Source: an uncultured bacterium (GTDB taxonomy: Bacteria; Pseudomonadota; Alphaproteobacteria; UBA8366; JADFVY01). Taken from it: a stretch of DNA of 64,000 nt. The notes under the pieces are model-generated. The model was not told the DNA's origin and searched no databases. It worked only from the letters and a program-made list of their open reading frames with translations. The DNA lies in NCBI GenBank assembly GCA_965603635.1, contig CBFDDT010000002.1, forward strand, positions 6,154 through 70,153, given 5' to 3'. Numbering within the stretch: position 1 is the stretch's first letter; the number at the start of each line of letters is the position of its first letter. The translations under genes were made by a program, and so were the position numbers. This document shows positions 1-64,000 of this stretch, one piece after another.

Positions 1-1464
1 GACTGGAACCTGATCTGCATGCTGTGCACGGAACTGCCGGATATGGAAAAGGGCACGGCGGTGCCGGAGAAGACAGCCGATGGCAAGGACGGCATCGCGC
101 TGACCTATACGATCCGGCCCGACGCCATATGGGGCGATGGCGTGCCGGTGACCACCAAGGACGTGCTTTTCACCTGGGAGGTCGGGCGGCATCCGAAGAC
201 CGGCGTGGCCAGTTCGGAACTGTACGAACGCATCACCTCGATCAACGCCAGGGACGACAAGACCTTCACCATGCATGTCAACAAGCGTACCTGCGATTAC
301 CAGGGCATCAACGATTTCGAGGTTCTGCCGGCCCATATCGAGTCGCCGAATTTCGCCGACCCGGCGGAATACAAGAACCGCAGCGCCTACGAAACCGACA
401 CGACAAACCCGGGCCTGTGGTTCGGCCCCTACCGGGTGACTGAGGTTTCGTCGGGTTCGCATATCGTGCTGGAGCCTAACCCGACCTGGTGGGGCGCAAA
501 ACCGCATTTCAAGCGCATCGTCGTCAAGGCGGTGGAGAATACAGCCGCGCTGACCGCCAACCTGCTGTCGGGCGACGTGGACATGATCGCCGGCGAGCTT
601 GGCCTGACGCTCGATCAGGCTCTGGCCTTCGAGAAACGCCATGGGGACAAGTTCGAAATGCTCTACAAGTCGGGGCTGATCTACGAGCATATCGACCTGA
701 ACCTGGACAATCCGATGCTGGCCGACCGGCGGGTGCGCCGCGCCCTGGTCCACGCCATCGACCGCGACGCCATCAGCCAGCAACTGTTCGACGGCAAGCA
801 GCCGCCGGCCCATGGCCAGACCAACCCGCTGGACCGGGTATATTTCGACGGCATCCCGAGATATGCATTTGACCCGAAACAGGCCGCTACCCTGCTGGAC
901 GAGGCCGGCTGGAAAGCAGGCGAGGGCGGCATTCGCCAGAACGACAAGGGCGAGCCGCTGCGAATGGAAATCATGACGACGGCCGGCAACAAGACGCGCG
1001 AACTGGTGCAACAGGTCTTGCAGAGCCAGTGGCGGCAGGTCGGCGTTGATGTTCGCATCCGCAACGAACCGCCGCGTGTTTTCTTCGGTGAGACCGTGAG
1101 CAAGCGCAAGTTCACCGCCATGGCCATGTTCGCCTGGATTTCCTCGCCCGAGAATATCCCGCGCTCGACCCTGCATTCCGACGAAATTCCGACCGAGAAA
1201 AACGGCTGGGGTGGCCAGAATAATACGGGCTTTCGCAGTGCCGAAATGGACAAGGTGATCGACGATATGGAAGTGATCTGCGAGCCGAAAGCGAACCAGG
1301 CCCTGTGGAACCAAATGCAGACGCTCTATGCCGAGGAACTGCCGGCCCTCCCTCTCTATTTCCGCGCCAATGCCTTCATTCTGCCGAAATGGCTGAAGGG
1401 GGTGACGCCCACGGGACATCAATATCCGACGAGCCTGTGGGTCGAGAACTGGACGGCGGAATAG
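1..1464 (+). CDS. ABC transporter substrate-binding protein, family 5 (peptide/nickel/opine type); 5' end cut by the window edge
   Basis: Frame 1 is open from base 1 and the listed ORF is 19..1464. The sequence is typical of SBP_bac_5 proteins (GIALTYTIRPDAIWGDGVPVTTKDVLFTWE, VLEPNPTWWG). It is followed 21 nt later by two cognate permeases. Confidence 0.85.
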   Translation, partial: DWNLICMLCTELPDMEKGTAVPEKTADGKDGIALTYTIRPDAIWGDGVPVTTKDVLFTWEVGRHPKTGVASSELYERITSINARDDKTFTMHVNKRTCDYQGINDFEVLPAHIESPNFADPAEYKNRSAYETDTTNPGLWFGPYRVTEVSSGSHIVLEPNPTWWGAKPHFKRIVVKAVENTAALTANLLSGDVDMIAGELGLTLDQALAFEKRHGDKFEMLYKSGLIYEHIDLNLDNPMLADRRVRRALVHAIDRDAISQQLFDGKQPPAHGQTNPLDRVYFDGIPRYAFDPKQAATLLDEAGWKAGEGGIRQNDKGEPLRMEIMTTAGNKTRELVQQVLQSQWRQVGVDVRIRNEPPRVFFGETVSKRKFTAMAMFAWISSPENIPRSTLHSDEIPTEKNGWGGQNNTGFRSAEMDKVIDDMEVICEPKANQALWNQMQTLYAEELPALPLYFRANAFILPKWLKGVTPTGHQYPTSLWVENWTAE

Positions 1465-1485
1465 GCGGCGCGGCCGGGACCCGCC

Positions 1486-2457
1486 ATGCTGCGCTTTGCC
1501 GTAATCCGGGTTACCGAGAGCCTGATCGTCCTGCTGCTGGTTTCCTTTGCGGTCTATGGGCTGATTGGGCTGATGCCGGGCGATCCGATTGACATCATGG
1601 TGCAGTCCGACCCGGACCTGACCCCGGCCGACGCCGCGCGGCTGAAGGCGCTATACGGGTTGGACCGCCCGATTATCGAGCGTTACGGCAACTGGCTTTC
1701 CGCCGCGATGCAGGGCGATTTCGGGAATTCGCGGGTCACCATGCGCCCCGTTATGGAAATGCTGTGGCCACGGCTCGGCAACAGCTTGTTGCTGCTGGGG
1801 ATAAGCACCCTGCTTGCGCTGGCCATCGCCATCCCGATCGGTATTTACGCGGCGGCGCGGCCTTATTCGCTGTCGGACTATCTCGTCAATCTGAGCTGTT
1901 TCGCGGGAATTTCGGTGCCGCCCTTCTGGCTGGCCCTGCTGATGATGATCCTGTTTTCAGTAACGCTGGGCTGGCTGCCGGCGGGTGGCATGGGGCCGGT
2001 CGGCGACGATTCATGGGCAGCCCGCCTGCCCTATCTCGTGCTTCCCGTGATGACGTTGACCATCGTCAGCGTCGGCGGCTTTACGCGCTTCATGCGGGCC
2101 AGCATGCTGCAGACCCTGCGCCAGGATTTCATTCGTACCGCGCGCGCCAAGGGCCTGGGCGAGACGCGGATAGTCTGGGGGCACGCCCTGCAAAGCGCGA
2201 TCATGCCGCTGGTCACGGTGCTGGGGCTTAGTTTCGGGGCGGTATTCTCGGGCGCGCTGATTACCGAGATCATGTTCGCCTGGGCCGGCATCGGCCGCAT
2301 GATCTACGATTCAATTCTGGCCAGCGACTATAACCTGGCGCTGGTCGGCCTGCTGTTCGCCACCGCCATGACGCTGGTGGGCAATCTGCTGGCCGATATC
2401 GCCTATGTCTGGCTGGACCCGCGGGTGAGTTTCCAACGTCTGGAGGCGGGCCGATGA
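1486..2457 (+). CDS. ABC transporter permease (DppB/OppB type)
   Basis: 323 aa polytopic protein with an N-terminal FAVYGLIGLMPGDP block and the EAA-type loop (FIRTARAKGLGETRIVWGHALQSA) typical of BPD_transp_1 peptide permeases. Confidence 0.9.
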   Translation: MLRFAVIRVTESLIVLLLVSFAVYGLIGLMPGDPIDIMVQSDPDLTPADAARLKALYGLDRPIIERYGNWLSAAMQGDFGNSRVTMRPVMEMLWPRLGNSLLLLGISTLLALAIAIPIGIYAAARPYSLSDYLVNLSCFAGISVPPFWLALLMMILFSVTLGWLPAGGMGPVGDDSWAARLPYLVLPVMTLTIVSVGGFTRFMRASMLQTLRQDFIRTARAKGLGETRIVWGHALQSAIMPLVTVLGLSFGAVFSGALITEIMFAWAGIGRMIYDSILASDYNLALVGLLFATAMTLVGNLLADIAYVWLDPRVSFQRLEAGR

Positions 2458-3383
2458 GCAGCGTCGCCGACACCGCGCCAAGCGGCGCCCCGCGCGGGAT
2501 TGTCGCCCGCATGGCGCGGCGGTTCATGCAGCATCGCCTGGCCCTGGCGAGTCTTATACTGCTGGTTCTTCTCGGGCTATTGGCCATCGCCGCGCCGCTG
2601 GTGGAATACGCGCTGGGTGTGGACGCCAACATGGCAAACCTGTTCGGACGCTTCGCCCCGCCGTCTTTCGAACACCCACTGGGAACGGACGAGCTGGGGC
2701 GCGACCTCTTGGTGCGGCTGCTGTACGGCGGGCGGGTTTCGCTAGCGGTGGGGCTGTCGGCGGCGGTATTCGCGGCGGTGATCGGCACCAGCCTGGGACT
2801 GCTGGCCGGTTATTTCGGCGGCCGATTTGACGCCTTCGTTATGCGCTTCACCGACGGGGTGATCGCCCTGCCGCTGCTGCCGCTGTTGATCGTGCTGGCC
2901 GCCGTCGATTTGGAGAAGGTGGGTGTGCCGGCGGAACTGGCGCAGTCCGAGGATATCAGCCTCTACCGCATCATCGTCATCGTCGCCCTGTTTGGCTGGA
3001 CCACGGTGGCCCGGCTGGTGCGGGCCGAGGCCCTGCGCATCCGCTCGCGCGAATTCGTCACCGCCGCGCGGGCCATGGGCGCCGGGCACGGGCGCATAAT
3101 GATCGCCCATATCCTGCCCAACGCAGTCTCGCCGATCATCGTCGCCACAACGATGTCAGTTGGCGGCCTCATCCTGTTTGAATCGATTCTCAGCTTCCTG
3201 GGCCTCGGCATCCAGCCGCCGGTGGCGAGCTGGGGCAACATGCTGACCAACGCGCAGGAGCTGATCTGGAACACACCGATGCTGGCGGTATGGCCGGGAC
3301 TGGCAATCTTCGTCACCGTCATCGCCTTCAACTTCCTCGGCGACGGATTGCAAGATGCGCTGGACCCGAGGGCGGTGGAGTGA
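2454..3383 (+). CDS. ABC transporter permease (DppC/OppC type)
   Basis: 309 aa. Overlaps the previous gene by 4 nt. Contains PLGTDELGRDLLVRLLYGGRVSL and the EAA loop FVTAARAMGAGHGRIMIAHILPNA. Confidence 0.9.
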   Translation: MSSVADTAPSGAPRGIVARMARRFMQHRLALASLILLVLLGLLAIAAPLVEYALGVDANMANLFGRFAPPSFEHPLGTDELGRDLLVRLLYGGRVSLAVGLSAAVFAAVIGTSLGLLAGYFGGRFDAFVMRFTDGVIALPLLPLLIVLAAVDLEKVGVPAELAQSEDISLYRIIVIVALFGWTTVARLVRAEALRIRSREFVTAARAMGAGHGRIMIAHILPNAVSPIIVATTMSVGGLILFESILSFLGLGIQPPVASWGNMLTNAQELIWNTPMLAVWPGLAIFVTVIAFNFLGDGLQDALDPRAVE

Positions 3384-3466
3384 GGGCCGGGGCCATTTCG
3401 CATCCCTGAACCGATCCTGTCGACCAAGGCTCGCCGTTGTCAATACGTCACCCCGGCCCTACACTG

Positions 3467-4270
3467 ATGCGGAACACACGCGCGATGACCATGACATATC
3501 CGGACCGAAATGACCTCCTCTGGGTGCTGGCGCTGGCGCCGCCACTGGCCGTGCGGCTGTATGGCGACGGCATGGAAGCGGCGGTGCAGCGGTTGCTGCT
3601 TCTCGCGCTCGCGCTTGGCATTACCCATGCCTGGGCTGCCCTGTTCGCCCGCCGGATGGGGCGCCCGCGGGGCCCCGGTCTGCCCGCCTTTGCCATGACA
3701 TTCGTTTTGATGCTGCCCGGGCCGGTTGCTTGGGGTGGCGCCGTTCTCGCGCTCAGCTTCGGCGCCGTCTTCGGGCGCGAGATATTCGGCGGCCGGGCGA
3801 TCCTGCCGCCAGCGCTGGTCGGCCTGGCATTCGCCATTTTCTCGTTCCCCGAGGGCGGTTTCGAGGCGCGAGGCGTCCTTGTGCTATCGCCCGATCCCTT
3901 GTTCGCAATGTCCTGCTTGCCCGGGGCGGCGTTGTTGATGTTGAGAAGCGCGCTCGCCTGGCAGGTCACCGCGGGCGCGGTGGTCGGCGCGACGGCGGCG
4001 GGATTCTTTATGGGCGATCCCGCATGGTGGGAGCATTTGGGCCTCGGCGCCTTCGCTGCCGGCGTTCTTTTCCTGGCCGCCGCGCCCGACGGCGCCGTCA
4101 CGGGAAAGGGCGCGCGATGGCTGCATGGCCTGCTGGTGGGGGCGCTGATTATCGTGATCCGCCTCGCCAACCCCGACCAGCCCGACGGGATCGTGTTCGC
4201 GGCGCTGCTGGGCGGGCTGTTCGCGCCGCTGTTGGACCGGGCGCTGAGCTGGAGGCCCCGACATGGCTAA
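3467..4270 (+). CDS. Short NqrB/RnfD-family membrane subunit (about 268 aa; lacks the N-terminal region and the flavinylation motif)
   Basis: The ORF is 3437..4270, opening with TTG at 3437. The first ATG is 3467; 3485 and 3491 are alternatives. The C-terminal block LFLAAAPDGAVTGKGARWLHGLLVGALIIVIRLANPDQPDGIVFAALLGGLFAPLLD and the central block FGAVFGREIFGGRAILPPALVGLAFAIFSFP match conserved NqrB/RnfD regions. It overlaps nqrC by 8 nt. Confidence 0.7.
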   Translation: MRNTRAMTMTYPDRNDLLWVLALAPPLAVRLYGDGMEAAVQRLLLLALALGITHAWAALFARRMGRPRGPGLPAFAMTFVLMLPGPVAWGGAVLALSFGAVFGREIFGGRAILPPALVGLAFAIFSFPEGGFEARGVLVLSPDPLFAMSCLPGAALLMLRSALAWQVTAGAVVGATAAGFFMGDPAWWEHLGLGAFAAGVLFLAAAPDGAVTGKGARWLHGLLVGALIIVIRLANPDQPDGIVFAALLGGLFAPLLDRALSWRPRHG

Positions 4271-5003
4271 CCTCAACCCGCTCGCCTGGTGGCGGGGTTT
4301 TCTGCGCCTGCCCAACGACAGCCCGGTAAAGACCGTCGGCGTGGCCCTGCTGGTGGCCCTGGCCTGTTCTCTTGTGGTCTCGGTCACGGCGGTGACGCTG
4401 CGGCCGCTGCAGGACGCCAACCGCTTGCGGGAAAGCGCGGCGAGCATGATGGACATGCTGGAGGGTCTCGGCGCCGGCGCGCCCGAGGCGCGGCTGGTGG
4501 CACTCTCCACCGGGGCCTATGTCTATCGCGACCCGGGCACGAAAACCGAACTGCCGGCCGAGCGTGACGGCGCGGGGTTGGGTGGCCGGGAGGACGTCGC
4601 CACCGTCTTCGAATTGCGCGAGGGTGGCGCCTTGCGGCTGGTGATCCTGCCGGTGCGCGGCGTTGGATATCAGTCAACGCTCAAGGGGTATCTCGCCCTG
4701 AAGGCGGACCTGAACAGCGTCGCCGCGCTGACCTTCCACGAACAGGAAGAGACCCCGGGGATGGGCGCGCGCATCGAGGAAGATGCGTGGCAGGCCCTGT
4801 GGCCAGGCAAGCAGGTGGCCGACGCCGAGGGCGTCATCCGCATCGAGGTGGTCAAGGGCGCGGGCGCGGGCGTGCACGAGGTCGACGGCATCTCGGGCGC
4901 AACGCGTACCGGCAACGGCGTCTCCAACCTGCTGCGCTTCTGGCTCGGCCCCGACGGCTACGGGCCGTATCTCGACCGGCTGAGGACGGAGACCGGACAA
5001 TGA
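4263..5003 (+). CDS. nqrC: Na+-NQR subunit C-like FMN-binding protein
   Basis: 246 aa with a single N-terminal TM helix ([20 protein letters not shown]). Carries an FMN_bind domain with the ApbE flavinylation motif [14 protein letters not shown]. Sits between the nqrB-like gene and nqrD. Confidence 0.8.
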
Positions 5004-5650
5004 GCGACCGCAGCCGGACCCTGATTGACCCGATTCTTGTATCCAATCCGGTGACGCTCCAAGTGTTGGGGATCTGCTCGGCACTGGCGGTGACGACATC
5101 GCTGTCCACCGCCCTGGTGATGAGTGCCGCGCTGACCGTCGTGCTCACTCTCTCCAGCGGTATCATCAGCCTGATCCGCAACCATATCCCCCGGTCGATC
5201 CGGCTGATCGTGCAGATCACGATTATCGCCTCGCTGGTCATCGTCGTGGACCAGCTGTTGCAGGCCTATATGTTCGCGATGAGCAAGCGCCTCAGCGTGT
5301 TCGTCGGCCTCATCGTTACCAACTGCATCGTGCTCGGCCGCGCGGAGGGTTTCGCCATGAAGAACCCGCCGGGGGCGAGCCTGCTGGACGGTTTCGGCAA
5401 TGGCATCGGTTACACCCTGATTCTGGTCGCAATGGGCATCGTGCGCGAGCTGCTGGGCGCGGGGACGCTGATGGGCGTCACCATCCTGCCGGCCGTCGCG
5501 GACGGCGGCTGGTTCACGCCGCTCGGGCTGATGGCCCTGCCACCGAGCGCGTTCTTCCTGCTTGGCCTGCTGGTGTGGGCGATCCGCGCGATCCGCCCGG
5601 AACAGGCCGAGGCGGCGCCGGACGGGAAGAGCGGGGAGGCGGGCGAATGA
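5000..5650 (+). CDS. nqrD: Na+-NQR subunit D (Rnf-Nqr family)
   Basis: The true start ATG at 5000 forms an ATGA overlap with the nqrC stop; the track ORF 4787..5650 carries an Arg-rich false extension. Contains [22 protein letters not shown] and [14 protein letters not shown] with the conserved Cys residues. Confidence 0.85.
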
Positions 5651-6249
5651 CAGAATTGCTGCTCCGCGCCATCTTCACCGACAATCTGGCGCTGGCCTAC
5701 TTCCTTGGCATGTGCACGTTCCTCGCGGTATCCCGGCGCCTCGAGACCGCGTTCGGGCTTGGCCTCGCCATGATCGTGGTCGAGACCGTCACCGTACCGG
5801 TTAACAATCTTCTGTTCACATGGTTGCTCGGGCCCGGGGCGCTGGCGTGGCTGGGGCAGGGCGACGTGGATCTGAGCTTCCTCGTGCTGATCGCATCAAT
5901 CGGCGTTATCGCGGCGACGGTGCAGATTCTCGAGATGGTACTGGATCGCCATTTCCCCCGGCTTTACCGTTCGCTGGGAATCTACCTGCCGCTGATCACC
6001 GTCAACTGCGCCATCCTCGGCGCCGGCCTGTTCATGGTCGAACGGCGCTACGATTTTTCCGAAAGCGTGGTCTACGGCTTCGGTTCGGGCCTGGGGTGGG
6101 CGCTGGCCATCTGGGCGCTGGCCGCCCTGCGCGAACGGGTCGACGAGAGCCGGGTGCCGCAGGGGCTGCGCGGCCTCGGGCTCGCCTTTATCCTGACCGG
6201 TTTCATGTCGATGGGGTTCGCCGTCTTCGGCGGGCTGGCGTTCGGGTGA
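5647..6249 (+). CDS. nqrE: Na+-NQR subunit E (Rnf-Nqr family)
   Basis: The start ATG at 5647 forms an ATGA overlap with the nqrD stop. Contains [21 protein letters not shown] and [15 protein letters not shown] with the conserved Cys residues. Confidence 0.85.
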
Positions 6250-6256
6250 GTCGGCG

Positions 6257-7474
6257 ATGATGGAGATAATTCTCGGCATCTCGGCGTTCACGGGGTTGAT
6301 CATGGCGCTGGTGTTCATCGTGCTGGGCGCCCGGGCCCTGCTGATGCCCCGGGGCCTCGCGTGCGTTACCGTGAACGGCGAACGGGTCCTGGACGCCAGC
6401 CTTGGGGAAAAACTCCTGCATGCGCTGGAACATGGCGGCGTGCGTCTGCCGACAAGCTGTGGCGGAGCCGGCACCTGCGGGCTGTGCCGGGTGACGGTGA
6501 TCGGCGCGGGCGATGTTTTGCCGATCGAGCGCGCTACCCTGGGCGAAACCGACATCGCGAACGGCGTTCGCCTTGCTTGCCAGATGGTGGTGCGCGGCGA
6601 CCTCGCGGTCACGGTCGCCCCGGAGCTGCTGGCCGCGGCAAGCTGGTTGTGCACTGTCCGGCGGACCCGCACCGTCGCGCCGCTGATCAAGGAAATCCTG
6701 CTCGCCCTGCCGGAGGGGCAGGCAAGGAGTTTCCCGGCCGGATCCTACGTGCAGGTCACTGCGCCGGCCTTTACCCTGCCGTTTTCCGAGATCGCCGTGG
6801 ACCCTGCGCATGAAGGCGCGTGGACGCATCTGGGCCTCAGGAGGCTCACCGCCCGCGGCAACGCCCCCGTGGCCCGCGCCTATTCCCTTGCCAACCACCC
6901 CGGGGAAACCGACGCGTTGCTTCTCAATATCCGCCTTGCGCTGCCGCCCGGCGGCAAGCCGGACGCCCCGCCGGGGGTGGTGTCGTCCTGGCTGTTCGGT
7001 CTCAGGGCCGGGGATACAGTTTCGGCATCGGGGCCCTTCGGCAATTTCTTCGTCATGGAGACGGACCGGGAAATGGTCCTGATTGGTGGCGGCGTCGGCA
7101 TGGCACCGCTGCGGTCCCACCTGTTCGACCAGTTGGAATACCGCAAGACCACCCGCGCCATCAGTTTCTGGTATGGCGCGCGCGGGCTTATAGATCTGTA
7201 TTACGCCGACGACATGGAGCGGCTTGCGCGCGAGCATGACAACTTTTCATGGCATGTCGCCCTGTCCGACCCCGATCCCGGCGATGCCTGGGACGGGGAA
7301 ACGGGGTTCATCCACGATGTCGTGTACCGCAATCACCTGCAGGCGCACCCCGATCCGGCGGCGTGCGAGTATTATCTTTGCGGCCCGCCCTTGATGATCG
7401 AGGCCGTGCAGGCCATGCTCGACAGGCTGGGCGTGCCGCGCGAAAACATCCTGTACGACGATTTCGGAGGCTGA
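6257..7474 (+). CDS. nqrF: Na+-NQR subunit F (2Fe-2S ferredoxin plus FAD/NADH-binding reductase)
   Basis: 405 aa. It has an N-terminal TM helix, the 2Fe-2S motif SCGGAGTCGLCRV...RLACQ, the FAD motif RAYSLANHP and the NAD motif LIGGGVGMAPLRS. Confidence 0.9.
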   Translation: MMEIILGISAFTGLIMALVFIVLGARALLMPRGLACVTVNGERVLDASLGEKLLHALEHGGVRLPTSCGGAGTCGLCRVTVIGAGDVLPIERATLGETDIANGVRLACQMVVRGDLAVTVAPELLAAASWLCTVRRTRTVAPLIKEILLALPEGQARSFPAGSYVQVTAPAFTLPFSEIAVDPAHEGAWTHLGLRRLTARGNAPVARAYSLANHPGETDALLLNIRLALPPGGKPDAPPGVVSSWLFGLRAGDTVSASGPFGNFFVMETDREMVLIGGGVGMAPLRSHLFDQLEYRKTTRAISFWYGARGLIDLYYADDMERLAREHDNFSWHVALSDPDPGDAWDGETGFIHDVVYRNHLQAHPDPAACEYYLCGPPLMIEAVQAMLDRLGVPRENILYDDFGG

Positions 7475-7477
7475 CCG

Positions 7478-8437
7478 ATGCTTACGCGAAGAAAGCTCCT
7501 GCGGCTGGCCGGTGGTACGGCGATGCTGAGCGTCTTGCCCGCGGTTGCGCGCGCGGCCGGGGTACGAGTCTACACTGGCCCCGCCTTCGGTTCGGCCTGG
7601 CGGCTCGTGCTGCCCGACACGGGCGAGGCGGCCCTGGCGCGGGCGCGGCTTGCGGCGGTCGTGGCGCGTATCGACGCCCTGATGTCGCCCTTCAGGCCGG
7701 ACTCAGAACTGGTCCGCTTCAATGTCGCGGGGGCCGCCATTGTGTCGCGCGAGACCAGCCATGTCGCGCGGGCGGCGCTGGCGCTGGCCCGGGACAGCGA
7801 CGGCGCCTTCGACCCCACCATGGCGCCGCTGGACCGGCTATATGGCTTCGGACCGCCCGCCATATCGCCCGCCCGCCCGGCGGGCCGCTATCGCGATGTA
7901 AGCATCGCCGGCAATTCGCTGGTATCCGCTCGTCCGGGATTGAGCCTCGACCTCTGTGGCATCGCTAAAGGGCATGCGCTGGACGAAATCCTGCGGGCGC
8001 TGGAAGGCCTCGATTTCCTGGTCGAATTGGGCGGCGAAGTCGCGGCCCGGGGCCGCCATCCGTCGGGACGGCCCTGGCGGGCAGGGATCGAACGGCCGGG
8101 GACGGCGGTGCTTCAACGCATCGTCGAACCCCATGCGCACGCGCTGGCCACGTCGGGTGACGCGGCGCAGGGCTATATTGTCGGTGGGCGGCGCTACGCC
8201 CATGTTCTGGACCCGCGTAGCCGGACACCGGTAGATAATGGGGTCGCCTCGGTGAGCGTACTGGCCGCGACGGGGTTGATGGCGGACGGTCTGGCAACGG
8301 CCGCGTTGGTGTTGGGCCCGCAAGACGCGCGCCCGTTGCTTAAGGCTCACGACGCCAGCGCGCTGTTCCTGATGCGCCGGTCCGGAGGGCTGGCGGAAGT
8401 GGAGTTGGGCGGGTTCATTGCAGGAGGCGCTTCATGA
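7478..8437 (+). CDS. apbE: FAD:protein FMN transferase (ApbE family), exported
   Basis: 319 aa with a twin-arginine-like signal (MLTRRKLLRLAGGTAMLSVLPAVARA). Contains ApbE blocks (AFDPTMAPL, GIAKGHALD, ALATSGD, HVLDPR). Starts 3 nt after nqrF. Confidence 0.85.
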   Translation: MLTRRKLLRLAGGTAMLSVLPAVARAAGVRVYTGPAFGSAWRLVLPDTGEAALARARLAAVVARIDALMSPFRPDSELVRFNVAGAAIVSRETSHVARAALALARDSDGAFDPTMAPLDRLYGFGPPAISPARPAGRYRDVSIAGNSLVSARPGLSLDLCGIAKGHALDEILRALEGLDFLVELGGEVAARGRHPSGRPWRAGIERPGTAVLQRIVEPHAHALATSGDAAQGYIVGGRRYAHVLDPRSRTPVDNGVASVSVLAATGLMADGLATAALVLGPQDARPLLKAHDASALFLMRRSGGLAEVELGGFIAGGAS

Positions 8438-8589
8438 CGCTGTTTTTGCTCAGTTTCGTGGTGATCGGACTGGCGATCCTCGGGCTCGGCGCGGGGGTTC
8501 TGCTCGGCCGTGCTCCGCTCAGGGGGTCGTGCGGCGGCAATGCCGTCCTCAAGTCCTGCCCCCTTTGCCGGCCCGGAGACGAGCGATGA
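8434..8589 (+). CDS. nqrM: (Na+)-NQR maturation protein NqrM (DUF539), 51 aa; not in the supplied ORF track
   Basis: My own translation is MTLFLLSFVVIGLAILGLGAGVLLGRAPLRGSCGGNAVLKSCPLCRPGDER*. It has one TM helix followed by the Cys-rich GSCGG...C..C tail typical of NqrM. It forms ATGA overlaps with the apbE stop (8434-8437) and the next gene's start (8586-8589). Confidence 0.7.
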   Translation: MTLFLLSFVVIGLAILGLGAGVLLGRAPLRGSCGGNAVLKSCPLCRPGDER

Positions 8590-8975
8590 CCCGAACCGTC
8601 GCCGACATCATGGCCACCCGGCTGGTCACCTTCACGCCCGACATGAACATTCACGAGGCCATTCGCATCCTGCTCGACAGACGGTTTTCCGGCGCGCCGG
8701 TGGTGAACGCGGACGGCGCCCTGGTCGGCGTGCTGTCCAAGAAGGACTGCCTGAAGATCGTGTTTTCATCGCAATATCATGACGACTGGGGCGGACCCGT
8801 GCGCGATTTCATGACTGCGCCCGTGGAAACCCTGGACGCGGGCATGGACCTGGTGAGCGCGGCCCAGCTCTTTCTCGGCAGCCATTTCCGCCGCTTTCCC
8901 GTGCTCCGCGACGGCAAGCTCGTTGGGCAGGTCAGCCGTTACGACATCCTCAAGGTTCTGACCGGGAAGCCCTGA
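8586..8975 (+). CDS. CBS-domain pair protein
   Basis: The true start ATG at 8586 forms an ATGA overlap with the nqrM stop. The 129-aa product has two CBS motifs (IMATRLVTFTPDMNIHEAIRILLDRRFSGAPVV; FMTAPVETLDAGMDLVSAAQLFLGSHFRRFPVL). Confidence 0.8.
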   Translation: MTRTVADIMATRLVTFTPDMNIHEAIRILLDRRFSGAPVVNADGALVGVLSKKDCLKIVFSSQYHDDWGGPVRDFMTAPVETLDAGMDLVSAAQLFLGSHFRRFPVLRDGKLVGQVSRYDILKVLTGKP

Positions 8976-9006
8976 ACCGCGGAGATTCCGATCGGATAGG
9001 TCTTTA

Positions 9007-9900
9007 TCAGCGAGCCTTGGTATGACTGCTTCCAGCCGCCTGCTGCTTCAGCCATTTCACAAAGGTCCTGACCGATCCCCTCAACGCCCCGGGGGGCGTC
9101 TGGATGTAGTATATTCCGAAAGCCTCGTCGGGAAATAATTCGATGAGCTGCCCGGACTGGATCTCCTTCTCGACCCAGGGGCGGGCGGTGTAGGTAATCC
9201 CGTCGCCCCGCCTCACCGCTTCCATGATCAGGTTCCCCGGCATATGGGAAATCATCGATGGCCGGTCGTGCGCAACACCGTGCCTGGCCAGCCAGTCCGC
9301 GACCTCACTGGTGCCCAGCTCCTGCAGCCATGGCAGCTCCACGAGCATCGCCGGTTCAGTTATCTTGCGCGTGCCGATCAGCGCAGGCGTTCCGACTATC
9401 ACCATATCGGCAACCAGGACCGCGTCTACCTCGGTCTTGGGCCCGCGGCTGTCGCGATAGCGGATTGCCAGGTCCACGCCACCGGGTTTCAGTTCGATGA
9501 TCTGCGAGGTGGGATTGAGCATCAGCGTGATATCCGGGTGCCGGGTCTGGAAATCCACCATCCTGGGCATCAGCCACATTACGGCGAAGGCCGGCGACAT
9601 CGTGACCTGCACCGGTCGCACCGCGTCCAGCCCCGTCAGGGCCTCGACACCCCGACGAATGGCGGTGAAGCCGGCCTGCAGGTCGCGCGCCAGCGCCTCG
9701 CCCTCTTCGGTCAGCGCGACACCGCGCCCGTTTCGGGCAACCAGAGCTACGCCGAGCCGGGCTTCCAACGCCTTGACCTGCTGGCTCACCGCCGCATGGC
9801 TAACGTTCAGGACTGAGCCGGCCCTGGAATAGCTCTCCGTTTCCGCGAGGGCGGCGAATGCCTTCAGGCTGTTGAGCGGGGGCAGGCTGGTCCAGTCCAT
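9007..9900 (-). CDS. LysR-family transcriptional regulator (GcvA-like)
   Basis: 297 aa with an N-terminal HTH (LNSLKAFAALAETESYSRAGSVLNVSHAAVSQQVKALE) and a LysR substrate-binding domain. Confidence 0.9.
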   Translation of the reverse strand: MDWTSLPPLNSLKAFAALAETESYSRAGSVLNVSHAAVSQQVKALEARLGVALVARNGRGVALTEEGEALARDLQAGFTAIRRGVEALTGLDAVRPVQVTMSPAFAVMWLMPRMVDFQTRHPDITLMLNPTSQIIELKPGGVDLAIRYRDSRGPKTEVDAVLVADMVIVGTPALIGTRKITEPAMLVELPWLQELGTSEVADWLARHGVAHDRPSMISHMPGNLIMEAVRRGDGITYTARPWVEKEIQSGQLIELFPDEAFGIYYIQTPPGALRGSVRTFVKWLKQQAAGSSHTKAR

Positions 9901-10087
9901 ACGTTAGAATTTCTTACAACAAGGAATTTTATTTGAGTCGCGCGAAAACAGAATATTCTTCAATATGCGGCAAATACAAGACAAAAAGCCGATCGCCACG
10001 ATGTTCGACGACTGTAACTTTTTCCTTGAATAGTCCCGCACAGAGGCAGCGGCGGCCGGTCAGGCATGGTTTCCGGAGGCAAAAGAG

Positions 10088-10495
10088 ATGGCGGATACGG
10101 GCGAAACACATGAAGGTGGCTGCTTCTGCGGGGCGGTACGCTATTTGCTGCGCGGCGCGCCGACCTACTCGGCGCATTGTCATTGCCGGTCCTGCCAGCG
10201 CGCCGTTGGCGCCGGCTTCGCGACCTGGAGCGGGGCCGAACCGCAGAATTTTGAGGTGACGAAGGGGGAACTGGCGATCTACGTATCCTCGCCCGGCGTG
10301 CGGCGCGGTTTCTGCCGGACCTGCGGCACCTCCCTCACCTATGAAGGCGACGACTGGACCGATATCGCGGTCTTGTCGGCGACGCTGGACGACCCCGCCG
10401 TCGCGAAACCGGCCACCAACGTCTATCTTGAACACAAGCAGCCCTGGGTTGTTCTGGACGAGAAACTGAGGAAGTACGACCGCTTCCCTGACTGA
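10088..10495 (+). CDS. GFA-family (glutathione-dependent formaldehyde-activating/CENP-V-like) zinc protein
   Basis: 135 aa with the Cys pattern GGCFCGAVRY...HCHCRSCQRA...FCRTCGTSL typical of the GFA fold. Confidence 0.8.
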   Translation: MADTGETHEGGCFCGAVRYLLRGAPTYSAHCHCRSCQRAVGAGFATWSGAEPQNFEVTKGELAIYVSSPGVRRGFCRTCGTSLTYEGDDWTDIAVLSATLDDPAVAKPATNVYLEHKQPWVVLDEKLRKYDRFPD

Positions 10496-10512
10496 ACCGG
10501 CCCGAAGCGCCA

Positions 10513-10719
10513 ATGGAGGAAGACATGGCCAACGCATATTCATACGCCTGCAAGGACTATCCCGGCATGGAGGCCTGCCCCGGCCGCGTCGTCGCGGAAA
10601 CGGAAGACGAGGTTCTGAAATTGGTCGAACTCCACGCCTCGGTCGCCCATGGCGAGGACCCCGCCGCCTGGAGCGACGATGACAGGATCTATCTCAAGTC
10701 ACTCATCAAACCGGAATAA
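10513..10719 (+). CDS. DUF1059-family small protein
   Basis: YSYACKDYPGMEACPGRVVAETEDEVLKLVELHASVAHGED fits the DUF1059 pattern. The start may instead be the ATG at 10525. Confidence 0.6.
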   Translation: MEEDMANAYSYACKDYPGMEACPGRVVAETEDEVLKLVELHASVAHGEDPAAWSDDDRIYLKSLIKPE

Positions 10720-10760
10720 TCTGGAATGTAGCGGTGTGCGGATGGATGAGGTCGCGCGCT

Positions 10761-12326
10761 CTATTTGCTGACGATCCTGAACACGCCCTTTTCCTGGTCG
10801 TCCATCTGGGCGGTGAGGCCGGTTTCCCAGGCGAGATACTGGCGGCAGGCTTCCAGATTGCCGGCGTGGCGGTCGTGGACGAAGAACAGGTAGTCGATGC
10901 AGTCTTCGTCTGGCGGATCGGCGGGCGTGGTGGTCAGGCGCAAGCCGGCGGCGCGCCAGTCGGCCTCGTTCCCGGCCAGGAAAGAAACATCGCGATGGCC
11001 GGCCGTGGCGAGGTCGGTGGCGGCGAGGTCGGCGACGAGGCGGTCGGCGGCCGTCAGGACGATGGGTTTGCCCACCGGCAGGTCAATGCGGTCGAGGCGT
11101 GGTCGGGTCGCCCAGCGCGCGCCCGCGACATGGCCGGCGCGATAGGCCATGGTGGGGTTCAGGTCCAGCAGGATCGTGGAACCATCCTCCAGCCCGGCGG
11201 ACAGGGATTCCGGGGAGATGCCGGGCAAGGATGAAGATAGATCGCCTTCCCCGCCCCCCGCCATGCCGGATGCATCCTCGTCCAGCACCACCGCATCGTG
11301 CCCCATCTGGCGCAGCCAGTGGGCGCAGATCGCGGCGCGGAGGTTGGTGTCGTCCATCAGCACCAGGCGCGCATTGCGCACCGCAACCCATTGGTCGGTC
11401 GCCTGCACAAGCTGGCCGCCGGGCGCATGAACCGCCCGCGGGTAATGGCCGCGCTCGAACTCCTCGGCCGTACGTACGTCCAGCAGGTACAGGCTGCGAT
11501 CCGCGTCGCCGCGCCATTGCCGCAGGGTGGCGTCGTCGATCACCGGGATGCCATGTCTGGCGATGAATTCGGTGGCACGTTCACGCGAGGCGGCCAGCTC
11601 GGCCACCCCGAAGTTTTCCGGGTAAAGCCGCGCCGCGCCGCGTTCCAGCTCGTAGCCCGCCAACTGCCAGCCCTGGGTGCCGTTCTCCAGCGCAAGGACG
11701 GGATTGCGGAACCCCAGATCGATCAGCGACTGCGCCCCCATGATGCTGCGCGTACGGCCGGCGCAATTGATAACGATAGGTGTCGTCTCGTTCGGAACCA
11801 GCATCGGCAGTCGGTGGCCCAGTTCGGCGTTGGGGCAGGCGATGCCGCCGGGAATGTTCATCTTGCGGTATTCGGCGACCGTGCGCCCATCCAGCAGCAC
11901 GAATTCCTCGCCGCGGTCCCGCATCGCCTGAAGCTGATCCGCCGTGATGCTCGGTGTATGGCGAGCATGTTCGACCATCTCGCCGAAGGCCTTGCTGGGC
12001 ACGTTCACGCCCTTGAACAGGGTGTGGCTGGCCGCCACCCAGCCCAGCGTGCCGCCCTCGACCGCCGCTATATCCGTATAACCAAGCGCCGCCAGCCGCG
12101 CGGCCGCCTTGTCCGCCACCCCGTCGCCGTCGTCCAGCAGGATAATCGGGACCGCCTTGCAGGGCAGCAGACGCGCCGCCTCGATCTCCAGCCGGCTGTA
12201 GGGCAACGGCACGGTGAAGAAGGGATGTCCCTCGCCATACTGGCCATGCTCGCGCACATCCAGGAATGCGATCTCGCCGCCAGCGGTCAGGCGCGCTTTG
12301 ACCTTTTCAGCCTTCAACCAGCGCAT
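10761..12326 (-). CDS. Multi-domain rhodanese sulfurtransferase (four rhodanese-like modules plus a C-terminal domain)
   Basis: Start ATG at 12326 (MRWLKAEKV), preceded by a GGAGAA Shine-Dalgarno sequence. Repeated LDVR/LLDGR/LLDVR/LLDLN module starts. One catalytic loop, NCAGRTRS (CxxxxR[ST]). Confidence 0.8.
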   Translation of the reverse strand: MRWLKAEKVKARLTAGGEIAFLDVREHGQYGEGHPFFTVPLPYSRLEIEAARLLPCKAVPIILLDDGDGVADKAAARLAALGYTDIAAVEGGTLGWVAASHTLFKGVNVPSKAFGEMVEHARHTPSITADQLQAMRDRGEEFVLLDGRTVAEYRKMNIPGGIACPNAELGHRLPMLVPNETTPIVINCAGRTRSIMGAQSLIDLGFRNPVLALENGTQGWQLAGYELERGAARLYPENFGVAELAASRERATEFIARHGIPVIDDATLRQWRGDADRSLYLLDVRTAEEFERGHYPRAVHAPGGQLVQATDQWVAVRNARLVLMDDTNLRAAICAHWLRQMGHDAVVLDEDASGMAGGGEGDLSSSLPGISPESLSAGLEDGSTILLDLNPTMAYRAGHVAGARWATRPRLDRIDLPVGKPIVLTAADRLVADLAATDLATAGHRDVSFLAGNEADWRAAGLRLTTTPADPPDEDCIDYLFFVHDRHAGNLEACRQYLAWETGLTAQMDDQEKGVFRIVSK

Positions 12327-12360
12327 AATTCTCCAAACTCGCCAAATAGTTTCCAGAACT

Positions 12361-13074
12361 TCACGGCGGGCCGCCAAACCGACCCAGCAACGGTGTCTCG
12401 CCCTGACGCGCCATCAGGATTTCGCCCCCCATCATCCGATAATGGCGGAGAATGTTTTGCAGGGGCTCCTCGTAGACCTGCGACCGGTAACTGTAGATCA
12501 GCCGCTCTTTTTCCGCCGGTTCCGCGCCGCGAAGCAACCTGAACTCGCATACTTCGCCCGCCAACGGCCCCTTGAGTTCGCCGGGCCGAAACACATCGGC
12601 CCCATAGGGCTGATCAAGATAAAACAGCACGGGAATGCCGCTGTCGGCAAGATTCAGACCGATCCCGGCCAGAAGAATATGATCGGGATGCTGTCCCGCC
12701 CCGGCCGGAAACAGTGCGACATCATACGGGTGCGCGGCGATACGGCGTCGGACGATTTCCAGGACGGTTTCGGCGAACGGATCCCGGAACATCCGCCGCA
12801 GCCGCGCCAGCAAGCCTTTATGCCTCAATATGACGTCCGGCAAATCTTCCCAGTCCAGCTTGTCCACAAGCTGGCCCAGCGCCTTCTTTTCCTCGGATTT
12901 TCGATGCGCCGTCACCTCTTCGACGCTGCCGGCGTCCCATATCCAGAAGTTCGTCCGGGTGAACATATTGACGATATGGACCGGCCCGAGACTTCCCCGC
13001 AACAGGCTGCCGCCCAGTGAATAGCCCGCATCGTCGCAGTGCGGCGAAAACAGAATACGGCGCGCTTCGGTCAT
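12361..13074 (-). CDS. PIG-L/LmbE-family N-acetylglucosaminyl deacetylase-like protein
   Basis: ILFSPHCDDAGYSLGG resembles the (A/P)H(P/A)DD metal motif, and a downstream HPDH motif (GAGQHPDHILL) is present. Overlaps the GT2 gene by 4 nt. Confidence 0.7.
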   Translation of the reverse strand: MTEARRILFSPHCDDAGYSLGGSLLRGSLGPVHIVNMFTRTNFWIWDAGSVEEVTAHRKSEEKKALGQLVDKLDWEDLPDVILRHKGLLARLRRMFRDPFAETVLEIVRRRIAAHPYDVALFPAGAGQHPDHILLAGIGLNLADSGIPVLFYLDQPYGADVFRPGELKGPLAGEVCEFRLLRGAEPAEKERLIYSYRSQVYEEPLQNILRHYRMMGGEILMARQGETPLLGRFGGPP

Positions 13075-13970
13075 GGCCCGCGCGGGGGCTCGCCGCCCCC
13101 CCAGGGGGCCTGTTCGGCAACCTTGGTCAGCCAGAATCGCTCAAGAATTCGAGCTATTCTTCGGCTTGTTCTGAGATACCCGTGGCGGGGCGCATAATGT
13201 TCGGCGAAGCAGACAAAAGCGTCCCGGTCGAACCTGTCCATGGCGAAGGGAAGCGCTTCAATCTTTTGCCGCGCCAGGACAGCGCTGTTCCCATACTCCC
13301 GCGACCTTGCCCGGCGGGCGGTTCGATCACTTTGTGTCCTGACCAGGGACGTCACTTTCGGCACGAACAGAAAGTTGCCACGCGTCGAATAGCGGCACCA
13401 TAACTCCCAATCCTCGAAAGCGTTCAGGTCCGGGTCGAAACCGCCCAACTGCTCGTAGCAGGACCGGTGAAACATTGCCGACTGGATAGTGATGAAATTC
13501 GAAACCCAAAGGGAAAACTTGTCAAAGGGCGGCAGGAAACGCATACGCTTGGCGGTCTCCCGGTATTTGAGCGGCTCAAGCGAAACCCAATCCGTGCGGA
13601 CGGTTTCCCAACCGGCATACGCCACCGCCTCGCGCCCCTCCAGCGCCTGCACCATGGTTTCCACATGGCATGGATACAACAGGTCATCATCGTCGAGGAA
13701 ATTGATATAATCGCCGCGCGCTCGCGCAAGCCCTTCATTGCCGGCCAAGGCCCGCCCGCGCTTGCGCCCCAGCGGCACATAGGTCAAACGCCCATCATCC
13801 ACCAATTGATCGAGATATGGCGCGCATTCCGCGGGCCCGTCTTCGACCAGAACAACCTCGATATTTCCGTAACTCTGGGCAAGAACCGACTTCACCGCCT
13901 CCAGCGCGAGCGCCGGCCGGTTACAAGTTCTGACCACCACCGAAACAAGGGGGGTGCTGATATTTCCCAT
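13071..13970 (-). CDS. Family 2 glycosyltransferase
   Basis: VSVVVRTCNRPALALEAVKSVLAQSYGNIEVVLVEDG and the DxD-like FLDDDD are a typical GT-A N-terminal half. Confidence 0.85.
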   Translation of the reverse strand: MGNISTPLVSVVVRTCNRPALALEAVKSVLAQSYGNIEVVLVEDGPAECAPYLDQLVDDGRLTYVPLGRKRGRALAGNEGLARARGDYINFLDDDDLLYPCHVETMVQALEGREAVAYAGWETVRTDWVSLEPLKYRETAKRMRFLPPFDKFSLWVSNFITIQSAMFHRSCYEQLGGFDPDLNAFEDWELWCRYSTRGNFLFVPKVTSLVRTQSDRTARRARSREYGNSAVLARQKIEALPFAMDRFDRDAFVCFAEHYAPRHGYLRTSRRIARILERFWLTKVAEQAPWGGGEPPRGP

Positions 13971-14068
13971 CGAATAAACAATTCAAAACCTACAGTACGG
14001 CTACCATTTAGCACGGTATTAACTGGTTATTCAATCACAGGGATGCGGCAAGTTGTTCACCCCGCAAT

Positions 14069-14593
14069 TCAATCCATCGGTGTGAGGTCGCGTTTGTAGC
14101 GCTGGTGGTTTTCCACGTAATGGTCGGCGATCTGTTTCAGGTTCGCTTGCTGTTCCCCGGTCAATTGTTTTACCACCCGGCCCGGCGAGCCCAGCACCAT
14201 GGAGCCGTCCGGGATTTCCTTGTTTTCAGCGATCATCGTGTTGGCGCCGATCAGGCAGCCTTTGCCGATCTTCGTGCCGTTCAGGATGATGCTGCCGATG
14301 CCGATCAGCGTGCCCTCGCCGACCGTGCAGCCATGCAGCATCACCATATGGCCGATGCTGACATTCTTCTCCAGCGTCAGCGGAAAACCCGGGTCGGCAT
14401 GCAGCACGCTGCCGTCCTGTACGTTCACGTTTTCGCCGATGGTAATGGTTTCGGAATCGCCGCGCACCACGCAGTTCCACCAGATGCTGGCGTTCTTTTT
14501 CAGACGTACGTCGCCGATCACCACGGCGTTGGGCGCAATCCAGTAATCGTCGCCCTCGGTCTGTACGCTCACGTCACCCAAAGCGTATTTCAT
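14069..14593 (-). CDS. Gamma-carbonic-anhydrase-like hexapeptide-repeat protein (CaiE/PaaY/YrdA family)
   Basis: The true start ATG at 14593 ([11 protein letters not shown]) removes the false extension of the track ORF to 14737. Left-handed beta-helix repeats and the His triad context ([19 protein letters not shown]). Confidence 0.85.
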
Positions 14594-14594
14594 G

Positions 14595-15383
14595 TTAGCT
14601 GCCCGTGAATTCAGGTTTGCGTTTTTCCAGGAAGGCGCGGCGGCCTTCGAGGTAATCCTGGCTCTTGAAGCAGGCGTCCACCATGGCGTCGCAGCGCGCC
14701 ATGTCGCGCTCGCCCGCGTCCTTGCCGAGTTCGCCAACCGCCTTCTTCAGCGCCAGAATGGTCAGCGGCGCGTTGGTGGTGATGCGCTCGGCATAGTCCG
14801 CGACATAGGCGTCCAACGCGTCCACTGGCACCACCCGGTTGACCAGCCCCATCTCCTTCGCCTCGGCCGCATCGAACAGGCGGGCGGTGAAGAAAATTTC
14901 CTTGGTGAAGGAGGGGCCAACGATATCGGACAGGCGTTTGACATATTTCGCCTGATAGCCGAGGCCGAGTTTGGCGGCGGGTACCCCGAATTTCGAGCCT
15001 TCGTCGCAGATGCGCATATCGCAGCAGGCCGCCACCGCGACGCCGCCGCCAACGCAATAGCCGCTGATTTTGGCGATGGTCGGCTTGGGAAATTCCTGTA
15101 GCCTGGTATAAACCTCGCCGGTCACCCGGCCATATTCCGCGACCGCCTCTTCCGTCGCGCGCTCGCTTTCGAACTTGGAGATGTCGGCGCCGGACACGAA
15201 GGCCTTGCCACCCGCGCCCGACAGCACCACCAGGCGCACCGCCGGGTCATTTTCATAGTCGCCAAGCAGTTCCGCCACGCGCTGCCACATATCCAGCGAC
15301 ACGGCGTTGCGCTTATCCGGGTTGTTGAAGACGATATGGCCGATGCCGTTTTCGATATGGCCAAGAATCTTGTCGGAACTCAT
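14595..15383 (-). CDS. Enoyl-CoA hydratase/isomerase (crotonase) family protein
   Basis: 262 aa with [11 protein letters not shown] and [17 protein letters not shown] (oxyanion hole). Ends 1 nt before the hexapeptide gene's start. Confidence 0.9.
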
Positions 15384-15442
15384 GGGTGGTTCATCCTTGG
15401 AATGGGTTTGTTCGAAACAGTTAAGGTGCGGCGGGCCGGCGG

Positions 15443-16633
15443 TCAGACAACCCCCGCCTCGCGGAAAGCGGCGATCTCGCCGGCATTGTAGCCCAGCTCG
15501 CTCAGCACTTCATCGCTATGTTCGCCGCAGGTCGGCGGCGGGGCGGAGATTTTACTGGGGGTGCGGCTCATCACGATGGGCTGGCCGACCAGTTCGGTCG
15601 GGCCGCGCTCGGTGGAATTCACCGGCTGGGCCATGCCGAGATGCTGAACTTGAGGGTCTGCGAAGACCTTGTCGATCGTGTTGATCTCGCCGCAGGGTAC
15701 GCCAGCCTCGTTGAACAGATCGATCCAGTGTTGGGCTGGCTTTCCACGCAGCGCTTCGTTGATCGTGTCGCCCAGCGCATCGCGGTTATCGGACCGGACG
15801 GGCGGGGTGGCGTAGTCGGGATGGTCGGCCAGTTCGGGTTTGCCCAGCGCCTCGCAGAAGCGCCGCCATATGACTTGGCCCGCCACCGCCAGATTGATGT
15901 AGCCGTCGGCGGCCTCGAACACGCCGGTGGGGATGCTGGTCGGGTGGTTGTTGCCGGCCTGGACCGGCGTCTCCCGGTCCATCAGCCAGCGGGCGGCCTG
16001 AAAATCCAGCATGAATACCTGCGCCTGCAGCAGCGAGGTCTGTATCCATTGCCCCTCGCCCGAGGCCTCGCGCTCCAGAAGTGCGATCATCACGCCCTGG
16101 GCGCAGAACATGCCGGCGCAGAGGTCGGCGATGGGGATGCCGACCCGCATCGGCCCGCGCCCCGGTTCGCCGGTGATCGACATCAGCCCGCCCATGCCCT
16201 GGGCGATCTGGTCGAAGCCGGGGCGGTCACGTAAGGGGCCGTCCTGACCAAACCCGGAGATGCTGGCATAAACCAGGCGCGGGTTGATCGCCTTCAGACT
16301 TTCGTAGTCTATGCCGAGGCGGGTCTTGACGTCCGGGCGGAAGTTTTCGACCAGCACATCGGCTGTCTCTACCAGCTTTTTCAGGATCGCTATGCCTTCG
16401 GGAGTCTTGAGATTGAGCGAAAGGCTGCGCTTGTTGCGGTGCAGGTTCTGGAAATCCGGCCCGCCGCGCGGCCCGCCCAGTTGACCCTTGTCCTGGGACG
16501 CGGGTAATTCGACCCTGATGACATCGGCGCCCCAGTCGGCGAGCTGGCGCACCGCCGTGGGCCCGGACCGCACCCGGGTCAGGTCCAGCACGGTAAATCG
16601 GCTCAGCGCCTTGCTTGCGGGTTGGATGGTCAT
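15443..16633 (-). CDS. Family III CoA-transferase (CaiB/BaiF type)
   Basis: Start ATG at 16633 (MTIQPASKALSRFTVLDLTRVRSGPTAVRQLADWGADVI). The rest is a typical CoA_transf_3 sequence. Confidence 0.9.
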   Translation of the reverse strand: MTIQPASKALSRFTVLDLTRVRSGPTAVRQLADWGADVIRVELPASQDKGQLGGPRGGPDFQNLHRNKRSLSLNLKTPEGIAILKKLVETADVLVENFRPDVKTRLGIDYESLKAINPRLVYASISGFGQDGPLRDRPGFDQIAQGMGGLMSITGEPGRGPMRVGIPIADLCAGMFCAQGVMIALLEREASGEGQWIQTSLLQAQVFMLDFQAARWLMDRETPVQAGNNHPTSIPTGVFEAADGYINLAVAGQVIWRRFCEALGKPELADHPDYATPPVRSDNRDALGDTINEALRGKPAQHWIDLFNEAGVPCGEINTIDKVFADPQVQHLGMAQPVNSTERGPTELVGQPIVMSRTPSKISAPPPTCGEHSDEVLSELGYNAGEIAAFREAGVV

Positions 16634-16702
16634 GCGGTCCCTCGGCTGTATGGATGACAAAGCGCCCTGACTATACAAGCAGAGTTGGCGAATTGACAAC
16701 TG

Positions 16703-16731
16703 TTGACAGTTTACATTTTAGCCTTGATAGT
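16703..16731 (+). promoter_or_regulatory. Candidate sigma70-type promoter for the gntR gene, next to an imperfect palindrome (possible operator)
   Basis: TTGACA (16703-16708), a 17-nt spacer, then GATAGT (16726-16731). A second TTGACA lies at 16693-16698. The palindrome CAAC-T-GTTG lies at 16697-16705, inside TGACAACTGTTGACA. Confidence 0.3.
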
Positions 16732-16787
16732 CGCTGCAGATCGTTGTTTGTATATCCAACACTCACTATCAGGAATGACTCGAACGG

Positions 16788-17507
16788 ATGCCCTTGGACG
16801 ACCAGAAACCGTTTCACGCCAGCAATGTCCAGACACTGACCGTGCTGGTGCAGCGCGAGATCGAGCGCCGCATACTGACCGGCGAACTGCCGGCGGGCGA
16901 ACGCCTGTCGGAAAGCGCGCTGGCCGTGAACATGGGGGTCAGTCGCGGCCCGGTGCGCGAGGCAATGCGCGGCCTGCAGCAGGCGGGCTTGGTCGATATC
17001 GTCGCCAACAAGGGCGTTGTGGTACGCAAGATCGGTTATGACGAGGCGGTGGATCTGTACGATCTGCGTGGCTCGCTATTCGGCTTCATATGCGAAACCA
17101 TGGCACGGCGCCGGACCGACGAGCAGTGCGCGATATTGAAGGACAAGCTGGACAGCATGGCGGCGGCAATCCAGGCCGACGACAAGGAGACCTATTTCCG
17201 CGTCAACCTTGAATTCCATGCCGCGATTGTCGAATTCTGCGGCAACATCAGGGCCCGCGCGGTTTACGAGGGCATCGCCAAGGAGATGCACCTGTTCCGC
17301 CGCCGCGGCCTGTCGCTGATCGAGAATATGGAAGCCTCGATGCATGAGCATGAGGCGATCGCCGCGGCGATTATCGCCGGACGCGCGGAAACCGCGCGCA
17401 AGGCGGGCGTCAGGCATCTGCTCAACGGGCGGGACCGGTTTCTGGCCACGCTCGACCCGGACTCTTTCGCGAGCGGGTCCGAAAGGCGGCCGGCCGCCGC
17501 GGAATAA
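16788..17507 (+). CDS. GntR-family (FadR/FCD subfamily) transcriptional regulator
   Basis: 239 aa with a winged HTH (LPAGERLSESALAVNMGVSRGPVREAMRGLQQAGLV) and an FCD ligand domain. Confidence 0.9.
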   Translation: MPLDDQKPFHASNVQTLTVLVQREIERRILTGELPAGERLSESALAVNMGVSRGPVREAMRGLQQAGLVDIVANKGVVVRKIGYDEAVDLYDLRGSLFGFICETMARRRTDEQCAILKDKLDSMAAAIQADDKETYFRVNLEFHAAIVEFCGNIRARAVYEGIAKEMHLFRRRGLSLIENMEASMHEHEAIAAAIIAGRAETARKAGVRHLLNGRDRFLATLDPDSFASGSERRPAAAE

Positions 17508-17599
17508 CTTGATTCGGACACCGGCCATCCAGCTCGGCCGGCGTCATCAAACCGCCCGACCGTTGTGAAACAGCGGCGGGCACAGCCAGGGAGGAAATT

Positions 17600-18598
17600 A
17601 TGGCTAAAGACTTCAAGACTGGTATTTCCCGTCGTCCGTTTCTGATCGGCGCGGGCGCGGGCGTTGGCACACTGGCCCTTGGCGGGTTCGGGGCGCTGGC
17701 GGCCGAGGGCGATTTCCCGTCCGAGACCATCAATGTGGTGACCCATGCCGGCCCCGGCGGGGGCACCGACATCACAACCCGCATGATGATGCTGCGCGCC
17801 CGCCGTGTATTCAAACAGGACATGGTGGTGGTCAGCAAGCGCGGAGGCAGTGGCTCGGCGGCGCTTCAATACGTCAACGGGCAGGAGCGCGACGGATACA
17901 CTATCATGACGATCACCCAGTCGCACATCTTCCAGATTCTGCAGAAGAAGGTGCCGGTCAAGATCGAGGATATGGTGGGCCTGGCCCGCGCCACGGACGA
18001 CCCACAGATCGTCGTGGTCAACGGCAATAGCCCGATCAAGACGGCGGACGACCTGATTGCGGCCTCGAAGAAGGCCAATGGCGGCCTGAAATGGGGCACC
18101 ACCTTCGTCGGCGGCGCCGACCATGTGGCCATTCACCTGTTCTGCAAGGCGGCAAAGGGCATCGAATACACCATCGTCCCATTCAAGGGCGGCGGCGACA
18201 TCGTGACCAACCTTGTCGGCGGCAATGTCGACGTGGCGCTGCTGAACTACGCCGAGGGCGAATCGCAGTTCGCGACCGGCGAGTTGCGGGCTGTCTGCTC
18301 GCTGTCGCGCAACAAGATCGAGTCGCTGGGCGGCGCCCCCACGGCGCGCGAAGTCGGCATCGACAATATCGCCTCGACGGTGCGCGGTTTCGCCTGCCTG
18401 AGCGGGACTCCCGAGGATCGCGTCAAGGTCTTGTCCGAAGGACTGGTCAAGGCGATGAACCATTCGGTCTACCAAGGCTATCTGTCGAATGGCGGCATGC
18501 CTGCCGACAGCATAATCGGGCAAGAGGAATGGACGGCCGAAATCCGTCACATTCATGACAGCAGCGTTGGCGCGCTGACCGATCTGGGCCTGCTTTAG
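17600..18598 (+). CDS. tctC: Tripartite tricarboxylate transporter substrate-binding protein (TctC/Bug family)
   Basis: 332 aa with a Tat-like signal (SRRPFLIGAGAGVGTLALG). Bug-family blocks are present. Followed by tctB and tctA. Confidence 0.9.
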   Translation: MAKDFKTGISRRPFLIGAGAGVGTLALGGFGALAAEGDFPSETINVVTHAGPGGGTDITTRMMMLRARRVFKQDMVVVSKRGGSGSAALQYVNGQERDGYTIMTITQSHIFQILQKKVPVKIEDMVGLARATDDPQIVVVNGNSPIKTADDLIAASKKANGGLKWGTTFVGGADHVAIHLFCKAAKGIEYTIVPFKGGGDIVTNLVGGNVDVALLNYAEGESQFATGELRAVCSLSRNKIESLGGAPTAREVGIDNIASTVRGFACLSGTPEDRVKVLSEGLVKAMNHSVYQGYLSNGGMPADSIIGQEEWTAEIRHIHDSSVGALTDLGLL

Positions 18599-18622
18599 GC
18601 CGATCAAGCCACAGAGACTGAT

Positions 18623-19126
18623 ATGTCCGAAAACCCCCTGCGGGGCGGACGGGCGGCGGGCGATATGCCCGCCGCCCGCATCCCGCGCGACGCCATTGCC
18701 GGGGCAGGCGTCCTGCTGTTCTGTTTCGCCGCTTACCTGGTGACGCTCACATTCAAGGAAGCGCCCCCCGCGCTAGCCCAAAACGTACAACCGGCAACCT
18801 TTCCGCGGCTGGTGCTCGGCGTCATGACGGTCCTGGCGACGGTCATCATCGTCATGTCGTTCCGGCTGCCGGACAAGCAGTCCAAGCCGATCCACTTGAT
18901 GGTCTGGCCCTCGGCGGCGGTCATGATCGGCTTCGTGATCGCCTTCGACTTTCTGGGTATACTGCCGGCGATGATGCTGCTCTGCTTCGGCCTGCCGATA
19001 TTATGGGGTGAGCGTCGGCTTTTCCTGATCATCCCCTACGCCATCATCTTCCCGCTGGCCATATACGGGCTGTTTGCCATTGTGCTGAGGGTCCATTTCG
19101 AGCCCAGCCCCCTTGTTTTCTGGTAA
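18623..19126 (+). CDS. tctB: Tripartite tricarboxylate transporter small membrane subunit (TctB family)
   Basis: 167 aa, four predicted TM helices, positioned between tctC and tctA. Confidence 0.75.
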   Translation: MSENPLRGGRAAGDMPAARIPRDAIAGAGVLLFCFAAYLVTLTFKEAPPALAQNVQPATFPRLVLGVMTVLATVIIVMSFRLPDKQSKPIHLMVWPSAAVMIGFVIAFDFLGILPAMMLLCFGLPILWGERRLFLIIPYAIIFPLAIYGLFAIVLRVHFEPSPLVFW

Positions 19127-19144
19127 GGCCACCACGAGGTTCCG

Positions 19145-20656
19145 ATGGATGTTTTCCTGACAACCGCCGCCATGTTTGCCGATCCCTACCTGATCGGCGT
19201 CATTCTGATCGGCACAATCGGCGGGGTGCTGGTCGGCGCCATGCCGGGGCTTAGCTCCACCATGGCGACGGCGCTATTGCTGCCATTTACGCTGTCGATG
19301 GAGCCAATCCCGGCGATCTCGTTGTTGAGCGCGCTCTATTGCGCCGGTACCTTCGGCGGCTCCATCACGGCGATCCTGGTGAACGCCCCGGGCGCGCCGC
19401 CGGCCGCGGCGACGGCCTTCGACGGCTATCCGCTAGCGCAACAGGGCCGCGCCGGGCTGGCGCTGGGCATCGCCACCGTCAGCAGCACTATCGGCGGCAT
19501 TTTCAGCATCATCGTGCTGATTGTTGCCGCGCCGATGCTGTCCCGGGTCGCCTACGATTTCGGCCCCCCCGAATATTTCGCCCTGGCCCTGTTCGGCCTG
19601 TCGATGCTGGCCTCGATCAGCGGCGAATCGGCCTTCAAGAACCTGTTGGGAGGCGCGTTCGGCGTGCTGCTTGCCACCGTCGGGATGGACTTCACCACCG
19701 CCGTGGACCGCTTCACCTTCGGTTTCTGGGAACTCAGCGAGGGCATTCATTTCATCCCGGTCATGATCGGGCTGTTCGCGGGCTCGGAGTTTCTGACCCA
19801 GGCCGGCAATCTGGACCGCAAGACGGTCCGCGCGGCGATCGATGCGGTCAAGCTGCCCAGTTGGATTGATTTCCGCGGCACGCTGAGTACGGTCGCCCGC
19901 TCCTGCGGCATCGGCGCCTTCATCGGGCTGCTGCCCGCCGAGGGCGGCACCGTCGCGGCCATGATCGGCTACAACGAGGCCAAGCGCTGGGCCAAGGACA
20001 AATCGATGTTCGGCAAGGGCGATCTCCGCGGCATCGCCGGGCCGGAAACAGCCAATAACGCGGCCACGGGCGCGGCCATGGTGCCGACCCTGGCGCTGGG
20101 CATACCGGGCAGCGCGACGACGGCCGTTATCCTGGGAGCGCTGCTGATGCATGGGCTCAGGCCGGGGCCGCATCTGTTCAATGAAACGCCAACCCTGCTT
20201 TATGGCATCTTCATTGCCATGCTGTTGGCCAATCTGATGTTCATGGGGCTGGGTCTGCTAGGCGCCAAGCTGTTCGCGCGGGTTACCCTGATCCCGACGC
20301 GTTTCCTCTGGCCCACCGTATTCATCCTGGCCTGCATCGGCTCTTACGCGCTGGAACAGGCCATCATGGATGTCTGGATCATGGTGCTTGCCGGGCTGGG
20401 CGGATTTGTCCTGAAACGCTATGGGTTTTCGGCGGCGCCGATCATCATGGGGCTGATCCTGGGCGAACTGGTGGAATCCAGCCTGAAGCAGTCGCTGATC
20501 ATGTTCGATCACAGTTGGCTGGGTTTCCTGGAGCGGCCGATCGTCGTCACGTTCATCCTGCTGACCGCCATAAGCTTCGCCATGCCCGTGATCGCGGGCT
20601 ACCGCGATCGACTGCGCGCGAAAATGCCGCCATCCGCGGATATCCCCGGCGACTGA
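19145..20656 (+). CDS. tctA: Tripartite tricarboxylate transporter large permease (TctA family)
   Basis: 503 aa polytopic protein with TctA blocks (GVLVGAMPGLSSTMATALLLPFT; GTVAAMIGYNEAKRW). Confidence 0.9.
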   Translation: MDVFLTTAAMFADPYLIGVILIGTIGGVLVGAMPGLSSTMATALLLPFTLSMEPIPAISLLSALYCAGTFGGSITAILVNAPGAPPAAATAFDGYPLAQQGRAGLALGIATVSSTIGGIFSIIVLIVAAPMLSRVAYDFGPPEYFALALFGLSMLASISGESAFKNLLGGAFGVLLATVGMDFTTAVDRFTFGFWELSEGIHFIPVMIGLFAGSEFLTQAGNLDRKTVRAAIDAVKLPSWIDFRGTLSTVARSCGIGAFIGLLPAEGGTVAAMIGYNEAKRWAKDKSMFGKGDLRGIAGPETANNAATGAAMVPTLALGIPGSATTAVILGALLMHGLRPGPHLFNETPTLLYGIFIAMLLANLMFMGLGLLGAKLFARVTLIPTRFLWPTVFILACIGSYALEQAIMDVWIMVLAGLGGFVLKRYGFSAAPIIMGLILGELVESSLKQSLIMFDHSWLGFLERPIVVTFILLTAISFAMPVIAGYRDRLRAKMPPSADIPGD

Positions 20657-20675
20657 CAGGAACCAGGAATTCGAT

Positions 20676-21116
20676 ATGAGCGAATCTTTTAATACCCCCG
20701 ATATAGGCGCTTTCGGGCAGATGCTGGGTTTTCGTGTCGTGGAATGGCGCGACGGCCATGTGCGTATGGAAATGGACATCGGGCCGGAACATCTGAACCG
20801 CAGCGGCGTGTTGCATGGGGGCGTCATTTCGTCTCTGCTGGATACGGCCTGCGGCTATTCCGGCACATGGTGCACGAAGCAAGGCAATGTGCGCTGGGCC
20901 ATCACGGTGAATCTGACCACGAATTTTACCGGCCAGGCGAAAAGCGGCAGGATCACGACGATTGGCCGCAAGCGGGGAGGCGGGCGCAAGATATTTTTCG
21001 CCAGCGCAGAGGTGCAGGACGAGAACGGCCAGGTCCTGGGGTTTGGTGATAGCGTCCAGCGCTATCGCACCGGCTGCGAGGATCCGGAAGGGATTCCCTA
21101 CAAGCCGCCGGTCTGA
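20676..21116 (+). CDS. PaaI-family hotdog-fold thioesterase
   Basis: 146 aa. GFRVVEWRDGHVRMEMDIGPEHLNRSGVLHGGVISSLLDTACG is the typical PaaI/4HBT signature. Confidence 0.8.
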   Translation: MSESFNTPDIGAFGQMLGFRVVEWRDGHVRMEMDIGPEHLNRSGVLHGGVISSLLDTACGYSGTWCTKQGNVRWAITVNLTTNFTGQAKSGRITTIGRKRGGGRKIFFASAEVQDENGQVLGFGDSVQRYRTGCEDPEGIPYKPPV

Positions 21117-21124
21117 GCGCGACC

Positions 21125-22237
21125 ATGAAAATCGACCACATAAGGGCAACCGTCCACGCTGCCGGAAGCAGGATTCCGCTACTCGATCGTGCGGTTGAAG
21201 ATTATCGGGATGGTCCGCCGCGACCATTCGTGGTCTGCCGCGTTACCACCGATGACGGACGGATCGGATACGGTTTCACTGGCCGGTTCCTGGCCCGCCA
21301 GGTCTCTCGGACACTGGAGGAAGATGTGCTGCCGGCCGTGCACGGGATGGACGCTGCGGATCCGGAGGCGGTTCAGGCATCATTGCTGGCCCGGCTGAAC
21401 CCGCGCAATATGACCGGTGTGGCGATGAGCGCGGCCTCGGCGCTGGACATCGCGCTGTGGGACCTGAAGGGCCAGGCCGAGGATTGCAGTATCGCCAACC
21501 TGTTGGGCGGCGTGCGGCAATCCGTGCCGGTGTACCTTACTTTCGGCATGCCGCAATATGACCGGGAAGGATTGGCCGAGGCGGCGCGGCGAGCGCTGGG
21601 TAACGGTTACCGGTTGCTGAAAATGGTGGTGGCGGTCGATCCGGGCGGCTGGCGGGAGGATACACGCCGGATCCGCGCGGTGGTTGATGCGGTTGGGGAC
21701 AAGGCCGAGATTATCATCGATGCCAATGAGGGATTCGAGGAAGAGGAAGCCCGGCTTCTGGCGTGTGAAGTCAGGGATTGCCCGATAGCCTGGTTCGAGG
21801 AGCCCGTCCGCAGCAATGATCCCGCGGCGCTAGTCCGGCTGCGCAAGGTGGCGGGCATGCGAATCGGCGCCGGGCAGATGGAGGCGGACTCGCGGATTTT
21901 CGACATTTTGCTGGAACAGGGTGCGGTGGATGTGCTTCAGCCCAACGTGCTCTATTGTGGAGGCTTTACCAGGGCCGCGAGGATCGCCCGCCAGGCTGAC
22001 GCAATGTCGGTTCCGATAGCCAATGGCGCCGGGTGGCCGCTGGTAAATATGCATCTGATGGCCGGCGTCGCCAATGGCTGGCTGCTGGAACATCACGTTG
22101 CGCAGTCGGGCATCGAAGACGCGCTGTTCCACGATCCGCCATATCCTGTTGACGGGAGGCTCGCAATACCGGAAAAACCGGGACTTGGGTTGTGTATCGA
22201 ACAGGCTGGCCTGGACGCGACCAGGCTGGACGATTGA
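21125..22237 (+). CDS. Enolase-superfamily enzyme (mandelate racemase/muconate lactonizing family)
   Basis: 370 aa with an N-terminal capping domain and barrel metal-ligand contexts (IIIDANEGF, WFEEP). Confidence 0.85.
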   Translation: MKIDHIRATVHAAGSRIPLLDRAVEDYRDGPPRPFVVCRVTTDDGRIGYGFTGRFLARQVSRTLEEDVLPAVHGMDAADPEAVQASLLARLNPRNMTGVAMSAASALDIALWDLKGQAEDCSIANLLGGVRQSVPVYLTFGMPQYDREGLAEAARRALGNGYRLLKMVVAVDPGGWREDTRRIRAVVDAVGDKAEIIIDANEGFEEEEARLLACEVRDCPIAWFEEPVRSNDPAALVRLRKVAGMRIGAGQMEADSRIFDILLEQGAVDVLQPNVLYCGGFTRAARIARQADAMSVPIANGAGWPLVNMHLMAGVANGWLLEHHVAQSGIEDALFHDPPYPVDGRLAIPEKPGLGLCIEQAGLDATRLDD

Positions 22238-22264
22238 ACGAAGCAGAATGAGGTAACGAAATCC

Positions 22265-23773
22265 GTGTCGGACAATCTATACGAACTTTTTGAGCGCTGT
22301 TTTCCAAAGGACCGCAAGACGGTCTTCATGGAAACGCTGACCGGTGACCGCTTTACCTATGCGGACCTGGAGTCGATGAGCGCGCTTTATGCCGGCATGC
22401 TGCTCGAGTTGGGCGTTGAGCCGGGCGACCGGGTCGCCGTGCAGGTGGAAAAGAGCCCCGAGGCGATCATCCTGTATCTCGCGACGCTGCGCGCGGGCGC
22501 TGCCTTTCTGCCGCTTAACACCGCCTATACCGGGCCCGAGATGGAATATTTCCTGGCCGATTCAGAGCCGTGCGTCGTGGTCTGCCGGCCCCGGGACGAG
22601 GCGGTGATCAAGCCGCTGGCCGAGGCCGCGGGCTGCGCCCATACGCTGACCCTGGACACCGACGGTGGCGGCAGTTTTTCCGAGCGGGCCTCCGGCGCCC
22701 ATGCGATCGAGGGTGCTGTCCCACGCGGACAGAAAGACCTGGCGGCGATACTTTATACCTCCGGCACCACGGGTCGATCCAAGGGCGCCATGCTGACAGT
22801 GGAGAATTTGTGGTCGAACGCCAATACCCTGTGCGAGGCTTGGGGTTTCACGAAAAATGACGTGCTGTTGCATGCGCTGCCTATCTTTCACGCGCATGGG
22901 CTGTTCGTCGCCATCGACTGCGTGCTGGTCAGCGGGTCGCGGATGGTATTCATGCCGAAGTTCGACGCGGCCGAGATCATGGCCGCCCTGCCGCGATGCA
23001 GCGTGATGATGGGTGTGCCGACCTTTTATACGAGACTACTGGCTCATCCAGACTTCGAGGCCGAGTCCTTCAAAGGGCGACGGCTGTTCATTTCCGGTTC
23101 GGCGCCGCTGCTGGCCGAAACCTGGAATGAGTTCCACCAACGCACCGGTCACAGAATTCTGGAACGCTACGGCATGACGGAGACCGTCATGAACTCGTCG
23201 AACTTGCTGGAGGGCGAGGAAGGACGCATACCGGGCAGTATCGGCAAGCCGTTGCCGGGCATCGAACTACGGGTCGTCGGCGAGGATGGCGAGGAACTGC
23301 CGGCGGGTGAGACCGGAATGCTGGAAGTGCGCGGCCCCAATGTGTTTAAGGGTTACTGGCGCATGCCGGATAAAACCAACGCGGAATTCCGGCCGGATGG
23401 GTTCTTCATCACCGGCGACATGGCGCGCCATGACGAGAACGGGTTCCTGTATCTGGTCGGCCGCTCGAAAGACCTGATCATTACCGGCGGATTCAACGTC
23501 TATCCGAAGGAAATCGAGGAAGAGCTGGACGCCATGGACGGTATTGTCGAATCGGCCGTGGTCGGCGTGCCCGACACGGATTTCGGCGAGCGCGTGATCG
23601 CGGCGGTAAAGCCGGCGGACGAACCGCCCACCGAAGACGAGATTATCGCCAGGCTGAAGGAACGGCTGGCTGGCTACAAGGTGCCCAAGCAGGTCCATTT
23701 CGTCGACGAACTGCCCCGCAACGTCATGGGCAAGGTCCAGAAAAATATCCTGCGCGAACGTTACGGATCGTAA
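22265..23773 (+). CDS. Malonyl-CoA/methylmalonyl-CoA synthetase-like acyl-CoA ligase (MatB type)
   Basis: GTG start. Long blocks match what I recall of rhizobial MatB: GDRVAVQVEKSPEAIILYLATLRAGAAFLPLNTAY, ILYTSGTTGRSKGAMLT, LFISGSAPLLAET, GPNVFKGYWRMPDKT, LPRNVMGKVQKNILR. Confidence 0.85.
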   Translation: MSDNLYELFERCFPKDRKTVFMETLTGDRFTYADLESMSALYAGMLLELGVEPGDRVAVQVEKSPEAIILYLATLRAGAAFLPLNTAYTGPEMEYFLADSEPCVVVCRPRDEAVIKPLAEAAGCAHTLTLDTDGGGSFSERASGAHAIEGAVPRGQKDLAAILYTSGTTGRSKGAMLTVENLWSNANTLCEAWGFTKNDVLLHALPIFHAHGLFVAIDCVLVSGSRMVFMPKFDAAEIMAALPRCSVMMGVPTFYTRLLAHPDFEAESFKGRRLFISGSAPLLAETWNEFHQRTGHRILERYGMTETVMNSSNLLEGEEGRIPGSIGKPLPGIELRVVGEDGEELPAGETGMLEVRGPNVFKGYWRMPDKTNAEFRPDGFFITGDMARHDENGFLYLVGRSKDLIITGGFNVYPKEIEEELDAMDGIVESAVVGVPDTDFGERVIAAVKPADEPPTEDEIIARLKERLAGYKVPKQVHFVDELPRNVMGKVQKNILRERYGS

Positions 23774-23797
23774 CCGGCGCGCGACGCGGCCGCCAGC

Positions 23798-24001
23798 TTA
23801 GTGAACCAGTTCGCCCTGCTGTTCTATGATTGCCTGGCTAACGCCGGTCCAGGTGTTCTCCGCGCACACTTTCAGTGCCTTTTCAACACCGAGATAATGC
23901 ACCAGCGTGCTGGCATACTGCTGGTCGCGCTTGGCTTTGCGGTTGGATGCGGTGTTAGCGGGAAGTGTGGCTGTATTCATGGTTTCTACCCCGTTTTGCA
24001 A
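23798..24001 (-). CDS. Hypothetical small protein downstream of the ArsR regulator
   Basis: 67-aa ORF (alternative start MNTATL at 23980), on the same strand 69 nt after the ArsR stop. I recognise no family, and coding status is uncertain. Confidence 0.3.
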   Translation of the reverse strand: MQNGVETMNTATLPANTASNRKAKRDQQYASTLVHYLGVEKALKVCAENTWTGVSQAIIEQQGELVH

Positions 24002-24070
24002 TTAACGCCCGTTAACGGGCCCTGTACGGGGGAAATCTGCAAACAGCGTGCCAGTCTGTTTAAGAAAAGG

Positions 24071-24403
24071 TTACTCTCCGACAGCTCTCGCCTCGGGCGC
24101 GCAGCAATATATGCCGTGCAGGGTTTGCATAATGGCCTGCGCCTCGCCGCCGGCAAGCGAGTAATAAATTGTTTGTGAGGCGCGGCGCGTCTTGACCAGG
24201 CCGTCACGGCGCAGACGCGCCAGATGCTGGGACAGGGCCGACTGGCTGAGCCCGACGAGCTTTTCCATTTCGCCCACCGCCTTCTCGCCATTGGCGAGGT
24301 AGCAGAGGATCATTAGTCTTTTTTCGTTGCTCATGGCCTTGAGCAACTCGCTCGCCTTCTGAGCATTCGCCCTTAGATCGTCAACTCGCATATCCATGAT
24401 CAT
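24071..24403 (-). CDS. ArsR/SmtB-family transcriptional regulator, BigR/SqrR-like Cys pair
   Basis: HTH region (EKAVGEMEKLVGLSQSALSQHLARLRRDGLVKTRRASQTIYYSL). No ELCVCDL metal site. Cys34 (MILCYL) and Cys100/101 (IYCC) are 66-67 residues apart. Confidence 0.9.
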   Translation of the reverse strand: MIMDMRVDDLRANAQKASELLKAMSNEKRLMILCYLANGEKAVGEMEKLVGLSQSALSQHLARLRRDGLVKTRRASQTIYYSLAGGEAQAIMQTLHGIYCCAPEARAVGE

Positions 24404-24547
24404 TCAAGCCCGTCCCGGTTTCAGAAGCTAGCTTTGACACCACTCCATCAGTTGCAATATTAGAATTATTTATATTAGCATACTGCAAGTTGGCACCCAC
24501 AGGCAATCACTGCTTCATTTGCAAGGTTTTTTGTTCCACCCAAACAG

Positions 24548-27500
24548 TCACTCCGCCGCCTTGCGCAGGTCGACCGGGCCGTCCTTGTTATCCGACACCC
24601 GGCTTCGCTGTCCTTCCAGCACGCCGAGGAACAGGCTAAGCAGGGATGGGATAATGGTCAGGGTCAAGAGGGCCGACAGAGACAGGCCGCCAACAACCAC
24701 AGAGCCGAGCCCGCGATAGATTTCCGAGCCCGCGCCGGGGAACATCACCAGCGGCAGCATGCCAAAGACGCTGGTCAGCGTCGACATGAAGATCGGTCGC
24801 ACGCGGCTGCGCGTCGCCTCGACGATCGAGTCGCCATAGGCCAAGCCCTCTTCGCGGATTTGATAGAGCGTCTGGTGGACCAGCAGAATCGCGTTATTTA
24901 CCACGATGCCGATCAGAATGACGAAGCCCAGCAGCGTCAGCATATCCAGCGCCTGGAAGTGATAGAGACCCAGGATCCGCAGCCCCATAACGCCGCCCGC
25001 CGTCGCCAGCGGCACCGACAGAACGATGATAAGCGGATAGACGAAGCTTTCAAACAGCACTGCCATGACCAGATAGACGATGGCCAGCGCGATCAACAGG
25101 TCAAGCTGCATTTCCCCCCAGGTCGCGGCCAGCTTGTCCGCCGTGCCCGACATGCGCAATTTCACGCCTGGCGGCAATCCTTCCTCGTAAAGCGGGTCGA
25201 TCACCTCTGTCTGCAGCACGTTCAACGCGTCGCTCAACGCCACCTCGGGCGCTGGCGTTACCTGCAGCGTGACTGTCCGGCTGCGCTCCATATGGCGGAT
25301 TTCGGTCGGCCCGGCCGTGACCACCACGTCCGCAAGAGAACTCGCCGGCAAAATAGCACCTGTACGGGTCACCACCGGCAGGGTGGCGATGCCCTGAGTT
25401 TCGGTGACATTGTCCTCCGGCCCCATCAGCATCAGATTGATGCGCTCGCCGCCCACCGTGATCTCGGCGACCCTCAGCCCGTCATTGAAGGCGTCGATGG
25501 TGAGGCCCAATTCGCGAGCGCTGACGCCATTGTCGGCCAGGCGGAGCGGGTCGGGCAGGACGCGGATTTCCGGGGCGCCAAGTTCCAGGCCGGGGCGTGG
25601 CCGGACCTGATTGCCCGCCTCGCGCGGCATCGCGGTGCTGACCATGCCGAAGGTGCGCTGGGCAACGCCCAGGATTGTTTCAAGATCGCCACCCACCACG
25701 TCCAGATCGACCGAGCGCGTGCCGCCGATGCCGCGGCCGAAGATCGAGGGCTGGCGGACCACGGCAAAGGTGCCGGGCTCGCTGAACACCGGCTGGCGAA
25801 TGACCGGGATCAGTTCCTTGGTGCGCAGCGAGTCGACGCTGCTGGCGCCCATGATGGTACGAGACCGCAAGGCAACGAAGAAGAATGCCTCCATCTTGGG
25901 CGGCTCGCCCTCGGCCGACTCCCGCCCGGTCTCGGACGCCCAATGGGGCCGCACGGCGTCCTCCACCCGTTGGGCGATGCCGCTGGTGGTCTCCAGGTTA
26001 TAGCCGGGCGGCGGCAGGATGAAGCCGAAGACGAAATTACGGTTGCCCTCGGGCAGATATTCCAGCGGCGGTACGAAATACCAGGTGCCGGCCGCGGTTA
26101 CCGAGGTCACCAGCCCCACGATGAACAGCGCCAGCAATTTGAAGCGGACCACGGCGCGGGTCAGCCCCAGCAAAGCCGCCATGAAGGCGCGCGCGAAATG
26201 ATCGATAACCGGCAGCCCGGGGCCGGCGCCGGGCTCGCTGACCGAATTGCGCAACAGCCGCTGGGCAAGCGCCGGGATGACGGTGACGGAGACGATCAGC
26301 GACAGCACCACGGCCACCGAGATCGCCACCGCGATATCGCGGAACAGCTGCCCGACCTCCAGTTTCATCACCATGATGGGGATGAACACCATGACGGTGG
26401 TCAGCGCCGAAACCAGAATCGCGCCCCAGACCTGCCTGGCGCCCTCGTATGCCGCCTTCACGGCCGGCCGGCCCTGCTGGCGCAGGCGGTAGATATTCTC
26501 CAGCACCACGATGGCGGCGTCCACCACCATGCCCACGGCGAAGGCGATGCCGGCCAGCGAGACGACGTTCAGCGACCGCCCCAGCATCGCCATGGCGACG
26601 AAGGACGCGACAACCGACACCGGGATCGCCAGCGCAATAACCAGCGTGGCGCGTCCCGACCGCAAAAACAGGAGCAGGATCGCAACCGCCAAAAGGCCGC
26701 CGATCCAGATGTTCTGGACCACCAGATCGATGGCCGAATTGATATAGTAGGTCTCGTCATACACCTGTTCGATCTGCAGCCCGACCGCGGGAAGCGGCCC
26801 GGCGTTCAACTCGTCCACCGCGGCGCGGATGCCGTCCATCGTTTCGATGACGTTGGCGCCGATCTCGCGGGTCACCGACATGCCCATGGCCGGTCTGCCA
26901 TTGGCGCGGATCGTTGCCGTCGGTTTGGCATAGCCGAACTCTACATCGCCGATGTCGCCGACTGTGACGCGGGCGACGCGGCCGGTCTCGGGGTCCTGCC
27001 CGGCGCGCAGCACGACCGCCGCCACATGTTCGGGCGTCGCGAACTGCCCCTCGGTGCGCACGATATAGCGGCGCTTGCCTTCCTCGACATCGCCGCCGCT
27101 GATCGAGGCGTTGGCCGCGCGCAGCCGGTCGATAACGGTGGAAACGGTAAGCCCGAATTGCGCCATGCGCGCGGGATCGACGATGACCCGCATTTCCTGC
27201 TTGCTGCCGCCATAGATATTGACGCCGCCAACGCCGGGGACGCGCTCCAGGCGCTCCTGGATAATATCTTCCGCGATCTTGCCGTAGGTATGGATGGAAC
27301 GCTGGTTGTCTTCCGCCAGGACGATCCGGAACCAGGCGATCGGGTTATCCTCGGAACCCGCGGTATCCAGTATCGGCTCACCGGCCTCGTCCGGGTAGCC
27401 GGTGACCCGGTCCAGCCGGTTGGCGACCAGCAGCAGCGCCTTGTCCATATCCTGATCGACCGAAAATTCCAGGGTCACCCGGGCGCGCCCGTCCTGGGCC

Positions 27501-27748
27501 GCCCCTTCCATGCTCGCCAAGCCCTCAAGTCCCTTGAGCGCATCTTCCTGCGGGTTGAGGATTTCGCGCTCAACCTCCGCCGGGGCGGCGCCCGGCCAGT
27601 TGGTGGAAATCCGGATGACCGGGCGGCTGACATCGGGCGCCAACTGGATCGGGATGGTCTTCAGCGCCACCAGCCCGAACAGCACCGCCATAATGACCGC
27701 GGCCATGACCGCCGTCGGCCGGTGAATGGAATGGCGAATCAGATTCAT
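24548..27748 (-). CDS. RND efflux transporter permease (AcrB/HAE family)
   Basis: 1066 aa with a 12-TM architecture and two large periplasmic loops. Conserved RND blocks are present (AIPVSVVASF, GIAFAVGMVVDAAIVVLENI). Confidence 0.95.
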   Translation of the reverse strand: MNLIRHSIHRPTAVMAAVIMAVLFGLVALKTIPIQLAPDVSRPVIRISTNWPGAAPAEVEREILNPQEDALKGLEGLASMEGAAQDGRARVTLEFSVDQDMDKALLLVANRLDRVTGYPDEAGEPILDTAGSEDNPIAWFRIVLAEDNQRSIHTYGKIAEDIIQERLERVPGVGGVNIYGGSKQEMRVIVDPARMAQFGLTVSTVIDRLRAANASISGGDVEEGKRRYIVRTEGQFATPEHVAAVVLRAGQDPETGRVARVTVGDIGDVEFGYAKPTATIRANGRPAMGMSVTREIGANVIETMDGIRAAVDELNAGPLPAVGLQIEQVYDETYYINSAIDLVVQNIWIGGLLAVAILLLFLRSGRATLVIALAIPVSVVASFVAMAMLGRSLNVVSLAGIAFAVGMVVDAAIVVLENIYRLRQQGRPAVKAAYEGARQVWGAILVSALTTVMVFIPIMVMKLEVGQLFRDIAVAISVAVVLSLIVSVTVIPALAQRLLRNSVSEPGAGPGLPVIDHFARAFMAALLGLTRAVVRFKLLALFIVGLVTSVTAAGTWYFVPPLEYLPEGNRNFVFGFILPPPGYNLETTSGIAQRVEDAVRPHWASETGRESAEGEPPKMEAFFFVALRSRTIMGASSVDSLRTKELIPVIRQPVFSEPGTFAVVRQPSIFGRGIGGTRSVDLDVVGGDLETILGVAQRTFGMVSTAMPREAGNQVRPRPGLELGAPEIRVLPDPLRLADNGVSARELGLTIDAFNDGLRVAEITVGGERINLMLMGPEDNVTETQGIATLPVVTRTGAILPASSLADVVVTAGPTEIRHMERSRTVTLQVTPAPEVALSDALNVLQTEVIDPLYEEGLPPGVKLRMSGTADKLAATWGEMQLDLLIALAIVYLVMAVLFESFVYPLIIVLSVPLATAGGVMGLRILGLYHFQALDMLTLLGFVILIGIVVNNAILLVHQTLYQIREEGLAYGDSIVEATRSRVRPIFMSTLTSVFGMLPLVMFPGAGSEIYRGLGSVVVGGLSLSALLTLTIIPSLLSLFLGVLEGQRSRVSDNKDGPVDLRKAAE

Positions 27749-27783
27749 GGAGGCCTCTACCCGTCCCCGCCGGGCATGCCATC

Positions 27784-27976
27784 ATACCAAGGCTCGTTGA
27801 TAATGACCCATTTGATGGCACGCGGCGACCCGCCGCGCGCCACCGAAGGCCGGTTTCCCTTGACCGCTCGCGGCGTTGCGGCCTGCTTGTGGCACGCGGC
27901 GCCACGGCGCGAACCGCGCCTGACGAGCGAACAAGGAAAACCGGTCAAATGAGTCATTATCAATGAGCCTTGGTAT
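27784..27976. repeat. 193-bp element bounded by 32-bp inverted repeats (30/32 match) between the RND adaptor and pump genes; MITE-like or a long mRNA stem
   Basis: The left arm is 27784-27815 (ATACCAAGGCTCGTTGATAATGACCCATTTGA). The reverse complement of the right arm 27945-27976 is ATACCAAGGCTCATTGATAATGACTCATTTGA. The spacer is 129 nt and GC-rich, and contains a 12-nt direct repeat, TGGCACGCGGCG, at 27816 and 27890. Confidence 0.8.
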
Positions 27977-29084
27977 TGTAGGTCACGTCCTGGCCCGGCC
28001 GCAGCCGTTCATTGCCGCGGGTCACGACAAGGTCGCCGGCAATCAGGCCGGACAGCACCTCGGTGCGTATGCCGGCGGCCTCGCCCAACTCGACTTGTTT
28101 GAGTTGGGCCTTGCCTTCCTCGACCGCATAAACGATGTAACCCGCGCCACGCGCAATCACCGCATCCTTGTGAACAGACACGATATCGCGCGGCTCGCCC
28201 ATCGGCAGCAGCACGGTGACACTCTGGTCCGTGGCGAACCGTGGGGGCAGGTCGCCGGCGAGTTGCGGCGTGAAGCGCACTGGGCGCGTGCGCGTCAGGG
28301 CGTTCTCGGTGGGAATGACGCTGCGGACCACGGCCATCACGTTGCGGCCAGTATCCAGCGTCGCCCTGATGGCGCGGCCCGGGGCCAGCCCCGCCAGCCG
28401 CCCGGCCGGCACATCGGCCTCGATTTCCATATCCTCGTCATTGACCAGACTGACGACAGATGCGCCAGTAGTAATATAGGCGCCGGCAACCGCCTGGCGC
28501 GCGACCACGACGCCATTGTATGGCGCCTTGATCTCGGCGCGCTTCATATCCAGCTCGGAAAGTTCCAGGTTTGCCTTGGCGCGGGCCACCGACGCGTTCG
28601 CCTCGGCCACGCTGCTCTGGTAGCGGGCGACCTCGGCGCGTTTGTCCTCGTAGCTGGCCTGACTGAAGGCCGCCGATTTTTTCAGACTCTCGATGCGCGC
28701 AAGTTCCTGTTTGGCTAGCCGCAACTGGGCCCGTGCCGAACCCAGCCTGGCCTTCTTCTCGCTTAGTTCCGCTTCGCGCAGATTGCGATTTCCTACCGTA
28801 ATATCCGTCGACAAACGCACCAGCACATCGCCCTTGGCAACCCGATCACCAACATCGACGAGGATCTCCTCCACCGGGCCGCTGACCAGCGCCGCCACCG
28901 GCCCCGCCTGGCGCGCCACGAAGCGGCCGATAACCGGCATGGTCTGACGCAGCGGTTCCTCGATGACGGCGTCGACCTCGACCTGGGCCGCCCGGCCCTG
29001 GGCGACGGTCGGGGCGGCATGCAGCAGAACGAGCGCCGCCAGGACGGCGCCGGTGAACGCTGTCCGACAATTCACCACGCGCAT
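27960..29084 (-). CDS. RND efflux periplasmic adaptor (membrane fusion protein, HlyD family)
   Basis: 374 aa with a signal peptide (AVLAALVLLHAAPTVAQG), lipoyl/coiled-coil/beta-barrel regions, and a position upstream of the RND pump. Confidence 0.9.
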   Translation of the reverse strand: MRVVNCRTAFTGAVLAALVLLHAAPTVAQGRAAQVEVDAVIEEPLRQTMPVIGRFVARQAGPVAALVSGPVEEILVDVGDRVAKGDVLVRLSTDITVGNRNLREAELSEKKARLGSARAQLRLAKQELARIESLKKSAAFSQASYEDKRAEVARYQSSVAEANASVARAKANLELSELDMKRAEIKAPYNGVVVARQAVAGAYITTGASVVSLVNDEDMEIEADVPAGRLAGLAPGRAIRATLDTGRNVMAVVRSVIPTENALTRTRPVRFTPQLAGDLPPRFATDQSVTVLLPMGEPRDIVSVHKDAVIARGAGYIVYAVEEGKAQLKQVELGEAAGIRTEVLSGLIAGDLVVTRGNERLRPGQDVTYNTKAH

Positions 29085-29244
29085 GGCGCAATCCTTTCAC
29101 TCAATTTCGGCCGTCCTGCCCGCCCGGGACGGTACCATGGAGTTTACATTGTAATTCGGCGGTTTCAAACAGGCTCGACGGGGGTGGCCGAAAATAGCCG
29201 TGGGCTGCTATGGTTGGATTCCCAGAAGCCAAGGCAATAATGCG

Positions 29245-30174
29245 ATGACGACGATCCTTTATTCACACCCGATATGCATCGAACATGACATGGGCCCGGG
29301 CCATCCCGAAAGCCCGGACAGGCTGCGCGCGGTCATGGAGGCCCTGAAGGCGGACGCCTTCGACGGGCTGGACCGCCGCGAGGCGCCAAAGGCCGAACTG
29401 GACCAGGTCGCGCGGGTGCATCCGGGCGACTATGTCGATCAAATCCTGGCGGCCATACCGGAGTCGGGGCGCGTGCAACTGGACCCGGACACTTCCGTCT
29501 GCCCGGCTTCCGGCGAGGCGGGGCTTCGGGCATCGGGCGCGGTCTGCGCGGCGGTCGATGCGGTGATGGCGGGCGAGGCCGACAACGCCTTCTGCGCGGT
29601 GCGCCCGCCCGGCCATCACGCGGAACCGGGTCGGCCCATGGGGTTCTGCTTTTTCAACAATGTCGCCGTGGGCGCCATGCAGGCGCGTGAGGTTCATGGG
29701 GTGACGCGCATCGCCGTGGTCGATTTCGACGTGCATCACGGCAACGGCACGCAGGCGATGTTCTGGGACGACGAAAACCTGTTCTTCGGCTCGTCGCACC
29801 AGTCGCCCTTTTATCCGGGCACCGGCAGCGCGGCGGAGCAGGGCGTTGCCGGCAACATCGTCAACGCGCCGCTGGCCGCCGGTTCGGGCAGCGTTGAGTT
29901 CCGCGAGGCCTGGGAGGGGATCATTCTGGCGGGGTTGGCCGAGTTCAAGCCGGAGTTCCTGTTGATTTCGGCGGGTTTCGATGCCCATGAGGCGGACCCG
30001 CTGGCCCAACTGCGGCTGAGCGAAGATGATTATGTCTGGGTCACGCGCAGGCTGATGAAAATCGCCGACGAGCATTGCGGAGGGCGCATCGTCTCGACGC
30101 TGGAGGGCGGCTACGATCTGGGTGCGCTGGCCCGCTCGGCGGCCGTTCATGTGAAGACGCTGATGCAGGTCTGA
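29245..30174 (+). CDS. Histone deacetylase-family amidohydrolase (acetoin-utilisation/acetylpolyamine type)
   Basis: Start ATG at 29245 (MTTILYSHP). Contains GHPESPDRL, RPPGHHAEP, DFDVHHGNGTQ and LEGGY. Confidence 0.85.
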   Translation: MTTILYSHPICIEHDMGPGHPESPDRLRAVMEALKADAFDGLDRREAPKAELDQVARVHPGDYVDQILAAIPESGRVQLDPDTSVCPASGEAGLRASGAVCAAVDAVMAGEADNAFCAVRPPGHHAEPGRPMGFCFFNNVAVGAMQAREVHGVTRIAVVDFDVHHGNGTQAMFWDDENLFFGSSHQSPFYPGTGSAAEQGVAGNIVNAPLAAGSGSVEFREAWEGIILAGLAEFKPEFLLISAGFDAHEADPLAQLRLSEDDYVWVTRRLMKIADEHCGGRIVSTLEGGYDLGALARSAAVHVKTLMQV

Positions 30175-30255
30175 TTGCGCCGGGCGTTTTTCGGCAAACC
30201 GGGCTTGGCCTTGCGCCCGTGGGGAAGTACACTCCGGCCTGTCACAGGAGGACCC

Positions 30256-30504
30256 ATGACAGACGCTAAAATACCCGACGATATAGGCAAGATGAAGTTT
30301 GAGGATGCCCTCGCCGAGCTTGAGGGTATCGTCAAGGAGCTAGAGGATGGCAAGGTCGAGCTGGACGGCGCGATCGAAAAATATGAACGCGGCGCCGCGC
30401 TGAAAAAGCATTGCGAGGCCAAGCTGACCGAGGCCCAGGCGCGAATCGAAAAAATCACGCAAAATGCCGGCGGCATCGCCGCGGAACCCGCGAACCTGGA
30501 CTGA
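30256..30504 (+). CDS. xseB: Exodeoxyribonuclease VII small subunit
   Basis: Start ATG at 30256. FEDALAELEGIVKELEDGKVELDGAIEKYERGAALKKHCEAKL is the typical XseB sequence. It sits in the conserved xseB-ispA-dxs order. Confidence 0.85.
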   Translation: MTDAKIPDDIGKMKFEDALAELEGIVKELEDGKVELDGAIEKYERGAALKKHCEAKLTEAQARIEKITQNAGGIAAEPANLD

Positions 30505-30510
30505 TTTCCC

Positions 30511-31398
30511 ATGGATGCATTACAGCAGGCGATGGCGAGTACGGCCATCGATGTCGAGGCCACCTTGCAAAAGGTGATGGCGTCGGAAGACGAGCCGGAA
30601 CGCCGGCTGTTCGACGCCATGCGCTATGCGGCGCTGGGCGGCGGGAAACGCCTGCGGCCCTTCCTGGTTCTGCAGGGGGCCGGGCTGTTTTCGGTCAGCC
30701 GGAAATCGGCGCTGCGCGCGGCCGCCGCGATCGAGCTGATCCATTGCTATTCGCTGGTTCATGACGATCTGCCGGCGATGGACGACGATGATTTACGGCG
30801 CGGCAAACCGACGGTGCACAAGGCCTTCGACGAGGCCACCGCGATTCTGGCCGGCGACGCGCTGCTGACGTTGGCCTTCGAGGTTCTGGCCCATCCCGAC
30901 ACCCATTCCAACCCGGACGTACGCTGCAGACTGGTTGCCGCGCTGGCCCGCGCCGCCGGGGCGCATGGCATGGTGGCCGGGCAGATGATCGACCTTTCGG
31001 TCGGCGCGCGTGAGGTGGATATTGGCGAGATCACGCGCCTGCAGCGGCTGAAAACCGGAGCGCTGATCGGTTTTGCCTGCGAGGCTGGCGCCATCCTGGG
31101 CCAGGCCGCCGAGGCCCAGCATGAGGCCCTGCGCGGCTATGCCCATGATCTGGGGCTGGCCTTCCAGATTGCCGACGATTTGCTGGATGTAGAAGGCACG
31201 GCGGAGGAAGTAGGCAAGGCCGTGGGCAAGGATGCGGATCAGGGCAAGGCGACCTTCGTGTCGATCCTGGGACCCGAGCGCGCCCGCGCCCAGGCGCATA
31301 TGCTGGTCCAACAGGCGGTCGCCCATCTTGCAATTTTCGACGAAAAGGCGGATTTTCTCCGCAAAGTCACACAATATATTGTCGAACGCCGTTCGTGA
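30511..31398 (+). CDS. ispA: Farnesyl/geranyl diphosphate synthase (polyprenyl synthetase)
   Basis: Two Asp-rich motifs, LVHDDLPAMDDDDLRRG and FQIADDLLD. Confidence 0.9.
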   Translation: MDALQQAMASTAIDVEATLQKVMASEDEPERRLFDAMRYAALGGGKRLRPFLVLQGAGLFSVSRKSALRAAAAIELIHCYSLVHDDLPAMDDDDLRRGKPTVHKAFDEATAILAGDALLTLAFEVLAHPDTHSNPDVRCRLVAALARAAGAHGMVAGQMIDLSVGAREVDIGEITRLQRLKTGALIGFACEAGAILGQAAEAQHEALRGYAHDLGLAFQIADDLLDVEGTAEEVGKAVGKDADQGKATFVSILGPERARAQAHMLVQQAVAHLAIFDEKADFLRKVTQYIVERRS

Positions 31399-31436
31399 GC
31401 TAACTTTTGGGCGGGACCGGACCCGCGGAGACTGAT

Positions 31437-33365
31437 TTGAGCGATAACGAAAAATCCAAGACGCCGCTGCTGGACACGGTGCAAACACCCGCGGACCTGC
31501 GTAATCTGCCGGAACGCCAGATTCGCGAATTCGCCGACGAATTGCGTGCGGAGATGATCCATGCGGTCTCGGTGACCGGCGGCCATCTGGGCGCGGGGCT
31601 GGGCGTGGTGGAGCTGACCACGGCGCTGCATTATGTTTTCGACACGCCGCGCGACGTGCTGATCTGGGATGTCGGCCATCAATGCTATCCGCACAAGATC
31701 CTGACCGGGCGGCGCGACCGCATCCGCACATTGCGCCAGGGCGGCGGCCTTTCGGGCTTCACCAAGCGTTCGGAAAGCGAATATGACGCGTTCGGGGCGG
31801 GGCACAGCTCCACCTCGATCTCGGCCGGGCTGGGATTTGCCGTGGCGCGCGATCTCGCCGGCGGAGACAACAACGTCATCGCGGTGATCGGCGACGGCTC
31901 GATGAGCGCCGGCATGGCCTATGAGGCGATGAACAATGCGGGCTCAATGGACAGCCGGCTGATCGTCATCCTGAACGACAACGACATGTCGATCGCCCCG
32001 CCGGTGGGCGCGATGAGCGCCTATCTGTCGCGGCTGATCTCGTCGAAATCATACGTCTCGCTGCGCAACCTGGCGAAGTCCGTGGTCGAGCATTTCCCGC
32101 GCCCCCTGGAAACCGCGGCCAAGCGGGCCGAGGAATATGCCCGCGGCATGGTGACCGGCGGCACATTGTTCGAGGAGCTGGGCTTCTATTATGTCGGGCC
32201 GATCGACGGCCATAACCTGGACCATCTGCTGCCGGTGTTGAAGAACGTCCGGGACTCTAAGGAAGATGGGCCGGTGCTGATCCATGTGGTGACGCAGAAG
32301 GGCAAGGGCTACAAGCCGGCCGAGGAATCGGACGATAAATATCACGGCGTCTCGAAATTCGATGTGGTGACCGGCGCCCAGGTCAAGGGCCAGGCGAACG
32401 CGCCCAGCTATACCAGCGTCTTCGCCAAGGGCCTGATCCGCGAGGCCGAGGAAGACGACAAGATCGTCGGGATCACCGCGGCCATGCCGTCTGGCACCGG
32501 GTTGGATTTTTTCATGGGACGCTTCCCCGAACGCTGTTTCGACGTGGGCATCGCCGAGCAGCATGGGGTGACCTTCGCGGCGGGGCTGGCCGCCGCCGGC
32601 TACAAGCCCTTCGTGGCGATCTATTCGACATTCCTGCAGCGCGGCTACGACCAGGTGGTCCATGACGTGGCGGTGCAGAAATTGCCCGTGCGTTTCGCCA
32701 TCGACCGGGCCGGGCTGGTGGGCGCGGACGGCGCCACCCATGCCGGCGCCTTCGACCTCGCCTACTTGTGCTGCCTGCCTGACTTCGTGGTGATGGCGGC
32801 GGCCGACGAGGCGGAACTGATGCATATGGTGGCCACCGCGGCCAGCATCGACGACCGGCCCTGCGCCTTCCGCTATCCACGCGGCGAGGGCGTGGGCGTC
32901 GATCTGCCGGAACGCGGCGAGGTGCTGGAGATCGGCAAGGGCCGGGTGCTGCGCGAGGGCTCAACCGTCGCGATCCTCAGCTTCGGCACGCGATTGCAGG
33001 AATCCCTGAAGGCCGCCGACGATCTGGCGGCGCGGGGGCTGTCGGTAACGGTGGCCGACGCGCGCTTCGCCAAGCCGCTGGACGAGGAATTGCTGCGCCG
33101 GCTGGCGCGCGGCCATGAGGTATTGATCACCATCGAGGAAGGCTCCAGCGGCGGTTTCTCGGCCCAGGTGCTGCAGTTCCTGGCCGCCAACGACCTGACC
33201 GACAACCTGAAAATCCGCCCGCTGACCCTGCCGGACGTCTTCCAGGACCACGACAAACCCGAGAAGCAATACGAAGACGCGGGTCTGACCGCGGCGGGAA
33301 TCGTGGAAACCGCGCTAACGGCGCTGGGGAAATCGGCCAGCGCGACCAGCCCGAAACGGGCGTAG
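31437..33365 (+). CDS. dxs: 1-deoxy-D-xylulose-5-phosphate synthase
   Basis: I favour the TTG at 31437, which has GGAG 6 nt upstream; the track ORF opens at TTG 31407. Contains [18 protein letters not shown] and the TPP motif [19 protein letters not shown], plus transketolase C-terminal domains. Confidence 0.9.
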
Positions 33366-33530
33366 TGGCGCCTTGTCTTCATAACGCTTGACCCTGTCGG
33401 CACTGTTAGTACACTTCTTTTTTTCCGGTTAAACCCCGCTTTAATGGGATGACGGAGACGGTGGCGCCTGCTTGTCCGGCCGACGCCCCGCCAAATAAAA
33501 CAACGACAACAGGAACAGGGAACAAAGATC

Positions 33531-34703
33531 ATGGCTAAATTTACAAGACGCACGGCAATCAAATCCGCGCTCGCGGCGGGCGCCGCGGCCGGCGTATCCT
33601 CGCTGGGCTTCCCGGCGATCGCGGCCAAAAAGCCGATCAAGGTCGGCGCGGTGCAGCCGTTCAGCGGCGGGCTGGAGCTTTATGGCAACCAGGCCAAACT
33701 GGGGCTGGACCTGGCGGTAAAGGAAATCAACGCGGCTGGCGGCATCATGGGAAGCCCGGTCGAGATCATTTATGAGGACAACAAGACCGATCCCAAGGCC
33801 TCGGTCGAGCGGTCGAACAAGCTGATTCAGAGCGACGAGGTCATCGCGGTCTCCGGGCCGATCACGTCCAACGCGCGCGACGCAATGGCGCCCACCTTCA
33901 AGCGCAACAAGACGCCGCTGCTGTACGCCACCAATTACGAGGGCGGCGCCTGCGACCGCTATATCTTCGGCTTCAACACCGTGCCGAACCAGGAACTGGC
34001 GAAGCTGTTGCCGCATATGAACAAGGCATTCGGCGACAGTTATTACCTGTTCGGCACCGATTACGTCTGGCCGCAGAAGATGTTCGAGACGACGGAGAAG
34101 ATCGTCGGCGGGCTGGGCGGCAAGGTCGCCGGCAAGGAGTTCACGCCCTGGGCGGTGAAGGAATTCACCCCGGTGATCCGCCGCATCGCCGACAGCGGCG
34201 CCAAGGTTCTGGTGCTGGCGGTGCCCGGCGACAGCATCACCTTTATCAAGCAGGCCGAGGGCTTCGGGCTGCTGAAGGACGTGACGGTGGCATTCCTGGG
34301 GTTCTCGGAGGCCTATCTCGGCGCGTTTGGCGAGGGCGGCGGCCAGAACATGTGGGTGACGGTGCCGCTGATTTCAGGCAGCGACGAGCCCGGCGTCAAG
34401 GATTTCGCGGCCCGCATCCGCAAGAATGCCGGCGACGACGTGGTGATCTCGCATTATGTAATGACCCACTATAATTCGATGATGGCGATGAAGGCGGCGC
34501 TGGAAAAGACCGGCAAGGTGGACCGCGAATCCTTGGTCGACGGGCTGGAGGGTCTGACCATCGCGAGCCCGACCGGCGATATTTCCATCGGCGCCAAGGA
34601 TCATCACGTCACCATGAACATGTATCTCGCCAAGACCGAGGGCGCCGGCCTGAAAACCGTCGAAGCACTGGGCGCCCTGGCCCCGGAGGCGGGCTGCGGC
34701 TGA
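33531..34703 (+). CDS. ABC transporter substrate-binding protein (branched-chain amino acid/amide/urea type periplasmic binding fold)
   Basis: 390 aa with a Tat/Sec-type signal (TRRTAIKSALAAGAAAGVSSLGFPAIAA). KVGAVQPFSGGLELYGNQAKLGLDLAVKEINAAGG is typical of Peripla_BP_5/6 proteins. Confidence 0.85.
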   Translation: MAKFTRRTAIKSALAAGAAAGVSSLGFPAIAAKKPIKVGAVQPFSGGLELYGNQAKLGLDLAVKEINAAGGIMGSPVEIIYEDNKTDPKASVERSNKLIQSDEVIAVSGPITSNARDAMAPTFKRNKTPLLYATNYEGGACDRYIFGFNTVPNQELAKLLPHMNKAFGDSYYLFGTDYVWPQKMFETTEKIVGGLGGKVAGKEFTPWAVKEFTPVIRRIADSGAKVLVLAVPGDSITFIKQAEGFGLLKDVTVAFLGFSEAYLGAFGEGGGQNMWVTVPLISGSDEPGVKDFAARIRKNAGDDVVISHYVMTHYNSMMAMKAALEKTGKVDRESLVDGLEGLTIASPTGDISIGAKDHHVTMNMYLAKTEGAGLKTVEALGALAPEAGCG

Positions 34704-34795
34704 TCGCCGGGCGGTGACGTATTACCCTCACTGCATCCCTCCTCCGTCACGGGGGAGGGACGCAATAGTGGCGCGCTACAATATGCGGAGCAGGC

Positions 34796-35548
34796 GTGAG
34801 CAGACTGCTTGAACTCGACAATGTCACCAAGCGCTTCGGCGGGATCGAGGCTGTGTCCGGGGTCAGTCTGGCGCTGGGCGAGGGTGAGTTGCTGTGCATC
34901 ATCGGGCCGAACGGCTGTGGCAAGACGACCCTGTTCAATCTGATTAGCGGCGCCTTTGCCCCGACATCCGGCGCCATGCGCTACGAGGGCCGGAATATCG
35001 CCGGGCTGGCGGCCTGGCGCGTGGCGCGGCTGGGGATCGGGCGCAAATTCCAGGTGCCGGGCATCTATCCGGAACTGACTGTGCGCCAGAATATCGACGT
35101 GCCGCTGTTCGCCAAGGCGGGCCGGCGCGGATTGCTGGGCCTGTTCGACCACGACGCGGCCGATACGGATTTCGGTGAATTCCTGGCGATGGTGCGCTTG
35201 GACGGCAAGGCGGACCGGCCCGCCGGCGAGTTGTCCCACGGCGAGAAACAATGGCTCGAAATTGGCATGGTTCTGGCCAGCCGGCCGCGCCTTATGCTGC
35301 TGGACGAGCCGACCGCCGGCATGACCATGGGCGAGACCGAGGCGACCGCCGACCTGCTCCTGGAAATCCACCGGCGCACCGGCATCGCCGCCATCGTGAT
35401 CGAGCATGACATGGGTTTCGTGCGGCGGCTGGGCTGTCCCATCGCGGTGATGATGCGCGGCGCCATCCTGTGCCGGGGCGGATACGAGGAAGTCAGCGCC
35501 AACCCGGAGGTGCGCGAGGCTTATCTGGGGGAACGCGCGCCATGCTGA
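34796..35548 (+). CDS. ABC transporter ATP-binding protein (LivG type)
   Basis: GTG start with a GGAGCAGG Shine-Dalgarno sequence. Walker A GPNGCGKTT, signature LSHGEKQWLEI, Walker B LMLLDEP. Confidence 0.9.
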   Translation: MSRLLELDNVTKRFGGIEAVSGVSLALGEGELLCIIGPNGCGKTTLFNLISGAFAPTSGAMRYEGRNIAGLAAWRVARLGIGRKFQVPGIYPELTVRQNIDVPLFAKAGRRGLLGLFDHDAADTDFGEFLAMVRLDGKADRPAGELSHGEKQWLEIGMVLASRPRLMLLDEPTAGMTMGETEATADLLLEIHRRTGIAAIVIEHDMGFVRRLGCPIAVMMRGAILCRGGYEEVSANPEVREAYLGERAPC

Positions 35549-36243
35549 CGCTGGAAGGCGTGACCGCGGGCTATGGCGGCGGCCAGGTGCTGCAGGGGAT
35601 CGATCTGGAACTGACGGCCGGAACGGTCACCGCCCTGCTGGGCCGTAACGGTATGGGCAAGACGACGCTGATGAAAACGATCATGGGGCTGCTGCGGCCG
35701 GACGCCGGGCGGATCCTGTTCGACGGGCGCGACCTGGCGGGGCGGAAGCCATACGAGATCGCTAACTCAGGCATTGGCTACGTGCCACAGGGGCGTGAGG
35801 TTTTTCCGGATTTCACCGTGGCCGAGAATCTGGCCATGGGCGTGCTGGGCAAGCCAGCGAACCGGCGCGACATTGCCGATGGGATATACGACTCCTTCCC
35901 GATCCTGAAGGAACGGCTGGACCAGAAGGCCGGCACCATGTCGGGCGGACAACAGCAACAGCTCGCCATCGCGCGGGCGCTGGCCGGCCGCCCGCGCCTG
36001 TTGTTGCTGGACGAGCCGTCGGAGGGCATCCAGCCCTCCATCGTGCGCGAGATCGCCGCCACCATGCGCGCCGTGGCGGAACGCGACGGGCTGACGGTGC
36101 TGGTGGTCGAGCAGAACGTGGAAATGGTGTTCGACATGGCGCGCGACTGCGCCTTCATCGAAAACGGCCGGGTCGCCGAACGCACGGATGTCGCGGCGCT
36201 GCGCCATGACGATGCGCCGCTGCATCGGTATTTGTCGGTGTAA
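35542..36243 (+). CDS. ABC transporter ATP-binding protein (LivF type)
   Basis: Start ATG at 35542, overlapping the previous stop by 7 nt. Walker A GRNGMGKTT, signature MSGGQQQQLAIARAL, Walker B LLLLDEPSEG. Confidence 0.9.
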   Translation: MLTLEGVTAGYGGGQVLQGIDLELTAGTVTALLGRNGMGKTTLMKTIMGLLRPDAGRILFDGRDLAGRKPYEIANSGIGYVPQGREVFPDFTVAENLAMGVLGKPANRRDIADGIYDSFPILKERLDQKAGTMSGGQQQQLAIARALAGRPRLLLLDEPSEGIQPSIVREIAATMRAVAERDGLTVLVVEQNVEMVFDMARDCAFIENGRVAERTDVAALRHDDAPLHRYLSV

Positions 36244-36245
36244 TA

Positions 36246-37103
36246 ATGGACCAGCTTCTCATCCTTGTACTCGACGCCAGCAACTTCATCCTTGCCATTG
36301 TGCTGGTGGCGATGGGACTGGTGATTATCTTCGGGCTGATGAACGTCATCAACATGGCCCATGGCGAGTTCTTCCTGTTGGGCGCCTATGCGGTCGTCAT
36401 GGTGGAATCGGCGGGCGGGCATTTCTGGCTGGGACTGCTGCTTGCCCCTGTTTTCGTCGGCCTCGTCGGGCTGGTGCTGGAAGAACTGGTGATCCGCCAT
36501 GTCTATCACCGGTTTCTCGATACCATCCTGGCCACCTGGGGGCTGTCGATCTTCATCAAGCAGGCGGTGGTGCTGATTTTCGGCCCGGCGGCGATGACCG
36601 TGACCACGCCGATCACGGCGACCGTGGAGATTTTCGGCTTCACCTATCCGGTTTATCGCCTGTTCATTATGGGCGCCTCCCTGGCGGTGATCGCCTTCAC
36701 CTTCTGGCTGTTCTTTCGCACGCGCTTCGGGTTGACGGCGCGCGGCGTTATCGCGAACCGGAACATGGCCGCCTGCCTGGGCGTGAACACCCGCCGGCTG
36801 GACCGCATGACCTTCGCCTTCGGCGCGGCGCTGGCCGGGCTGGCCGGCGCGGTGATGGCGCCGATCATGAGCGTCGATCCGCAGATGGGAATGGGCTTTC
36901 TGGTGCCGGCTTTCCTGGCGATTCTGGTAGGCGGGGCGGGGCTGGCAGGCGCCCTGGCGGGGGCCGCGGTCGTGGGTGGGGCCGACACCGTGGCGGCCAA
37001 CCTGTGGTCGCCGGTGGCGGCGCAGATTGTGGTGTTCTCGATGGCGATCGTGGCGATCCGCCTGTTCCCGCGCGGCATCGCCGGCGCGTGGCGCAAACGA
37101 TGA
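36246..37103 (+). CDS. Branched-chain-type ABC permease (LivH type)
   Basis: 285 aa polytopic protein with the BPD_transp_2 pattern (IFGLMNVINMAHGEFFLLGAY). Confidence 0.9.
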   Translation: MDQLLILVLDASNFILAIVLVAMGLVIIFGLMNVINMAHGEFFLLGAYAVVMVESAGGHFWLGLLLAPVFVGLVGLVLEELVIRHVYHRFLDTILATWGLSIFIKQAVVLIFGPAAMTVTTPITATVEIFGFTYPVYRLFIMGASLAVIAFTFWLFFRTRFGLTARGVIANRNMAACLGVNTRRLDRMTFAFGAALAGLAGAVMAPIMSVDPQMGMGFLVPAFLAILVGGAGLAGALAGAAVVGGADTVAANLWSPVAAQIVVFSMAIVAIRLFPRGIAGAWRKR

Positions 37104-38080
37104 TTGCGTCGCTGCCACGCCTCGCGCCCGCGCTCGCCATCGGCGCCATATTGCTGTTGGCGCCGCTGACGATGAGCAATTACGAGACCGGGCAACTGGC
37201 GCAATATTTCACCTACGGTATCTTTGCCATGAGCCTGGCCCTGGTCTGGGGGCAGGGCGGGTTGCTGTGTTTCGGGCAGGCGGTGTTCTTCGGCATCGGT
37301 GCCTATGCGATGAGCGTGACGACACTGGACATGCTGCCGGGAATCGGCGCGTACGGTTCGACTTGGGCGGGACTGGTGGCGGCGATCGCCCTGCCGGCGT
37401 TGTTTGCCAACCTGCTGGGCCGGTTTCTGTTCTATGGGCGCGGGCTGCAGGGAGCTTATTTCGGCATCGTAACGCTGGCCATCGCGGTTATCGCCGAGCG
37501 GGCCGCCGTCAACTGGAAATGGATCGGCGGGCTGAACGGGCTGATGAACGTGCCGCCGCTGAATCTGGGCCTGACCGGCGACGGATATGAAATCTGGGAC
37601 AAGGTACCGGTGTATTATATAACGCTGGCAGTTGCGGCGCTGGTCTACGCCGGGCTGCAGGCGCTGATCGGCTCACGCTACGGCACGGTAATCCGCGCGG
37701 TGCGCGACGCCGAGGAACGCACCGGTTATTTCGGATACGATACCGCCGGCGTGAAATTGACCCTATTTACCCTGGGCGCGGCGCTGGCAGGGCTGGCGGG
37801 GGCGTTGTTCGTCACCCAGTTCGAATTCGCCTCGCCGCCGCTGATCGGCTTCGCGCTTTCCACCGAAGTGCTGATCTGGGTGGCGCTGGGCGGACGCGGC
37901 TATCCGCTGGCCGCCTTCCTCGGCGCGATCCTGGTGAAATATGCCGAGGCGTCGCTGTTCAAGTATCTCGGCGATTATTGGCTGTTGGGGCTGGGCGCGC
38001 TCTGCGTGCTCAGCGTCATATGGTTTCCGCGCGGTCTGATCGGCGAGGCGATCCACCGGCTCGAGAGTTCGAGGCCCTAA
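37100..38080 (+). CDS. Branched-chain-type ABC permease (LivM type)
   Basis: The start ATG at 37100 forms an ATGA overlap with the previous stop. Contains ALVWGQGGLLCFGQAVFFGIGAY. The track ORF 36188..38080 carries a false N-terminal extension. Confidence 0.9.
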   Translation: MIASLPRLAPALAIGAILLLAPLTMSNYETGQLAQYFTYGIFAMSLALVWGQGGLLCFGQAVFFGIGAYAMSVTTLDMLPGIGAYGSTWAGLVAAIALPALFANLLGRFLFYGRGLQGAYFGIVTLAIAVIAERAAVNWKWIGGLNGLMNVPPLNLGLTGDGYEIWDKVPVYYITLAVAALVYAGLQALIGSRYGTVIRAVRDAEERTGYFGYDTAGVKLTLFTLGAALAGLAGALFVTQFEFASPPLIGFALSTEVLIWVALGGRGYPLAAFLGAILVKYAEASLFKYLGDYWLLGLGALCVLSVIWFPRGLIGEAIHRLESSRP

Positions 38081-38640
38081 TCCTCCGCCGGCTTTTCGTC
38101 GCCGATTTTCCGTGATTCATAGGCCCGCTGTTCCCGTTCCCTGTTCAACCGGCGCGCCTCGTCATCCTGCCGACGACGTTCGGCTTTGTCGGGTTGGGGT
38201 TCGGTACGATCTTCCCGTTGCCGGGCTCGCTTGCCGGGCTCGGTTGCCATTCCAGGAATTCGCCCCGCCAACGCGACCAGCGCTAGAGCCACTAGCCCGC
38301 AGAGAGTGGCCAGAAGAATCGGATCCAGCCAGGGCCGCCCCCAGAGCACAAAAAAGGAGATGCCCACGATGACTGTCTTGATGCCAATTTCGATCCTGGA
38401 GCCGTCGCCCACCACGAATCCAAAAAAGACCGAAGCAAAGGGCATTGCGATGAAGGCGGCCCAGACCGACCATGTCGGCGCCGCCTCGAAATCGACGAGA
38501 ACCCAGTAGTAGCCGAACAGCAGGGTGAGGCCCCAACCGAGCCCGAGCAAGGTGACCAGCGAGACCACGGACAACAATATAGAGCGCTTCAGTTTCGCGC
38601 GATCCCGTTTCCTGTCTTGTTGTTCGTCGGTCATTATCAA
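38077..38640 (-). CDS. Hypothetical membrane protein with a highly charged C-terminal tail
   Basis: 187 aa with four or five hydrophobic helices followed by a Lys/Arg/Glu/Asp-rich tail. Starts 12 nt after the sppA stop on the same strand. I recognise no family. Confidence 0.5.
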   Translation of the reverse strand: MIMTDEQQDRKRDRAKLKRSILLSVVSLVTLLGLGWGLTLLFGYYWVLVDFEAAPTWSVWAAFIAMPFASVFFGFVVGDGSRIEIGIKTVIVGISFFVLWGRPWLDPILLATLCGLVALALVALAGRIPGMATEPGKRARQREDRTEPQPDKAERRRQDDEARRLNREREQRAYESRKIGDEKPAED

Positions 38641-38652
38641 CGAACCCTGATA

Positions 38653-40449
38653 TTAGTAACGCAGCCTCATGGGCGGCATCTGCACCACGCCCGCTGGCGG
38701 TTTCAGTAGTTCCAGATCTTCGGTCGACAGACCGATCCGGCCACTTATTTCGTCGATCACGCCGGCCTCTTCGCCGCCGAAAAGGGAGGCGCCGAGTTGG
38801 GCCAGGGGCATGCCGCCGCCTTGCAGCATCTTCATCACTTCATCGAATGGCGATTGCGGCTTTGGCCACAGCGCCAGCGTTATGCCGTCCTCGGCATCCA
38901 GTCCCAGGGCTTTCTTTACCTCGATGACCGCCTCGTCATAACCGCCCAGCGCATCGACCAGCCCGTTATCCAGCGCGTCCTTGCCGGTCCACACGCGCCC
39001 GCGCGCGACCAGGTCCATCTGACCGGCGTCCATTCCACGGTCTTCCATCGCCTTGGCGGTAAAGTCCTTGTAGATGAAATCCAGCATTTCCCGGAAACGT
39101 TTTTCGCCGCCCACCGGGAAGTCGCGGATAAAGCTCCACATGCCCGCATTCTCGCCAACATGCAACTCGTCCCAGGTAATGCCAAAGCGCGCCCACAATT
39201 TTTCGGTGACCACCTTGCCGCCGAAAACGCCAATCGAGCCCGTGATGGTGCCCGGTTGTGCAATAACCCGGTCGGCCGGCATGGCGACGAAATAACCGCC
39301 AGACGCGGCCGTCGCCCCCATCGACACGATGACCGGCTTGCCGGCCGCGCTGGCACGGCGCACCTCGCGCCAGACGATGTCGGACGCGATGTAAGAGCCG
39401 CCGGGGCTGTTGATACGGAACAGAATCGCTTTGATTTCTTCGTCGTCGGTGGCGTCGGAAAAGGCTTCGGCCACGCGGTGGGCCATGAAGCCGGCGCCCT
39501 CGAACCCATCGCCATCGCCGCCGCCACCCATCTCGATCGCGCCGTTGCCGTATATCAGCGCAACTTTTGGCCCCTCGCTATTGGGACGATCGATGCCGGC
39601 CAGATAGTCCTCGAGGAAAACATTCTCAATCTCTTCGCCTTCGATCTCCATGCCTTCGTCAATGAACTCGTCCCAGTAGCCGATCCGGTCGATCAGCCCG
39701 ACTTCCAGCGCCTCTTGCGCCAGGTAGGGACCATTATCCACCAGTTTGCGAACCTCGGCCTCATTGAACCCGCGCGATTCCGCGACCCCGGCGACCAGTT
39801 GTCCGTAGAGGGAATCGAGAAGCGTTTGCAGGTTTTCGCGGGCCGGGTCGCTCATCGCATAGTCGGTCAGGGATTCAGGCGACGACTTGTATTCGTGGCG
39901 CTGCCCGACCCGAGGCTCCACCTCCAGTTTGTCCAGCATCCCCCTGGCGTAGGGAATTTCCATGGATATGCCGATCAGGCCCACGCCGCCGGAAGGTTGC
40001 ACCCAGATTTCGTCGAAACCGCTGGCCAGATAATAGACCGCCGATCCACCGCCGAGACCGCCTAGATCTTCGGTGAACAGTCGTGCGGTTTTGCCGGCGC
40101 CGCGCAATTCCGCGACTGCGGCGCGCAATTCCTGGGCCGCGGAAAGGTTGATCCCGAAACCGCCCATATAGACAGCTATTCCCGAAACGCGTTCATCCGT
40201 GGCGGCCGCTCGCAGCCCCATGACAACCTCGCGCAGCACCAGGCCCTGATCTTCGAACAGGAAGCTCTCCGATTTGCGCCGGTCCCGGATCTCGCCCTCT
40301 AAATTGACCCGCAATACCATCCGGTCCGGCAAAGGTTCCACGCCACCGGACCCATATATGGCCGCCGCTACACTGATGACTACGGTAATCACGACCACCG
40401 CGCCGATGACAGTGAAGGACCCGACAATAAATCGCCATATATATTTCAT
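38653..40449 (-). CDS. sppA: Signal peptide peptidase SppA, 67K type (two S49 domains)
   Basis: 598 aa with an N-terminal TM helix and duplicated S49 peptidase regions (SGGSAVYYLASGFD; AASGGYFVAMPADRVIAQPGTITGSIGV). Confidence 0.9.
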   Translation of the reverse strand: MKYIWRFIVGSFTVIGAVVVITVVISVAAAIYGSGGVEPLPDRMVLRVNLEGEIRDRRKSESFLFEDQGLVLREVVMGLRAAATDERVSGIAVYMGGFGINLSAAQELRAAVAELRGAGKTARLFTEDLGGLGGGSAVYYLASGFDEIWVQPSGGVGLIGISMEIPYARGMLDKLEVEPRVGQRHEYKSSPESLTDYAMSDPARENLQTLLDSLYGQLVAGVAESRGFNEAEVRKLVDNGPYLAQEALEVGLIDRIGYWDEFIDEGMEIEGEEIENVFLEDYLAGIDRPNSEGPKVALIYGNGAIEMGGGGDGDGFEGAGFMAHRVAEAFSDATDDEEIKAILFRINSPGGSYIASDIVWREVRRASAAGKPVIVSMGATAASGGYFVAMPADRVIAQPGTITGSIGVFGGKVVTEKLWARFGITWDELHVGENAGMWSFIRDFPVGGEKRFREMLDFIYKDFTAKAMEDRGMDAGQMDLVARGRVWTGKDALDNGLVDALGGYDEAVIEVKKALGLDAEDGITLALWPKPQSPFDEVMKMLQGGGMPLAQLGASLFGGEEAGVIDEISGRIGLSTEDLELLKPPAGVVQMPPMRLRY

Positions 40450-40461
40450 CGGGCTCCCATC

Positions 40462-41934
40462 CTATAAAGATAGCCCGGCAACCAGGTCACGCGCCTTGCG
40501 CCAGGCCGCCACGGCCCCCGCCTCGTCGTCCAGGGTAGCGAGCACGCGGGCGTAGGTGCGCCAGTTCCATATGCTGCTGGGCCGGTCGGCGCTGCGCTCC
40601 GACATCAGTGACCGGGCGATATCCAGCCGGCCCGCGCGGACCGCCGCCGATATCAGCAGGCGGTGAAAAATATCCTGCTGCGCGACGCTGCCGCCAAGAT
40701 AACGCAGGTCGTAACGCAAGGGCTGCAACAGATCGACGACGCGATCGAAATCGCCGCAGGAATAGGCCAGTATCGCAGCGCAGAGCGGGGTCCCGATCTC
40801 GCCATAAATAGTGGCCGCCATGCCTTGCGACGCGACGGCATGCGCCGACATGGAATCAATCATTTCCTGTGCCGCGTCCAGGCGGCCATCGGCGGCCAAC
40901 GCCATCATGTAGTGGGCGTCGGCGAAAGCCAGTTGGTGATCGCCCGCATGGGCCTCGGCCTTGTCGGCCAATTCGATCCAGCGGCTACCGACATCGACGC
41001 CGGTCTCTTCCAGCCGCCACAGCAGGGAGGTGGCATTGACAATATCCAGATAATCGTCGGTTTCCTCGGCGCGGATACGACTGTCATAGCCATCGAGCAC
41101 GGCGTGATAGCGTTCCAGGTCCATCAACAGCAGGGCTCCGTGCCACCACAGGTGATTGGAGAAATTGCTGCAATTGGCCCAGATTTTTTCGGATGCTTTC
41201 AGCCATTCCGTGCCCTCGCGATGGCGGCCCTGCATCTCCAGCACATGGGTCACCGCATGGATCGCCCAGACATCCGCCGGGTTGATCGCCACCGCATGAT
41301 GGCCCACGGCTTCCGCGTTCGCGTAGTCGCCGCATTCCTCCAGTCCGAAGGCATACATGCCCAGCACGAAGCCATGGCCGGGCGTATCTTCATTCCAGGC
41401 ATAGAGCACCCGAGCAATCGAATCGCGGATATTGCGGGCATCGCCGAGATAGAAATAGGTACGATTGAGGAGTTTCAGCGCCAACAAGTCGAGCGGATGT
41501 TCCAGCAGGATTTTTTCCCACAGCTCCAGCGCGCCCTGCCAGTCGTCGCCATGCCAGGCGCCCAGCGCCGATATATGGTCGCGCTCGCGCTGGGTGGCGC
41601 CGCGCTCCAGCGCCGATTTTTTGGCCGCCGTTATCGCCGCGCTGATCCGCTCGTCCATCGCGCGGACCGCGAAGAGTTTCATGAAACAGCCGTTGGCCAC
41701 ATGGCCCATCAGGAAATCGGCATCGGCCTGCAACGCCCGTTTAAGGTGATCGCCGGCATCGCTGCGAAATCCCATCCAGGATGCGATGGCATCGTCGAAC
41801 TGGCGCACGGCATCCTCGCTGGATGTGGTGTAGGCCACATCCCGCCGGTCGTTCTGTATTGCTATCGTGCGTTCCGACAAACCGTGTTCACCCACATTGC
41901 GCCCTGTGTCGCAGCAAATGATCGGCCAGGACAC
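40462..41934 (-). CDS. TPR-repeat protein, TTC38-like family
   Basis: About 475-490 aa and helical-repeat rich. The ATG at 41934 overlaps the aroC 3' end by 47 nt. The alternative starts GTG 41895 and TTG 41880 avoid most or all of that overlap. Confidence 0.6.
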
Positions 41935-42961
41935 ATGCCATCATTGCTTCGCCAACCGGGACCGCGCGGATCCCGACGCAAGGATCGTGACGCCCTTTCG
42001 TTAAGATATCACTATCGTCCCCGCCCAAAGTGACCGTTTTTCGGGGACTGAGGATGGAACTGGTGGGTTTGACGGCAAATCGCACCACGATATCCTGGCC
42101 GCTGCTGATGCCGCCGAGGATACCGCCTGCATTGTTGGCGGTGAAAACGGGCTCTCCATCCGGGCCCATGCGCATTTCGTCGGCGTTTTCCTCGCCGGTC
42201 AGGGCCGCCGCGGCCAAACCGGCGCCAATCTCGACGCTTTTTACCGCGTTGATGCTCATCATCGCCTTGGCCAGATCGGCGTCCAGCTTGTCGTAGACCG
42301 GCGCGCCGAGACCGGCCGGCGCGCCCTCGGCTACAATCTCGACAACCGCACCGACGGAAGAACCGGCCTTGCGGATGCCGTCCAGATAGCCTTCCCAGCT
42401 CTGCGCCGCCTTACGGTCGGGACACCAGAAGGGATTGTCCTCGACCGCGTCCCAATCCCAGGATTCGCGGTCGATATGATGGGGCCCAAGCTGCACCAGG
42501 GCGCCGCGAATTCGTAGCGAATCGCCAAGTATCTTGCGCGCGATCGCCCCGGCGGCAACCCGCATCGCGGTTTCGCGCGCCGACGAGCGCCCGCCGCCCC
42601 GGTGGTCGCGGATTCCGTATTTCTTCCAGTAGGTATAATCGGCATGCCCGGGGCGGAATTTTTCGGCGATGTCGCCATAGTCCTTCGACCGCTGGTCCAT
42701 GTTTTCGATCATCAGGCCGATCGGCGTACCGGTGGTCTGGCCCTCGAAAACGCCGGACAGGATTTTCACCTCGTCCGGTTCCTTGCGCTGGGTGGTGAAG
42801 CGCGACTGGCCCGGCCGCCGCCGGTCGAGCCAGTACTGGATATCGGGTTCGCTCAACGGAATTCTGGGCGGCGTACCCTCGACCACACAGCCGATGGCAG
42901 GCCCGTGGCTTTCACCGAACGTGGTGAATCGAAACAGATGACCGAAGCCGTTGCCGCTCAT
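41888..42961 (-). CDS. aroC: Chorismate synthase
   Basis: The true start ATG at 42961 ([29 protein letters not shown]) forms an ATGA overlap with the fabI stop. The track ORF to 43600 is a false extension. Confidence 0.95.
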
Positions 42962-43797
42962 GCCTTCCCGTTGAGGCTGGCGAGGAGTTCGGCGACTTCG
43001 TCGGCCGCATCGACCGCGACCATGCCGACCGTGTGATAGCCGCAATCCACATGATGCACCTCGCCGGTTACGCCGGCGCCCAGGTCGCTGAGCAGATAAA
43101 CGCCGGAGCCACCCACCTCGTCGATGGAGACGTTGCGTTTCAAGGGCGAGTTCAACTCGTTCCATTTCAGGATATAGCGGAAATCGCCGATGCCCGAGGC
43201 CGCCAATGTCTTGATCGGCCCCGCCGAGATGGCGTTCACGCGAATGTTCTGGGCGCCGAGATCGACCGCCAGATAGCGCACGCTGGCCTCCAGCGCCGCC
43301 TTGGCCACGCCCATGACGTTGTAATGGGGCATGACGCGCTCGGCCCCGTAATAGGTCAGGGTCAGCAGGCTGCCGCCATCGGGCATCATGGTCATCGCCC
43401 GGGCCGCGACGGCGGTGAAGGAGAAACACGAGATATCCATGGTGCGCAGGAAATTGTCCCGGCTGGTAGCGACATACTTGCCCTTGAGCTCTTCCTTGTC
43501 GGAAAACGCCACCGCATGGACCACGAAATCGATACTGCCCCATTTGTCGCGCAGGGCGTCGAAGGTCGCGTCTACAGAGCCCTCGTCGGTTACGTCGCAT
43601 GGCAGCAGAAGGTTGGAGCCCACGGATTCAGCCAGCGGCCGCACGCGTTTTTCCAACGCCTCGCCCTGATAGGTAAAAGCCAGTTCAGCGCCGTGGGCGG
43701 CGGCAGAACGCGCGATCCCCCAGGCAATCGAACGCTCGTTGGCAACGCCCATGATAAGGCCGCGCTTGCCGGCCATCAACGGTTTGGGATCGGTCAT
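42958..43797 (-). CDS. fabI: Enoyl-[acyl-carrier-protein] reductase (NADH), FabI
   Basis: [20 protein letters not shown], with the Tyr/Lys catalytic context ([19 protein letters not shown]). Confidence 0.95.
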
Positions 43798-44032
43798 CTA
43801 ATCCTCGCGAAGGGAATATATTAATGGTTTGAAGGCATCCTACACAGAAAGTCCGTGCGGTCAAAGCAGTGCTATAGCGCGTTTCCACAAGCCTGTAACA
43901 TGTTTATGATCGTTTTCTAGGGCAGCATCTGCACAAATAGAATCGCCGCTCGCGATTTCATTTGTACGGATAAAGCTGCTCGCCCCCTGATGTAGCGGGC
44001 AATTTGATCGGGTATTGCCCTAGCGAGGACTC

Positions 44033-45433
44033 ATGGAAGATAGCGAGAACAGTCCGCGGCAAGAAAACAGTTTCGTGGCCCGCGCGACGGCGGCGCTGGG
44101 TTATCTGCGCCATGTGCTGTCCCGCTTTGCCGCCGACCAGTGCCCACAGCGCGCGGCGGCGCTGACTTATACCACGCTGCTGGCCATGGTGCCGCTGGTG
44201 GCTGTCAGCTTCACGATATTTTCCGCGTTCGAGGCCTTCAGCGCGGTTCAGGATCAGGTCAAGAGTTTCATTTTCGAAAACTTCGTGCCACAGGTGGGCT
44301 CCGTCGTTCAGGAACATATGGAGCAGTTCGCCAGCAAAACCAAAGGGTTGTCCATTGTCGGCGCGCTGTTCCTGTTCCTGACCTCGATGATGCTGCTGTC
44401 ATCAATCAGTTCCACCTTCAACAACATCTGGCGTGTGCGGCAGAAGCGGGGGCTGATCGCGCGGCTGCCGACCTACTGGGTAATCCTGACGCTAACCCCC
44501 GCCCTGCTGGCGGCCAGCATGGTGCTATCCACCTACCTGTTTGCGCTGGCGCAGGAATCGGGGGTCGAGCAGTTTACCGGCTCCCTGACACGCCTGGCCA
44601 TATTCGTGCCGCTGGTCGTTCAGATTGCCGGGCTGTTCGTGCTGTACCGCTTCGCGCCGGATTACCCCGTGCGCTGGAGCGATGCCATGGCGGGCTCGGT
44701 AACGGCCGGCGTGGTGCTTGAGATTCTGAAGAAGGGCTTCGGCCTCTACGTCACCACATTCCCGACCTACCAGACGATATACGGCGCGATGGCAACTATC
44801 CCGATCTTCCTGATCTGGATGTATGTGATGTGGAACGTCGTGCTGTGGGGCGCGGAGATGGCGGCGGCCCTGCCCGAATGGCGGTCGGGTGTCAGCCGTC
44901 ATGAAAGCGAGCAGCGCACGCCCTCGGCGATCATGGCGGCGGCGGCCTCGATCCTGGCCCTGTTGCTGGCGGCGCATCGCGTTGGCGGCGGCCTGCACTG
45001 GCGCCACCTGCAGCGCCGGACCGGCCAGCCCGCCGAACTGTTGACCACCGCCACCGAAGCCCTGCGGCGGGCGCGTTATATCGAAAAAAGCGACCGCAAC
45101 GCCTGGTTTCTGACCCGCGATCTCGACCAGGTCACGCTGGCCGACCTGCATGGCGATCTTGGTCTTTCCTTGTCGGAAGCGGCCGGCCAGGCGGCGCATG
45201 CGGCCTGGGGCGCGAAGCTGGCCGAGGCCCTGCGCGGCGGCGAACAGGCCGGCCACGCCGCCATGGACATGTCGCTGAAATCATTGCTGGCGACGGAAGA
45301 CAGCCAAATCGCCCATCTCGTGATCGACCACGATCCGGGCGAGGACCAAGACGAGGACGAAGACGGCGAACCCAAAGACTATAAAAATCGCCTGCTGGCG
45401 CTGCTCGGACTGGCCTGGCTGGTGGGGCGGTAG
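44033..45433 (+). CDS. YihY/BrkB-family membrane protein with a long C-terminal extension
   Basis: AAALTYTTLLAMVPLVAVSF and later blocks are typical of YihY (the former ribonuclease BN annotation). The C-terminal roughly 170 aa are extra and acidic. Confidence 0.85.
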   Translation: MEDSENSPRQENSFVARATAALGYLRHVLSRFAADQCPQRAAALTYTTLLAMVPLVAVSFTIFSAFEAFSAVQDQVKSFIFENFVPQVGSVVQEHMEQFASKTKGLSIVGALFLFLTSMMLLSSISSTFNNIWRVRQKRGLIARLPTYWVILTLTPALLAASMVLSTYLFALAQESGVEQFTGSLTRLAIFVPLVVQIAGLFVLYRFAPDYPVRWSDAMAGSVTAGVVLEILKKGFGLYVTTFPTYQTIYGAMATIPIFLIWMYVMWNVVLWGAEMAAALPEWRSGVSRHESEQRTPSAIMAAAASILALLLAAHRVGGGLHWRHLQRRTGQPAELLTTATEALRRARYIEKSDRNAWFLTRDLDQVTLADLHGDLGLSLSEAAGQAAHAAWGAKLAEALRGGEQAGHAAMDMSLKSLLATEDSQIAHLVIDHDPGEDQDEDEDGEPKDYKNRLLALLGLAWLVGR

Positions 45434-45706
45434 GGCAGAGCACAGGCTTCGGGAATCAGTCGCCGCGCCCGAATTCTATGCCTGATTCCAAAAATTTTTT
45501 GGGTTCGACCCCATGCGCCAGTGTTTTCCGCGGGTTTCAGGGTCCTCCCGAAGGGCTGGTGACGGGTCACATTATATATTTTATTAATATAAAATCACAA
45601 ATCGATAGACGCAGGTTATATTAGCGGCGAGAGCCGAAGTTATGTCCATATTCTTCTGCAATTTGGTGTTCATGGCATCTGGTATTTGCTGGGCCGCCCC
45701 GCTTCC

Positions 45707-46624
45707 TCAATCCAGTTTGAACTTCTTCCTTGGATCGTAATCCTCAGGTTCCCAACCCTTCAAGAACTCCGCCAACTTCTCAGCCCCCGCCTCCGGCAAC
45801 ACAATCCGCAGCTTGATGAACTGGTCGCCGCGGCGGCCGCCCTTCGGGGTCATGATGCCGCGGCTTTTCAGGCGCAGGACCGTGCCGCCGCTGGAGTTGG
45901 GGGGCACGGTCGCGTTTACCGGGCCGTCGATGGTCGGCACCTTTACCTTGCCGCCCAGCACCGCTTCATGCAGCGTGATCGGCAGATCGAGATGAATATC
46001 CAGGCCTTCGCGGCGCATGAAAGGGTGGGGCTCAATCTGAACCTCGATGAAGGCGTCGCCGGCGTCGCCACCGGCCGGGCCGGGCATGCCCTGGCCCTTC
46101 ATGCGCAAGCGCTGGCCCTCTTCCGTGCCCGGTGGCAGGTTCACGTCCAGCGTCTTGCCGTTGTACAGCGAAACCCGCTGGCGCCCCCCGCGCATGGCAT
46201 CAAGGAACGAAACGGTGGTGGTATAGGTAAGATCCCGGCCCTTGGGCCTGTGCGCCCGATGCTGTTGCTGGCCCTGTTCCCGCTTGCCGCGGCCGAACAG
46301 GTCGGAGAACAGGTCGTCGATATCGATGCCGCCACCACCACCGCCGAAATCGAAGCCGCCCGCGGCGTCCTTGCGGTAATGGCGGTGGAAGGGATTTTGG
46401 GCCGTTCCGTCGGCGCCTATCATGCCGGAATCGTACTGGCGGCGACGTTCCTCGTCCGACAGTAAATCGTAGGCGGCCGTAACCTCCTTGAATTTCTGTT
46501 CGACCGATTCGTCGCCAGGATTCACGTCCGGGTGCAGCTTCTTGGCCAGCGCCCGGTACGTCTTTTTGATATCGGCCTGGCTGGCATCGCGCGCCACGCC
46601 CAGCAGTTCATAAGGATCCTTCAT
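45707..46624 (-). CDS. cbpA: J-domain co-chaperone, CbpA-like (no zinc-finger domain)
   Basis: J domain (DPYELLGVARDASQADIKKTYRALAKKLHPDVNPGD), a Gly-rich linker and DnaJ C-terminal domains. There are no CxxCxGxG repeats. Confidence 0.85.
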   Translation of the reverse strand: MKDPYELLGVARDASQADIKKTYRALAKKLHPDVNPGDESVEQKFKEVTAAYDLLSDEERRRQYDSGMIGADGTAQNPFHRHYRKDAAGGFDFGGGGGGIDIDDLFSDLFGRGKREQGQQQHRAHRPKGRDLTYTTTVSFLDAMRGGRQRVSLYNGKTLDVNLPPGTEEGQRLRMKGQGMPGPAGGDAGDAFIEVQIEPHPFMRREGLDIHLDLPITLHEAVLGGKVKVPTIDGPVNATVPPNSSGGTVLRLKSRGIMTPKGGRRGDQFIKLRIVLPEAGAEKLAEFLKGWEPEDYDPRKKFKLD

Positions 46625-46632
46625 CGCCCGCC

Positions 46633-46790
46633 CTAGTGGTGTGAATGAGACATATGGTACCCATGGGACGGCCTTGCGCGCCCACCGGCGGCGTTGCGCG
46701 CGGCTGGCTAAGCGCCAGCATCGGGGCGCACCACGCGCTTGTTCGTATTACCGCGAACGGCCGAACAATTTTACTCATTCACACCACTAG
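46633..46790 (-). promoter_or_regulatory. Highly structured leader upstream of cbpA, closed by a perfect 17-bp inverted repeat
   Basis: CTAGTGGTGTGAATGAG at 46633-46649 is the exact reverse complement of 46774-46790. The 124-nt interior has nested hairpins (TTGTTCG/CGAACAA, CCG-TTCG-CGG, GCTGGC/GCCAGC, GCGCGC/GCGCGC). The proximal arm ends 8 nt before the cbpA ATG. Confidence 0.4.
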
Positions 46791-46841
46791 TTCCTCTCAA
46801 GTCTTGCGGCCAATTTATACGCCGAAAGGTAAAGATATTGC

Positions 46842-47312
46842 CTACTGGACGATCTTCCAGGCTCCGTCGGGCTGCTGGCAGGCGACGCCATAGGCGTCTT
46901 CCGGGCGGCCGCCGATTGTCACGGTCTGCTGGAACTCGCGGCAATATTCGCCGGTCTGGTCGTGGGTTCCCTCGCGAACCGGGGTGACCGACCCGTAATG
47001 GCCGTTGTCGGGGTTCTCCCATGTGATCGGCTGACCGATCGGCGCGGTCTGGGCCTGTTCGTAGGCGCGCTCCGCGGCCATCTGGTCGGCGCGGTCCATG
47101 GAACGACCGACCTCGCCGCCCAGCAACGCACCTAGCAGGGTGCCGATGGCGACGCCCACTACCCGGCCACTACCACCCCCAACCTGGGCGCCAACGACCG
47201 CGCCGGTACCGGCGCCGATGACCGTTCCCGCCGTCTCCTTCTGTCCCATGCCGGCACAGGCCGACAGCATCGATGCCGTCGTGGCAATGACGATGATTTT
47301 CTTGACCAACAT
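46842..47312 (-). CDS. Glycine-zipper surface-antigen-type lipoprotein (17 kDa antigen / RT0821-like)
   Basis: Start ATG at 47312. Lipobox (ASMLSAC), a Gly-zipper (GAGTGAVVGAQVGGGSG) and a C-terminal YCREF...CQQPDGAWK domain. Confidence 0.75.
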   Translation of the reverse strand: MLVKKIIVIATTASMLSACAGMGQKETAGTVIGAGTGAVVGAQVGGGSGRVVGVAIGTLLGALLGGEVGRSMDRADQMAAERAYEQAQTAPIGQPITWENPDNGHYGSVTPVREGTHDQTGEYCREFQQTVTIGGRPEDAYGVACQQPDGAWKIVQ

Positions 47313-47434
47313 GACGTGTCCTTTCACTTTGTGGCCACCTGAGTCGCCTCCGGCCCCTACACGGGTGAACTTATACTCGAAATGCGGAAAGGCGATTGAT
47401 CTGTCACAAATGCCATGTGTTATATGAATGTGAG

Positions 47435-48025
47435 ATGACTGAAAAACAAGAAGCCAATCCATTTGAACGTTTCGCGGCCTGGTTCGAGGAAGCCAGGGGG
47501 GCGGAGCCAAACGATCCCAACGCCATGACGCTGGCCACCGCCGACTCACGCGGGCGGGCATCGGCGCGCATGGTGCTGTTGAAGGATTTCGACGAGGCGG
47601 GATTCGTATTCTACACCAACCTGGAAAGCCGCAAGGGCGGCGACCTGGCCGAAAACCCTTATGCCGCCCTGCTGTTCCACTGGAAAAGCCTGCGTAGACA
47701 AGTGCGCGTGGAAGGGCCGGTAACGCCGGTCAGCGACGAAGAAGCCGACGAATATTTCGCCAGCCGCCCGCGCGGCAGCCGTATTGGCGCCTGGGCCAGC
47801 GACCAGTCGCGCCCGATGGAGGGCATGTTCGTGCTGGAACGGCGAGTCGCGGAGTTCACCGCCAAATTTGGACTGGGCAAGATCGAACGGCCGCCGCACT
47901 GGTCTGGCTTTCGCATCGCGCCGGAACGCATTGAGTTCTGGCGGGACGGGAAATTCCGGCTGCATGAGCGGGCGGTTTTCATCCGCGAGGGTGAAACCTG
48001 GCGGACCGAGCGGCTGTTCCCATGA
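47435..48025 (+). CDS. pdxH: Pyridoxamine 5'-phosphate oxidase
   Basis: Start ATG at 47435. Contains [30 protein letters not shown] and [14 protein letters not shown]. Confidence 0.9.
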
Positions 48026-48957
48026 CGGGCGACGAACTGCCCGCGGGGAATGGCCCGGTGACGAGCAAGGAGAATGGCCGCCTGATGAAGCTGGCCACCT
48101 ATGCCTCGGTGTCGGTGGCCTGCCTGTTGATCGCGCTGAAGACCGGCGCCTGGATTGCCACCGAATCGATCGCCATGCTGTCGACGCTGGTGGATTCGTT
48201 GCTGGACGCGCTGGCCTCGATCGTCAATCTTGTCGCCGTGCGCCATGCCCTGACACCCGCCGATCAGGAACATCGATTTGGCCATGGCAAGGCGGAGGCG
48301 CTGTCGGCGATGGCGCAGTCGGCGTTTATCGCCGGGTCGTCGGTGCTGTTGCTGTTTCAGGCCGGCGAGCGTTTCATTCATCCACGCCCGCTGGCCGCGC
48401 CCGAGGCCGGTATCTGGGTTATGGCCGTCTCCATCGTCCTGACCCTTGTGCTGGTGGCGTTCCAGACCTGGGTGGTGCGGCGCACGAAATCAGTCGCGGT
48501 GGCCGCCGACTCGCTGCATTACAGGGGCGACATCCTGGTCAATGTCGCGGTGATCGCGGCCCTGGTGCTGGGAAGCTGGTTCGGCTTGATCTATGCCGAC
48601 CCGATCTTCGGCACGGTCATAGCGTTCTATATCCTCTACAATGCCTGGCTGATCGTGCGCGATGCGCTGGATATGCTGATGGACCGCGAACTGCCGGACG
48701 ACGAACGGCAAAGGATCCGCGAAATCGCGTTGACCCACGCGGACGTGGAGAGCCTGCACGACATGCGCACCAGGCGCTCGGGGCAAACCAGCTTTATCCA
48801 GTTCCATCTGGTGATGAGCGCGGAATTGACCCTGCTCAAAGCGCATGAGGTTTCCGACGAGGTAGAGTTGGAACTGCGCCGGGCCTTCCCCGACGCCGAG
48901 ATACTGATCCACCAGGATCCCACGGGGATCGTCGAGAAGCACGCCTTTCATTCCTGA
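48022..48957 (+). CDS. Cation diffusion facilitator family transporter (FieF-like)
   Basis: ATGA overlap with the pdxH stop. Six TM helices with DSLLDAL and HYRGDILVN metal-site contexts, plus a C-terminal cytoplasmic domain. Confidence 0.9.
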
Positions 48958-48974
48958 GCCCCACGAGGGATGCG

Positions 48975-50510
48975 ATGAAACCGGGCGAAATCACGCAAGA
49001 CCAGAGCGCCGCGATAGCGTTCTTGCAGGCTTTGGCCGCCCGAGAGGGCGGCAGCCACGAGCGTATCGATACCCATGCCGCCATCGTATTCCTGGGCGGC
49101 GACACCGCCTGGAAGCTGAAACGCGCGGTCTGGTTCCCCTTCCTCGATTTTTCGACCCTCGAAAAGCGCCACGCCGTCTGTGAGGCCGAGGTCAAGCTGA
49201 ACCGGCGCACCGCCCCGGACATTTATCTCGGTTGCCAACCCATTACGCGACGGGTGGATGGCACAATTGAACTGGAGGGTGAGGGCGAGGCCGTCGACTG
49301 GATCGTGGTCATGCGGCGTTTCGATCAGGATCTTCTGTTCGACCGCATGGCGGAGCGCGGCGCGCTGACCGCGGACCACATCATGGAACTGGCCGACGAG
49401 ATCGCCGGCTTCCATGGTGCGGCAGAGCAGCGCCCCGGATTCGGCGGCGCCGAGGCCATCCGCTGGATCGTGGATGACAATATCGAAGAGTTCGCGGCGA
49501 TGCCCGGGACCTTTGGGGAAACGGCCGTCAATGCGCTTAAACATCTGTCGGACGACGCCCTGGAAAAATGCGCGGGGTTGCTGGATAAACGGCGGGAAAC
49601 GGGTTTTGTGCGCCACTGCCATGGCGATCTGCATCTGCGCAACATCTTCCTGTTTGAGGGAAAACCAACACTTTTCGACTGCCTGGAATTCGACGAGAAG
49701 TTGGCCTGTATCGACATGCTGTACGACCTCGCCTTCCTGCTGATGGATCTGGAGCATCGCGGACGGCGTGACTTCGCCAATCTGGCCCTGAACCGCTATC
49801 TGCAGCGCACGGGCGATCTGGGCGGGCTGGCGGCGATGCCGCTGTTCCTGTCCTGCCGCGCCGCAATCCGGGCCAAGGTGGAGGCCAGCGGCGCGGCGGT
49901 TCAGAGGGACGAAATACTGGCCGATGGCATGCGCGCCACGGCGCGGGACTATCTGTCGCTGGCGACGGCCTTCCTGGCGCCCCACCCGCCCATGCTGATC
50001 GGTATTGGCGGCGAATCGGGCAGCGGGAAATCGACCATCGCCGCCGCCGCCGCGCCCCGGCTGGGCGACGCGCCCGGTGCGCTGGTCCTGCGCAGTGACG
50101 TAACCCGCAAGCGGCTGTTCAACTGTCGCATGGAGGATCCGCTGCCACGGGAAGCCTATGACAAAGCGGCGACGGTGCGCACCTATGGTCAGATAATCGA
50201 GGATGGCAAGGCGGCGCTAAGCGCCGGCATGACCGTCATCGCGGATGCGGTTTTCGCGGACCCGGCCGAACGCGACGCGCTGGAGCGAGCGGCGCGCGAG
50301 GCCGGCGTGCCTTTCCGGGGGTTCTGGATCGATGTGCCGCTGGAAACCCGGATAGAACGGGTTTCGGACCGGCGGGGAGACGCCTCGGACGCGACGGAGG
50401 AATTCCTGCGTGGGCACCCTGCTCTCGAACAGGGGCCGATGGGCTGGACTCGCATCGATGCTTCCAGTGCGGTGGGCGTAGTGGTGGAACAACTTCTAGG
50501 GATGGTTTGA
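48975..50510 (+). CDS. Bifunctional phosphotransferase-fold (APH-like) / P-loop kinase (AAA_33-like) protein
   Basis: The N-terminal half has the Brenner motif HCHGDLHLRNIF. The C-terminal half has the P-loop GIGGESGSGKST. Confidence 0.75.
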   Translation: MKPGEITQDQSAAIAFLQALAAREGGSHERIDTHAAIVFLGGDTAWKLKRAVWFPFLDFSTLEKRHAVCEAEVKLNRRTAPDIYLGCQPITRRVDGTIELEGEGEAVDWIVVMRRFDQDLLFDRMAERGALTADHIMELADEIAGFHGAAEQRPGFGGAEAIRWIVDDNIEEFAAMPGTFGETAVNALKHLSDDALEKCAGLLDKRRETGFVRHCHGDLHLRNIFLFEGKPTLFDCLEFDEKLACIDMLYDLAFLLMDLEHRGRRDFANLALNRYLQRTGDLGGLAAMPLFLSCRAAIRAKVEASGAAVQRDEILADGMRATARDYLSLATAFLAPHPPMLIGIGGESGSGKSTIAAAAAPRLGDAPGALVLRSDVTRKRLFNCRMEDPLPREAYDKAATVRTYGQIIEDGKAALSAGMTVIADAVFADPAERDALERAAREAGVPFRGFWIDVPLETRIERVSDRRGDASDATEEFLRGHPALEQGPMGWTRIDASSAVGVVVEQLLGMV

Positions 50511-50584
50511 CACAGGTCATTACGAACATGACACAATAGGCTATAGTCGGACTGGTAGTGTAAATCAGACGAGAGGATTACATT

Positions 50585-51448
50585 ATGGCTATCAAGGTAA
50601 TTCTGACACCGCTGTTCGGCGTCCCGTCGGACGAAGCGGCATTGGCGACGGCGCTGGCCGTGGCGCGGAAGTTCTCGGCTCATATGGATATCATGCATAT
50701 CCGCGCCGACCCGCGAACCATGATTCCCTATATCGGCGAAGGCATGTCCGGCGCCCTGATCGAGGAAATGATCGCCAGCGCCGAGCAACAGGCCGAAGAG
50801 CGGTCGCAAAAGGTACGCAAGACCTTCGACGATTGGCGGGCCAGGACCGGCCTGGCCACCGGCGATTCGGCGGCTGATGGCCCGAACTGCGCCTGGATGG
50901 AGGATACTGGACGCCCGGATGCCTGCGTCGCGCGGCGCGGCCGCGTGGCCGATGTGGTGGTCATAGCGCGGCCCGAGGGCGAAAACGCGGTCACCACGAT
51001 CACCGAAACGCTGGAATCCGCGCTGATGGACAGTGGTTCGCCGCTGCTGGTCGCGCCTTCGAGCGCGCCGGATACCGTTGGCGGGCATGTCGCCGTCGCC
51101 TGGAACGGCGGGCTGGAGGCCGCGCGGGCCGTGACCGCCGCCATGCCCTTCCTGAAGGGAGCAGAGAACGTTACGATCCTGACCATCGGCGATCCCTGCC
51201 CGCGCGAGGCAACGCCGGAAGCGCTGGCCAGTTATCTGGCCAGCCACGGGGTGAAGGCGCAAATTCGCAATCAAGAGGCGGGCGGAGAATCCATGTCGGA
51301 GACCCTGCTGGCCGCCGCCGGAGAGGCCGGCGCCGATATGATGGTGATGGGCGCCTATACCCACAGCCGCCTGCGCGAGCTGGTATTCGGCGGCGTAACC
51401 TATGAGGTCTTGACCGCCGCCGGCATGCCGGTGCTGATGGCGCACTGA
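50585..51448 (+). CDS. Universal stress protein, tandem USP domains
   Basis: 287 aa with two USP-like halves. The C-terminal ATP-type motif is MMVMGAYTHSRLRELVFGGVT. Confidence 0.85.
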   Translation: MAIKVILTPLFGVPSDEAALATALAVARKFSAHMDIMHIRADPRTMIPYIGEGMSGALIEEMIASAEQQAEERSQKVRKTFDDWRARTGLATGDSAADGPNCAWMEDTGRPDACVARRGRVADVVVIARPEGENAVTTITETLESALMDSGSPLLVAPSSAPDTVGGHVAVAWNGGLEAARAVTAAMPFLKGAENVTILTIGDPCPREATPEALASYLASHGVKAQIRNQEAGGESMSETLLAAAGEAGADMMVMGAYTHSRLRELVFGGVTYEVLTAAGMPVLMAH

Positions 51449-51517
51449 TGTTTCCCCGTTGCGCGGGCGGCTCCGGTTCGCTTCCCCACCCGCGCGGTTT
51501 CGGATAGACTCGGCGCC

Positions 51518-52273
51518 ATGAGCGAAGAACAACGAAAGACGGTTATCCTGACGGGCGCGAGCCGCGGCATCGGACATGCCACGGTGAAGCGCTTTTCGTC
51601 GGAAAAGTGGCGCATTATCACCTGCAGCCGCGAGGACACTCCCGAGGCCTGCAAGCGCGACCCTAACTGGACCAACCATATTCCCACCGACCTGGGCGAC
51701 ATGGAGTCGGTCGAGAATTTCGTGATCAAGGCCAACGAGGCGCTGGACGGCGCGCCGCTGCATGCGCTGGTCAATAACGCGGCGGTATCGCCCAAGACCC
51801 CGATCAAGGAGCGCCTGGGCTGCCTGAACGGTCCCATCGAGGGCTGGCGCGAGGTTTTCGATCTGAACCTGTTCGCGCCGCTGATGTTGAGCCGGGGGTT
51901 CGCGACAGCGCTAAGCCGAGGGTCCAAGGGCGGCGGCGCGGCCATCGTCAACATCACCTCGATCGCCGGCCATTTCATCCATCCCTTCGCCGGGTCGGCC
52001 TATTCGACGTCGAAGGCCGCGCTGTCGGCGCTGACCCGCGAGATGGCGGTGGAGTTCGCGCAGCTCGGGGTGCGCGTTAATGCGGTGGCGCCGGGCGAGA
52101 TCGAGACCGAAATGATCGGCGATGAATACGAGCCCCTGATCAACCGCATTCCGATGCACCGCATGGGCACGGCGGCCGAGGTCGCGGGCTGCGTCTATCA
52201 GCTTGTAAATTCGGATTTCGGATATGTAACGGGAACGGAAATCTTCGTCACCGGCGGCCAACACGTTTATTGA
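51518..52273 (+). CDS. Short-chain dehydrogenase/reductase (SDR)
   Basis: TGASRGIGHA, NNAA and the catalytic YSTSKAAL are present. Confidence 0.9.
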   Translation: MSEEQRKTVILTGASRGIGHATVKRFSSEKWRIITCSREDTPEACKRDPNWTNHIPTDLGDMESVENFVIKANEALDGAPLHALVNNAAVSPKTPIKERLGCLNGPIEGWREVFDLNLFAPLMLSRGFATALSRGSKGGGAAIVNITSIAGHFIHPFAGSAYSTSKAALSALTREMAVEFAQLGVRVNAVAPGEIETEMIGDEYEPLINRIPMHRMGTAAEVAGCVYQLVNSDFGYVTGTEIFVTGGQHVY

Positions 52274-52311
52274 GCATTTTTTCCGCTTACGCGGGCCAGC
52301 ACCGAAAAAAA

Positions 52312-52857
52312 TCAGATGCGGGCGTCCAGGGCGGTGAACCAGTCCCGGCGTTCGGTTGCCTCGGCGATTTCGTGGTCCAGCCATTCGGCCAGGTAGCCGT
52401 TGCCGTAACTGCCGCGCAGATCCTGCAACCGGGCAAGCTCGGTTTCATATGCTTCCGCCATAATTTCCGCTTGTTCGTGGCGGTCTTCCTCGGATAGCAA
52501 CTGCAGGAAGCGCATCTTCAGCGCGATCACCAAACGGCTGAGATCATTCGCCAGGCCGCGGACATTGGAGGTCATCAGGACATGGAATGCGGCCTTGCCT
52601 TCGTCCGTGATGCGGAGCATGGCCTCGTCGGGCAGGGTTTCGGTGGCGGCGGTGCCGTCCAGCGCCTCGATCAGGCCCTCGAGCCGCAGCAGTTCAAGCG
52701 ATGTGCCCAGCAGATCGAGCGACGGGCCGACGATACGCGCCACGAAGAAACGAATCTCGCGCGCCAGGTCGCCGTAGCTCTTGTCGCCATCGACAAGGCT
52801 ACCCAGTGCGGCGAGCCGCACCGCTTCGGCGGGAATGAGCGTGTTGTCGCGATACAT
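52312..52857 (-). CDS. Hypothetical protein, possibly a PadR-like winged-helix protein
   Basis: 181 aa. The N-terminal segment (AVRLAALGSLVDGDKSYGDLAREIRFFV...LELLRLEGLIEA) loosely resembles PadR wHTH domains. The C-terminal helical domain is unassigned. Confidence 0.4.
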   Translation of the reverse strand: MYRDNTLIPAEAVRLAALGSLVDGDKSYGDLAREIRFFVARIVGPSLDLLGTSLELLRLEGLIEALDGTAATETLPDEAMLRITDEGKAAFHVLMTSNVRGLANDLSRLVIALKMRFLQLLSEEDRHEQAEIMAEAYETELARLQDLRGSYGNGYLAEWLDHEIAEATERRDWFTALDARI

Positions 52858-52945
52858 GATGTTTCCGTCCGTGTAAAAGCTCCGGGACCAATATTACACC
52901 TAAATATGGGAATCCGGTTAATAAATTCAAATCACATTTTTCGGA

Positions 52946-53797
52946 TCAGCCGGGAGACAGCCCCCGCAGGCGCTCATTGCGGCGGCGCAGCAGTTCCAGC
53001 CCCGTCATCAGGATAATCGAGAAGGTGATCAGCAGCGTGGCGACGGCCAAAATAGTGGGGCTGATCTGTTCGCGGATGCCGGACCACATCTGACGCGGGA
53101 CGGTGCGTTGCTCGAAACCGGACAGGAATAGCACAACCACAACCTCGTCGAAGGAGGTGACGAAGGCAAAAAGCCCGCCGGAAATCACACCCGGCAGGAT
53201 CAGCGGCATCTGCACCTTGAAGAATGTCGTCGCCGGATCCGCGCCGAGGTTCTGCGCCGCGCGCGTCAGGCTGTGGTCGAAGCCAATCAGAGTCGCGGTC
53301 ACGGTGATGACGACGAAGGGCGTGCCCAGCGCCGTATGCGCCAGGATGATGCCCGGATAGGTCTGCGCCAGGCCGACATCGGAATAGAAGAAGAACATGC
53401 CGGCGGCCGAAATAATCAACGGCACGATCATCGGTGAGATAAGAAGCCCCATGAGCGCGTTCCGGTAGGGCAGATAAGAGCGGCTGAGTCCCAGCGCGGC
53501 CACCGTACCCAGGGAGGTAGAGAGGATCGTCGCCGAAATGCCGATGATGAAGCTGTTCTTTATGGAATGCATCCACTGTTCGTTATTGATTATATCCTCG
53601 TACCAGCGCAATCCGAAGGCGTCCGGATCGAGCCGGAGCATGCCGGGGGTAAAGGTGAAATAGGGTTCGGCGTTGAAGGACAGCGGGATGATCACCAGAA
53701 TCGGCATGATCAGGAACAGGAAAATCGCACCGCAAACGGCGCGGAATCCGTAATGCCAGATCCGGTCCAGCGGGGTCGCATATGCGGGCAAGGCCAT
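52946..53797 (-). CDS. ABC transporter permease (PotC/PotI type)
   Basis: 283 aa polytopic protein with the EAA loop (HSLTRAAQNLGADPATTFFKVQMPLILPG). Confidence 0.9.
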   Translation of the reverse strand: MALPAYATPLDRIWHYGFRAVCGAIFLFLIMPILVIIPLSFNAEPYFTFTPGMLRLDPDAFGLRWYEDIINNEQWMHSIKNSFIIGISATILSTSLGTVAALGLSRSYLPYRNALMGLLISPMIVPLIISAAGMFFFYSDVGLAQTYPGIILAHTALGTPFVVITVTATLIGFDHSLTRAAQNLGADPATTFFKVQMPLILPGVISGGLFAFVTSFDEVVVVLFLSGFEQRTVPRQMWSGIREQISPTILAVATLLITFSIILMTGLELLRRRNERLRGLSPG

Positions 53798-53801
53798 GTC
53801 G

Positions 53802-55073
53802 CTATCCCATCTTCATGTTGTCGATGCCGACAAGCTTATTATAGAGCCAGTACAGCGCCAGCACGCCAGCCAGCAGTATGCCGCCCAGCGCCGCCGCCAG
53901 GCCCCAGTTCAGCGATTTCTGCATATGGAAGGCGATGAAGTTGCTGATCAACTGGCCCGATTCGCCGCCGACCAGGGCGGGCGTAATGTAGTAACCGACC
54001 GCCAGGATGAAAACGAGGATCGAGCCCGCGCCGATACCCGGCACCGATTGCGGGAAATATATCTTCCAGAACGCGCGCGCCGGCGTAGCGCCAAGCGATC
54101 GGGCGGCGCGTACATAGCTGGGCGAAATCGTCTTCATCACGCTGTAGAGCGGCAGCACCATGAAGGGCAACAGGATATGCGTCATCGCAATCACCGTGCC
54201 CTGCATGTTGTAAATCATGCGTATGCGGCTCTCATCGTCGAACAAGCCAATGAATACCATTATATCGTTCAGCACGCCCTGTTTCTGCAGCAGCACGATC
54301 CATGAAGTGGTGCGCACCAACAGCGACGTCCAGAATGGCAATAACACCATCACCATCAACAAGTTGCTGATTCTCAGCGGCAAGGTCGCCATCAGATAGG
54401 AGATCGGATAGGCCAGCAGGACGCACAGAACCGTGATGAGAAGGCTGACCCATATGGTGCGCCAAAACAGGGTGACGTATATCTGCCGTTCTTCCGGCTG
54501 CATGGCGACATGACCGTCCTCGTCGAAGGTGCGGTCGAGGGCGGCCATATAAAAGACCATGCTGTAACGCTCGGACGCAAGCCGCATGGCCATCCAGGTT
54601 TTACGTTCACCCCAGCGCTTGTCGATCTTGACCATTTCCTCGGCCCAGGAAACATCCCCCTCGAGCTTGGAAAGTTTTCGGGCCGACGATGTTATTAGCG
54701 AGCGCGAAGCGGGCAGGTCGTAATTCATGCGTGTCGCGATCTTGCCCATCGTCTTGTCCTTGCGCGCTTGGACCAGGTCCAGCGCCACGATGGCGATAAT
54801 ATCTTCCGGCGGCAGTTCATCGGCTTCCGTGTCCCAGCGCGCCAACGCAGCGTTGGTGTTCGGCATGGCCTGGCTGAACACGGGATTATCGACACCGCGA
54901 TAAACCATGAGGCCGATAGGCCAGAGAAAAGTGACGGAAATAAACGCGAGCAAGGGCAAGACCAGCCCCAAGGCGCGAATTTTCATGCGCCGCTCGGTCT
55001 GTTTCAGTTTGGTTTTCAGCGGTACGCCGTCCGCCGTCGTCAGTATCGCCTGGTTCGCCGGTATATCGGCCAT
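53802..55073 (-). CDS. ABC transporter permease (PotB/PotH type) with a long N-terminal extension
   Basis: 423 aa with the EAA loop (SYVRAARSLGATPARAFWKIYFPQSVPG). Confidence 0.9.
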   Translation of the reverse strand: MADIPANQAILTTADGVPLKTKLKQTERRMKIRALGLVLPLLAFISVTFLWPIGLMVYRGVDNPVFSQAMPNTNAALARWDTEADELPPEDIIAIVALDLVQARKDKTMGKIATRMNYDLPASRSLITSSARKLSKLEGDVSWAEEMVKIDKRWGERKTWMAMRLASERYSMVFYMAALDRTFDEDGHVAMQPEERQIYVTLFWRTIWVSLLITVLCVLLAYPISYLMATLPLRISNLLMVMVLLPFWTSLLVRTTSWIVLLQKQGVLNDIMVFIGLFDDESRIRMIYNMQGTVIAMTHILLPFMVLPLYSVMKTISPSYVRAARSLGATPARAFWKIYFPQSVPGIGAGSILVFILAVGYYITPALVGGESGQLISNFIAFHMQKSLNWGLAAALGGILLAGVLALYWLYNKLVGIDNMKMG

Positions 55074-55118
55074 TTCAGCCTTGCCGTCCCTGTCGGTATT
55101 TTTTATTTCTTAAACTCG

Positions 55119-55152
55119 AAAAAACGGGGAGGACGAGCAGCACCCGCCCCCC
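55119..55152 (-). terminator. Candidate intrinsic terminator/attenuator after the substrate-binding-protein gene
   Basis: The minus strand reads GGGGGGGGCGGGUGCUGCUCGUCCUCCCC followed by GUUUUUUCG. This is a G-rich/C-rich stem followed by a U6 run, 14 nt after the SBP stop. Confidence 0.4.
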
Positions 55153-55165
55153 CCGATAACGGGTA

Positions 55166-56251
55166 TTACTTGGCCAGCCAGGCAGCGAACCGCTCGTTCA
55201 GTTCGTCCTGATGGTCGGCCCACCATTCGAAATCATTCTGGAGGGCATTCTTGAAGTTGGCGGGCGCCGTCGGCATTTGCGGGCCCATCTCGACGCCGGC
55301 TTCGGCATGCTTGCCGATCAGCGGGATCGACGAGGCGCGCGCCGGACCATAGGAGATCCATGCCGCCTGGTCCGCAAGACGCTGGGTGTCGGTCGAGTAC
55401 TTGATGAACTCGATCGCAGCGGCCTTGTTTTTCGAGCCCTTCGGGATGCCCCAAAGGTCGAGATCCCAAACCTGGCCGTCCCAGACGATCTCGAACGGCT
55501 TGTTCTCGGTGGCGACCGCGTTGAAGATACGGCCGTTATAGGCGGTGGTCATCGCCACTTCGCCGTCGGCCAGCATCTGCGGCGGCTGGGCGCCGGCTTC
55601 CCACCACAGGACGTCGGCCCTGATGCTGTCGAGAACCGCGAAGGCGCGATCGACGCCTGCCGGGGTGCTGAGCACTTCATAGACCTTGCCGGCCGGGACG
55701 CCATCGCCCATCAGGGCCATTTCCAGGTTCGGCTTCGGGCCCTTGCGCATGCCGCGCTTGCCGGGGAACTTCTTGGTGTCGAAGAAATCGGCCATCGTCG
55801 TCGGGCCGCCGTTCGGGAACTTGCCCTTGTCGTAGGCGTAAATCGTCGACCAGATGATGGTCGCGATACCGCATTCATGCAGCGTGCCGGGCAGGAAATC
55901 CTTGGCCGCCGGCGTGCCGTCAGGGGCGGGCGGCAGACCGTCGAGCGGCAACTCTTCCAGCAGACCCTCGTCGCAGCCGCGAACTACGTCGGAAAGCTCG
56001 AGATCGACCAGATCCCAGGTGACGTTGCCCGCTTCCACCTGCGCCTTGACCTCGGCGAGACCACCGCTGTAGTCCTCCGAATTGATCGTGACGCCGGTCT
56101 TCTTGATATAGGGTTTGTGGTAAGCCTCAATCTGGCTCTTGGTGTAGGCTCCACCCCATGAGACAATGGTAAGGGTATCCGCCGCCTGGGCAGCCGAGGC
56201 GGCAAATAGCCCCGCAACTGCCAGAGAACTTAATTTAAGAAACGATTTCAT
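55166..56251 (-). CDS. Polyamine-type ABC substrate-binding protein (PotD/PotF family)
   Basis: 361 aa with a signal peptide (LSSLAVAGLFAASAAQA). TIVSWGGAYTKSQ and later blocks are typical of SBP_bac_8 polyamine binders. Confidence 0.9.
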   Translation of the reverse strand: MKSFLKLSSLAVAGLFAASAAQAADTLTIVSWGGAYTKSQIEAYHKPYIKKTGVTINSEDYSGGLAEVKAQVEAGNVTWDLVDLELSDVVRGCDEGLLEELPLDGLPPAPDGTPAAKDFLPGTLHECGIATIIWSTIYAYDKGKFPNGGPTTMADFFDTKKFPGKRGMRKGPKPNLEMALMGDGVPAGKVYEVLSTPAGVDRAFAVLDSIRADVLWWEAGAQPPQMLADGEVAMTTAYNGRIFNAVATENKPFEIVWDGQVWDLDLWGIPKGSKNKAAAIEFIKYSTDTQRLADQAAWISYGPARASSIPLIGKHAEAGVEMGPQMPTAPANFKNALQNDFEWWADHQDELNERFAAWLAK

Positions 56252-56368
56252 TTTGGTGCTCCCTCGTTTCGGTTTTCGTTATGCCGGCAATGCCGGCGGC
56301 TTGTTTTCAAGTCGGCCCGCTGTCCGAGCCCCCCGGAACCAGTTGGCCTGCAAAGTCCGACCTGACAG

Positions 56369-57460
56369 TCAGGCGTCAAGCGCCCGACAATCCTCAAATT
56401 CCCAACCTACCTTCACCTTGGTGTTTTCCGCCAGGGCGGCATGCCCCGACGCATTTGGCACCTTGACGATGAAGTCGTCATGGCCGCACACATTGACGCG
56501 CGAGCGAATATGGTCGCCCAGATAGATCAGTTCCTCCACCGTCCCTTCGAAGACGTTGGGAACCGAGCCTTCCGGCGGGTTTATGGTCACCCGTTCGGGG
56601 CGCAGCGACAGGGTCGTGCGCTCTCCAATACCGCCGATATTAACCGGCAGGGCAACGACGGCGCCGCCACCATCGACCTCGACGGTGCAGTTCTCGCCAT
56701 TAATCTCTTTGATTGTTCCCATCAGGCGATTGTTCTCGCCGATAAACTGGGCGACGAACGCGTTTTCCGGCCGCTCATAAAGGGCATCCGGCGTCGATAG
56801 CTGCTGCACCACGCCGTCGTTGAACACGGCGATGCGATTCGACATGGTCAGCGCCTCCGACTGATCATGGGTCACATAGACCACAGACACGCCCAGGCTT
56901 TCATGGATATGTTTGATTTCGTATTGCATTTCCTCGCGCAGGTTCTTATCCAGCGCGCCCAGCGGCTCGTCCATCAAAACCAGGTCCGGGTCGAATACCA
57001 AGGCACGGGCCACGGCCACGCGCTGCTGCTGGCCGCCGGAAAGTTGCCCGGGACGGCGCCCCGCCATTTCCGGCAGGCGGACCATTTCGAGCGCACGTGT
57101 CACGCGGCTTTCCACCTCGTCCTTGCCCATGCGCCGGACTTCCAGCGGAAAGGCCAGGTTTTCAGCCACCGTCATATGCGGGAACAGCGCGTAGTTCTGA
57201 AATACCATGCCGATACCGCGCTTGTGGGGCGGTACATTGTTGATCGGCTTACCGTTCAGCGTGATCTCGCCGTTTGTCGCCGGCTCGAACCCGGCCAGCA
57301 TCATCAGGCAAGTGGTTTTCCCAGAGCCGGACGGACCAAGCATCGTGAGGAATTCACCGCGCGCGATATCCAGATTGAGCTTTTTGACGACCAGAATTTC
57401 ACCATCGTAGCTCTTCTGAACGTCAATGAACCGTACGATCGGCTCGTTATCATTTGTCAT
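56369..57460 (-). CDS. ABC transporter ATP-binding protein (PotA/PotG type)
   Basis: Start ATG at 57460 (MTNDNEPIVRF). Walker A GPSGSGKTT, signature LSGGQQQRVAVARAL, Walker B LVLMDEP, plus a C-terminal TOBE-like domain. Confidence 0.9.
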   Translation of the reverse strand: MTNDNEPIVRFIDVQKSYDGEILVVKKLNLDIARGEFLTMLGPSGSGKTTCLMMLAGFEPATNGEITLNGKPINNVPPHKRGIGMVFQNYALFPHMTVAENLAFPLEVRRMGKDEVESRVTRALEMVRLPEMAGRRPGQLSGGQQQRVAVARALVFDPDLVLMDEPLGALDKNLREEMQYEIKHIHESLGVSVVYVTHDQSEALTMSNRIAVFNDGVVQQLSTPDALYERPENAFVAQFIGENNRLMGTIKEINGENCTVEVDGGGAVVALPVNIGGIGERTTLSLRPERVTINPPEGSVPNVFEGTVEELIYLGDHIRSRVNVCGHDDFIVKVPNASGHAALAENTKVKVGWEFEDCRALDA

Positions 57461-57665
57461 AACTGACTTATATTCCCTGTTCTCGTAGTCCGGCGCAATA
57501 CAGCGCGCCTTGGCGGTCGGCAATCCCGACTCTGTTTCCTATGCTTAAATAAGCACGACTAAAAGTAAAGGGGATAGTGCATTAAACACAATAGCATTCA
57601 TGCGACGGAAACTTCTCGATCCCCGCCGGACCCTGGGCCTGTACGCCCTATGATTGCATTGGAAA

Positions 57666-58880
57666 TCAGGCGGCTCGCTTCAGCGAAAGATCCTGCCACA
57701 CATCGATCAGCGCATCGACCAGCCGATCCATCATCGCATCATCGTGCAGCGGGCAGGGAGTAAGCCGCAGCCGTTCGGTTCCCATCGGCACGGTCGGATA
57801 GTTGATCGGCTGGACATAGATGTGGTGACGCTCCAGCAGAAGGTCGCTGGCCCGCTTGCACAGCGTCGCATCGCCCACCAGCACCGGCACGATATGACAC
57901 ACCGACGGCATCACCGGCAGGCCGGCCTCCTTCAATCTGTTCTTCAACGTTTCCGAGCGTTCCTGATGCCGGTCGCGCAGCGCCTGGGTGTTGCGCACAT
58001 GGCGCACGCTGGCGCACGCGCCGGCCGCCACCGCCGGCGGCAGCGAGGTCGTGAAAATAAAACCGTTACCGAAGGAGCGCACAAAATCGACCAGATCGGC
58101 CGAGGCCGCAATATAGCCGCCGATCACCCCGAACGCCTTGCCCAGCGTGCCCTGGATGATGTCGATGCGATCCATCACGCCATCGCGTTCGGCGACGCCG
58201 GCGCCGTTCGGGCCGTACATGCCAACCGCGTGTACCTCGTCGAGGAAGGTGATTGCGTTGTGTTTTTCGGCGACGTCGCAAATCTCGGCGATCGGCGCGA
58301 TATCGCCATCCATCGAGTAGACCGACTCAAAGATCACGATCTTCGGCACGTTCGGGTCGTCGGCCGCCATCAGCCGGTCCAGGTCCGCCGGATCGTTATG
58401 CTTGAAAATGCGTTTTTCGGCCCGTGAATGACGGATGCCCTCGATCATCGAATTATGGTTTAGCGAATCCGAATAGAGGATACAGCCCGGTAACTGCGCG
58501 CCCAGCGTGGACAGGGTCGTCATATTGGCGACATAGCCCGAGGTAAACAGCAGCGCCGCTTCCTTGCCGTGCAGACTGGCCAGTTCATGTTCCAGGAGAA
58601 CATGGTAATGGTTGGTGCCGGAGATATTGCGCGTGCCGCCGGCCCCGGCGCCGCACTTGTCGATCGCCTCAACCATGGCGTCGCGCACCAATTCGCTCTG
58701 CCCCATGCCCAGATAATCGTTTGAACACCAGACCGTTACGTCGGACTGCCCGCCGTCTTCATGGCGCAGCGCATTCGGGAACTCGCCGGCCTTGCGCTCA
58801 AGATCGGCAAAAACCCGGTACCGGCCCTCATTTCTGAGTGCCTGCAGTCTGTCCTGGAACAAACGCTCATAGTTAATCAT
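57666..58880 (-). CDS. hemA: 5-aminolevulinate synthase
   Basis: Start ATG at 58880 (MINYERLF) with a GAGAGGAA Shine-Dalgarno sequence. It is nearly colinear with what I recall of Rhodobacter ALAS: [38 protein letters not shown] (PLP Lys), [14 protein letters not shown]. Confidence 0.95.
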
Positions 58881-58948
58881 CGCAGATTCCTCTCTCGGTC
58901 CCCCGCTCACGGCTTGAAATACCATAACCCCGCCCCGATGCACGTGAC

Positions 58949-58962
58949 TTGACGTACATCAA
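58949..58962. promoter_or_regulatory. FNR/FixK-type anaerobox upstream of hemA
   Basis: TTGAC-GTAC-ATCAA matches the TTGAT-N4-ATCAA consensus at 9/10 positions. It is centred about 75 bp upstream of the hemA ATG. Confidence 0.45.
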
Positions 58963-59002
58963 AGGCGGGACCATTTGTCGCAACCCGCGGCAACCGGAGT
59001 CT

Positions 59003-60382
59003 TCAGAGATTGGCGGCCATCGCCGCGGTATCGTCCAGTGCCTTGCCGAATCGAACCATGATCTCGGCGATCTCGTCTTCCTTGACGATCAAGGGCGGGC
59101 AGAGAGCCACGGTGTCGTTCGCCATGGCCCGGCAGAGCAGGCCATGTTCCTGCGCGCGCGCCATGAAGAACGGGCCGACGCCGTCGGTCGGCGCGAAATT
59201 CTCGCGCGTTTCCTTGTTTTTTACCAGTTCGATCGCGCCGATCAGACCGGTGCCGCGAACCTCGCCCACCAGCGGGTGATCGGCAAAACTGTTCAATCCA
59301 GCCTGGAAGCCGGGCGCCACCGAACGAACATGCCCGAGGATATCCCGCTCCTCATAGATCTTCAGGGTCTCCAGCGCCACGGCGGCGGCCACCGGATGGC
59401 CGCTGTAGGTATAGCCGTGACCGAAAATGCCGATCTTGGCCGAATTGTCGCGGATCGCCGAATAGACCTTATCATCCATCATCACCGCCGAAATCGGCAT
59501 ATAGGAGGAGGACAGCGCCTTGGCCATGGTCATCATGTTGGGCTTGATATTGAAGGTCTGCGAGCCGAAAACGTTGCCCGTGCGGTGGAAGCCGCAAATC
59601 ACCTCGTCGGCGATCAGCAGGACGTCGTACTTGTCCAGAACCGCCTGGATCTTTTCCCAGTAGGTCGCGGGCGGCACGATCACGCCGCCGGCGCCCATGA
59701 TGGGCTCGCCGATGAAGGCCGCGACCGTGTCCGGCCCCTCGTCGAGGATCATTTTCTCCAGGCTCGCCGCCATGCGGGTCGCAAAATCCTCCTCGCTCTC
59801 ACCTTCCGCGCCTTCATGGTAGTAATGCGGGCAGTCGGCATGGAGGATGTTCTTGATCGGCAGATCGAAATCCCGGTGATTCGCGGGCAGTCCGGTCATG
59901 CTGGCCGACGCGACGGTGACACCGTGATAGGCCTTCATGCGGCTGATGATCTTTTTCTTGTCGGGCCGGCCCAGGGCATTGTTGTAATACCAGACGATCT
60001 TGACCACCGTGTCGGTCGCTTCCGACCCGGAATTGGCGAAGAAAACATGCGACATTGGCACCGGCGCCAGTTCCTTCAGCCGCTCGGACAGTTCGATCAG
60101 CGGCATATGGCTCTTCGATGCGAAGGCATGATAATAGGGTAGTTCGCGCATTTGGCGCGCCGCCGCCTCGACCAGCCGTTCCTCGCCGAAGCCAAGCGAC
60201 GTCGACCACAGGCCAGCCAGCCCCTCTATATAGCCCTTGCCGGCATTGTCGTAGACCCATACGCCTTCGCCGCGCGTAATGATAACCGGCCCTGTTTCCT
60301 CATGCTTGACGAGGTTTGTATAGGGATGCAGTACGCTGGCGATATCCCGGCTTTCCGGGGAGTTTCCGGCTGAAATGGCCAT
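59003..60382 (-). CDS. Class-III (omega) aminotransferase, SpuC/beta-alanine-pyruvate type
   Basis: 459 aa with FFANSGSEATD, LIADEVICGFHRTG and the PLP-Lys context MMTMAKALSSSY. Confidence 0.9.
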   Translation of the reverse strand: MAISAGNSPESRDIASVLHPYTNLVKHEETGPVIITRGEGVWVYDNAGKGYIEGLAGLWSTSLGFGEERLVEAAARQMRELPYYHAFASKSHMPLIELSERLKELAPVPMSHVFFANSGSEATDTVVKIVWYYNNALGRPDKKKIISRMKAYHGVTVASASMTGLPANHRDFDLPIKNILHADCPHYYHEGAEGESEEDFATRMAASLEKMILDEGPDTVAAFIGEPIMGAGGVIVPPATYWEKIQAVLDKYDVLLIADEVICGFHRTGNVFGSQTFNIKPNMMTMAKALSSSYMPISAVMMDDKVYSAIRDNSAKIGIFGHGYTYSGHPVAAAVALETLKIYEERDILGHVRSVAPGFQAGLNSFADHPLVGEVRGTGLIGAIELVKNKETRENFAPTDGVGPFFMARAQEHGLLCRAMANDTVALCPPLIVKEDEIAEIMVRFGKALDDTAAMAANL

Positions 60383-60508
60383 GTTTAATTTCCTTGTTTT
60401 GGGCTCGAATTACCGGAATGTCCCGGTGCTGCCGCAAAATTACACGGGCTCGCGGGGAAGTCAAAGAGAACTGCGCAACGCATTGACATGGCGAAAGCGC
60501 TAAGCCTA

Positions 60509-60566
60509 GAGCAATATCCGATCGGATCGAACCGGTCCGGTTCAATCCGATCGGATAAAATTGCTC
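60509..60566. repeat. 58-nt near-perfect palindrome (hairpin element copy 1)
   Basis: My manual pairing of 60509-60535 with 60537-60566 gives about 27 bp, with one mismatch and one 3-nt bulge. Each arm contains the 12-bp palindrome ATCCGATCGGAT (60516-60527 and 60545-60556). Confidence 0.75.
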
Positions 60567-60580
60567 GGCATTTTAGAAGA

Positions 60581-60641
60581 TAGAGCATCATCCGATCTAT
60601 TGGATCGCATAAGCGATTCCAATCGATCGGATGATGCTCTA
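60581..60641. repeat. 61-nt near-perfect palindrome (hairpin element copy 2), related to copy 1
   Basis: TAGAGCATCATCCGATC (60581-60597) is the exact reverse complement of 60625-60641. The stem continues to an ATAA loop at 60609-60612, giving about 27 bp with one mismatch and one bulge. It shares the core TAGAGCA..ATCCGATC with copy 1. Confidence 0.75.
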
Positions 60642-60683
60642 GCCTGTAGTGATTGACGACAGAAGCCATGGGAGCATCCACGC

Positions 60684-62276
60684 GTGAAGATTCTGCGTTT
60701 TCTTTTGGCGGCTTTGTTTCTGGTGGCGTTCGCCGGCGAGGCCACCGCACAAGTGAAAACGCTCGTATTCTGCTCAGACGAAAGTCCGGACACTCTCAAT
60801 CCACAGCTCTCTTTCAGACAGGCGACATTCGACGCTTCCTCGCGCCAGATCTTTGACCGGTTGGTTGCCTACGAACCGGATAACACTGAAATCGTTCCCT
60901 CGCTTGCCACTTCCTGGCAAGTTTCAGACGACGGGCTTCGATACGAATTCCAGTTGCGACCGAACGTGCAGTTTCACAAGACGCGCCAATTTACCCCGTC
61001 GCGCGCTCTCGCCGCCGAGGATGTCGTGTTCAGCTTTATGCGGCAACAGGACCTAGAGCATCCTTATCACCCGGTATCCGGCGGCGTTTACCCCTATTTT
61101 CAGGGTCTGGGACTGCCGAAAATCATAAAATCGGTGACCGCCGGGGATGGCGGGACCGTCATATTCGAACTCGAAACCCCTTATCCGGCCCTTCTGTCGA
61201 TACTCACGCTGGATTTCGCCTCGATCCTGTCGGCGGAATATGCCGACGCGATGCTGGCGGCGGAAACGCCGGAACGCCTGGATATGGAACCGGTGGGAAC
61301 GGGACCGTTTCAGTTGGTCCAGTATCAGCGGGACGCGTTGATCCGCTATGTGGCGTCCCAGGATTATTGGCGCGGCAAGACACCGCTGGACAATCTGGTG
61401 TTCACCATCACCCCGGACGCTACCGTGCGTTATCAGAAACTGCGCGACCGCGAATGCCATCTCATCGCCGACCCGGACCCAGCCGATATTCCGGCCATGA
61501 CCCTGGATGGCGATGTCAAACTGGTGAGCCAGGTGGGGATGGATGTCGGTTATCTGGCCTTCAACACTCGCAGCCCGCCCCTGAATGATCCGCGCGTGCG
61601 CCGGGCGCTGGCAATGGCGATCGACCGGGAAGCTATATTGGAAAAAGTATACCAGGGCATCGGTCGCCCGGCGGCGACCATGGCGCCGCGGGGCCTATGG
61701 TCTCGCGGAAAGCCGCCGCCACCAACGCCCGCGGACCCTGAGGGCGCAAAGCGTTTGCTAGAGGAAGCCGGCGTTTCCGGCCTGGAGATTGAAATATGGC
61801 CGAGCCCCGTCGCCAGGCCCTATATGCCGGACGCCCGGCGCACCGCGGAAATGATCCACGAAGACTGGCTGAAAATCGGCGTGGAGTCGAAAATTATCAT
61901 CGTCACGGGCCGCGACTTCATCAAGCAGACCATGGTCGGGCAGCACGATGTCGCGCTATTCGGCTGGGTTGCGGAAACCCTGGACCGGAGCCTCTTCCTT
62001 GCCCCGATCCTGGGCTGCGAGGCCGCGGATTCGGGCGCCAACAGGTCATATTGGTGCAACGAGAATTTCGATCGTCTGCTGAACGAGGCCGCCCGCGCGA
62101 AAACCCCGGACGAACGCGAGACCCTGTACGAACTGGCGCAGGCAATTCTCGACGAGGAGGTTCCCATCCTCCCCATGGCTCATTCGATTAGCTTCACCCC
62201 GATGCGAAACGAAGTCATAAATTACCGCACATTTCCGCTTGGTGGACACTATTTCTATGGCGTCGACTTGAAATAG
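60684..62276 (+). CDS. Family-5 ABC substrate-binding protein, divergent DppA paralogue
   Basis: GTG start and a signal peptide (MKILRFLLAALFLVAFAGEATA). KTLVFCSDESPDTLNPQ and EPVGTGPFQLVQYQRDALIRY parallel the DppA blocks. Confidence 0.85.
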   Translation: MKILRFLLAALFLVAFAGEATAQVKTLVFCSDESPDTLNPQLSFRQATFDASSRQIFDRLVAYEPDNTEIVPSLATSWQVSDDGLRYEFQLRPNVQFHKTRQFTPSRALAAEDVVFSFMRQQDLEHPYHPVSGGVYPYFQGLGLPKIIKSVTAGDGGTVIFELETPYPALLSILTLDFASILSAEYADAMLAAETPERLDMEPVGTGPFQLVQYQRDALIRYVASQDYWRGKTPLDNLVFTITPDATVRYQKLRDRECHLIADPDPADIPAMTLDGDVKLVSQVGMDVGYLAFNTRSPPLNDPRVRRALAMAIDREAILEKVYQGIGRPAATMAPRGLWSRGKPPPPTPADPEGAKRLLEEAGVSGLEIEIWPSPVARPYMPDARRTAEMIHEDWLKIGVESKIIIVTGRDFIKQTMVGQHDVALFGWVAETLDRSLFLAPILGCEAADSGANRSYWCNENFDRLLNEAARAKTPDERETLYELAQAILDEEVPILPMAHSISFTPMRNEVINYRTFPLGGHYFYGVDLK

Positions 62277-62414
62277 GGCGGCGGCCGGGCCCGGAAAATA
62301 CGGTGTGCAAGATAGATTGACAGCATACCGAAAAGAGGCTTAGCATTTTACGAAATTGCCAATGAATGGCCTGCCAAAGGTTACACAGCTATCGTACCTT
62401 AAGGCAGGCAAAAG

Positions 62415-62434
62415 GTTGTCCCGATCGGGACAAC
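62415..62434. repeat. Perfect 20-bp palindrome 25 nt upstream of the second dppA start
   Basis: GTTGTCCCGATCGGGACAAC is its own reverse complement. It is preceded by a second hairpin at 62369-62409 (GCCTGCC..AAGGT / ACCTT..GGCAGGC). Confidence 0.7.
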
Positions 62435-62459
62435 TGGAACATGACAGGGAGAACATATC

Positions 62460-64000
62460 GTGGGTAAAAGCACTCGATCAAACTGGTTCTGGCTCGCCGC
62501 GGGAGTCGTGGTTTTAATAGTCGTTGTAGTGTTGGCGCGTTCTTATTGGGAGCCACGCTTCTTTCCCCCCACCGTCACGGAAAAAGAAACAACACTGGTC
62601 TATTGCTCGGAGGGTAGCCCGGAGGGCTTTAATCCCTCGCTTTATACCTCCGGCACAACATTCGACGCATCTTCGCGCACGCTATTCAACAAACTGGTCG
62701 AATTCGAGCGCGGCAGCACCAAGATCGTTGCCGGCCTTGCAGAATCATGGAAAGCGTCAAGCGACGGGCTGAGCTATACCTTCAAACTGCGTAAGGGCGT
62801 GAAATTCCACACGACGAAAAACTTCACGCCGTCGCGCGATTTCAATGCCGACGACGTGCTGCACAGCTTCAACCGCCAAGGTGACGAAAGCCATCCCTAT
62901 TACAAGGTTTCGGGCGGCACTTACGAATATTATCAGGGCATGAGCATGCCCGCGCTGATCAAGGAAATCGTCAAAATCGACGACTACACGGTCAAATTCG
63001 TCCTGAATGAGCCGGAAGCACCCTTCATCGCCAATATGGCGATGGATTTCGCGTCCATCATGTCGGCCGAACATGCCGATAAGATGATGGCGGCGGGCAC
63101 GCCCGAAAAAGCCGACCTGGAACCGGTCGGTACCGGACCCTTCCAGTTGGTCCAGTATCAGAAGGACGCGGTTATCCGCTTCAAGGCCCATCCGGACTAC
63201 TGGGCCGGCAAGGCGGCGGTCGATACGCTGATCTTTGCGATCACGCCGGATGCGAGCGTGCGTTATCAGAAGCTGAAGGCCGGCGAGTGCCACGTCATGC
63301 CTTATCCGAACCCGGCCGATATTGACGCGATAAAGGCCAATGCCGATATCAATGTGCTTGAACAGGAAGGCCTGAATGTCGGTTATCTGGCCTTCAACGT
63401 CGAGAAAAAGCCCTTTGACGACAAGCGGGTTCGTCAGGCGCTGAACATGGCGATCAACAAGCAGTCGATCATCGACGCGGTCTTCCAGGGCGCCGGCAAG
63501 GCGGCCAAGAATCCGATCCCGCCGACCATCTGGTCCTATAACGAATCCACAAAGGATTATCCCTATGACCCCGCCAAGGCAAAGGCGCTGTTGGCGGAGG
63601 CCGGGGCCGCGGGGCTGAAGACCAATATCTGGGCCATGCCCGTGCAGCGCCCCTACAACCCGAACGCCAAACGCATGGCCGAGATTATCCAGGCCGACTG
63701 GGCCAAGATCGGCGTCGAGGCGGAAATCGTGACCTTTGAATGGGGCGAGTATCTGAAACGCTCCAAGAACGGCGAGCACGATACGGTTTTGCTGGGCTGG
63801 ACCGGCGATAATGGCGACCCGGATAACTTCCTCTATGTGCTGCTGGGCTGTGATGCCGCCAAGGACGGAACCAACCGTGCGCGCTGGTGTCACGAGCCGT
63901 TCAACGACCTTTTGATCAAGGCCAAGCGAACCAGTGATATCGGCGAGCGGACCGCGCTCTATGAAAAAGCTCAGCTGGTCTTCAAGGAAGAAGCCCCATG
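62460..64000 (+). CDS. dppA: Dipeptide-binding protein DppA; 3' end runs off the window and it is absent from the ORF track
   Basis: I translated from the GTG at 62460 (a GGGAGA Shine-Dalgarno sequence lies 8 nt upstream). The frame stays open to base 64000. Long runs match what I recall of E. coli DppA: LVYCSEGSPEGFNPSLYTSGTTFDASS, KVSGGTYEYYQGM, MDFASIMS, GTPEK.DLEPVGTGPFQL, ITPDASVRYQKL, MPYPNPADI, WAMPVQRPYNPNAKRMAE, IQADWAKIGV, EWGEYLKRSK.GEHDTVLLGWTGDNGDPDNF. Confidence 0.9.
   Translation, partial: MGKSTRSNWFWLAAGVVVLIVVVVLARSYWEPRFFPPTVTEKETTLVYCSEGSPEGFNPSLYTSGTTFDASSRTLFNKLVEFERGSTKIVAGLAESWKASSDGLSYTFKLRKGVKFHTTKNFTPSRDFNADDVLHSFNRQGDESHPYYKVSGGTYEYYQGMSMPALIKEIVKIDDYTVKFVLNEPEAPFIANMAMDFASIMSAEHADKMMAAGTPEKADLEPVGTGPFQLVQYQKDAVIRFKAHPDYWAGKAAVDTLIFAITPDASVRYQKLKAGECHVMPYPNPADIDAIKANADINVLEQEGLNVGYLAFNVEKKPFDDKRVRQALNMAINKQSIIDAVFQGAGKAAKNPIPPTIWSYNESTKDYPYDPAKAKALLAEAGAAGLKTNIWAMPVQRPYNPNAKRMAEIIQADWAKIGVEAEIVTFEWGEYLKRSKNGEHDTVLLGWTGDNGDPDNFLYVLLGCDAAKDGTNRARWCHEPFNDLLIKAKRTSDIGERTALYEKAQLVFKEEAP

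Follow-up and report, generated by a model that had tools for sequence, protein, structure and literature searches.

A conserved and apparently undescribed NQR variant without nqrA and with a shortened NqrB

In the sodium-pumping NADH:quinone reductase (NQR), roles in FMN binding, riboflavin binding and the quinone site have been assigned to individual residues of NqrB (PMC9293633, PMC10643135, PMC12174285, PMC4014512), and the V. cholerae enzyme has been modelled with a Na+ route through NqrB that is gated by the NqrB FMN (PMC10643135). NqrA carries no cofactor and has no assigned function (PMC12174285). Related two-subunit ‘NQR/RNF-like’ flavinylation-associated systems have also been described (Meheust et al., 2021, PMC8238504; Huang et al., 2024, PMC10979944), for which one-way electron transfer was proposed, with NAD(P)H as donor and an acceptor outside the cytosol. 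Here we analyse an NQR-type operon with no nqrA and a much reduced nqrB, from an uncultured alphaproteobacterium.

Operon layout and the absence of nqrA

The window, by which we mean the whole 64-kb stretch of DNA analysed, carries eight tightly coupled plus-strand ORFs at 3485-8975, encoding an NqrB-like protein of 261 aa (here NqrB’), NqrC, NqrD, NqrE, NqrF, ApbE, NqrM and a CBS-pair protein:

3437..3465, plus strand: promoter-like site, TTGTCA and TACACT separated by 17 nt, 20 nt before ATG 3485
3485..4270, plus strand: nqrB’, NqrB/RnfD-fold membrane protein, 261 aa (PF03116, 100.7 bits)
4263..5003, plus strand: nqrC, membrane-anchored periplasmic FMN-binding subunit (PF04205)
5000..5650, plus strand: nqrD, one half of the [2Fe-2S] carrier inside the membrane (TIGR01939)
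5647..6249, plus strand: nqrE, other half of the [2Fe-2S] carrier (TIGR01940)
6257..7474, plus strand: nqrF, NADH-oxidising subunit (TIGR01941, full length)
7478..8437, plus strand: apbE, exported FAD:protein FMN transferase (PF02424, 211 bits)
8434..8589, plus strand: nqrM, 51-aa single-TM maturation factor (PF04400, sub-threshold)
8586..8975, plus strand: CBS-pair protein, stand-alone, 129 aa (PF00571 twice, 103 bits)

All eight ORFs of the initial annotation were recovered in an ORF check, with the junctions it had described: an 8-nt overlap at B/C (4263-4270), 4-nt overlaps at C/D and D/E, gaps of 7 nt (E/F) and 3 nt (F/apbE), and ATGA overlaps at apbE/nqrM and nqrM/CBS. The start of the first gene had been placed at TTG 3437 and needs correction: it most likely lies at ATG 3485, since public gene calls use that start and the resulting 261 aa fit the length of the family (mostly 259-264 aa). 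With the start at 3485 and the upstream permease gene ending at 3383, the intergenic gap is 101 nt; the ABC permease is indeed the immediate neighbour, as had been reported, but not at the 54-83 nt given. The ABC genes adjoin the operon in close relatives only and do not belong to the conserved system. The promoter-like site is the sole match within 3200-9200, where shuffled sequences average 0.9 matches, and is weak evidence for a promoter. It overlaps the TTG at 3437 first taken as the start codon.

The earlier observation that nqrA is missing extends to the full window. No NQRA Pfam domain was found among the 38 larger window ORFs scanned, and when the whole 64 kb was searched by tblastn with the nearest NqrA to hand, that of a related operon, the best E was 6 or worse. 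Nor was nqrA found upstream of nqrB’ in any related locus with 1.3 kb or more of sequence before that gene (18 loci). The DNA inspected for nqrA comprised 64 kb of the source genome and, for the relatives, ±10 kb around each locus.

An intact input half and a depleted NqrB

Pfam and NCBIfam profile scores were judged against curated cut-offs. NqrD reached 288.7 bits (TIGR01939 cut-off 244.85; 271 bits against 7xk3_D), NqrE 284 bits (TIGR01940 cut-off 247.55; 243 bits against 7xk3_E) and NqrF 454.2 bits (TIGR01941 cut-off 295; 425 bits against V. cholerae NqrF residues 2-405), while NqrC scored 143.2 bits for a TIGR01938 cut-off of 144 (140 bits against V. cholerae NqrC). In alignments with the V. 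cholerae proteins, NqrD keeps the residues matching Cys29, Cys112 and Asp133, NqrE those matching Cys26, Cys120 and Glu95, and NqrC the flavinylation motif DGISGAT, aligned with the T225 motif of V. cholerae NqrC. NqrF has the expected TM helix, 2Fe-2S ferredoxin domain and FAD/NADH domain. Every motif quoted initially (Cx5Cx2C...C, RAYS, GGGVGMAP and others) was found, and the Cys ligands, the SGAT threonine of NqrC and the FAD/NADH motifs of NqrF all align with V. cholerae. By these alignments, NqrC, D, E and F retain every cofactor ligand of the electron-input half.

The maturation genes are likewise recognisable. ApbE, predicted to be needed for flavinylation of NqrC, begins with a twin-arginine-type signal (MLTRRKLLRLAGG...AVARAAG), in keeping with the export signal originally noted; its gene occupies the same position in 11 related loci, is absent in 6 and is a remnant in 1. 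NqrM falls below the PF04400 threshold (16.4 bits against 22); its TM helix and its GSCGG and CPxC (here CPLC) motifs are kept in all relatives, and gene position and motifs are conserved in 18/18 related loci reaching that far. At the sequence level the input half (NqrF, NqrD/E, and NqrC with ApbE and NqrM) is intact and strongly conserved. The CBS gene directly follows nqrM in every related locus extending that far, the NqrA-bearing ones included, and is missing from a canonical Halomonas nqr operon; it is an obligatory component of the cassette, which the initial annotation had not recognised. One tier-1 locus has an in-frame stop within its CBS gene.

NqrB’ is a different case. The nqrB equivalog models score it at 93-98 bits against cut-offs of 350-414, and it aligns only to V. 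cholerae NqrB residues 136-218 and 278-400. In place of residues 219-277, among them Thr236, NqrB’ has about 19 residues that lack an S/T-G-A-S/T motif. The riboflavin ligands are substituted (T162F, N200A, N203P, D346A), as are the quinone-site glycine pair (G140T, G141H) and F159 and F160 (F159L, F160P). The N-terminal ~50 aa and the TM1-2 loop are deleted, the amphipathic N-terminal helices of the quinone site are gone, and the C-terminal tail is shortened; the position matching NqrB-D397 is retained. Judged from the alignment, NqrB’ has lost the FMN-Thr236 loop, all four riboflavin side chains and the quinone-site elements. Its 10-helix NqrB fold is predicted to be retained: the AF2 model, of only moderate confidence (pLDDT 72.8), has 7xk3_B as its top Foldseek match (TM-score 0.81). 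The family alignment contains 44 invariant columns, and such strong conservation could mean that a ligand or quinone site of a new kind is kept. In NCBI the protein is named ‘RnfABCDGE type electron transport complex subunit D’.

Family, selection and genomic neighbourhood

A database search for the same arrangement, as initially suggested, found the cassette in more than 20 independent metagenomic loci, and 183 NqrB’ homologues cluster in length at 259-264 aa. All eight genes are under purifying selection (dN/dS < 0.5), with values of 0.24-0.45 for nqrB’ and 0.13-0.20 for the CBS gene. This recurrence and selection, together with the eight intact ORFs, bear out the initial view that the operon looks functional rather than decayed. 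We found no description of an NqrA-less, short-NqrB variant in the literature, and the cassette is apparently a conserved, intact and undescribed NQR variant.

The NqrA-less loci are monophyletic in an NqrD+E tree (100/100 bootstraps), and their sister group consists of NqrA-bearing operons with a CBS gene and a shortened or unflavinylated NqrB. In the relatives, NqrB length descends stepwise from the canonical 408 aa to 380, 310 and 280 aa, in each of these three forms alongside NqrA and the CBS gene, and on to the NqrA-less clade. Since short or unflavinylated NqrB occurs beside NqrA in the sister lineages, the two losses are separable steps in one reductive series; from the tree, NqrA would have been lost once, as the final step of a series that began with the loss of NqrB flavinylation.

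Flanking genes are mostly variable. Homologous octaheme cytochrome c genes (8 CXXCH) lie directly upstream of the operon in four loci (L033, L034, L036, L040); in L008 the gene is divergent, and in L050 it lies upstream of nqrA. An adjacent cytochrome gene is thus seen in 6 of ~24 loci and in three lineages; the 64-kb window itself contains no genuine CXXCH gene. Genes for Na+/H+ exchangers lie beside the operon in L031, L045 and L043/L044; in L019 the neighbour is an SBF-family gene, in L032 it codes for a P-type cation ATPase and in L006 for a CitMHS/Na-sulfate symporter. These transporter associations are loose and could be due to chance.

Proposed electron route and comparison with known systems

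Based on our analysis we can present a proposal for a five-subunit, NQR-derived membrane complex of NqrB’, C, D, E and F, with dedicated maturation in which ApbE would flavinylate NqrC and NqrM would serve the iron-sulfur cluster of NqrD/E. The FAD of NqrF would oxidise NADH, and electrons would pass through the NqrF 2Fe-2S centre to the membrane-embedded NqrD/E 2Fe-2S cluster and arrive at the covalent FMN of NqrC on the periplasmic side. The return path from FMN on NqrB through riboflavin to ubiquinone would be inoperable because the corresponding sites of NqrB’ are lost; with NqrA, the binding partner of NqrB, also absent, electrons probably go elsewhere than to the usual membrane quinone. 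NqrB’ may then have no redox role and persist as a 10-helix scaffold to which NqrC docks, possibly also providing the cation channel. Exit would be from the exposed NqrC FMN to a periplasmic-side acceptor, most plausibly c-type cytochromes, and in several lineages perhaps the octaheme cytochrome encoded beside the operon. Na+ may still be moved by the alternating-access step of NqrD/E, and the cytoplasmic CBS-pair protein may sense an adenosine-containing ligand and tune activity. In favour of continued Na+ transport, the matches of NqrB-D397, NqrD-D133 and NqrE-E95 are all retained, and Na+-linked transporter genes neighbour the operon in several loci. If gating of Na+ by the NqrB FMN, as modelled in V. 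cholerae, is general, the variant might not pump.

We put about even weight on this reading as a whole: NADH electrons delivered to the periplasmic FMN of NqrC and on to a non-canonical acceptor, with Na+ coupling probably kept. The initial annotation had proposed the same route to NqrC, which holds at the level of sequence, and an output other than the NqrB cofactors, for which the loss is confirmed, goes further than that annotation could tell, and the evidence for the acceptor, the octaheme gene, is circumstantial.

A less likely but serious alternative is that the complex is still an NADH:quinone oxidoreductase that can do without NqrA and has a new site of quinone reduction, either because the NqrC FMN swings into the vacated NqrB’ pocket, in the manner suggested for the two-subunit NQR/RNF-like complexes, or at the periplasmic membrane surface. 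NqrB’ has, after all, been retained, with its invariant columns and low dN/dS; NqrA has neither a cofactor nor an assigned function (PMC12174285); an NqrC-like FMN has been modelled as entering an unflavinylated NqrB-like subunit (PMC10979944); and the cassette has no acceptor gene as a constant neighbour, which fits a ubiquitous acceptor such as quinone. Against this, the known riboflavin-binding side chains have all become residues incapable of hydrogen bonds, the N-terminal helices of the quinone pocket are deleted, and the glycine pair, mutation of which abolishes quinone binding (PMC9293633, PMC4014512, PMC12174285), is replaced. Moreover, with no cofactor in NqrB’ the periplasmic FMN would be too distant from a cytoplasmic-side quinone.

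Reverse operation is improbable: a Na+ gradient would then drive electrons from a low-potential donor in the periplasm, for instance an octaheme cytochrome enzyme, through NqrC, NqrD/E and NqrF to NADH. RNF complexes are known to reverse (PMC12174285), the octaheme genes found beside the operon in three lineages are MccA/octaheme-family relatives, and the exchangers adjoining three loci could build the gradient. However, neither neighbour is present at most loci, one Na+ per electron is too little energy for most periplasmic donors, and NQR is described in forward mode with NADH as donor (PMC12174285). Among NqrF-type modules, we know of no report of NAD+ reduction in vivo.

Supply of NqrA, and perhaps of full-length NqrB, from a canonical nqr operon elsewhere, with the cassette providing alternative subunits of an ordinary NQR, is quite improbable, even though inspection covered only 64 kb of the genome and ±10 kb around relatives: the cassette’s own complete C, D, E, F, ApbE and NqrM would be redundant for mere complementation, the sister lineages encode NqrA in cis, and the NqrB’ N-terminus is shorter and its C-terminal tail 6 aa shorter than in the 280-aa form of nqrA operons, regions that in NqrB probably contact NqrA. 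That the operon is a functionless, decaying remnant is very hard to credit. Among the structural genes nqrB’ is under the weakest constraint (dN/dS up to 0.45), apbE is lost or a remnant in some loci, and one tier-1 CBS gene contains a stop; but there are eight intact ORFs here and in >15 full-length relatives at identities down to 44-54%, translational coupling is preserved, dN/dS stays well below 1 throughout, and the clade is old and spans several orders.

The favoured route to a periplasmic-side acceptor can be set against known systems. NqrC, D, E and F are unmistakably orthologous to the canonical NQR chains (140, 271, 243 and 425 bits to V. cholerae), and the order B-C-D-E-F-apbE-nqrM, their cofactor ligands, the maturation factors and the NqrB fold are shared. 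In contrast, NqrA is missing, NqrB has shrunk from ~410 to 261 aa with no covalent-FMN loop, riboflavin ligands, or quinone-site helices or glycines, and there is an extra CBS-pair gene that neither Halomonas (L049) nor the V. cholerae operon (PMC12174285) has. Given these losses in NqrA and NqrB’, the terminal acceptor is probably not reached by the canonical route. The NqrA-bearing, CBS-linked variants (L050, L046, L047, L011, L042, L044), for which we found no experimental study, have in common with the cassette the order of genes, with nqrM and CBS at the end, an NqrB already unflavinylated or shortened (382, 377, 310, 280 aa) and, in L050, an adjacent octaheme cytochrome gene, but they retain nqrA, D346, at least one of N200/N203 and a longer NqrB N-terminus and C-terminal tail. 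RNF (RnfABCDGE) has a homologous core (RnfD/NqrB’, RnfG/NqrC, RnfE/NqrD, RnfA/NqrE), and RnfD, like NqrB’, has no N-terminal quinone-site helices; however, RnfD carries covalent FMN and riboflavin whereas NqrB’ has neither, RnfB and RnfC are absent here, the donor module is NqrF, and NqrD and NqrE match the nqr rather than the rnf equivalogs of NCBIfam. Finally, the two-subunit systems, which occur mostly in Actinobacteria and in the candidate phyla radiation (CPR), likewise combine an NqrB/RnfD-like membrane subunit that is not flavinylated with an NqrC/RnfG-like subunit flavinylated by ApbE. In them the NqrB-like domain carries a fused NAD-binding domain, and NqrD, E, F and NqrM are missing, whereas in the variant described here NqrB’ also lacks the non-covalent flavin site and the electron would cross the membrane via the NqrD/E cluster.

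Gene content of the operon and its surroundings

The operon consists of eight plus-strand genes encoding a short NqrB/RnfD-fold protein (hereafter NqrB'), NqrC, NqrD, NqrE, NqrF, ApbE, an NqrM-like protein and a CBS-pair protein. The close packing described in the initial annotation holds, with overlaps of 8, 4 and 4 nt, gaps of 7 and 3 nt and two ATGA overlaps. Its left boundary has moved: the nqrB-like start placed at 3437 gives way to the ATG at 3485, most likely the correct one, as favored by the start used in public gene calls for the source contig (a MAG contig of 72,893 bp) and by the length typical of the family. NqrB' is then 261 aa long, and because of this start the upstream permease gene ends 101 nt before nqrB', not 54-83 nt as first reported.

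1-3383: ABC importer genes, two for permeases and one, truncated at the left edge, for a family-5 solute-binding protein
3485-8975 (+): the eight-gene operon, nqrB'-C-D-E-F-apbE-nqrM-CBS
9007-9900 (-): LysR-family regulator, convergent, downstream of the CBS gene
10761-12377 (-): four-rhodanese-domain protein, 538 aa

Profile matches of the operon-encoded proteins (score and model cut-off in bits)
NqrB/RnfD-family protein: PF03116, 100.7 (cut-off 27.7); nqrB equivalog models, 93-98 (cut-offs 350-414)
NqrC: TIGR01938, 143.2 (cut-off 144), marginally under
NqrD: TIGR01939, 288.7 (cut-off 244.85)
NqrE: TIGR01940, 284 (cut-off 247.55)
NqrF: TIGR01941, 454.2 (cut-off 295), covering model residues 4-405 of 405
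ApbE: PF02424, 211 (cut-off 25.6)
NqrM-like protein, 51 aa: PF04400, 16.4 (cut-off 22), sub-threshold
CBS-pair protein: PF00571, 103 (cut-off 24)

Despite its sub-threshold Pfam score, the NqrM-like protein conserves the expected position, a TM helix and the GSCGG and CPxC motifs. The CBS pair keeps both copies of G-h-h-S/T-x-x-D, which we take to be the ligand motif.

Several neighbors of the operon were considered as possible parts of the system. The upstream ABC transporter was rejected, as it adjoins the operon only in relatives of at least 80% identity; ATPase genes do not follow the importer genes either in the window or in the related locus L009. The LysR-family protein is a candidate operon regulator in close relatives only, an 82%-identical copy lying divergently upstream of nqrB' in another locus (L001:124-990, minus strand). 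The rhodanese-domain gene is likewise found near the cassette in L009, L013 and L014, in the last two directly 3' of the CBS gene on the opposite strand, which may reflect only the common ancestry of close relatives.

An Rfam scan of window positions 1-12000 at E up to 0.1 returned no RNA elements, and the window contains no tRNA genes. A promoter and terminator scan picked up one promoter-like and five terminator-like sites, in each case about as many as chance would give, and the promoter-like site is a weak candidate for part of the operon. Elsewhere in the window, six stretches of 0.8-1.5 kb lack any long ORF whose third-position GC resembles that of coding sequence (13075-14068, 21117-22264, 37205-38652, 41935-42957, 46625-47395 and 60383-61819), and GC content drops from about 0.65 to 0.56-0.60 toward the right end (56-64 kb).

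A stripped NqrB beside an intact input half

The initial annotation proposed an electron acceptor other than the usual FMN/riboflavin/quinone end of NqrB, and in the alignment the FMN loop, the riboflavin ligands and the quinone-site elements are all lost. Alignment of NqrB' with V. cholerae NqrB is confined to residues 136-218 and 278-400 of the latter. In place of the periplasmic loop of residues 219-277, which carries FMN-Thr236, both the window protein and its family have about 19 residues with no S/T-G-A-S/T motif. The side chains of T162, N200, N203 and D346, which hydrogen-bond riboflavin (PMC10643135, PMC9293633), are replaced in the window by F, A, P and A, and the motifs around these positions, GGRAILPPA and LAAAPE/D, are conserved across the NqrB' family. 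At the quinone site, G140/G141, whose mutation abolishes quinone binding (PMC4014512; residue roles at this site also from PMC10643135), have become T/H, and F159/F160 have become L/P. NqrB' also has no N-terminal extension, and hence neither of the two amphipathic helices that form the quinone pocket of NqrB (PMC12174285). Because the FMN loop, the riboflavin side chains and the quinone-site elements are all lost, we predict that the canonical route from NqrB FMN through riboflavin to ubiquinone cannot operate in NqrB'. D397 and P376 are kept. An AlphaFold model of NqrB' (pLDDT 72.8, moderate) best matches NqrB chains, with a TM-score of up to 0.82 on the query, followed by RnfD chains; since NqrB chains are the best matches, the NqrB fold is retained in the predicted structure.

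The absence of nqrA, also noted initially, extends beyond the operon: no ORF with an NQRA domain occurs in it or among the 38 larger window ORFs scanned, and the closest NqrA sequence available, from a related operon, gave a best E of 6 when run by tblastn against the entire window. NqrA is also absent upstream of nqrB' in 18 related loci.

The electron input half, by contrast with the output end, matches the V. cholerae enzyme end-to-end in NqrD, NqrE and NqrF (271, 243 and 425 bits, respectively), with 140 bits for NqrC. The cofactor motifs recognized at the outset align with those of that enzyme. Residues matching the [2Fe-2S] ligands NqrD C29 and C112 and NqrE C26 and C120 are conserved; the DGISGAT of NqrC aligns with the V. 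cholerae T225 motif, so that flavinylation is predicted; and NqrF, composed of an N-terminal TM helix, a 2Fe-2S ferredoxin domain and an FAD/NADH domain, retains the 2Fe-2S Cys motif, RAYS and GGGxGMAP. The export signal of ApbE is of the twin-arginine type. ApbE flavinylates NqrC, and the NqrD/E cluster needs NqrM (PMC12174285). The presence of both operon-linked maturation factors implies that selection upholds an electron path reaching at least the periplasmic FMN of NqrC.

Conservation of the cassette and stepwise loss of NqrA

Homologues of NqrB' number 183 in a large protein collection, and the best 120 of these share 53-97% identity and are nearly all 259-264 aa long. Where a source label names an organism it is always a MAG (Alphaproteobacteria, Rhodospirillales, Rhodospirillaceae and one Gemmatimonadota bin), and a genome scan added MAGs labelled Kiloniellales, Lysobacterales and Acidobacteria. 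An alignment of 23 NqrB' members has 44 invariant columns as well as distinctive motifs. Across the related loci, sampled as 50 records of which several duplicate one contig, the gene order B'-C-D-E-F-(apbE)-nqrM-CBS is constant: in 16/16 distinct loci that reach that far, nqrF is succeeded by nqrM and the CBS gene, and the same holds for L046 and L050, two relatives with NqrA. The flanking genes vary from locus to locus, and the cassette is therefore self-contained. Flank clustering by greedy longest ORFs caught antisense shadow ORFs in GC-rich loci, and clusters were kept only if confirmed by tblastn or Pfam.

The apbE slot is the variable one, with the gene present in 11 loci, absent from 6 (L006, L023, L031, L034, L045 and L046) and reduced in one to its last ~39 codons between nqrF and nqrM (L018:4397-4513). 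Flavinylation in the operons missing apbE must therefore rely on an ApbE encoded elsewhere.

All eight genes are under purifying selection, nqrB' being the least constrained. In pairwise comparisons with four relatives, dN/dS is 0.24-0.45 for nqrB', 0.10-0.29 for nqrC, 0.04-0.14 for nqrD/E, 0.16-0.22 for nqrF and 0.09-0.27 for apbE, nqrM and the CBS gene, values in which dS may be too low given the GC-richness of these genes. On the strength of this conservation and of dN/dS, a decaying operon was rejected.

Two loci show signs of local rearrangement. A Kiloniellales MAG contig carries a frameshifted partial duplicate of the 5' part of nqrB' (L005:7145-7616, the same contig as L008:7355-7826; aa 1-160, 77-81% identity to the window NqrB') about 2.5 kb upstream of the intact operon. 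The two copies are separated by the octaheme cytochrome gene, an arrangement that resembles a rearrangement scar. A 341-aa 'gene' called there (L008, 7389-8414, minus strand) was rejected as a partner, being an antisense shadow of the duplicate. In L009, a close relative, short C-terminal remnants of an ABC permease gene lie on both sides of the cassette (9730-9816 and 17065-17160; 93% and 69% identity to the last ~30 aa of the window's permease permC), and intact permC and nqrB' are about 4 kb apart with unrelated genes between them, which suggests insertion or duplication events around the cassette.

More distant short-NqrB homologues do have NqrA directly upstream (L011, L042, L043/L044, L046, L047 and L050), and wherever the contig is long enough these relatives carry nqrM and the CBS gene too. 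The CBS protein was thus rejected as a substitute for NqrA, the two occurring together in L044, L046 and L050. Neither the canonical Halomonas operon, nqrA-B-C-D-E-F-nqrM, nor the V. cholerae operon as described (PMC12174285) includes a CBS gene.

NqrB and NqrA in the canonical operon and in cassette relatives
Canonical (Halomonas): NqrB 408 aa with long N-terminus; DGFTGAT, GGTGKNFLNPA, MATDPVS; NqrA present
Tier 1 (L050, L046): NqrB 382 and 377 aa; loop kept, motif degenerate; N200 and D346 kept; NqrA present
Intermediate (L047): NqrB 310 aa; loops partly deleted; NqrA present
Tier 2 (L011): NqrB 280 aa; loop gone, D346 kept; NqrA present
Tier 3 (window): NqrB' 259-263 aa; NqrA absent

The tier-1 loop motifs are AGYRGSA, with Thr replaced by Ala, and AGYAGST. 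Tier-3 NqrB' has an extra 2-aa deletion in the riboflavin motif, has lost D346 and has a C-terminal tail shorter by 6 aa. In a neighbor-joining tree of NqrD+NqrE (399 columns), a distance method rooted on V. cholerae as single outgroup, 20/20 NqrA-less loci form one clade in 100/100 bootstraps, with the CBS-linked loci that have NqrA as its sister group. On these sequence comparisons, loss of NqrA appears as the last step of a reductive series. Tier-1 NqrB shares 45-47% identity with Halomonadaceae NqrB, and therefore the whole clade arose within proteobacterial NQR.

Two irregularities were seen among the tier-1 loci. The CBS gene of L050 (12715-13110) is broken by an in-frame stop (MTAEV-stop-TIDAD) and was called as two fragments; a sequencing error, a pseudogene and recoding are all conceivable explanations. 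In L046, the small ORF that separates nqrF from the CBS gene (9807-10022) encodes a longer, 71-aa NqrM-like protein with a differing cysteine pattern (PLCSGC, ACGGC).

Electron acceptor, Na+ coupling and comparison with known systems

The sequences themselves support a path from NADH through the FAD and 2Fe-2S center of NqrF to the membrane [2Fe-2S] cluster of NqrD/E and on to covalent FMN on periplasmic NqrC, and they leave no return path of the canonical type through NqrB. Beyond this, we propose that electrons would leave NqrC for an acceptor in the periplasm or at the membrane surface, for which c-type cytochromes are the best candidate. Homologous octaheme c-type cytochrome genes (8 CXXCH; Pfam multihaem families, with distant PDB matches to 6i5b and MccA) offer a circumstantial clue, being neighbors of the operon in three lineages. 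In L033, L034, L036 and L040 the cytochrome gene comes immediately before the operon and on its strand; L008 has it upstream in divergent orientation, and tier-1 L050 has it upstream of nqrA. Multihaem cytochrome genes are rare in genomes, and this adjacency in three separate lineages is therefore unlikely to be due to chance. It concerns only 6 of about 24 loci and does not extend to the window, where no c-type cytochrome gene was found in 64 kb and the sole CXXCH lies in a doubtful N-terminal extension of the ORF at 47396-48025.

The main rival to an exit at NqrC is continued reduction of quinone at some new site, for which the NqrC flavin might enter NqrB'. Entry of an NqrC-like flavin into an NqrB-like subunit has been modelled for two-subunit NQR/RNF-like complexes (PMC10979944), but every known flavin and quinone ligand is lost in NqrB', and we consider this reading the less likely one.

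Under the proposed exit from NqrC, NqrB' would be retained as a scaffold, as a resting site for NqrC and perhaps as a cation channel, and Na+ translocation would continue through an alternating-access switch in NqrD/E, as proposed for A. woodii RNF (reviewed in PMC12174285). Monovalent-cation transporters are often encoded beside the related operons: L031, L045 and L043/L044 have Na+/H+ exchangers, L019 an SBF-family symporter, L032 a P-type cation ATPase, L006 a member of the CitMHS/Na-sulfate symporter family, and L040 an ORF fragment that, judged by eye, resembles a cation/H+ antiporter with a TrkA-N domain. The acidic residues matching NqrB-D397, NqrD-D133 and NqrE-E95, which presumably have a role in Na+ uptake, are kept in the cassette. 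The transporter neighbors and these residues would fit ongoing Na+ coupling and do not prove it. The CBS pair may serve as a nucleotide-sensing regulator. Taken as a whole, the cassette is tentatively read as a new respiratory module, a possibility that we put forward with some reserve: a five-subunit, NQR-derived, Na+-pumping NADH dehydrogenase that would bypass the quinone pool by passing low-potential electrons directly from the periplasmic NqrC FMN to periplasmic c-type cytochromes, octaheme ones in some lineages, with NqrB as a cofactor-free channel or scaffold and a CBS subunit gating activity by the energy state of the cell.

NQR is of major importance among respiratory enzymes and has been proposed as an antibiotic target. 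NqrA has no cofactor and no assigned function (PMC12174285), and current models place the Na+ path differently, through NqrB and gated by its FMN in V. cholerae (PMC10643135), and through the D/E-type pair around the membrane [2Fe-2S] cluster in A. woodii RNF (PMC12174285). The natural variant amounts to evolution's own deletion experiment, which has removed NqrA, the NqrB FMN, riboflavin and the quinone pocket but kept the input half under selection together with its maturation factors. For bioenergetics it is a natural test of what NqrA does and of where Na+ is translocated. If Na+ pumping does survive without the NqrB FMN and riboflavin, ion translocation across the NQR/RNF superfamily would depend on the NqrD/E [2Fe-2S] switch and not on the NqrB flavins. 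The cassette further points to a route by which electrons from NADH reach the periplasm independently of the quinone pool, to a previously unnoted CBS-domain partner of an NQR-type complex, and to a stepwise evolutionary series from canonical NQR to a minimal form. Database labels for its genes are automatic, naming NQR subunits or 'RnfD', and owing to these labels metabolic reconstructions would mistakenly credit the hosts, most of them uncultured Alphaproteobacteria from the sea and from sediments, with a standard NADH:quinone Na+ pump.

The suspicion that no such variant had been characterized is consistent with the openly searchable full texts, in which searches found neither a natural NqrA-less NQR described nor any nqr operon that includes a CBS gene. 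The NQR/RNF-like system already described has two subunits, an NqrB/RnfD-like domain fused to a PF00175 NAD-binding domain and an NqrC-like partner only, with no NqrD, E or F (PMC8238504). The cassette differs in that NqrB' is a stand-alone protein of 261 aa, PF00175 resides on a separate full-length NqrF, and NqrD/E are present. It is not an RNF, because it has neither RnfB, the poly-ferredoxin donor module, nor RnfC, the FMN/4Fe-4S NAD+ module; NqrF occupies the donor position, and for NqrD and NqrE the nqr equivalog models give better matches than those for rnf. Finally, the cassette descends from Na+-NQR and would work like its first half, with four defining features of that enzyme missing: NqrA, the NqrB FMN, the riboflavin site and the quinone site.

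Follow-up and report, generated by a model that had tools for sequence, protein, structure and literature searches.

What does a Na+-NQR do when its NqrB subunit is cut down in length and no nqrA gene accompanies it? The question is raised by a cluster of nqr genes in the window, that is, in the whole 64-kb stretch of DNA analysed here. The gene that occupies the place of nqrB in this cluster (hereafter nqrB', and its product B') encodes a short protein which, on a first reading, appeared to be an NqrB homologue without the attachment site for covalently bound FMN. We have asked whether the gene is complete, what its product has kept and lost, how widely this form occurs, and which electron path would be left to the enzyme.

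The nqrB' gene and its product

The open reading frame at 3437-4270 on the forward strand is intact and gives 277 aa if read from the TTG at 3437. In homologues the protein measures 259-261 aa and the N-termini match the ATG at 3485 or the one at 3491 of the window, so that the actual product is likely to be about 261 aa long (3485..4270, forward strand). Use of the TTG would be possible, but the N-termini of the homologues give it no backing. The product is thus slightly shorter than the 268-277 aa put forward in the original prediction. A weak sigma-70-like promoter match (TTGTCA-17-TACACT, 3437..3465, forward strand) lies just 5' of the ATG at 3485 and fits a start there, which is only suggestive, the promoter scan having returned one site against 0.6 expected by chance. 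With either ATG, B' is shorter than usual for an NqrB, as had been claimed, and falls about 150 aa below the canonical length.

Upstream of nqrB' lie genes of a peptide ABC transporter, one for its binding protein and two for permeases; as the last permease gene stops at 3383, neither nqrA nor an extended NqrB N-terminus would fit in between. A longer upstream reading frame or a frameshift could be ruled out, given this gene end and the fact that independent assemblies differ upstream. The original prediction had also considered an assembly error that would hide a longer frame; this is excluded, as the same short form is found in about 26 independent assemblies.

Homology and fold of B'

Assignment of B' to the NqrB family rests on several kinds of comparison. 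The protein scored 100.7 bits against Pfam PF03116 and stayed below the cut-offs of both NCBIfam nqrB models (TIGR01937, 93.3 bits against a cut-off of 349.9; NF003756, 97.8 bits against 414); the cut-off of the RnfD model TIGR01946 was not reached either (59.8 bits against 207). In a phmmer comparison with the V. cholerae protein (PDB 7xk3_B), residues 59-139 and 158-270 of B', in the 277-aa numbering, matched V. cholerae residues 136-218 and 278-400, and the intervening V. cholerae stretch 219-277, inside which Thr236 is located, was matched by just about 18 residues. Profile-profile comparison with hhalign, for which we had an alignment of 20 family members (A1) and one of ten canonical NqrB proteins (A2; Vibrio, Pseudoalteromonas, Proteus, Pseudomonas, Shewanella and other loci), aligned family residues 40-254 to V. 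cholerae 133-400 with a probability of 99.7. Apart from two N-terminal helices, V. cholerae residues 1-132 have no counterpart in the B' alignments.

The AlphaFold2 model of B' (pLDDT 79.5, pTM 0.81) contains about ten helical segments, and a Foldseek search with it recovered 7xk3_B with an E-value of 2.6e-10 and a TM-score of 0.84; the best matches were NqrB chains (TM 0.82-0.85), with RnfD next. NqrB homology, which had at first been read by eye, is therefore borne out by PF03116, hhalign and Foldseek, and by its scores the protein is nearer to NqrB than to RnfD. B' is a reduced NqrB orthologue that keeps the helical membrane core.

Loss of the flavin and quinone sites

The flavinylated threonine, which marks NqrB by a D-G-[FY]-[STA]-x-[APS]-T loop, is kept in all canonical NqrBs that we inspected. 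In the hhalign alignment the V. cholerae motif DGFSGAT (residues 230-236) stands opposite GGFEARG (3854..3874, forward strand), a degenerate remnant of DG[FY]SGAT with a Gly at the position of Thr236, after which about 30 aa are missing. Across the alignment of 20 family sequences the Thr236 position is variable, being occupied by Gly, Asp, Ser, Leu, Trp and others, and scanning of the family and of 150 representatives for D-x-x-[ST]-[GAS]-[AS]-[ST] and [ST]GA[ST] gave zero matches in the family. The profile-profile alignment, which had been proposed as a check on the missing motif, revealed no conserved flavinylated Thr or Ser at the loop, and no ApbE-type motif occurs anywhere in the family proteins; the claim that the flavinylation motif is absent can thus be upheld. 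The GAT within AVVGATAAG is not conserved in the 20-sequence alignment. The moderately conserved Ser of an A-x-S-C motif was considered as a hidden site and rejected, because it aligns with canonical S276/T277 and not with the site of flavinylation. In the B' model, residues 124-133 have a pLDDT below 50. It had further been proposed that the loop is replaced by a short segment. While the motif is indeed lost, this is not a plain swap, for a GG[FY]E remnant is recognisable and is common to the sister operons described below.

The losses go beyond those noted originally, for Glu157 and the ligands of riboflavin have disappeared from B' as well. In V. cholerae NqrB, riboflavin is hydrogen-bonded by Thr162, Asn200, Asn203 and Asp346 according to cryo-EM (PMC9325719), and all four are replaced in B' (T162F at F69, N200A at A105, N203P at P108 and D346A at A200); across the family these positions are likewise non-polar. 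Glu157 is changed to Pro and Glu144 to Ala, the rest of the family being similar, and in the same alignment canonical NqrB and RnfD have the pattern E-E-T-N-N ... D-D nearly without exception. Glu157 forms, with NqrB's N-terminal part, the pocket for korormicin and aurachin at the quinone site of the V. cholerae enzyme (PMC9325719). The cytoplasmic N-terminus of about 50 aa, which contributes to NqrA binding and to the quinone/inhibitor pocket (V. cholerae residues 1-53), is missing from B', and the periplasmic loop between TM1 and TM2 has shrunk from about 45 residues in canonical proteins to about 5. Only some 10 residues precede TM1, compared with about 55 in canonical NqrB, so the description of B' as starting almost at its first TM helix, with no long N-terminus, was accurate. 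The further suggestion that this N-terminus would be lost together with NqrA agrees with the cryo-EM structure, in which NqrB Phe34-Leu53 is intertwined with NqrA Arg330-Asn379 (PMC9325719). Asp397, Phe342 and a conserved Asp immediately ahead of TM1 are retained. To judge from the aligned residues, the former flavin cavities would have become non-polar; missing hydrogen-bonding side chains are nevertheless no proof against binding of a flavin or quinone, and a hydrophobic pocket could hold something else.

Operon structure and partner subunits

The cluster has the order nqrB'-C-D-E-F-apbE-nqrM-like-CBS and is tightly packed and translationally coupled, with ATGA-type overlaps at most junctions. 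The nqrC gene (246 aa; 4263..5003; like all genes of the cluster on the forward strand) starts within the end of nqrB', has Pfam FMN_bind and NCBIfam nqrC-type matches, the latter slightly under the cut-off, and retains an intact DGISGAT flavinylation motif with Thr214 (4884-4904). It is followed by nqrD (216 aa; 5000..5650; NCBIfam NF006777, 308 bits against a cut-off of 235), nqrE (200 aa; 5647..6249; TIGR01940, 284 bits against 247.6) and nqrF (405 aa; 6257..7474; TIGR01941, 454 bits against 295), all three above their cut-offs. NqrF comprises a TM anchor, a 2Fe-2S ferredoxin domain and FAD/NADH domains (Pfam Fer2, FAD_binding_6 and NAD_binding_1). The apbE gene (319 aa; 7478..8437; Pfam ApbE, 211 bits) encodes an FAD:protein FMN transferase and is present in 12 of the 19 family loci compared. 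The following ORF of 51 aa (8434..8589) is nqrM-like in that its translation has one TM helix and GSCGG...CPLC, its score against Pfam NqrM being 16.4 bits, below the cut-off of 22; it is found in other family loci as well, and in four of them (L097, L098, L100 and L104) it was detected by tblastn with Vibrio NqrM. The last gene of the conserved cluster encodes a CBS-pair protein (129 aa; 8586..8975; two Pfam CBS matches), and wherever a family locus is long enough, such a gene lies 3' of nqrF, apbE or nqrM, as it also does in the related loci L107, L108 and L112.

The partner subunits have kept their determinants throughout the family. Invariant are the flavinylation Thr of NqrC (within DGISGAT in most loci and minor variants elsewhere), the four Fe-S cysteines of NqrD/E, the four 2Fe-2S cysteines of NqrF, NqrD-Asp133 and NqrE-Glu95, and NqrD/E are 60-63% identical to the Vibrio proteins with all key residues kept. 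NqrA gave zero matches in a tblastn panel covering the 64-kb window and 26 family loci, 420 kb in all. Of the 27 B' copies, counting the one in the window, 21 are preceded by no less than 2.3 kb of sequence. Wherever upstream sequence is available, in the window as in the family loci, the operon has no nqrA. An nqrA gene could lie elsewhere in the family genomes, beyond the loci examined.

Distribution, conservation and selection

A search of 5.8 billion proteins gave 183 matches; those listed, 120 in number, are clusters with identities down to 53%, and almost all measure 259-264 aa. Among those listed, the labelled clusters come from metagenome-assembled genomes (MAGs) of Alphaproteobacteria/Rhodospirillales and bear the annotation NqrB or RnfD. 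When 1.84 billion representatives were searched with a profile, about six family clusters at 50% identity were returned, then a gap in score, then other PF03116 proteins. Among the GTDB species representatives about 23 genomes harbour the family, all of them uncultured, with the labels Rhodospirillales, Thalassospiraceae and Kiloniellales plus some that are probably mis-binned. The gene order B'-C-D-E-F-(apbE)-(nqrM)-CBS was found in every family locus of the tblastn panel. All-against-all clustering of the ORFs from 19 loci revealed no conserved partner gene outside the operon, the flanks varying from locus to locus. A five-subunit form, B'CDEF, is thus conserved in uncultured Alphaproteobacteria, with all members known from MAGs. 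One locus, L005, holds a broken second copy of B'.

The alignment of B' has 48 invariant columns among sequences down to 54% identity. Relative to the window, dN/dS amounts to 0.18-0.27 for B', 0.10-0.22 for NqrC and 0.06-0.16 for NqrD, E and F; for the closest pair the B' value is 0.45, from small counts. B' is under purifying selection, yet it is the least constrained subunit. These figures bear on whether we are dealing with a decaying remnant or an artefact, be it that a degenerating operon contains a pseudogene or a gene annotated too short, or that the assembly is wrong. The relaxed constraint on B', the ratio in the closest pair and the broken copy in L005 would all fit decay. Such an explanation is nonetheless very improbable, as the frame is intact and of constant length in more than 120 clusters and some 26 assemblies, so many columns stay invariant at such low identities, dN/dS falls to the lower range at greater divergence, and nqrB' is translationally coupled to an intact nqrC.

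Relatives and probable stepwise reduction

Related operons that do contain nqrA indicate how the present form may have arisen. Locus L107, from Aestuariivirga, contains nqrA and an nqrB whose product is full-length and retains EGYAGAT as well as the riboflavin residues; nqrC to nqrF, apbE and the CBS gene follow. In L108 (Rhodospirillales), L111 (Devosia), L112 (Roseicyclus), L115 (Bauldia), L118 and L121, nqrA is followed by a short NqrB of 260-285 aa, and the short NqrBs of L108, L111, L115, L118 and L121 are without the FMN loop but keep APHVRG, the riboflavin residues and FSFPxGG[FY][ED]. This second short type, encoded with nqrA, forms many clusters at 50% identity (representatives P0130, P0138 and P0154). 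Concatenated NqrD+E+F sequences (714 columns) were used for a rough neighbour-joining tree with 200 bootstraps and limited sampling, which recovered the nqrA-less family as monophyletic (100%) and sister to the group with nqrA plus short NqrB (98%); L107, with its canonical alphaproteobacterial NQR, fell outside (92%), and the Gammaproteobacteria beyond. Since nqrA is accompanied in the sister operons by a short NqrB in which the riboflavin residues persist, a stepwise reduction is suggested. In its simplest course the FMN(B) loop would have disappeared first, and nqrA, the riboflavin ligands and what was left of the N-terminus later, in the present family.

It could be argued that the enzyme is still essentially a canonical Na+-NQR, with nqrA encoded elsewhere, with B' using other residues to bind FMN and/or riboflavin non-covalently, and with the enzyme working as in Vibrio. 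The NqrB fold is kept and B' is under purifying selection, and an nqrA gene could lie beyond the 64-kb window and the 26 loci in which none was found. We consider this improbable, because B' no longer has the part of NqrB that is intertwined with NqrA, the four riboflavin ligands and the Thr loop have been lost jointly and consistently across the family, B' reaches a quarter of the score required by the NCBIfam nqrB models, and in every related nqrA-bearing operon nqrA lies directly upstream of nqrB.

Electron path and ion transport

Our preferred reading, which we hold with a little better than even confidence, is that B' has no redox cofactor and acts as a scaffold and as the docking partner of NqrC, and that electrons leave from the FMN of NqrC, preferably to membrane quinone. 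The lack of a flavin on B', the destination of the electrons and any pumping of ions are what we infer from the pattern of losses. The chain from NADH through FAD, the 2Fe-2S cluster of NqrF and that of NqrD/E to the FMN of NqrC, which leads out of the cytoplasm into the periplasm, would be intact. The return wire from FMN(B) through riboflavin to quinone would be gone, every recognisable determinant of it having been lost. B' would probably be a redox-silent membrane scaffold that offers a docking surface to the swinging NqrC domain, and presumably it is still needed because selection acts on it. Electrons would exit directly from FMN-NqrC, and their preferred acceptor would be membrane quinone at the periplasmic face, so that the enzyme would stay a respiratory NADH dehydrogenase. 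Membrane quinone is favoured because the operon is self-contained, occurs in varied contexts and is of quinone-reductase descent. Against the preferred reading, an outward one-way path of electrons opposes the membrane potential unless it is compensated, and no conserved neighbour gene in the 19 loci hints at the acceptor.

Another possibility is that the enzyme is a one-way exporter, in which electrons from NADH run through FMN-NqrC and are handed to a soluble acceptor in the periplasm, for instance cytochrome c, a metal chelate or oxygen, and no quinone is reduced, much as in the NQR/RNF-like and further ApbE-dependent systems of extracytosolic electron transfer. We regard this as unlikely, though it is the chief rival. 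No periplasmic redox protein is conserved beside the operon in the 19 loci, and the persistence of nqrA and of the riboflavin residues in the sister group speaks for an unbroken respiratory function. Also counting against it, the hosts are seemingly ordinary aerobic or facultative Alphaproteobacteria, which presumably contain ubiquinone. What makes export attractive is that the whole quinone-side wire and pocket of subunit B are gone. There is precedent too in unidirectional NQR/RNF-like systems whose NqrB-like subunit is without the Thr (PMC8238504, PMC10979944), and a non-quinone acceptor has been suggested for nqrA-less operons of anaerobes (PMC5924567).

Under the preferred reading with membrane quinone as acceptor, Na+ pumping, if any, would be carried out by the fully conserved NqrD/E pair. 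The site of ion pumping in Na+-NQR and Rnf is disputed between subunit B and NqrD/E. Hau et al. (2023) described a Na+ channel in NqrB that is gated by FMN(B) (PMC10643135). According to the structural and MD work of Ishikawa-Fukuda et al. (2026), pumping is exclusively by NqrD/E (PMC12901251), and Kumar et al. (2025), as they are cited in that paper, place ion translocation in NqrD/E (RnfA/E). Some residues of the Na+ path of Hau et al. (2023) have plausible equivalents in B' (the Asp before TM1, F342 and D397), so B' may conduct ions; the view of NqrD/E as the pump would fit more easily with the conservation of D/E and the degeneration of B.

B'CDEF offers a direct test in this dispute, for if it still pumps Na+ the flavins of B are unnecessary. 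The boldest version of our proposal, a natural 'half-NQR' of five subunits in which B has no redox cofactor, electrons cross the membrane once and NqrD/E still pump Na+, is put forward tentatively, as something possible that we would not yet expect to hold. If it were true, it would amount to a natural experiment in which NQR/RNF ion pumping has no need of the subunit B flavins, and would add, in aerobic Alphaproteobacteria, a new class of electron output that NADH drives towards the periplasm. More generally, the series from the canonical operon through nqrA with short B to a B without nqrA and without cofactor sites indicates that the output side of NQR is evolvable. For metabolic reconstructions from MAGs, labels such as 'Na+-transporting NADH:ubiquinone oxidoreductase subunit B' or 'RnfD' on these proteins overstate what can be inferred.

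Comparison with known systems

In the open-access literature we found no prior description of alphaproteobacterial short-NqrB operons, with or without nqrA. Elsewhere, NqrA-less operons and Thr-less NqrB-like proteins are already known. Operons of the type nqrBCDEF without nqrA have been noted in passing in Clostridium ultunense, Pseudothermotoga lettingae, P. thermarum and Alkaliphilus metalliredigens, and the authors proposed a non-quinone acceptor for them (PMC5924567). These operons of anaerobes, and locus L110 from Fusibacter, in which no nqrA match was found, have the same gene order as the B' operon. In the anaerobe type, however, NqrF is only 32% identical, NqrB measures about 300-330 aa, and L110 keeps a Thr loop (DTLASAT) as well as N-F-x-N-P. 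By the tree and the sequence identities, the B' family has a separate origin within alphaproteobacterial NQR. Given the distant relationship and the Thr loop of L110, the loss of nqrA in the anaerobes would be independent and would have left the flavin sites in place.

An NqrB-like protein that has no flavinylated Thr is also found in the two-subunit NQR/RNF-like systems, in which electrons have been proposed to flow in one direction (Meheust et al. 2021, PMC8238504; Huang et al. 2024, PMC10979944). These systems resemble the present operon in combining such an NqrB/RnfD-like protein with a flavinylated NqrC/RnfG-like partner. In those systems PF03116 is fused to a C-terminal PF00175, the FMN_bind protein is adjoining, and NqrD, E and F are absent. 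B', in contrast, is unfused and consists of PF03116 only, PF00175 is found in a separate, canonical NqrF, and the input module of F, D/E and C is complete. RnfD (7zc6_D, 9eri_D and 8rbq_D) shares the fold of B' (Foldseek TM 0.72-0.82) and a similarly short N-terminus. It differs in having covalent FMN and riboflavin and in its partners RnfC and RnfB, whereas the B' operon has nqrF, no rnfB or rnfC, and no Thr motif.

The closest comparison among characterized enzymes is with V. cholerae NqrB (7xk3 chain B), which has the same (K/R)E(I/V)FGG, RxxNP and APLxD motifs as B' and the same position in the operon, directly ahead of nqrC-D-E-F-apbE-nqrM, but also the N-terminal arm, Glu157, the flavinylated Thr and the riboflavin ligands, all of which are missing from B'. 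Likewise, the six structural genes of Na+-NQR, nqrABCDEF, are represented in the B' operon by canonical C, D, E and F, with nqrA not in the operon. Between these two states stand the operons with nqrA and short NqrB. They share with the B' family the deletion of the FMN loop, the FSFPxGG[FY][ED] remnant and the downstream CBS gene, and they keep nqrA, the APHVRG before TM1, a C-terminus rich in arginine and the riboflavin residues (T, N, N/H, D), all of which the B' family has lost.

Genes flanking the nqr cluster

On its upstream side, nqrB′, the short nqrB homologue that opens the cluster, directly follows genes for a peptide/nickel-type ABC transporter on the same (+) strand (19-3383), comprising a family-5 binding protein and two permeases; the two ATPase genes usual for such a transporter are absent. 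The sole sigma-70-like promoter match within 3200-9100 lies at 3437-3465 (+), overlapping the TTG with which the nqrB′ ORF opens and ending 20 nt 5′ of the ATG at 3485. The match is weak, as one was found versus 0.6 expected.

Towards the other end of the cluster, a 51-aa ORF (8434-8589, +), below the size picked up by the ORF listing, overlaps the apbE stop on one side and the start of the CBS-pair gene on the other. It encodes one TM helix followed by a GSCGG...CPLC motif and looks like a shortened NqrM, the Fe-S maturation factor, even though it scores only 16.4 bits against the Pfam NqrM model, under the cut-off of 22. Several other loci of the nqrA-less family carry this same ORF. The last gene (8586-8975, +) encodes a stand-alone CBS-pair protein. 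The nqr clusters of all family loci that extend far enough end with such a gene, and so do alphaproteobacterial operons of the canonical and nqrA-plus-short-NqrB types (L107, Aestuariivirga; L108, Rhodospirillales; L112, Roseicyclus). The CBS-pair protein may act in this NQR lineage as a regulator that senses nucleotides.

In the Kiloniellales MAG locus L005, the intact operon is preceded, at a distance of about 2.4 kb, by a partial, broken second copy of the short nqrB (7145-7616; residues 1-113 and 117-160, split over two frames).

Other NqrB-like proteins

A flavinylation Thr is not recognisable in many PF03116 proteins of 270-400 aa (P0141, P0142, P0153, P0132, P0134, P0152 and others). 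They carry Tyr/Ser in place of NqrB Asn200/Asn203 and retain Asp346 and Asp397, and look like another uncharacterised NqrB-like clade.

A short NqrB also occurs together with nqrA, in the alphaproteobacterial operons L108, L111 (Devosia), L112, L115 (Bauldia), L118 and L121, an enzyme type of which no description was found in the open-access papers searched. In the five of these NqrB sequences that were read (L108, L111, L115, L118 and L121), the FMN loop is gone and the riboflavin residues are kept, so that electrons would have to pass from the FMN of NqrC to riboflavin without the FMN of NqrB.

Follow-up and report, generated by a model that had tools for sequence, protein, structure and literature searches.

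A divergent ten-gene cluster with a common GntR-type operator, predicted to import a tartrate-like organic acid and to break it down through CoA esters

Gene organisation of the locus

The window analysed here is a stretch of 64,000 nucleotides from an uncultured alphaproteobacterium, and it contains what we regard as a real ten-gene cluster under a single switch, with the import and CoA-ester breakdown of a tartrate-like organic acid as its proposed function. All ten genes named by the original prediction were found, and the family of each was borne out by Pfam and NCBIfam profile searches. On the minus strand lie, in this order of transcription, a family III CoA-transferase gene (15443-16633), a crotonase gene (14595-15383) and a hexapeptide, or gamma-CA-like, gene (14069-14593). 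Two of these starts were revised: the CoA-transferase, originally an ORF at 15443-16699, now begins with the ATG at 16633 (MTIQPASK...) and has 396 amino acids, and the hexapeptide protein, originally at 14069-14737, has a likely ATG at 14593, 1 nt past the crotonase stop, and 174 amino acids. The plus strand carries a GntR+FCD regulator gene (16788-17507; PF00392 and PF07729), the genes tctC (17600-18598; PF03401), tctB (18623-19126; PF07331) and tctA (19145-20656; PF01970), each over the profile cut-off and predicted to encode a tripartite tricarboxylate-type (TTT) uptake system, a hotdog/PaaI-type thioesterase gene (paaI, 20676-21116; PF03061 and TIGR00369), an MR/MLE enolase-superfamily gene (21125-22237; PF13378 and PF02746), and matB, encoding a MatB-type AMP-ligase (22265-23773; NCBIfam PRK07514).

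From tctC to matB the successive genes are separated by 24, 18, 19, 8 and 27 nt, in agreement with the range originally given, and gntR and tctC are separated by 92 nt. Because of these gaps of 8-27 nt, and because a consensus scan inside the plus arm found no promoter-like and no terminator-like site between genes, co-transcription downstream of tctA is likely. Weak evidence also comes from contigs of marine-sediment RNA libraries, which map to each of the two arms and span the junctions gntR-tctC, paaI-enolase and enolase-matB; these contigs may contain DNA and stem from strains 90-99% alike rather than from the organism itself.

The common operator and its occurrence in other genomes

The arms are joined by a divergent region that measures 154 bp with the CoA-transferase start at 16633, and within it lies AACTGTTGACAGTT (16698-16711), a strandless GntR-type operator and perfect palindrome (AACTGT-TG-ACAGTT) common to both arms. 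This palindrome has one match in the window, where none is expected, and is present as a single copy in the whole 4.23-Mb genome, in which only one more site was found at one mismatch, compared with four for the reversed control. The consensus scan also detected back-to-back sigma-70-like promoters (16670-16731, both strands), comprising a putative plus-strand promoter TTGACA-17-GATAGT (16703-16731) and a putative minus-strand promoter TTGTCA-18-TATAGT (16699-16670), each with 10 of 12 consensus matches; no other such sites occur within 13900-24400. Since the palindrome occurs just once in the genome and extends into the -35 boxes of both putative promoters, the proposal that the two arms form one regulatory unit is supported, and the GntR/FCD protein is probably an autoregulated repressor of both.

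Orthologues of this regulator (38-49% identity) are found with the same operator in related loci, where they adjoin either the enolase family (32 of 67 loci) or the CoA-transferase/crotonase pair. The motif is present in promoter regions of related loci from four phyla; in Elioraea, Falsiroseomonas and Kiloniellales it sits between the divergent GntR and CoA-transferase genes with zero or one mismatch, and in Acidobacteria, Actinobacteria, Chelativorans and Halomonadaceae it lies near genes for GntR, TctC or the enolase family, with three perfect copies in one locus of the Halomonadaceae. Moreover, one clade of the TctA tree, with a support of 100, joins the window clade with two differently linked TctA sets, one linked only to the CoA pair (three loci, including the one designated L098) and one linked only to the enolase family (eight loci). 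In other genomes, either module may be found with this GntR orthogroup, this operator and this TctA clade.

Residue patterns and relatives of the enzymes

The enolase-superfamily protein belongs to the MR subgroup and has an unusual active site with the metal ligands D199, E225 and E253; K166 is kept, Val168 and Asn274 take the places of the usual base Lys and the usual dyad Asp, and His310 and E322 are present. It scores below every NCBIfam cut-off, with 3bjs as top PDB match (132 bits). A better-conserved branch of the enolase family (67-95% across phyla) adjoins, in four phyla, genes for D-tartrate dehydratase (TarD), DctA/TTT transporters and tartrate dehydrogenase. In 38 of 67 loci the enolase-family gene has a second MR/MLE gene no more than six genes away, which matches the characterised D-tartrate dehydratase Bll6730 of Bradyrhizobium (PDB 2dw6/2dw7) with 502 bits, and in these operons, which share the GntR orthogroup and the operator of the island, the tartrate dehydrogenase scores 506 against an equivalog cut-off of 470 and the DctA-like carrier 462 bits. 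In an identity matrix, the window-clade enolases are 47-51% identical to the TarD-accompanying family, and the window enolase is a divergent sister of that family; given this degree of identity, the tartrate inference may not be transferable to it. The window enolase shares the MR subgroup, the D/E/E metal ligands and the catalytic His with TarD, but is 22-26% identical to TarD-like proteins and has Val at the TarD general-base Lys and Asn at the dyad Asp. TarD itself was not found in the window's genome (best match 31%), the two tartrate dehydrogenases of that genome are encoded on contigs other than that of the island and have no copy of the operator in their vicinity, and a CoA-dependent step is not known from tartrate pathways. 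In L-rhamnonate dehydratase, too, the second barrel strand does not end in a general-base Lys and catalysis relies on the His of the seventh strand, and some database homologues of the enolase family are automatically named after it; however, the window enolase scores 88 bits with its model against a cut-off of 393, the enolase family additionally has Asn for the dyad Asp, and its context suggests dicarboxylates rather than 6-deoxy sugar acids.

The crotonase (PF00378, 189 bits; NCBIfam PRK06127, 370 bits, cut-off 291) has neither enoyl-CoA hydratase glutamate when aligned with CaiD and ScpB (GGGVAVA and VPAAKLG). Among 68 orthologues the Glu144-equivalent is G, A or N and the Glu164-equivalent is Ala in all 68, and Tyr143, which aligns with Tyr140 of the E. 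coli methylmalonyl-CoA decarboxylase ScpB (YgfG), is likewise present in all of them. As both glutamates are missing, the enzyme cannot, by its residue pattern, be a CaiD-type hydratase, and it is predicted to be a non-hydratase enzyme of the decarboxylase, lyase or hydrolase type. Hence, of the two activities originally put forward, the hydratase loses ground, and the (methyl)malonyl-CoA-type decarboxylase gains support from the replaced glutamates and from the aligned Tyr, of which the Tyr is the one specific indication. The system of ScpB and its CoA-transferase ScpC (compare also mammalian ECHDC1) resembles the island in its non-hydratase crotonase fold and in a CoA-transferase partner, which allows CoA to be passed from the product ester to the next substrate. 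It differs in that the island crotonase is 32% identical to ScpB and reaches 165 bits with the decarboxylase model (cut-off 257), that ScpB keeps the first Glu, that ScpC belongs to another transferase family, and that decarboxylation is a predicted activity in the island.

The CoA-transferase (PF02515, 409 bits) has the succinate-hydroxymethylglutarate CoA-transferases 9br6 (257 bits) and 10uh (255 bits) as nearest solved relatives, its catalytic Asp aligns with that of CaiB (ADLCAG versus ADYFSG), and it adjoins the crotonase in 67 of 70 loci, with identities of 61-69%. The hexapeptide protein matches Pfam Hexapep and the NCBIfam models for gamma-CA (179 bits, cut-off 250), PaaY (105) and CaiE (80), and shows the three-His pattern (LHAD and IGHMVMLHG); it is a gamma-carbonic-anhydrase-like protein of the YrdA/PaaY/CaiE type, and outside the window clade its gene adjoins the crotonase gene in L098 alone. 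The PaaI/THEM2-type thioesterase (TIGR00369, 63 bits, cut-off 36.6; PDB matches 1zki and THEM2) keeps the family Asp in the motif HGG...LLD, and the adjacency of its gene to the enolase gene is confined to the window clade (cluster 19, 7 loci). The ligase exceeds the cut-off of the NCBI malonyl-CoA synthase model PRK07514 (768 versus 558 bits), matches R. palustris MatB (4fuq) with 592 bits, and is encoded by the sole copy in the genome, with the nearest paralogue 37% identical. The matB gene adjoins the enolase gene only in the window clade and is shrunk to an N-terminal fragment in one locus; outside that clade the CoA pair is almost never beside matB.

Candidate pathway and competing readings

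The reading that we prefer, with about even confidence, is that of one GntR-controlled divergon for the uptake and catabolism, via CoA, of an anionic tartrate-related hydroxy-dicarboxylate. The GntR/FCD repressor would bind the single palindrome over the -35 boxes of the two back-to-back promoters and, as this one site overlaps both, would jointly control gntR-tctCBA-paaI-enolase-matB and CoA-transferase-crotonase-hexapeptide. The acid would be imported by TctCBA; its anionic nature, already part of the original prediction, is indicated by the TTT transporter here and by carriers of the DctA or TTT type in relatives. The enolase, left with the His-side catalyst only, would probably dehydrate the free acid in a Mg-dependent reaction begun by alpha-proton abstraction, as in L-rhamnonate dehydratase. 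The family III CoA-transferase would put CoA on the dicarboxylate, and the crotonase would probably employ Tyr143 and the oxyanion hole to carry out a reaction other than that of a hydratase on the dicarboxylyl ester, most likely the decarboxylation of a malonyl-type ester, or else a retro-aldol or hydrolytic step. The product CoA ester would pass its CoA on to the next substrate molecule, with ATP-dependent priming of the cycle by MatB, and the thioesterase and the PaaY/CaiE-like hexapeptide protein would free CoA trapped in dead-end esters or deal with CO2/bicarbonate. In keeping with this reading, the genome has a single matB and yielded no MatA. The gene families, the residue patterns, the operator with its single occurrence and the distribution of the modules are observed; what kind of substrate is used, which reactions take place and in what sequence is inferred. 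The original prediction is partly supported by these results, including its proposal of chemistry via CoA esters, and, as it had stated, no named pathway with the island's gene set was found.

The island is a mosaic of units that mostly occur separately, including two widespread enzyme modules, i.e., the CoA-transferase with the Glu-less crotonase, which are neighbours in about 67 loci of Alphaproteobacteria, and the MR-type enolase family; PaaI and MatB are clade-specific. In 80 sampled genomes of the class the crotonase was found in 14, the enolase family in two and both in one, and the two modules are not obligate partners. The mosaic could be an accidental one, in which CoA-transferase/crotonase/hexapeptide together with GntR-TctCBA make up one self-contained pathway, and paaI-enolase and a housekeeping matB were inserted, or lie by chance, downstream of tctA and have no common substrate with it. 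We consider this unlikely, although it can draw on the separate occurrence of the modules in most genomes, on L098, in which GntR-TctCBA and CoA-transferase-crotonase-hexapeptide are accompanied by unrelated genes after tctA, on the restriction of the PaaI and MatB adjacencies to one clade, and on the lack of a second MatB in the genome. It is also favoured by a third-position GC of 0.71-0.72 in paaI and the enolase gene versus 0.77-0.84 in their neighbours, which is compatible with a late, perhaps incidental insertion, and by the faster evolution of the enolase within the clade (66-91% identity versus 76-99% for its neighbours). However, the likely co-transcription after tctA argues against it, and random recruitment of an enolase behind this transporter is unlikely because the same GntR orthogroup, operator and TctA orthogroup govern or serve the enolase family in other loci. 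Moreover, the full ten-gene arrangement is kept in at least five MAGs from one clade of uncultured Alphaproteobacteria, with island proteins 63-92% identical to those of the window.

Use of malonate or methylmalonate appears improbable, and would entail TTT import, formation of malonyl-CoA by MatB or the CoA-transferase, the crotonase in the place of MatA, and acetyl-CoA as CoA donor. It accords with the malonyl-CoA synthase and 4fuq scores of the ligase, with the Glu-less crotonase and its aligned Tyr, and with the rhizobial matABC system, in which a MatB-type ligase is likewise combined with a dicarboxylate carrier and a GntR-family regulator, known MatR regulators being GntR-type. In addition, MatA (PF05292) was not found in the 99%-complete genome by a search that was positive in 23 of 81 genomes of the class. 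Unlike matABC, however, the island has a TTT carrier, six further genes without mat counterpart, and a matB that is joined to it only in the window clade. MatA is also present in 9 of 14 sampled genomes carrying the crotonase, so that the distributions are not complementary, which weakens the simple malonate form of the substituted-malonate option raised originally. The rarity of MatB beside the CoA pair and the sub-cut-off decarboxylase score count against it as well, and malonate use provides no role for the enolase, or for the tartrate dehydratase and dehydrogenase genes of the homologous regulons.

A true cai-type system, with CaiB/CaiD-like dehydration of a beta-hydroxyacyl-CoA, CaiE- and CaiC-like helpers and adaptation to an anion, is very improbable. 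E. coli caiTABCDE does offer family-level counterparts of CaiB, CaiC, CaiD and CaiE, a CoA handle with a plausible family III CoA-transferase cycle primed by an AMP-ligase, a crotonase as the enzyme of the actual conversion, and a gamma-CA-like helper. The originally noted order of transferase, crotonase and hexapeptide genes holds at the family level as CaiB-(C)-D-E and not as a contiguous B-D-E, since caiC sits between caiB and caiD in E. coli. As kinship, the designation 'cai-like, rewired' does not stand, with identities of 26-31% to CaiB, CaiC, CaiD and CaiE (28% for the hexapeptide protein to CaiE) and model scores far below the cut-offs for CaiB (131 versus 413) and CaiE (80 versus 305). 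The island lacks the CaiA dehydrogenase and the CaiT antiporter, its ligase is a MatB in the opposite arm, its uptake is of the anion TTT type, and its regulator is GntR/FCD instead of CaiF. Hydratase chemistry of the cai type is contradicted by the catalytic residues of the crotonase, which has Ala at both positions where CaiD keeps Glu.

A menaquinone-like biosynthesis is hardly credible. In such a scheme an acid would be formed by the enolase-type enzyme and activated by the ligase, the Glu-less crotonase would catalyse a ring or C-C reaction of the Claisen type, and the hotdog thioesterase would set the product free. Four families match MenC, MenE, MenB and DHNA-CoA thioesterase, MenB likewise lacks both hydratase glutamates and there are weak matches to MenB (148 bits) and DHNA-CoA hydrolase (E 3e-4), but for every protein other subfamilies score far better (MatB 768 bits; OSBS models E 1e-7 to 1e-12; the MenB score is under the cut-off of 343), the GntR switch of the cluster is of a catabolic type and comes with an uptake system, and the homologous regulons contain tartrate catabolic genes.

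The link to tartrate genes and the common operator were not part of the original prediction, and neither was a multi-rhodanese gene that follows the hexapeptide gene in relatives. In the window, this gene (10761-12377, minus strand) encodes a protein with four rhodanese domains (PF00581) and an active-site Cys only in domain 2 (C205, CAGRTRS), and it is now split from the minus arm by two inserted genes. It lies directly after the hexapeptide gene in six related loci, and in 15 distant loci of Alphaproteobacteria a homologue with 39-53% identity lies no more than six genes from the enolase-family gene. The rhodanese protein is a probable associate of the minus arm.

Gene content and predicted control of the divergent cluster

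GntR-switched organic-acid clusters with tripartite tricarboxylate transporter (TTT) uptake form an ordinary class, and the ten-gene island is a variant of this familiar type of catabolic operon, of which the value lies in testable functional hypotheses for the three large uncharacterised families that it links: a crotonase lacking the catalytic glutamates, its partner family III CoA-transferase, and an enolase-superfamily protein without the canonical base Lys. ORF listing, a third-position-GC gene call (a heuristic that scores genes by third-position GC and was also applied to the fetched related loci), Pfam, and NCBIfam agreed on all ten genes and on the families originally assigned to them. 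The minus strand encodes a gamma-CA-like hexapeptide protein (14069-14593), the crotonase (14595-15383), and the CoA-transferase (15443-16633), and the plus strand encodes a GntR/FCD regulator (16788-17507), TctC (17600-18598), TctB, and TctA (the three together 17600-20656), a hotdog/PaaI-type thioesterase (20676-21116), the MR/MLE enolase-superfamily protein (21125-22237), and an AMP-ligase (MatB, 22265-23773). Two starts were corrected: the hexapeptide gene starts with the ATG at 14593, 1 nt past the crotonase stop, and the CoA-transferase gene with the ATG at 16633, the listed TTG at 16699 being located within the operator. The originally noted spacing of 8-27 nt was found from tctC through matB, and gntR and tctC are separated by 92 nt. 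The latter gap contains a GC-rich inverted repeat (CCGCCCG ... CGGCGGG, 17540-17580), which may serve as a partial terminator or attenuator that tunes the ratio between regulator and structural gene products.

The three TTT subunits are encoded by adjacent genes and each scored above its cut-off (PF03401, 99 bits; PF07331, 53.5 bits; PF01970, 485 bits), which assigns TctCBA to the tripartite tricarboxylate transporters by family membership. No clue to the ligand was found among the solved relatives of TctC and PaaI. The hexapeptide protein (Hexapep, 60 bits) displays a three-His metal-ligand pattern and scored 179 bits with the gamma-CA equivalog, of which the cut-off is 250.

The regulator combines a PF00392 winged-helix domain with a PF07729 FCD domain and, with a palindromic GT...AC candidate operator at its own promoter, is assigned to the FadR/FCD subfamily of the GntR family. 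This candidate operator is the perfect palindrome AACTGTTGACAGTT (16698-16711; motif form AACTGT-N2-ACAGTT) inside the 154-bp divergent region, which was found once in the window, versus 0 expected on basis of shuffling, and once in the entire 4.23-Mb genome. Elsewhere in the genome 1 site with a single mismatch was detected, versus 4 for a reversed control, and a genome-wide search for additional operator copies, including the surroundings of two tartrate dehydrogenase genes, revealed none. The palindrome overlaps the -35 hexamers of two predicted back-to-back sigma-70-like promoters, which are the sole such sites across 13900-24400, and scanning of the intergenic gaps of the plus arm revealed neither promoter-like nor terminator-like sites. 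A unique palindrome that overlaps both putative -35 boxes, combined with a plus arm in which the scan revealed no promoter-like or terminator-like sites between genes, predicts that a single GntR dimer represses both arms as well as gntR itself. Contigs of two marine-sediment RNA libraries, of which the bridging contigs alone were used and depth and uncovered bins were left aside, map to both arms and span gntR-tctC, paaI-enolase, and enolase-matB; they derive from strains with 90-99% similarity and constitute weak evidence, given possible DNA carry-over.

The third-position GC of paaI (0.72) and the enolase gene (0.71) is lower than that of tctCBA and matB (0.77-0.84), and the enolase is the least conserved island protein inside the window clade, i.e., the relatives that share the ten-gene layout (66-91%), a pattern that would fit either acquisition at a later stage or a relaxation of constraint. 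Downstream of matB, an ArsR-type regulator is encoded on the minus strand (24071-24403; HTH_5, E 8e-15). The plus-strand ORF that overlaps it (23801-24178) is probably not a gene, since it lacks a Pfam match and has almost no third-position GC signal.

At the other end of the cluster, a four-domain rhodanese protein is encoded on the minus strand (10761-12377), in which the active-site Cys is invariant in domain 2 alone (C205 in CAGRTRS; 18 of 18 sequences). Its gene directly follows the hexapeptide gene in six related loci (L009, L012, L013, L093, L094, and L096), and only in the window are the two separated, by minus-strand genes for a GT2 glycosyltransferase and a PIG-L deacetylase (12361-13970) that have a third-position GC of 0.69-0.72, below that of their neighbours, and look like an insertion. 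The GT2, PIG-L, and rhodanese genes therefore probably did not form an operon ancestrally.

The CoA-transferase/crotonase pair and the MatB ligase

The cluster had been described as cai-like, and the sequences of the E. coli caiTABCDE operon and of scpB were fetched for direct comparison. The identity to the E. coli proteins amounts to 26% for CaiB, 31% for CaiD, 28% for CaiE, and 28% for CaiC. The CoA-transferase scored 131 bits with the CaiB model PRK03525 (cut-off 413), and the hexapeptide protein 80 bits with the CaiE model PRK13627 (cut-off 305), both too low for assignment to these families. As was originally stated, the families of the CaiT betaine antiporter and the CaiA acyl-CoA dehydrogenase are absent from the ten genes and their flanks. 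The crotonase matches PF00378 over its full length (189 bits), which establishes the crotonase fold, and the oxyanion-hole motif AFVSGADI is kept in all 68 orthologues. Enzymes of the hydratase class depend on two catalytic glutamates, Glu144 and Glu164 of the rat enzyme. In the 68 orthologues the first of these positions is occupied by Gly, Ala, or Asn and the second invariably by Ala, which characterises the crotonase, as judged from its active-site residues, as a non-hydratase. Likewise, the motifs GGGVAV and VPAAKLG of the window protein, versus GGGFEL and LPEAKLG in CaiD, have both glutamates replaced, and a CaiD-type hydratase is thereby not predicted. By these comparisons the island is not a member of the cai system, and orthology is rejected; what may stand of the likeness is the working logic, in which a CoA-transferase cycle is combined with a ligase primer.

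The remaining active-site features of the crotonase include a Tyr, invariant in the 68 orthologues, that aligns with Tyr140 of the E. coli methylmalonyl-CoA decarboxylase, and an Ala at the position of His66 in ScpB/YgfG; the score with the methylmalonyl-CoA decarboxylase model PRK11423 was 165 bits (cut-off 257). The nearest relatives of the CoA-transferase are C4-C6 dicarboxylate transferases, acting on succinate-hydroxymethylglutarate, succinate-glutarate, mesaconate, and oxalate. Of the 80 alphaproteobacterial genomes sampled, 14 carry the crotonase, and more than 500 related loci were retrieved. In the neighbourhood counts, which cover the best 80 loci per scan and include related genomes, so that samples are not independent, the two genes lie next to each other in 67 of 70 loci, with an identity of 58-69%, in hosts that include Xanthobacteraceae, Rhodoplanes, Elioraea, Rhodovarius, Falsiroseomonas, and Nisaea. 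Outside the window clade, enolase, PaaI, or MatB genes are almost never present in these loci. Upstream of the pair, Elioraea, Rhodovarius, and Falsiroseomonas have a gntR orthologue in divergent orientation (44-49% identity), and in three loci (L098, L148, and L150) this place is taken by GntR-TctCBA; the first of the three also carries the hexapeptide gene and has unrelated genes past tctA. Downstream of the pair, Xanthobacteraceae encode an ABC transporter, an MmgE/PrpD protein, an SDR, and an aldehyde dehydrogenase. The surroundings of the pair contain MmgE/PrpD, FAD monooxygenase, and Amdase-family genes in Falsiroseomonas, and genes for a PdxA-family dehydrogenase, an alpha/beta hydrolase, and AbrB- and TauE-type membrane proteins in Elioraea; such extra neighbours are located at L148:9885-12274, L159:12246-12986, and L147:4987-5979 and 13824-14573.

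The assignment of the ligase as MatB-type was confirmed by scores of 768 bits with the malonyl-CoA synthase model PRK07514 (cut-off 558) and 592 bits with R. palustris MatB (4fuq, over residues 8-500), and the C-terminal GK motif is present. On this sequence evidence the enzyme, encoded by the sole MatB gene in the genome, is a genuine MatB-type ligase. Attachment of MatB and PaaI to the cluster is restricted to the window clade. The option of malonate as the substrate fared less well. The malonyl-CoA decarboxylase MatA (PF05292) was not detected in the genome, which is 99% complete, and the identical search scored 23 of 81 genomes of the class as positive; however, MatA is also present in 9 of the 14 sampled genomes that carry the crotonase, so that a complementary distribution of MatA and the crotonase is rejected and the case for a pathway of plain malonate is weaker. 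Tartronate or a substituted malonate is a possible substrate, because of the presence of MatB, the Amdase-family gene in two loci (L148 and L159), and the PdxA-family gene near the pair in Elioraea. This Amdase-family gene is located 3' of the CoA pair and lacks an NCBIfam model match, and amd genes have been reported with adjacent MR/MLE and TTT genes (PMC4996985); a connection with arylmalonate decarboxylase is a lead only.

The enolase-superfamily protein and tartrate

The enolase-superfamily protein (PF13378 and PF02746) falls within the mandelate racemase (MR) subgroup on basis of its barrel and its Asp/Glu/Glu metal ligands, D199, E225, and E253, which are invariant in the family alignment; H310 of the seventh strand and E322 are also kept. 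The KxK motif of MR and TarD is replaced by K166-M-V168, in which the general-base Lys is missing, and the dyad Asp position is occupied by N274 (QPN versus QPD in 3bjs), such that neither KxK nor the His-Asp dyad of MR is present next to H310. A two-base racemase mechanism is unlikely. In this superfamily, enzymes with the His only would remove a proton from an alpha-carbon of (R) configuration and could perform syn-dehydration, as exemplified by L-rhamnonate dehydratase, and TarD is (2S)-specific. For the enolase family that is encoded beside TarD, a (2R)-specific dehydratase of L- or meso-tartrate is an attractive possibility suggested by these residues.

The window protein is itself not a TarD orthologue: it shares 22-26% identity with TarD-like proteins, 2dw6 and 2dw7 are absent from its PDB matches at E<=1e-20, and the TarD orthologue is the neighbouring paralogue in relatives. 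More than 586 loci related to the enolase family were found. In 67 loci that do not belong to the window clade, the genes at most six positions away from the enolase were counted: a second MR/MLE gene was present in 38, a gntR orthologue in 32, tctA in 30, a gene for a DctA-like carrier (462 bits) in 29, MmgE/PrpD in 21, the multi-rhodanese protein in 15, an alpha/beta hydrolase in 15, and tartrate dehydrogenase (506 bits, equivalog cut-off 470) in 8. The second MR/MLE protein scored 502 bits with the characterised D-tartrate dehydratase Bll6730 (2dw7). Enolases that accompany TarD (loci L020-L090, e.g., L074:10001-13680, L053, and L030) are 67-95% identical among Alphaproteobacteria, Halomonadaceae, Nocardia/Pseudonocardiaceae, and Acidobacteria, and the actinobacterial arrangement is a tight GntR / enolase-DctA-TarD operon. 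Conservation of this degree across phyla points to strong constraint combined with horizontal spread, and the TarD-companion enolase is a candidate second tartrate dehydratase with a stereospecificity opposite to that of TarD. The literature search revealed neither a tartrate epimerase nor a partner gene assigned to this family.

The enolase of the window clade is only 47-51% identical to every member of the main family, so that its substrate may be a related acid instead of tartrate itself. No TarD was found in the genome of the window, which encodes two tartrate dehydrogenases, both on other contigs.

One predicted regulatory and transport set for two enzyme modules

The neighbourhood analysis proposed in the original prediction had a divided outcome: the CoA pair is consistently held together, but the pair and the enolase module mostly occur apart, and the full ten-gene layout is confined to a single clade of Alphaproteobacteria, which are uncultured and were sampled from marine sediment and cold seeps. 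The flanking genes are syntenic within this clade as well, so that conservation of the ten genes by itself says little on function. Obligate co-occurrence of enolase and crotonase is rejected, as both were found in only 1 of 80 genomes.

What connects the modules is the machinery around them. The operator was found with 0-1 mismatch in the GntR/CoA-transferase divergent regions of seven loci (L098, L119, L139, L140, L147, L148, and L150), and next to genes for GntR, TctC, or enolase-family proteins in Acidobacteria (L040, L051, L054, L060, L062, and L066) and Chelativorans (L027). In Actinobacteria it occurs with one mismatch in L090, and as two-mismatch variants at the same place in L074 and L075. 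In Litchfieldella rifensis (L030), three perfect copies enclose a stretch with the genes for tartrate dehydrogenase, two PrpD proteins, TctCBA, and the enolase. Moreover, in a quick TctA tree with SH-aLRT support, a clade with support 100 unites the TctAs of the window clade with TctAs from loci that carry only the CoA pair and from loci that carry only the enolase, and the remaining TctAs of those loci fall outside it. The rhodanese protein also recurs beside both modules; its homologues (39-53% identity), usually together with an alpha/beta hydrolase, are encoded within 6 genes of the enolase in 15 distant alphaproteobacterial loci. These comparisons characterise one predicted regulator-operator-transporter set that is connected with one or the other enzyme module and, in the window, with both. 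Mainly because one such set serves either module, a shared or closely related substrate is preferred to chance juxtaposition, and the common operator, regulator, and transporter orthogroup suggest tartrate isomers and hydroxy- or carboxy-substituted C3-C6 diacids as the substrate class.

The modules can be combined in a joint reading of two new activities under one conserved switch, a (2R)-tartrate dehydratase and a self-reloading CoA cycle, which we regard as a long shot when taken as a whole. The TarD-companion enolase, with its His-Asn pair and without the base Lys, would be an oxygen-insensitive dehydratase that acts specifically on the (2R) centre of L- or meso-tartrate, or of a closely similar compound, and would complement the (2S)-specific TarD. 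The CoA pair would act by decarboxylation or cleavage of an ester that is derived from tartrate or from a substituted malonate. Taken by itself, a self-reloading cycle is the most economical mechanism for the pair; in such a cycle the product ester would donate its CoA to the next substrate, resembling formyl-CoA transferase with oxalyl-CoA decarboxylase, and ScpC/ScpB. In the marine-sediment clade MatB would act as the ATP-dependent primer of this cycle, with the hotdog thioesterase and the PaaY/CaiE-like hexapeptide protein as helpers for CoA rescue or CO2 handling.

The literature search agreed with the original statement that no named pathway matches, as no described pathway with the gene set of the island was found, nor any tartryl-CoA or CoA-dependent route of tartrate catabolism. 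If true, the joint reading would represent a previously undescribed branch of hydroxy-dicarboxylate catabolism, dependent on CoA; confirmation would provide functions for genes that are often mis-annotated as 'enoyl-CoA hydratase' and 'mandelate racemase', and might extend the known routes for tartrate-type acids with one that depends on CoA. Cultured carriers of these families include Litchfieldella rifensis CECT 7698, which combines the enolase family with tartrate dehydrogenase; Chelativorans xinjiangense, in which the enolase family is accompanied by a CoA-transferase and by a TarD-type paralogue at a distance of 7.6 kb; Nocardia vulneris, with a member of the main enolase family; Rhodoplanes tepidamans, with the CoA pair; and Falsiroseomonas, of which Falsiroseomonas sp. 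CW058 has the CoA pair together with GntR-TTT.

Some further observations concern the wider occurrence of the cluster. Hints of sulfur metabolism, by association only, are the rhodanese protein, the TauE gene near the Elioraea pair, and the ArsR regulator downstream; no sulfur-specific enzyme was found in the island. Four contigs with the island (L005, L009, L094, and L096) have been assigned to MAGs with the labels Akkermansiaceae and Flavobacteriales, which probably results from binning errors in public records. Finally, Rhodospirillales bin96 (CP070634) contains a decayed copy of the plus arm (L011:7512-12081), in which TctB, TctA, PaaI, and the enolase are intact, TctC, GntR, and the CoA pair are missing, and MatB is cut to approximately 70 N-terminal residues that are joined to a DUF2914 region.
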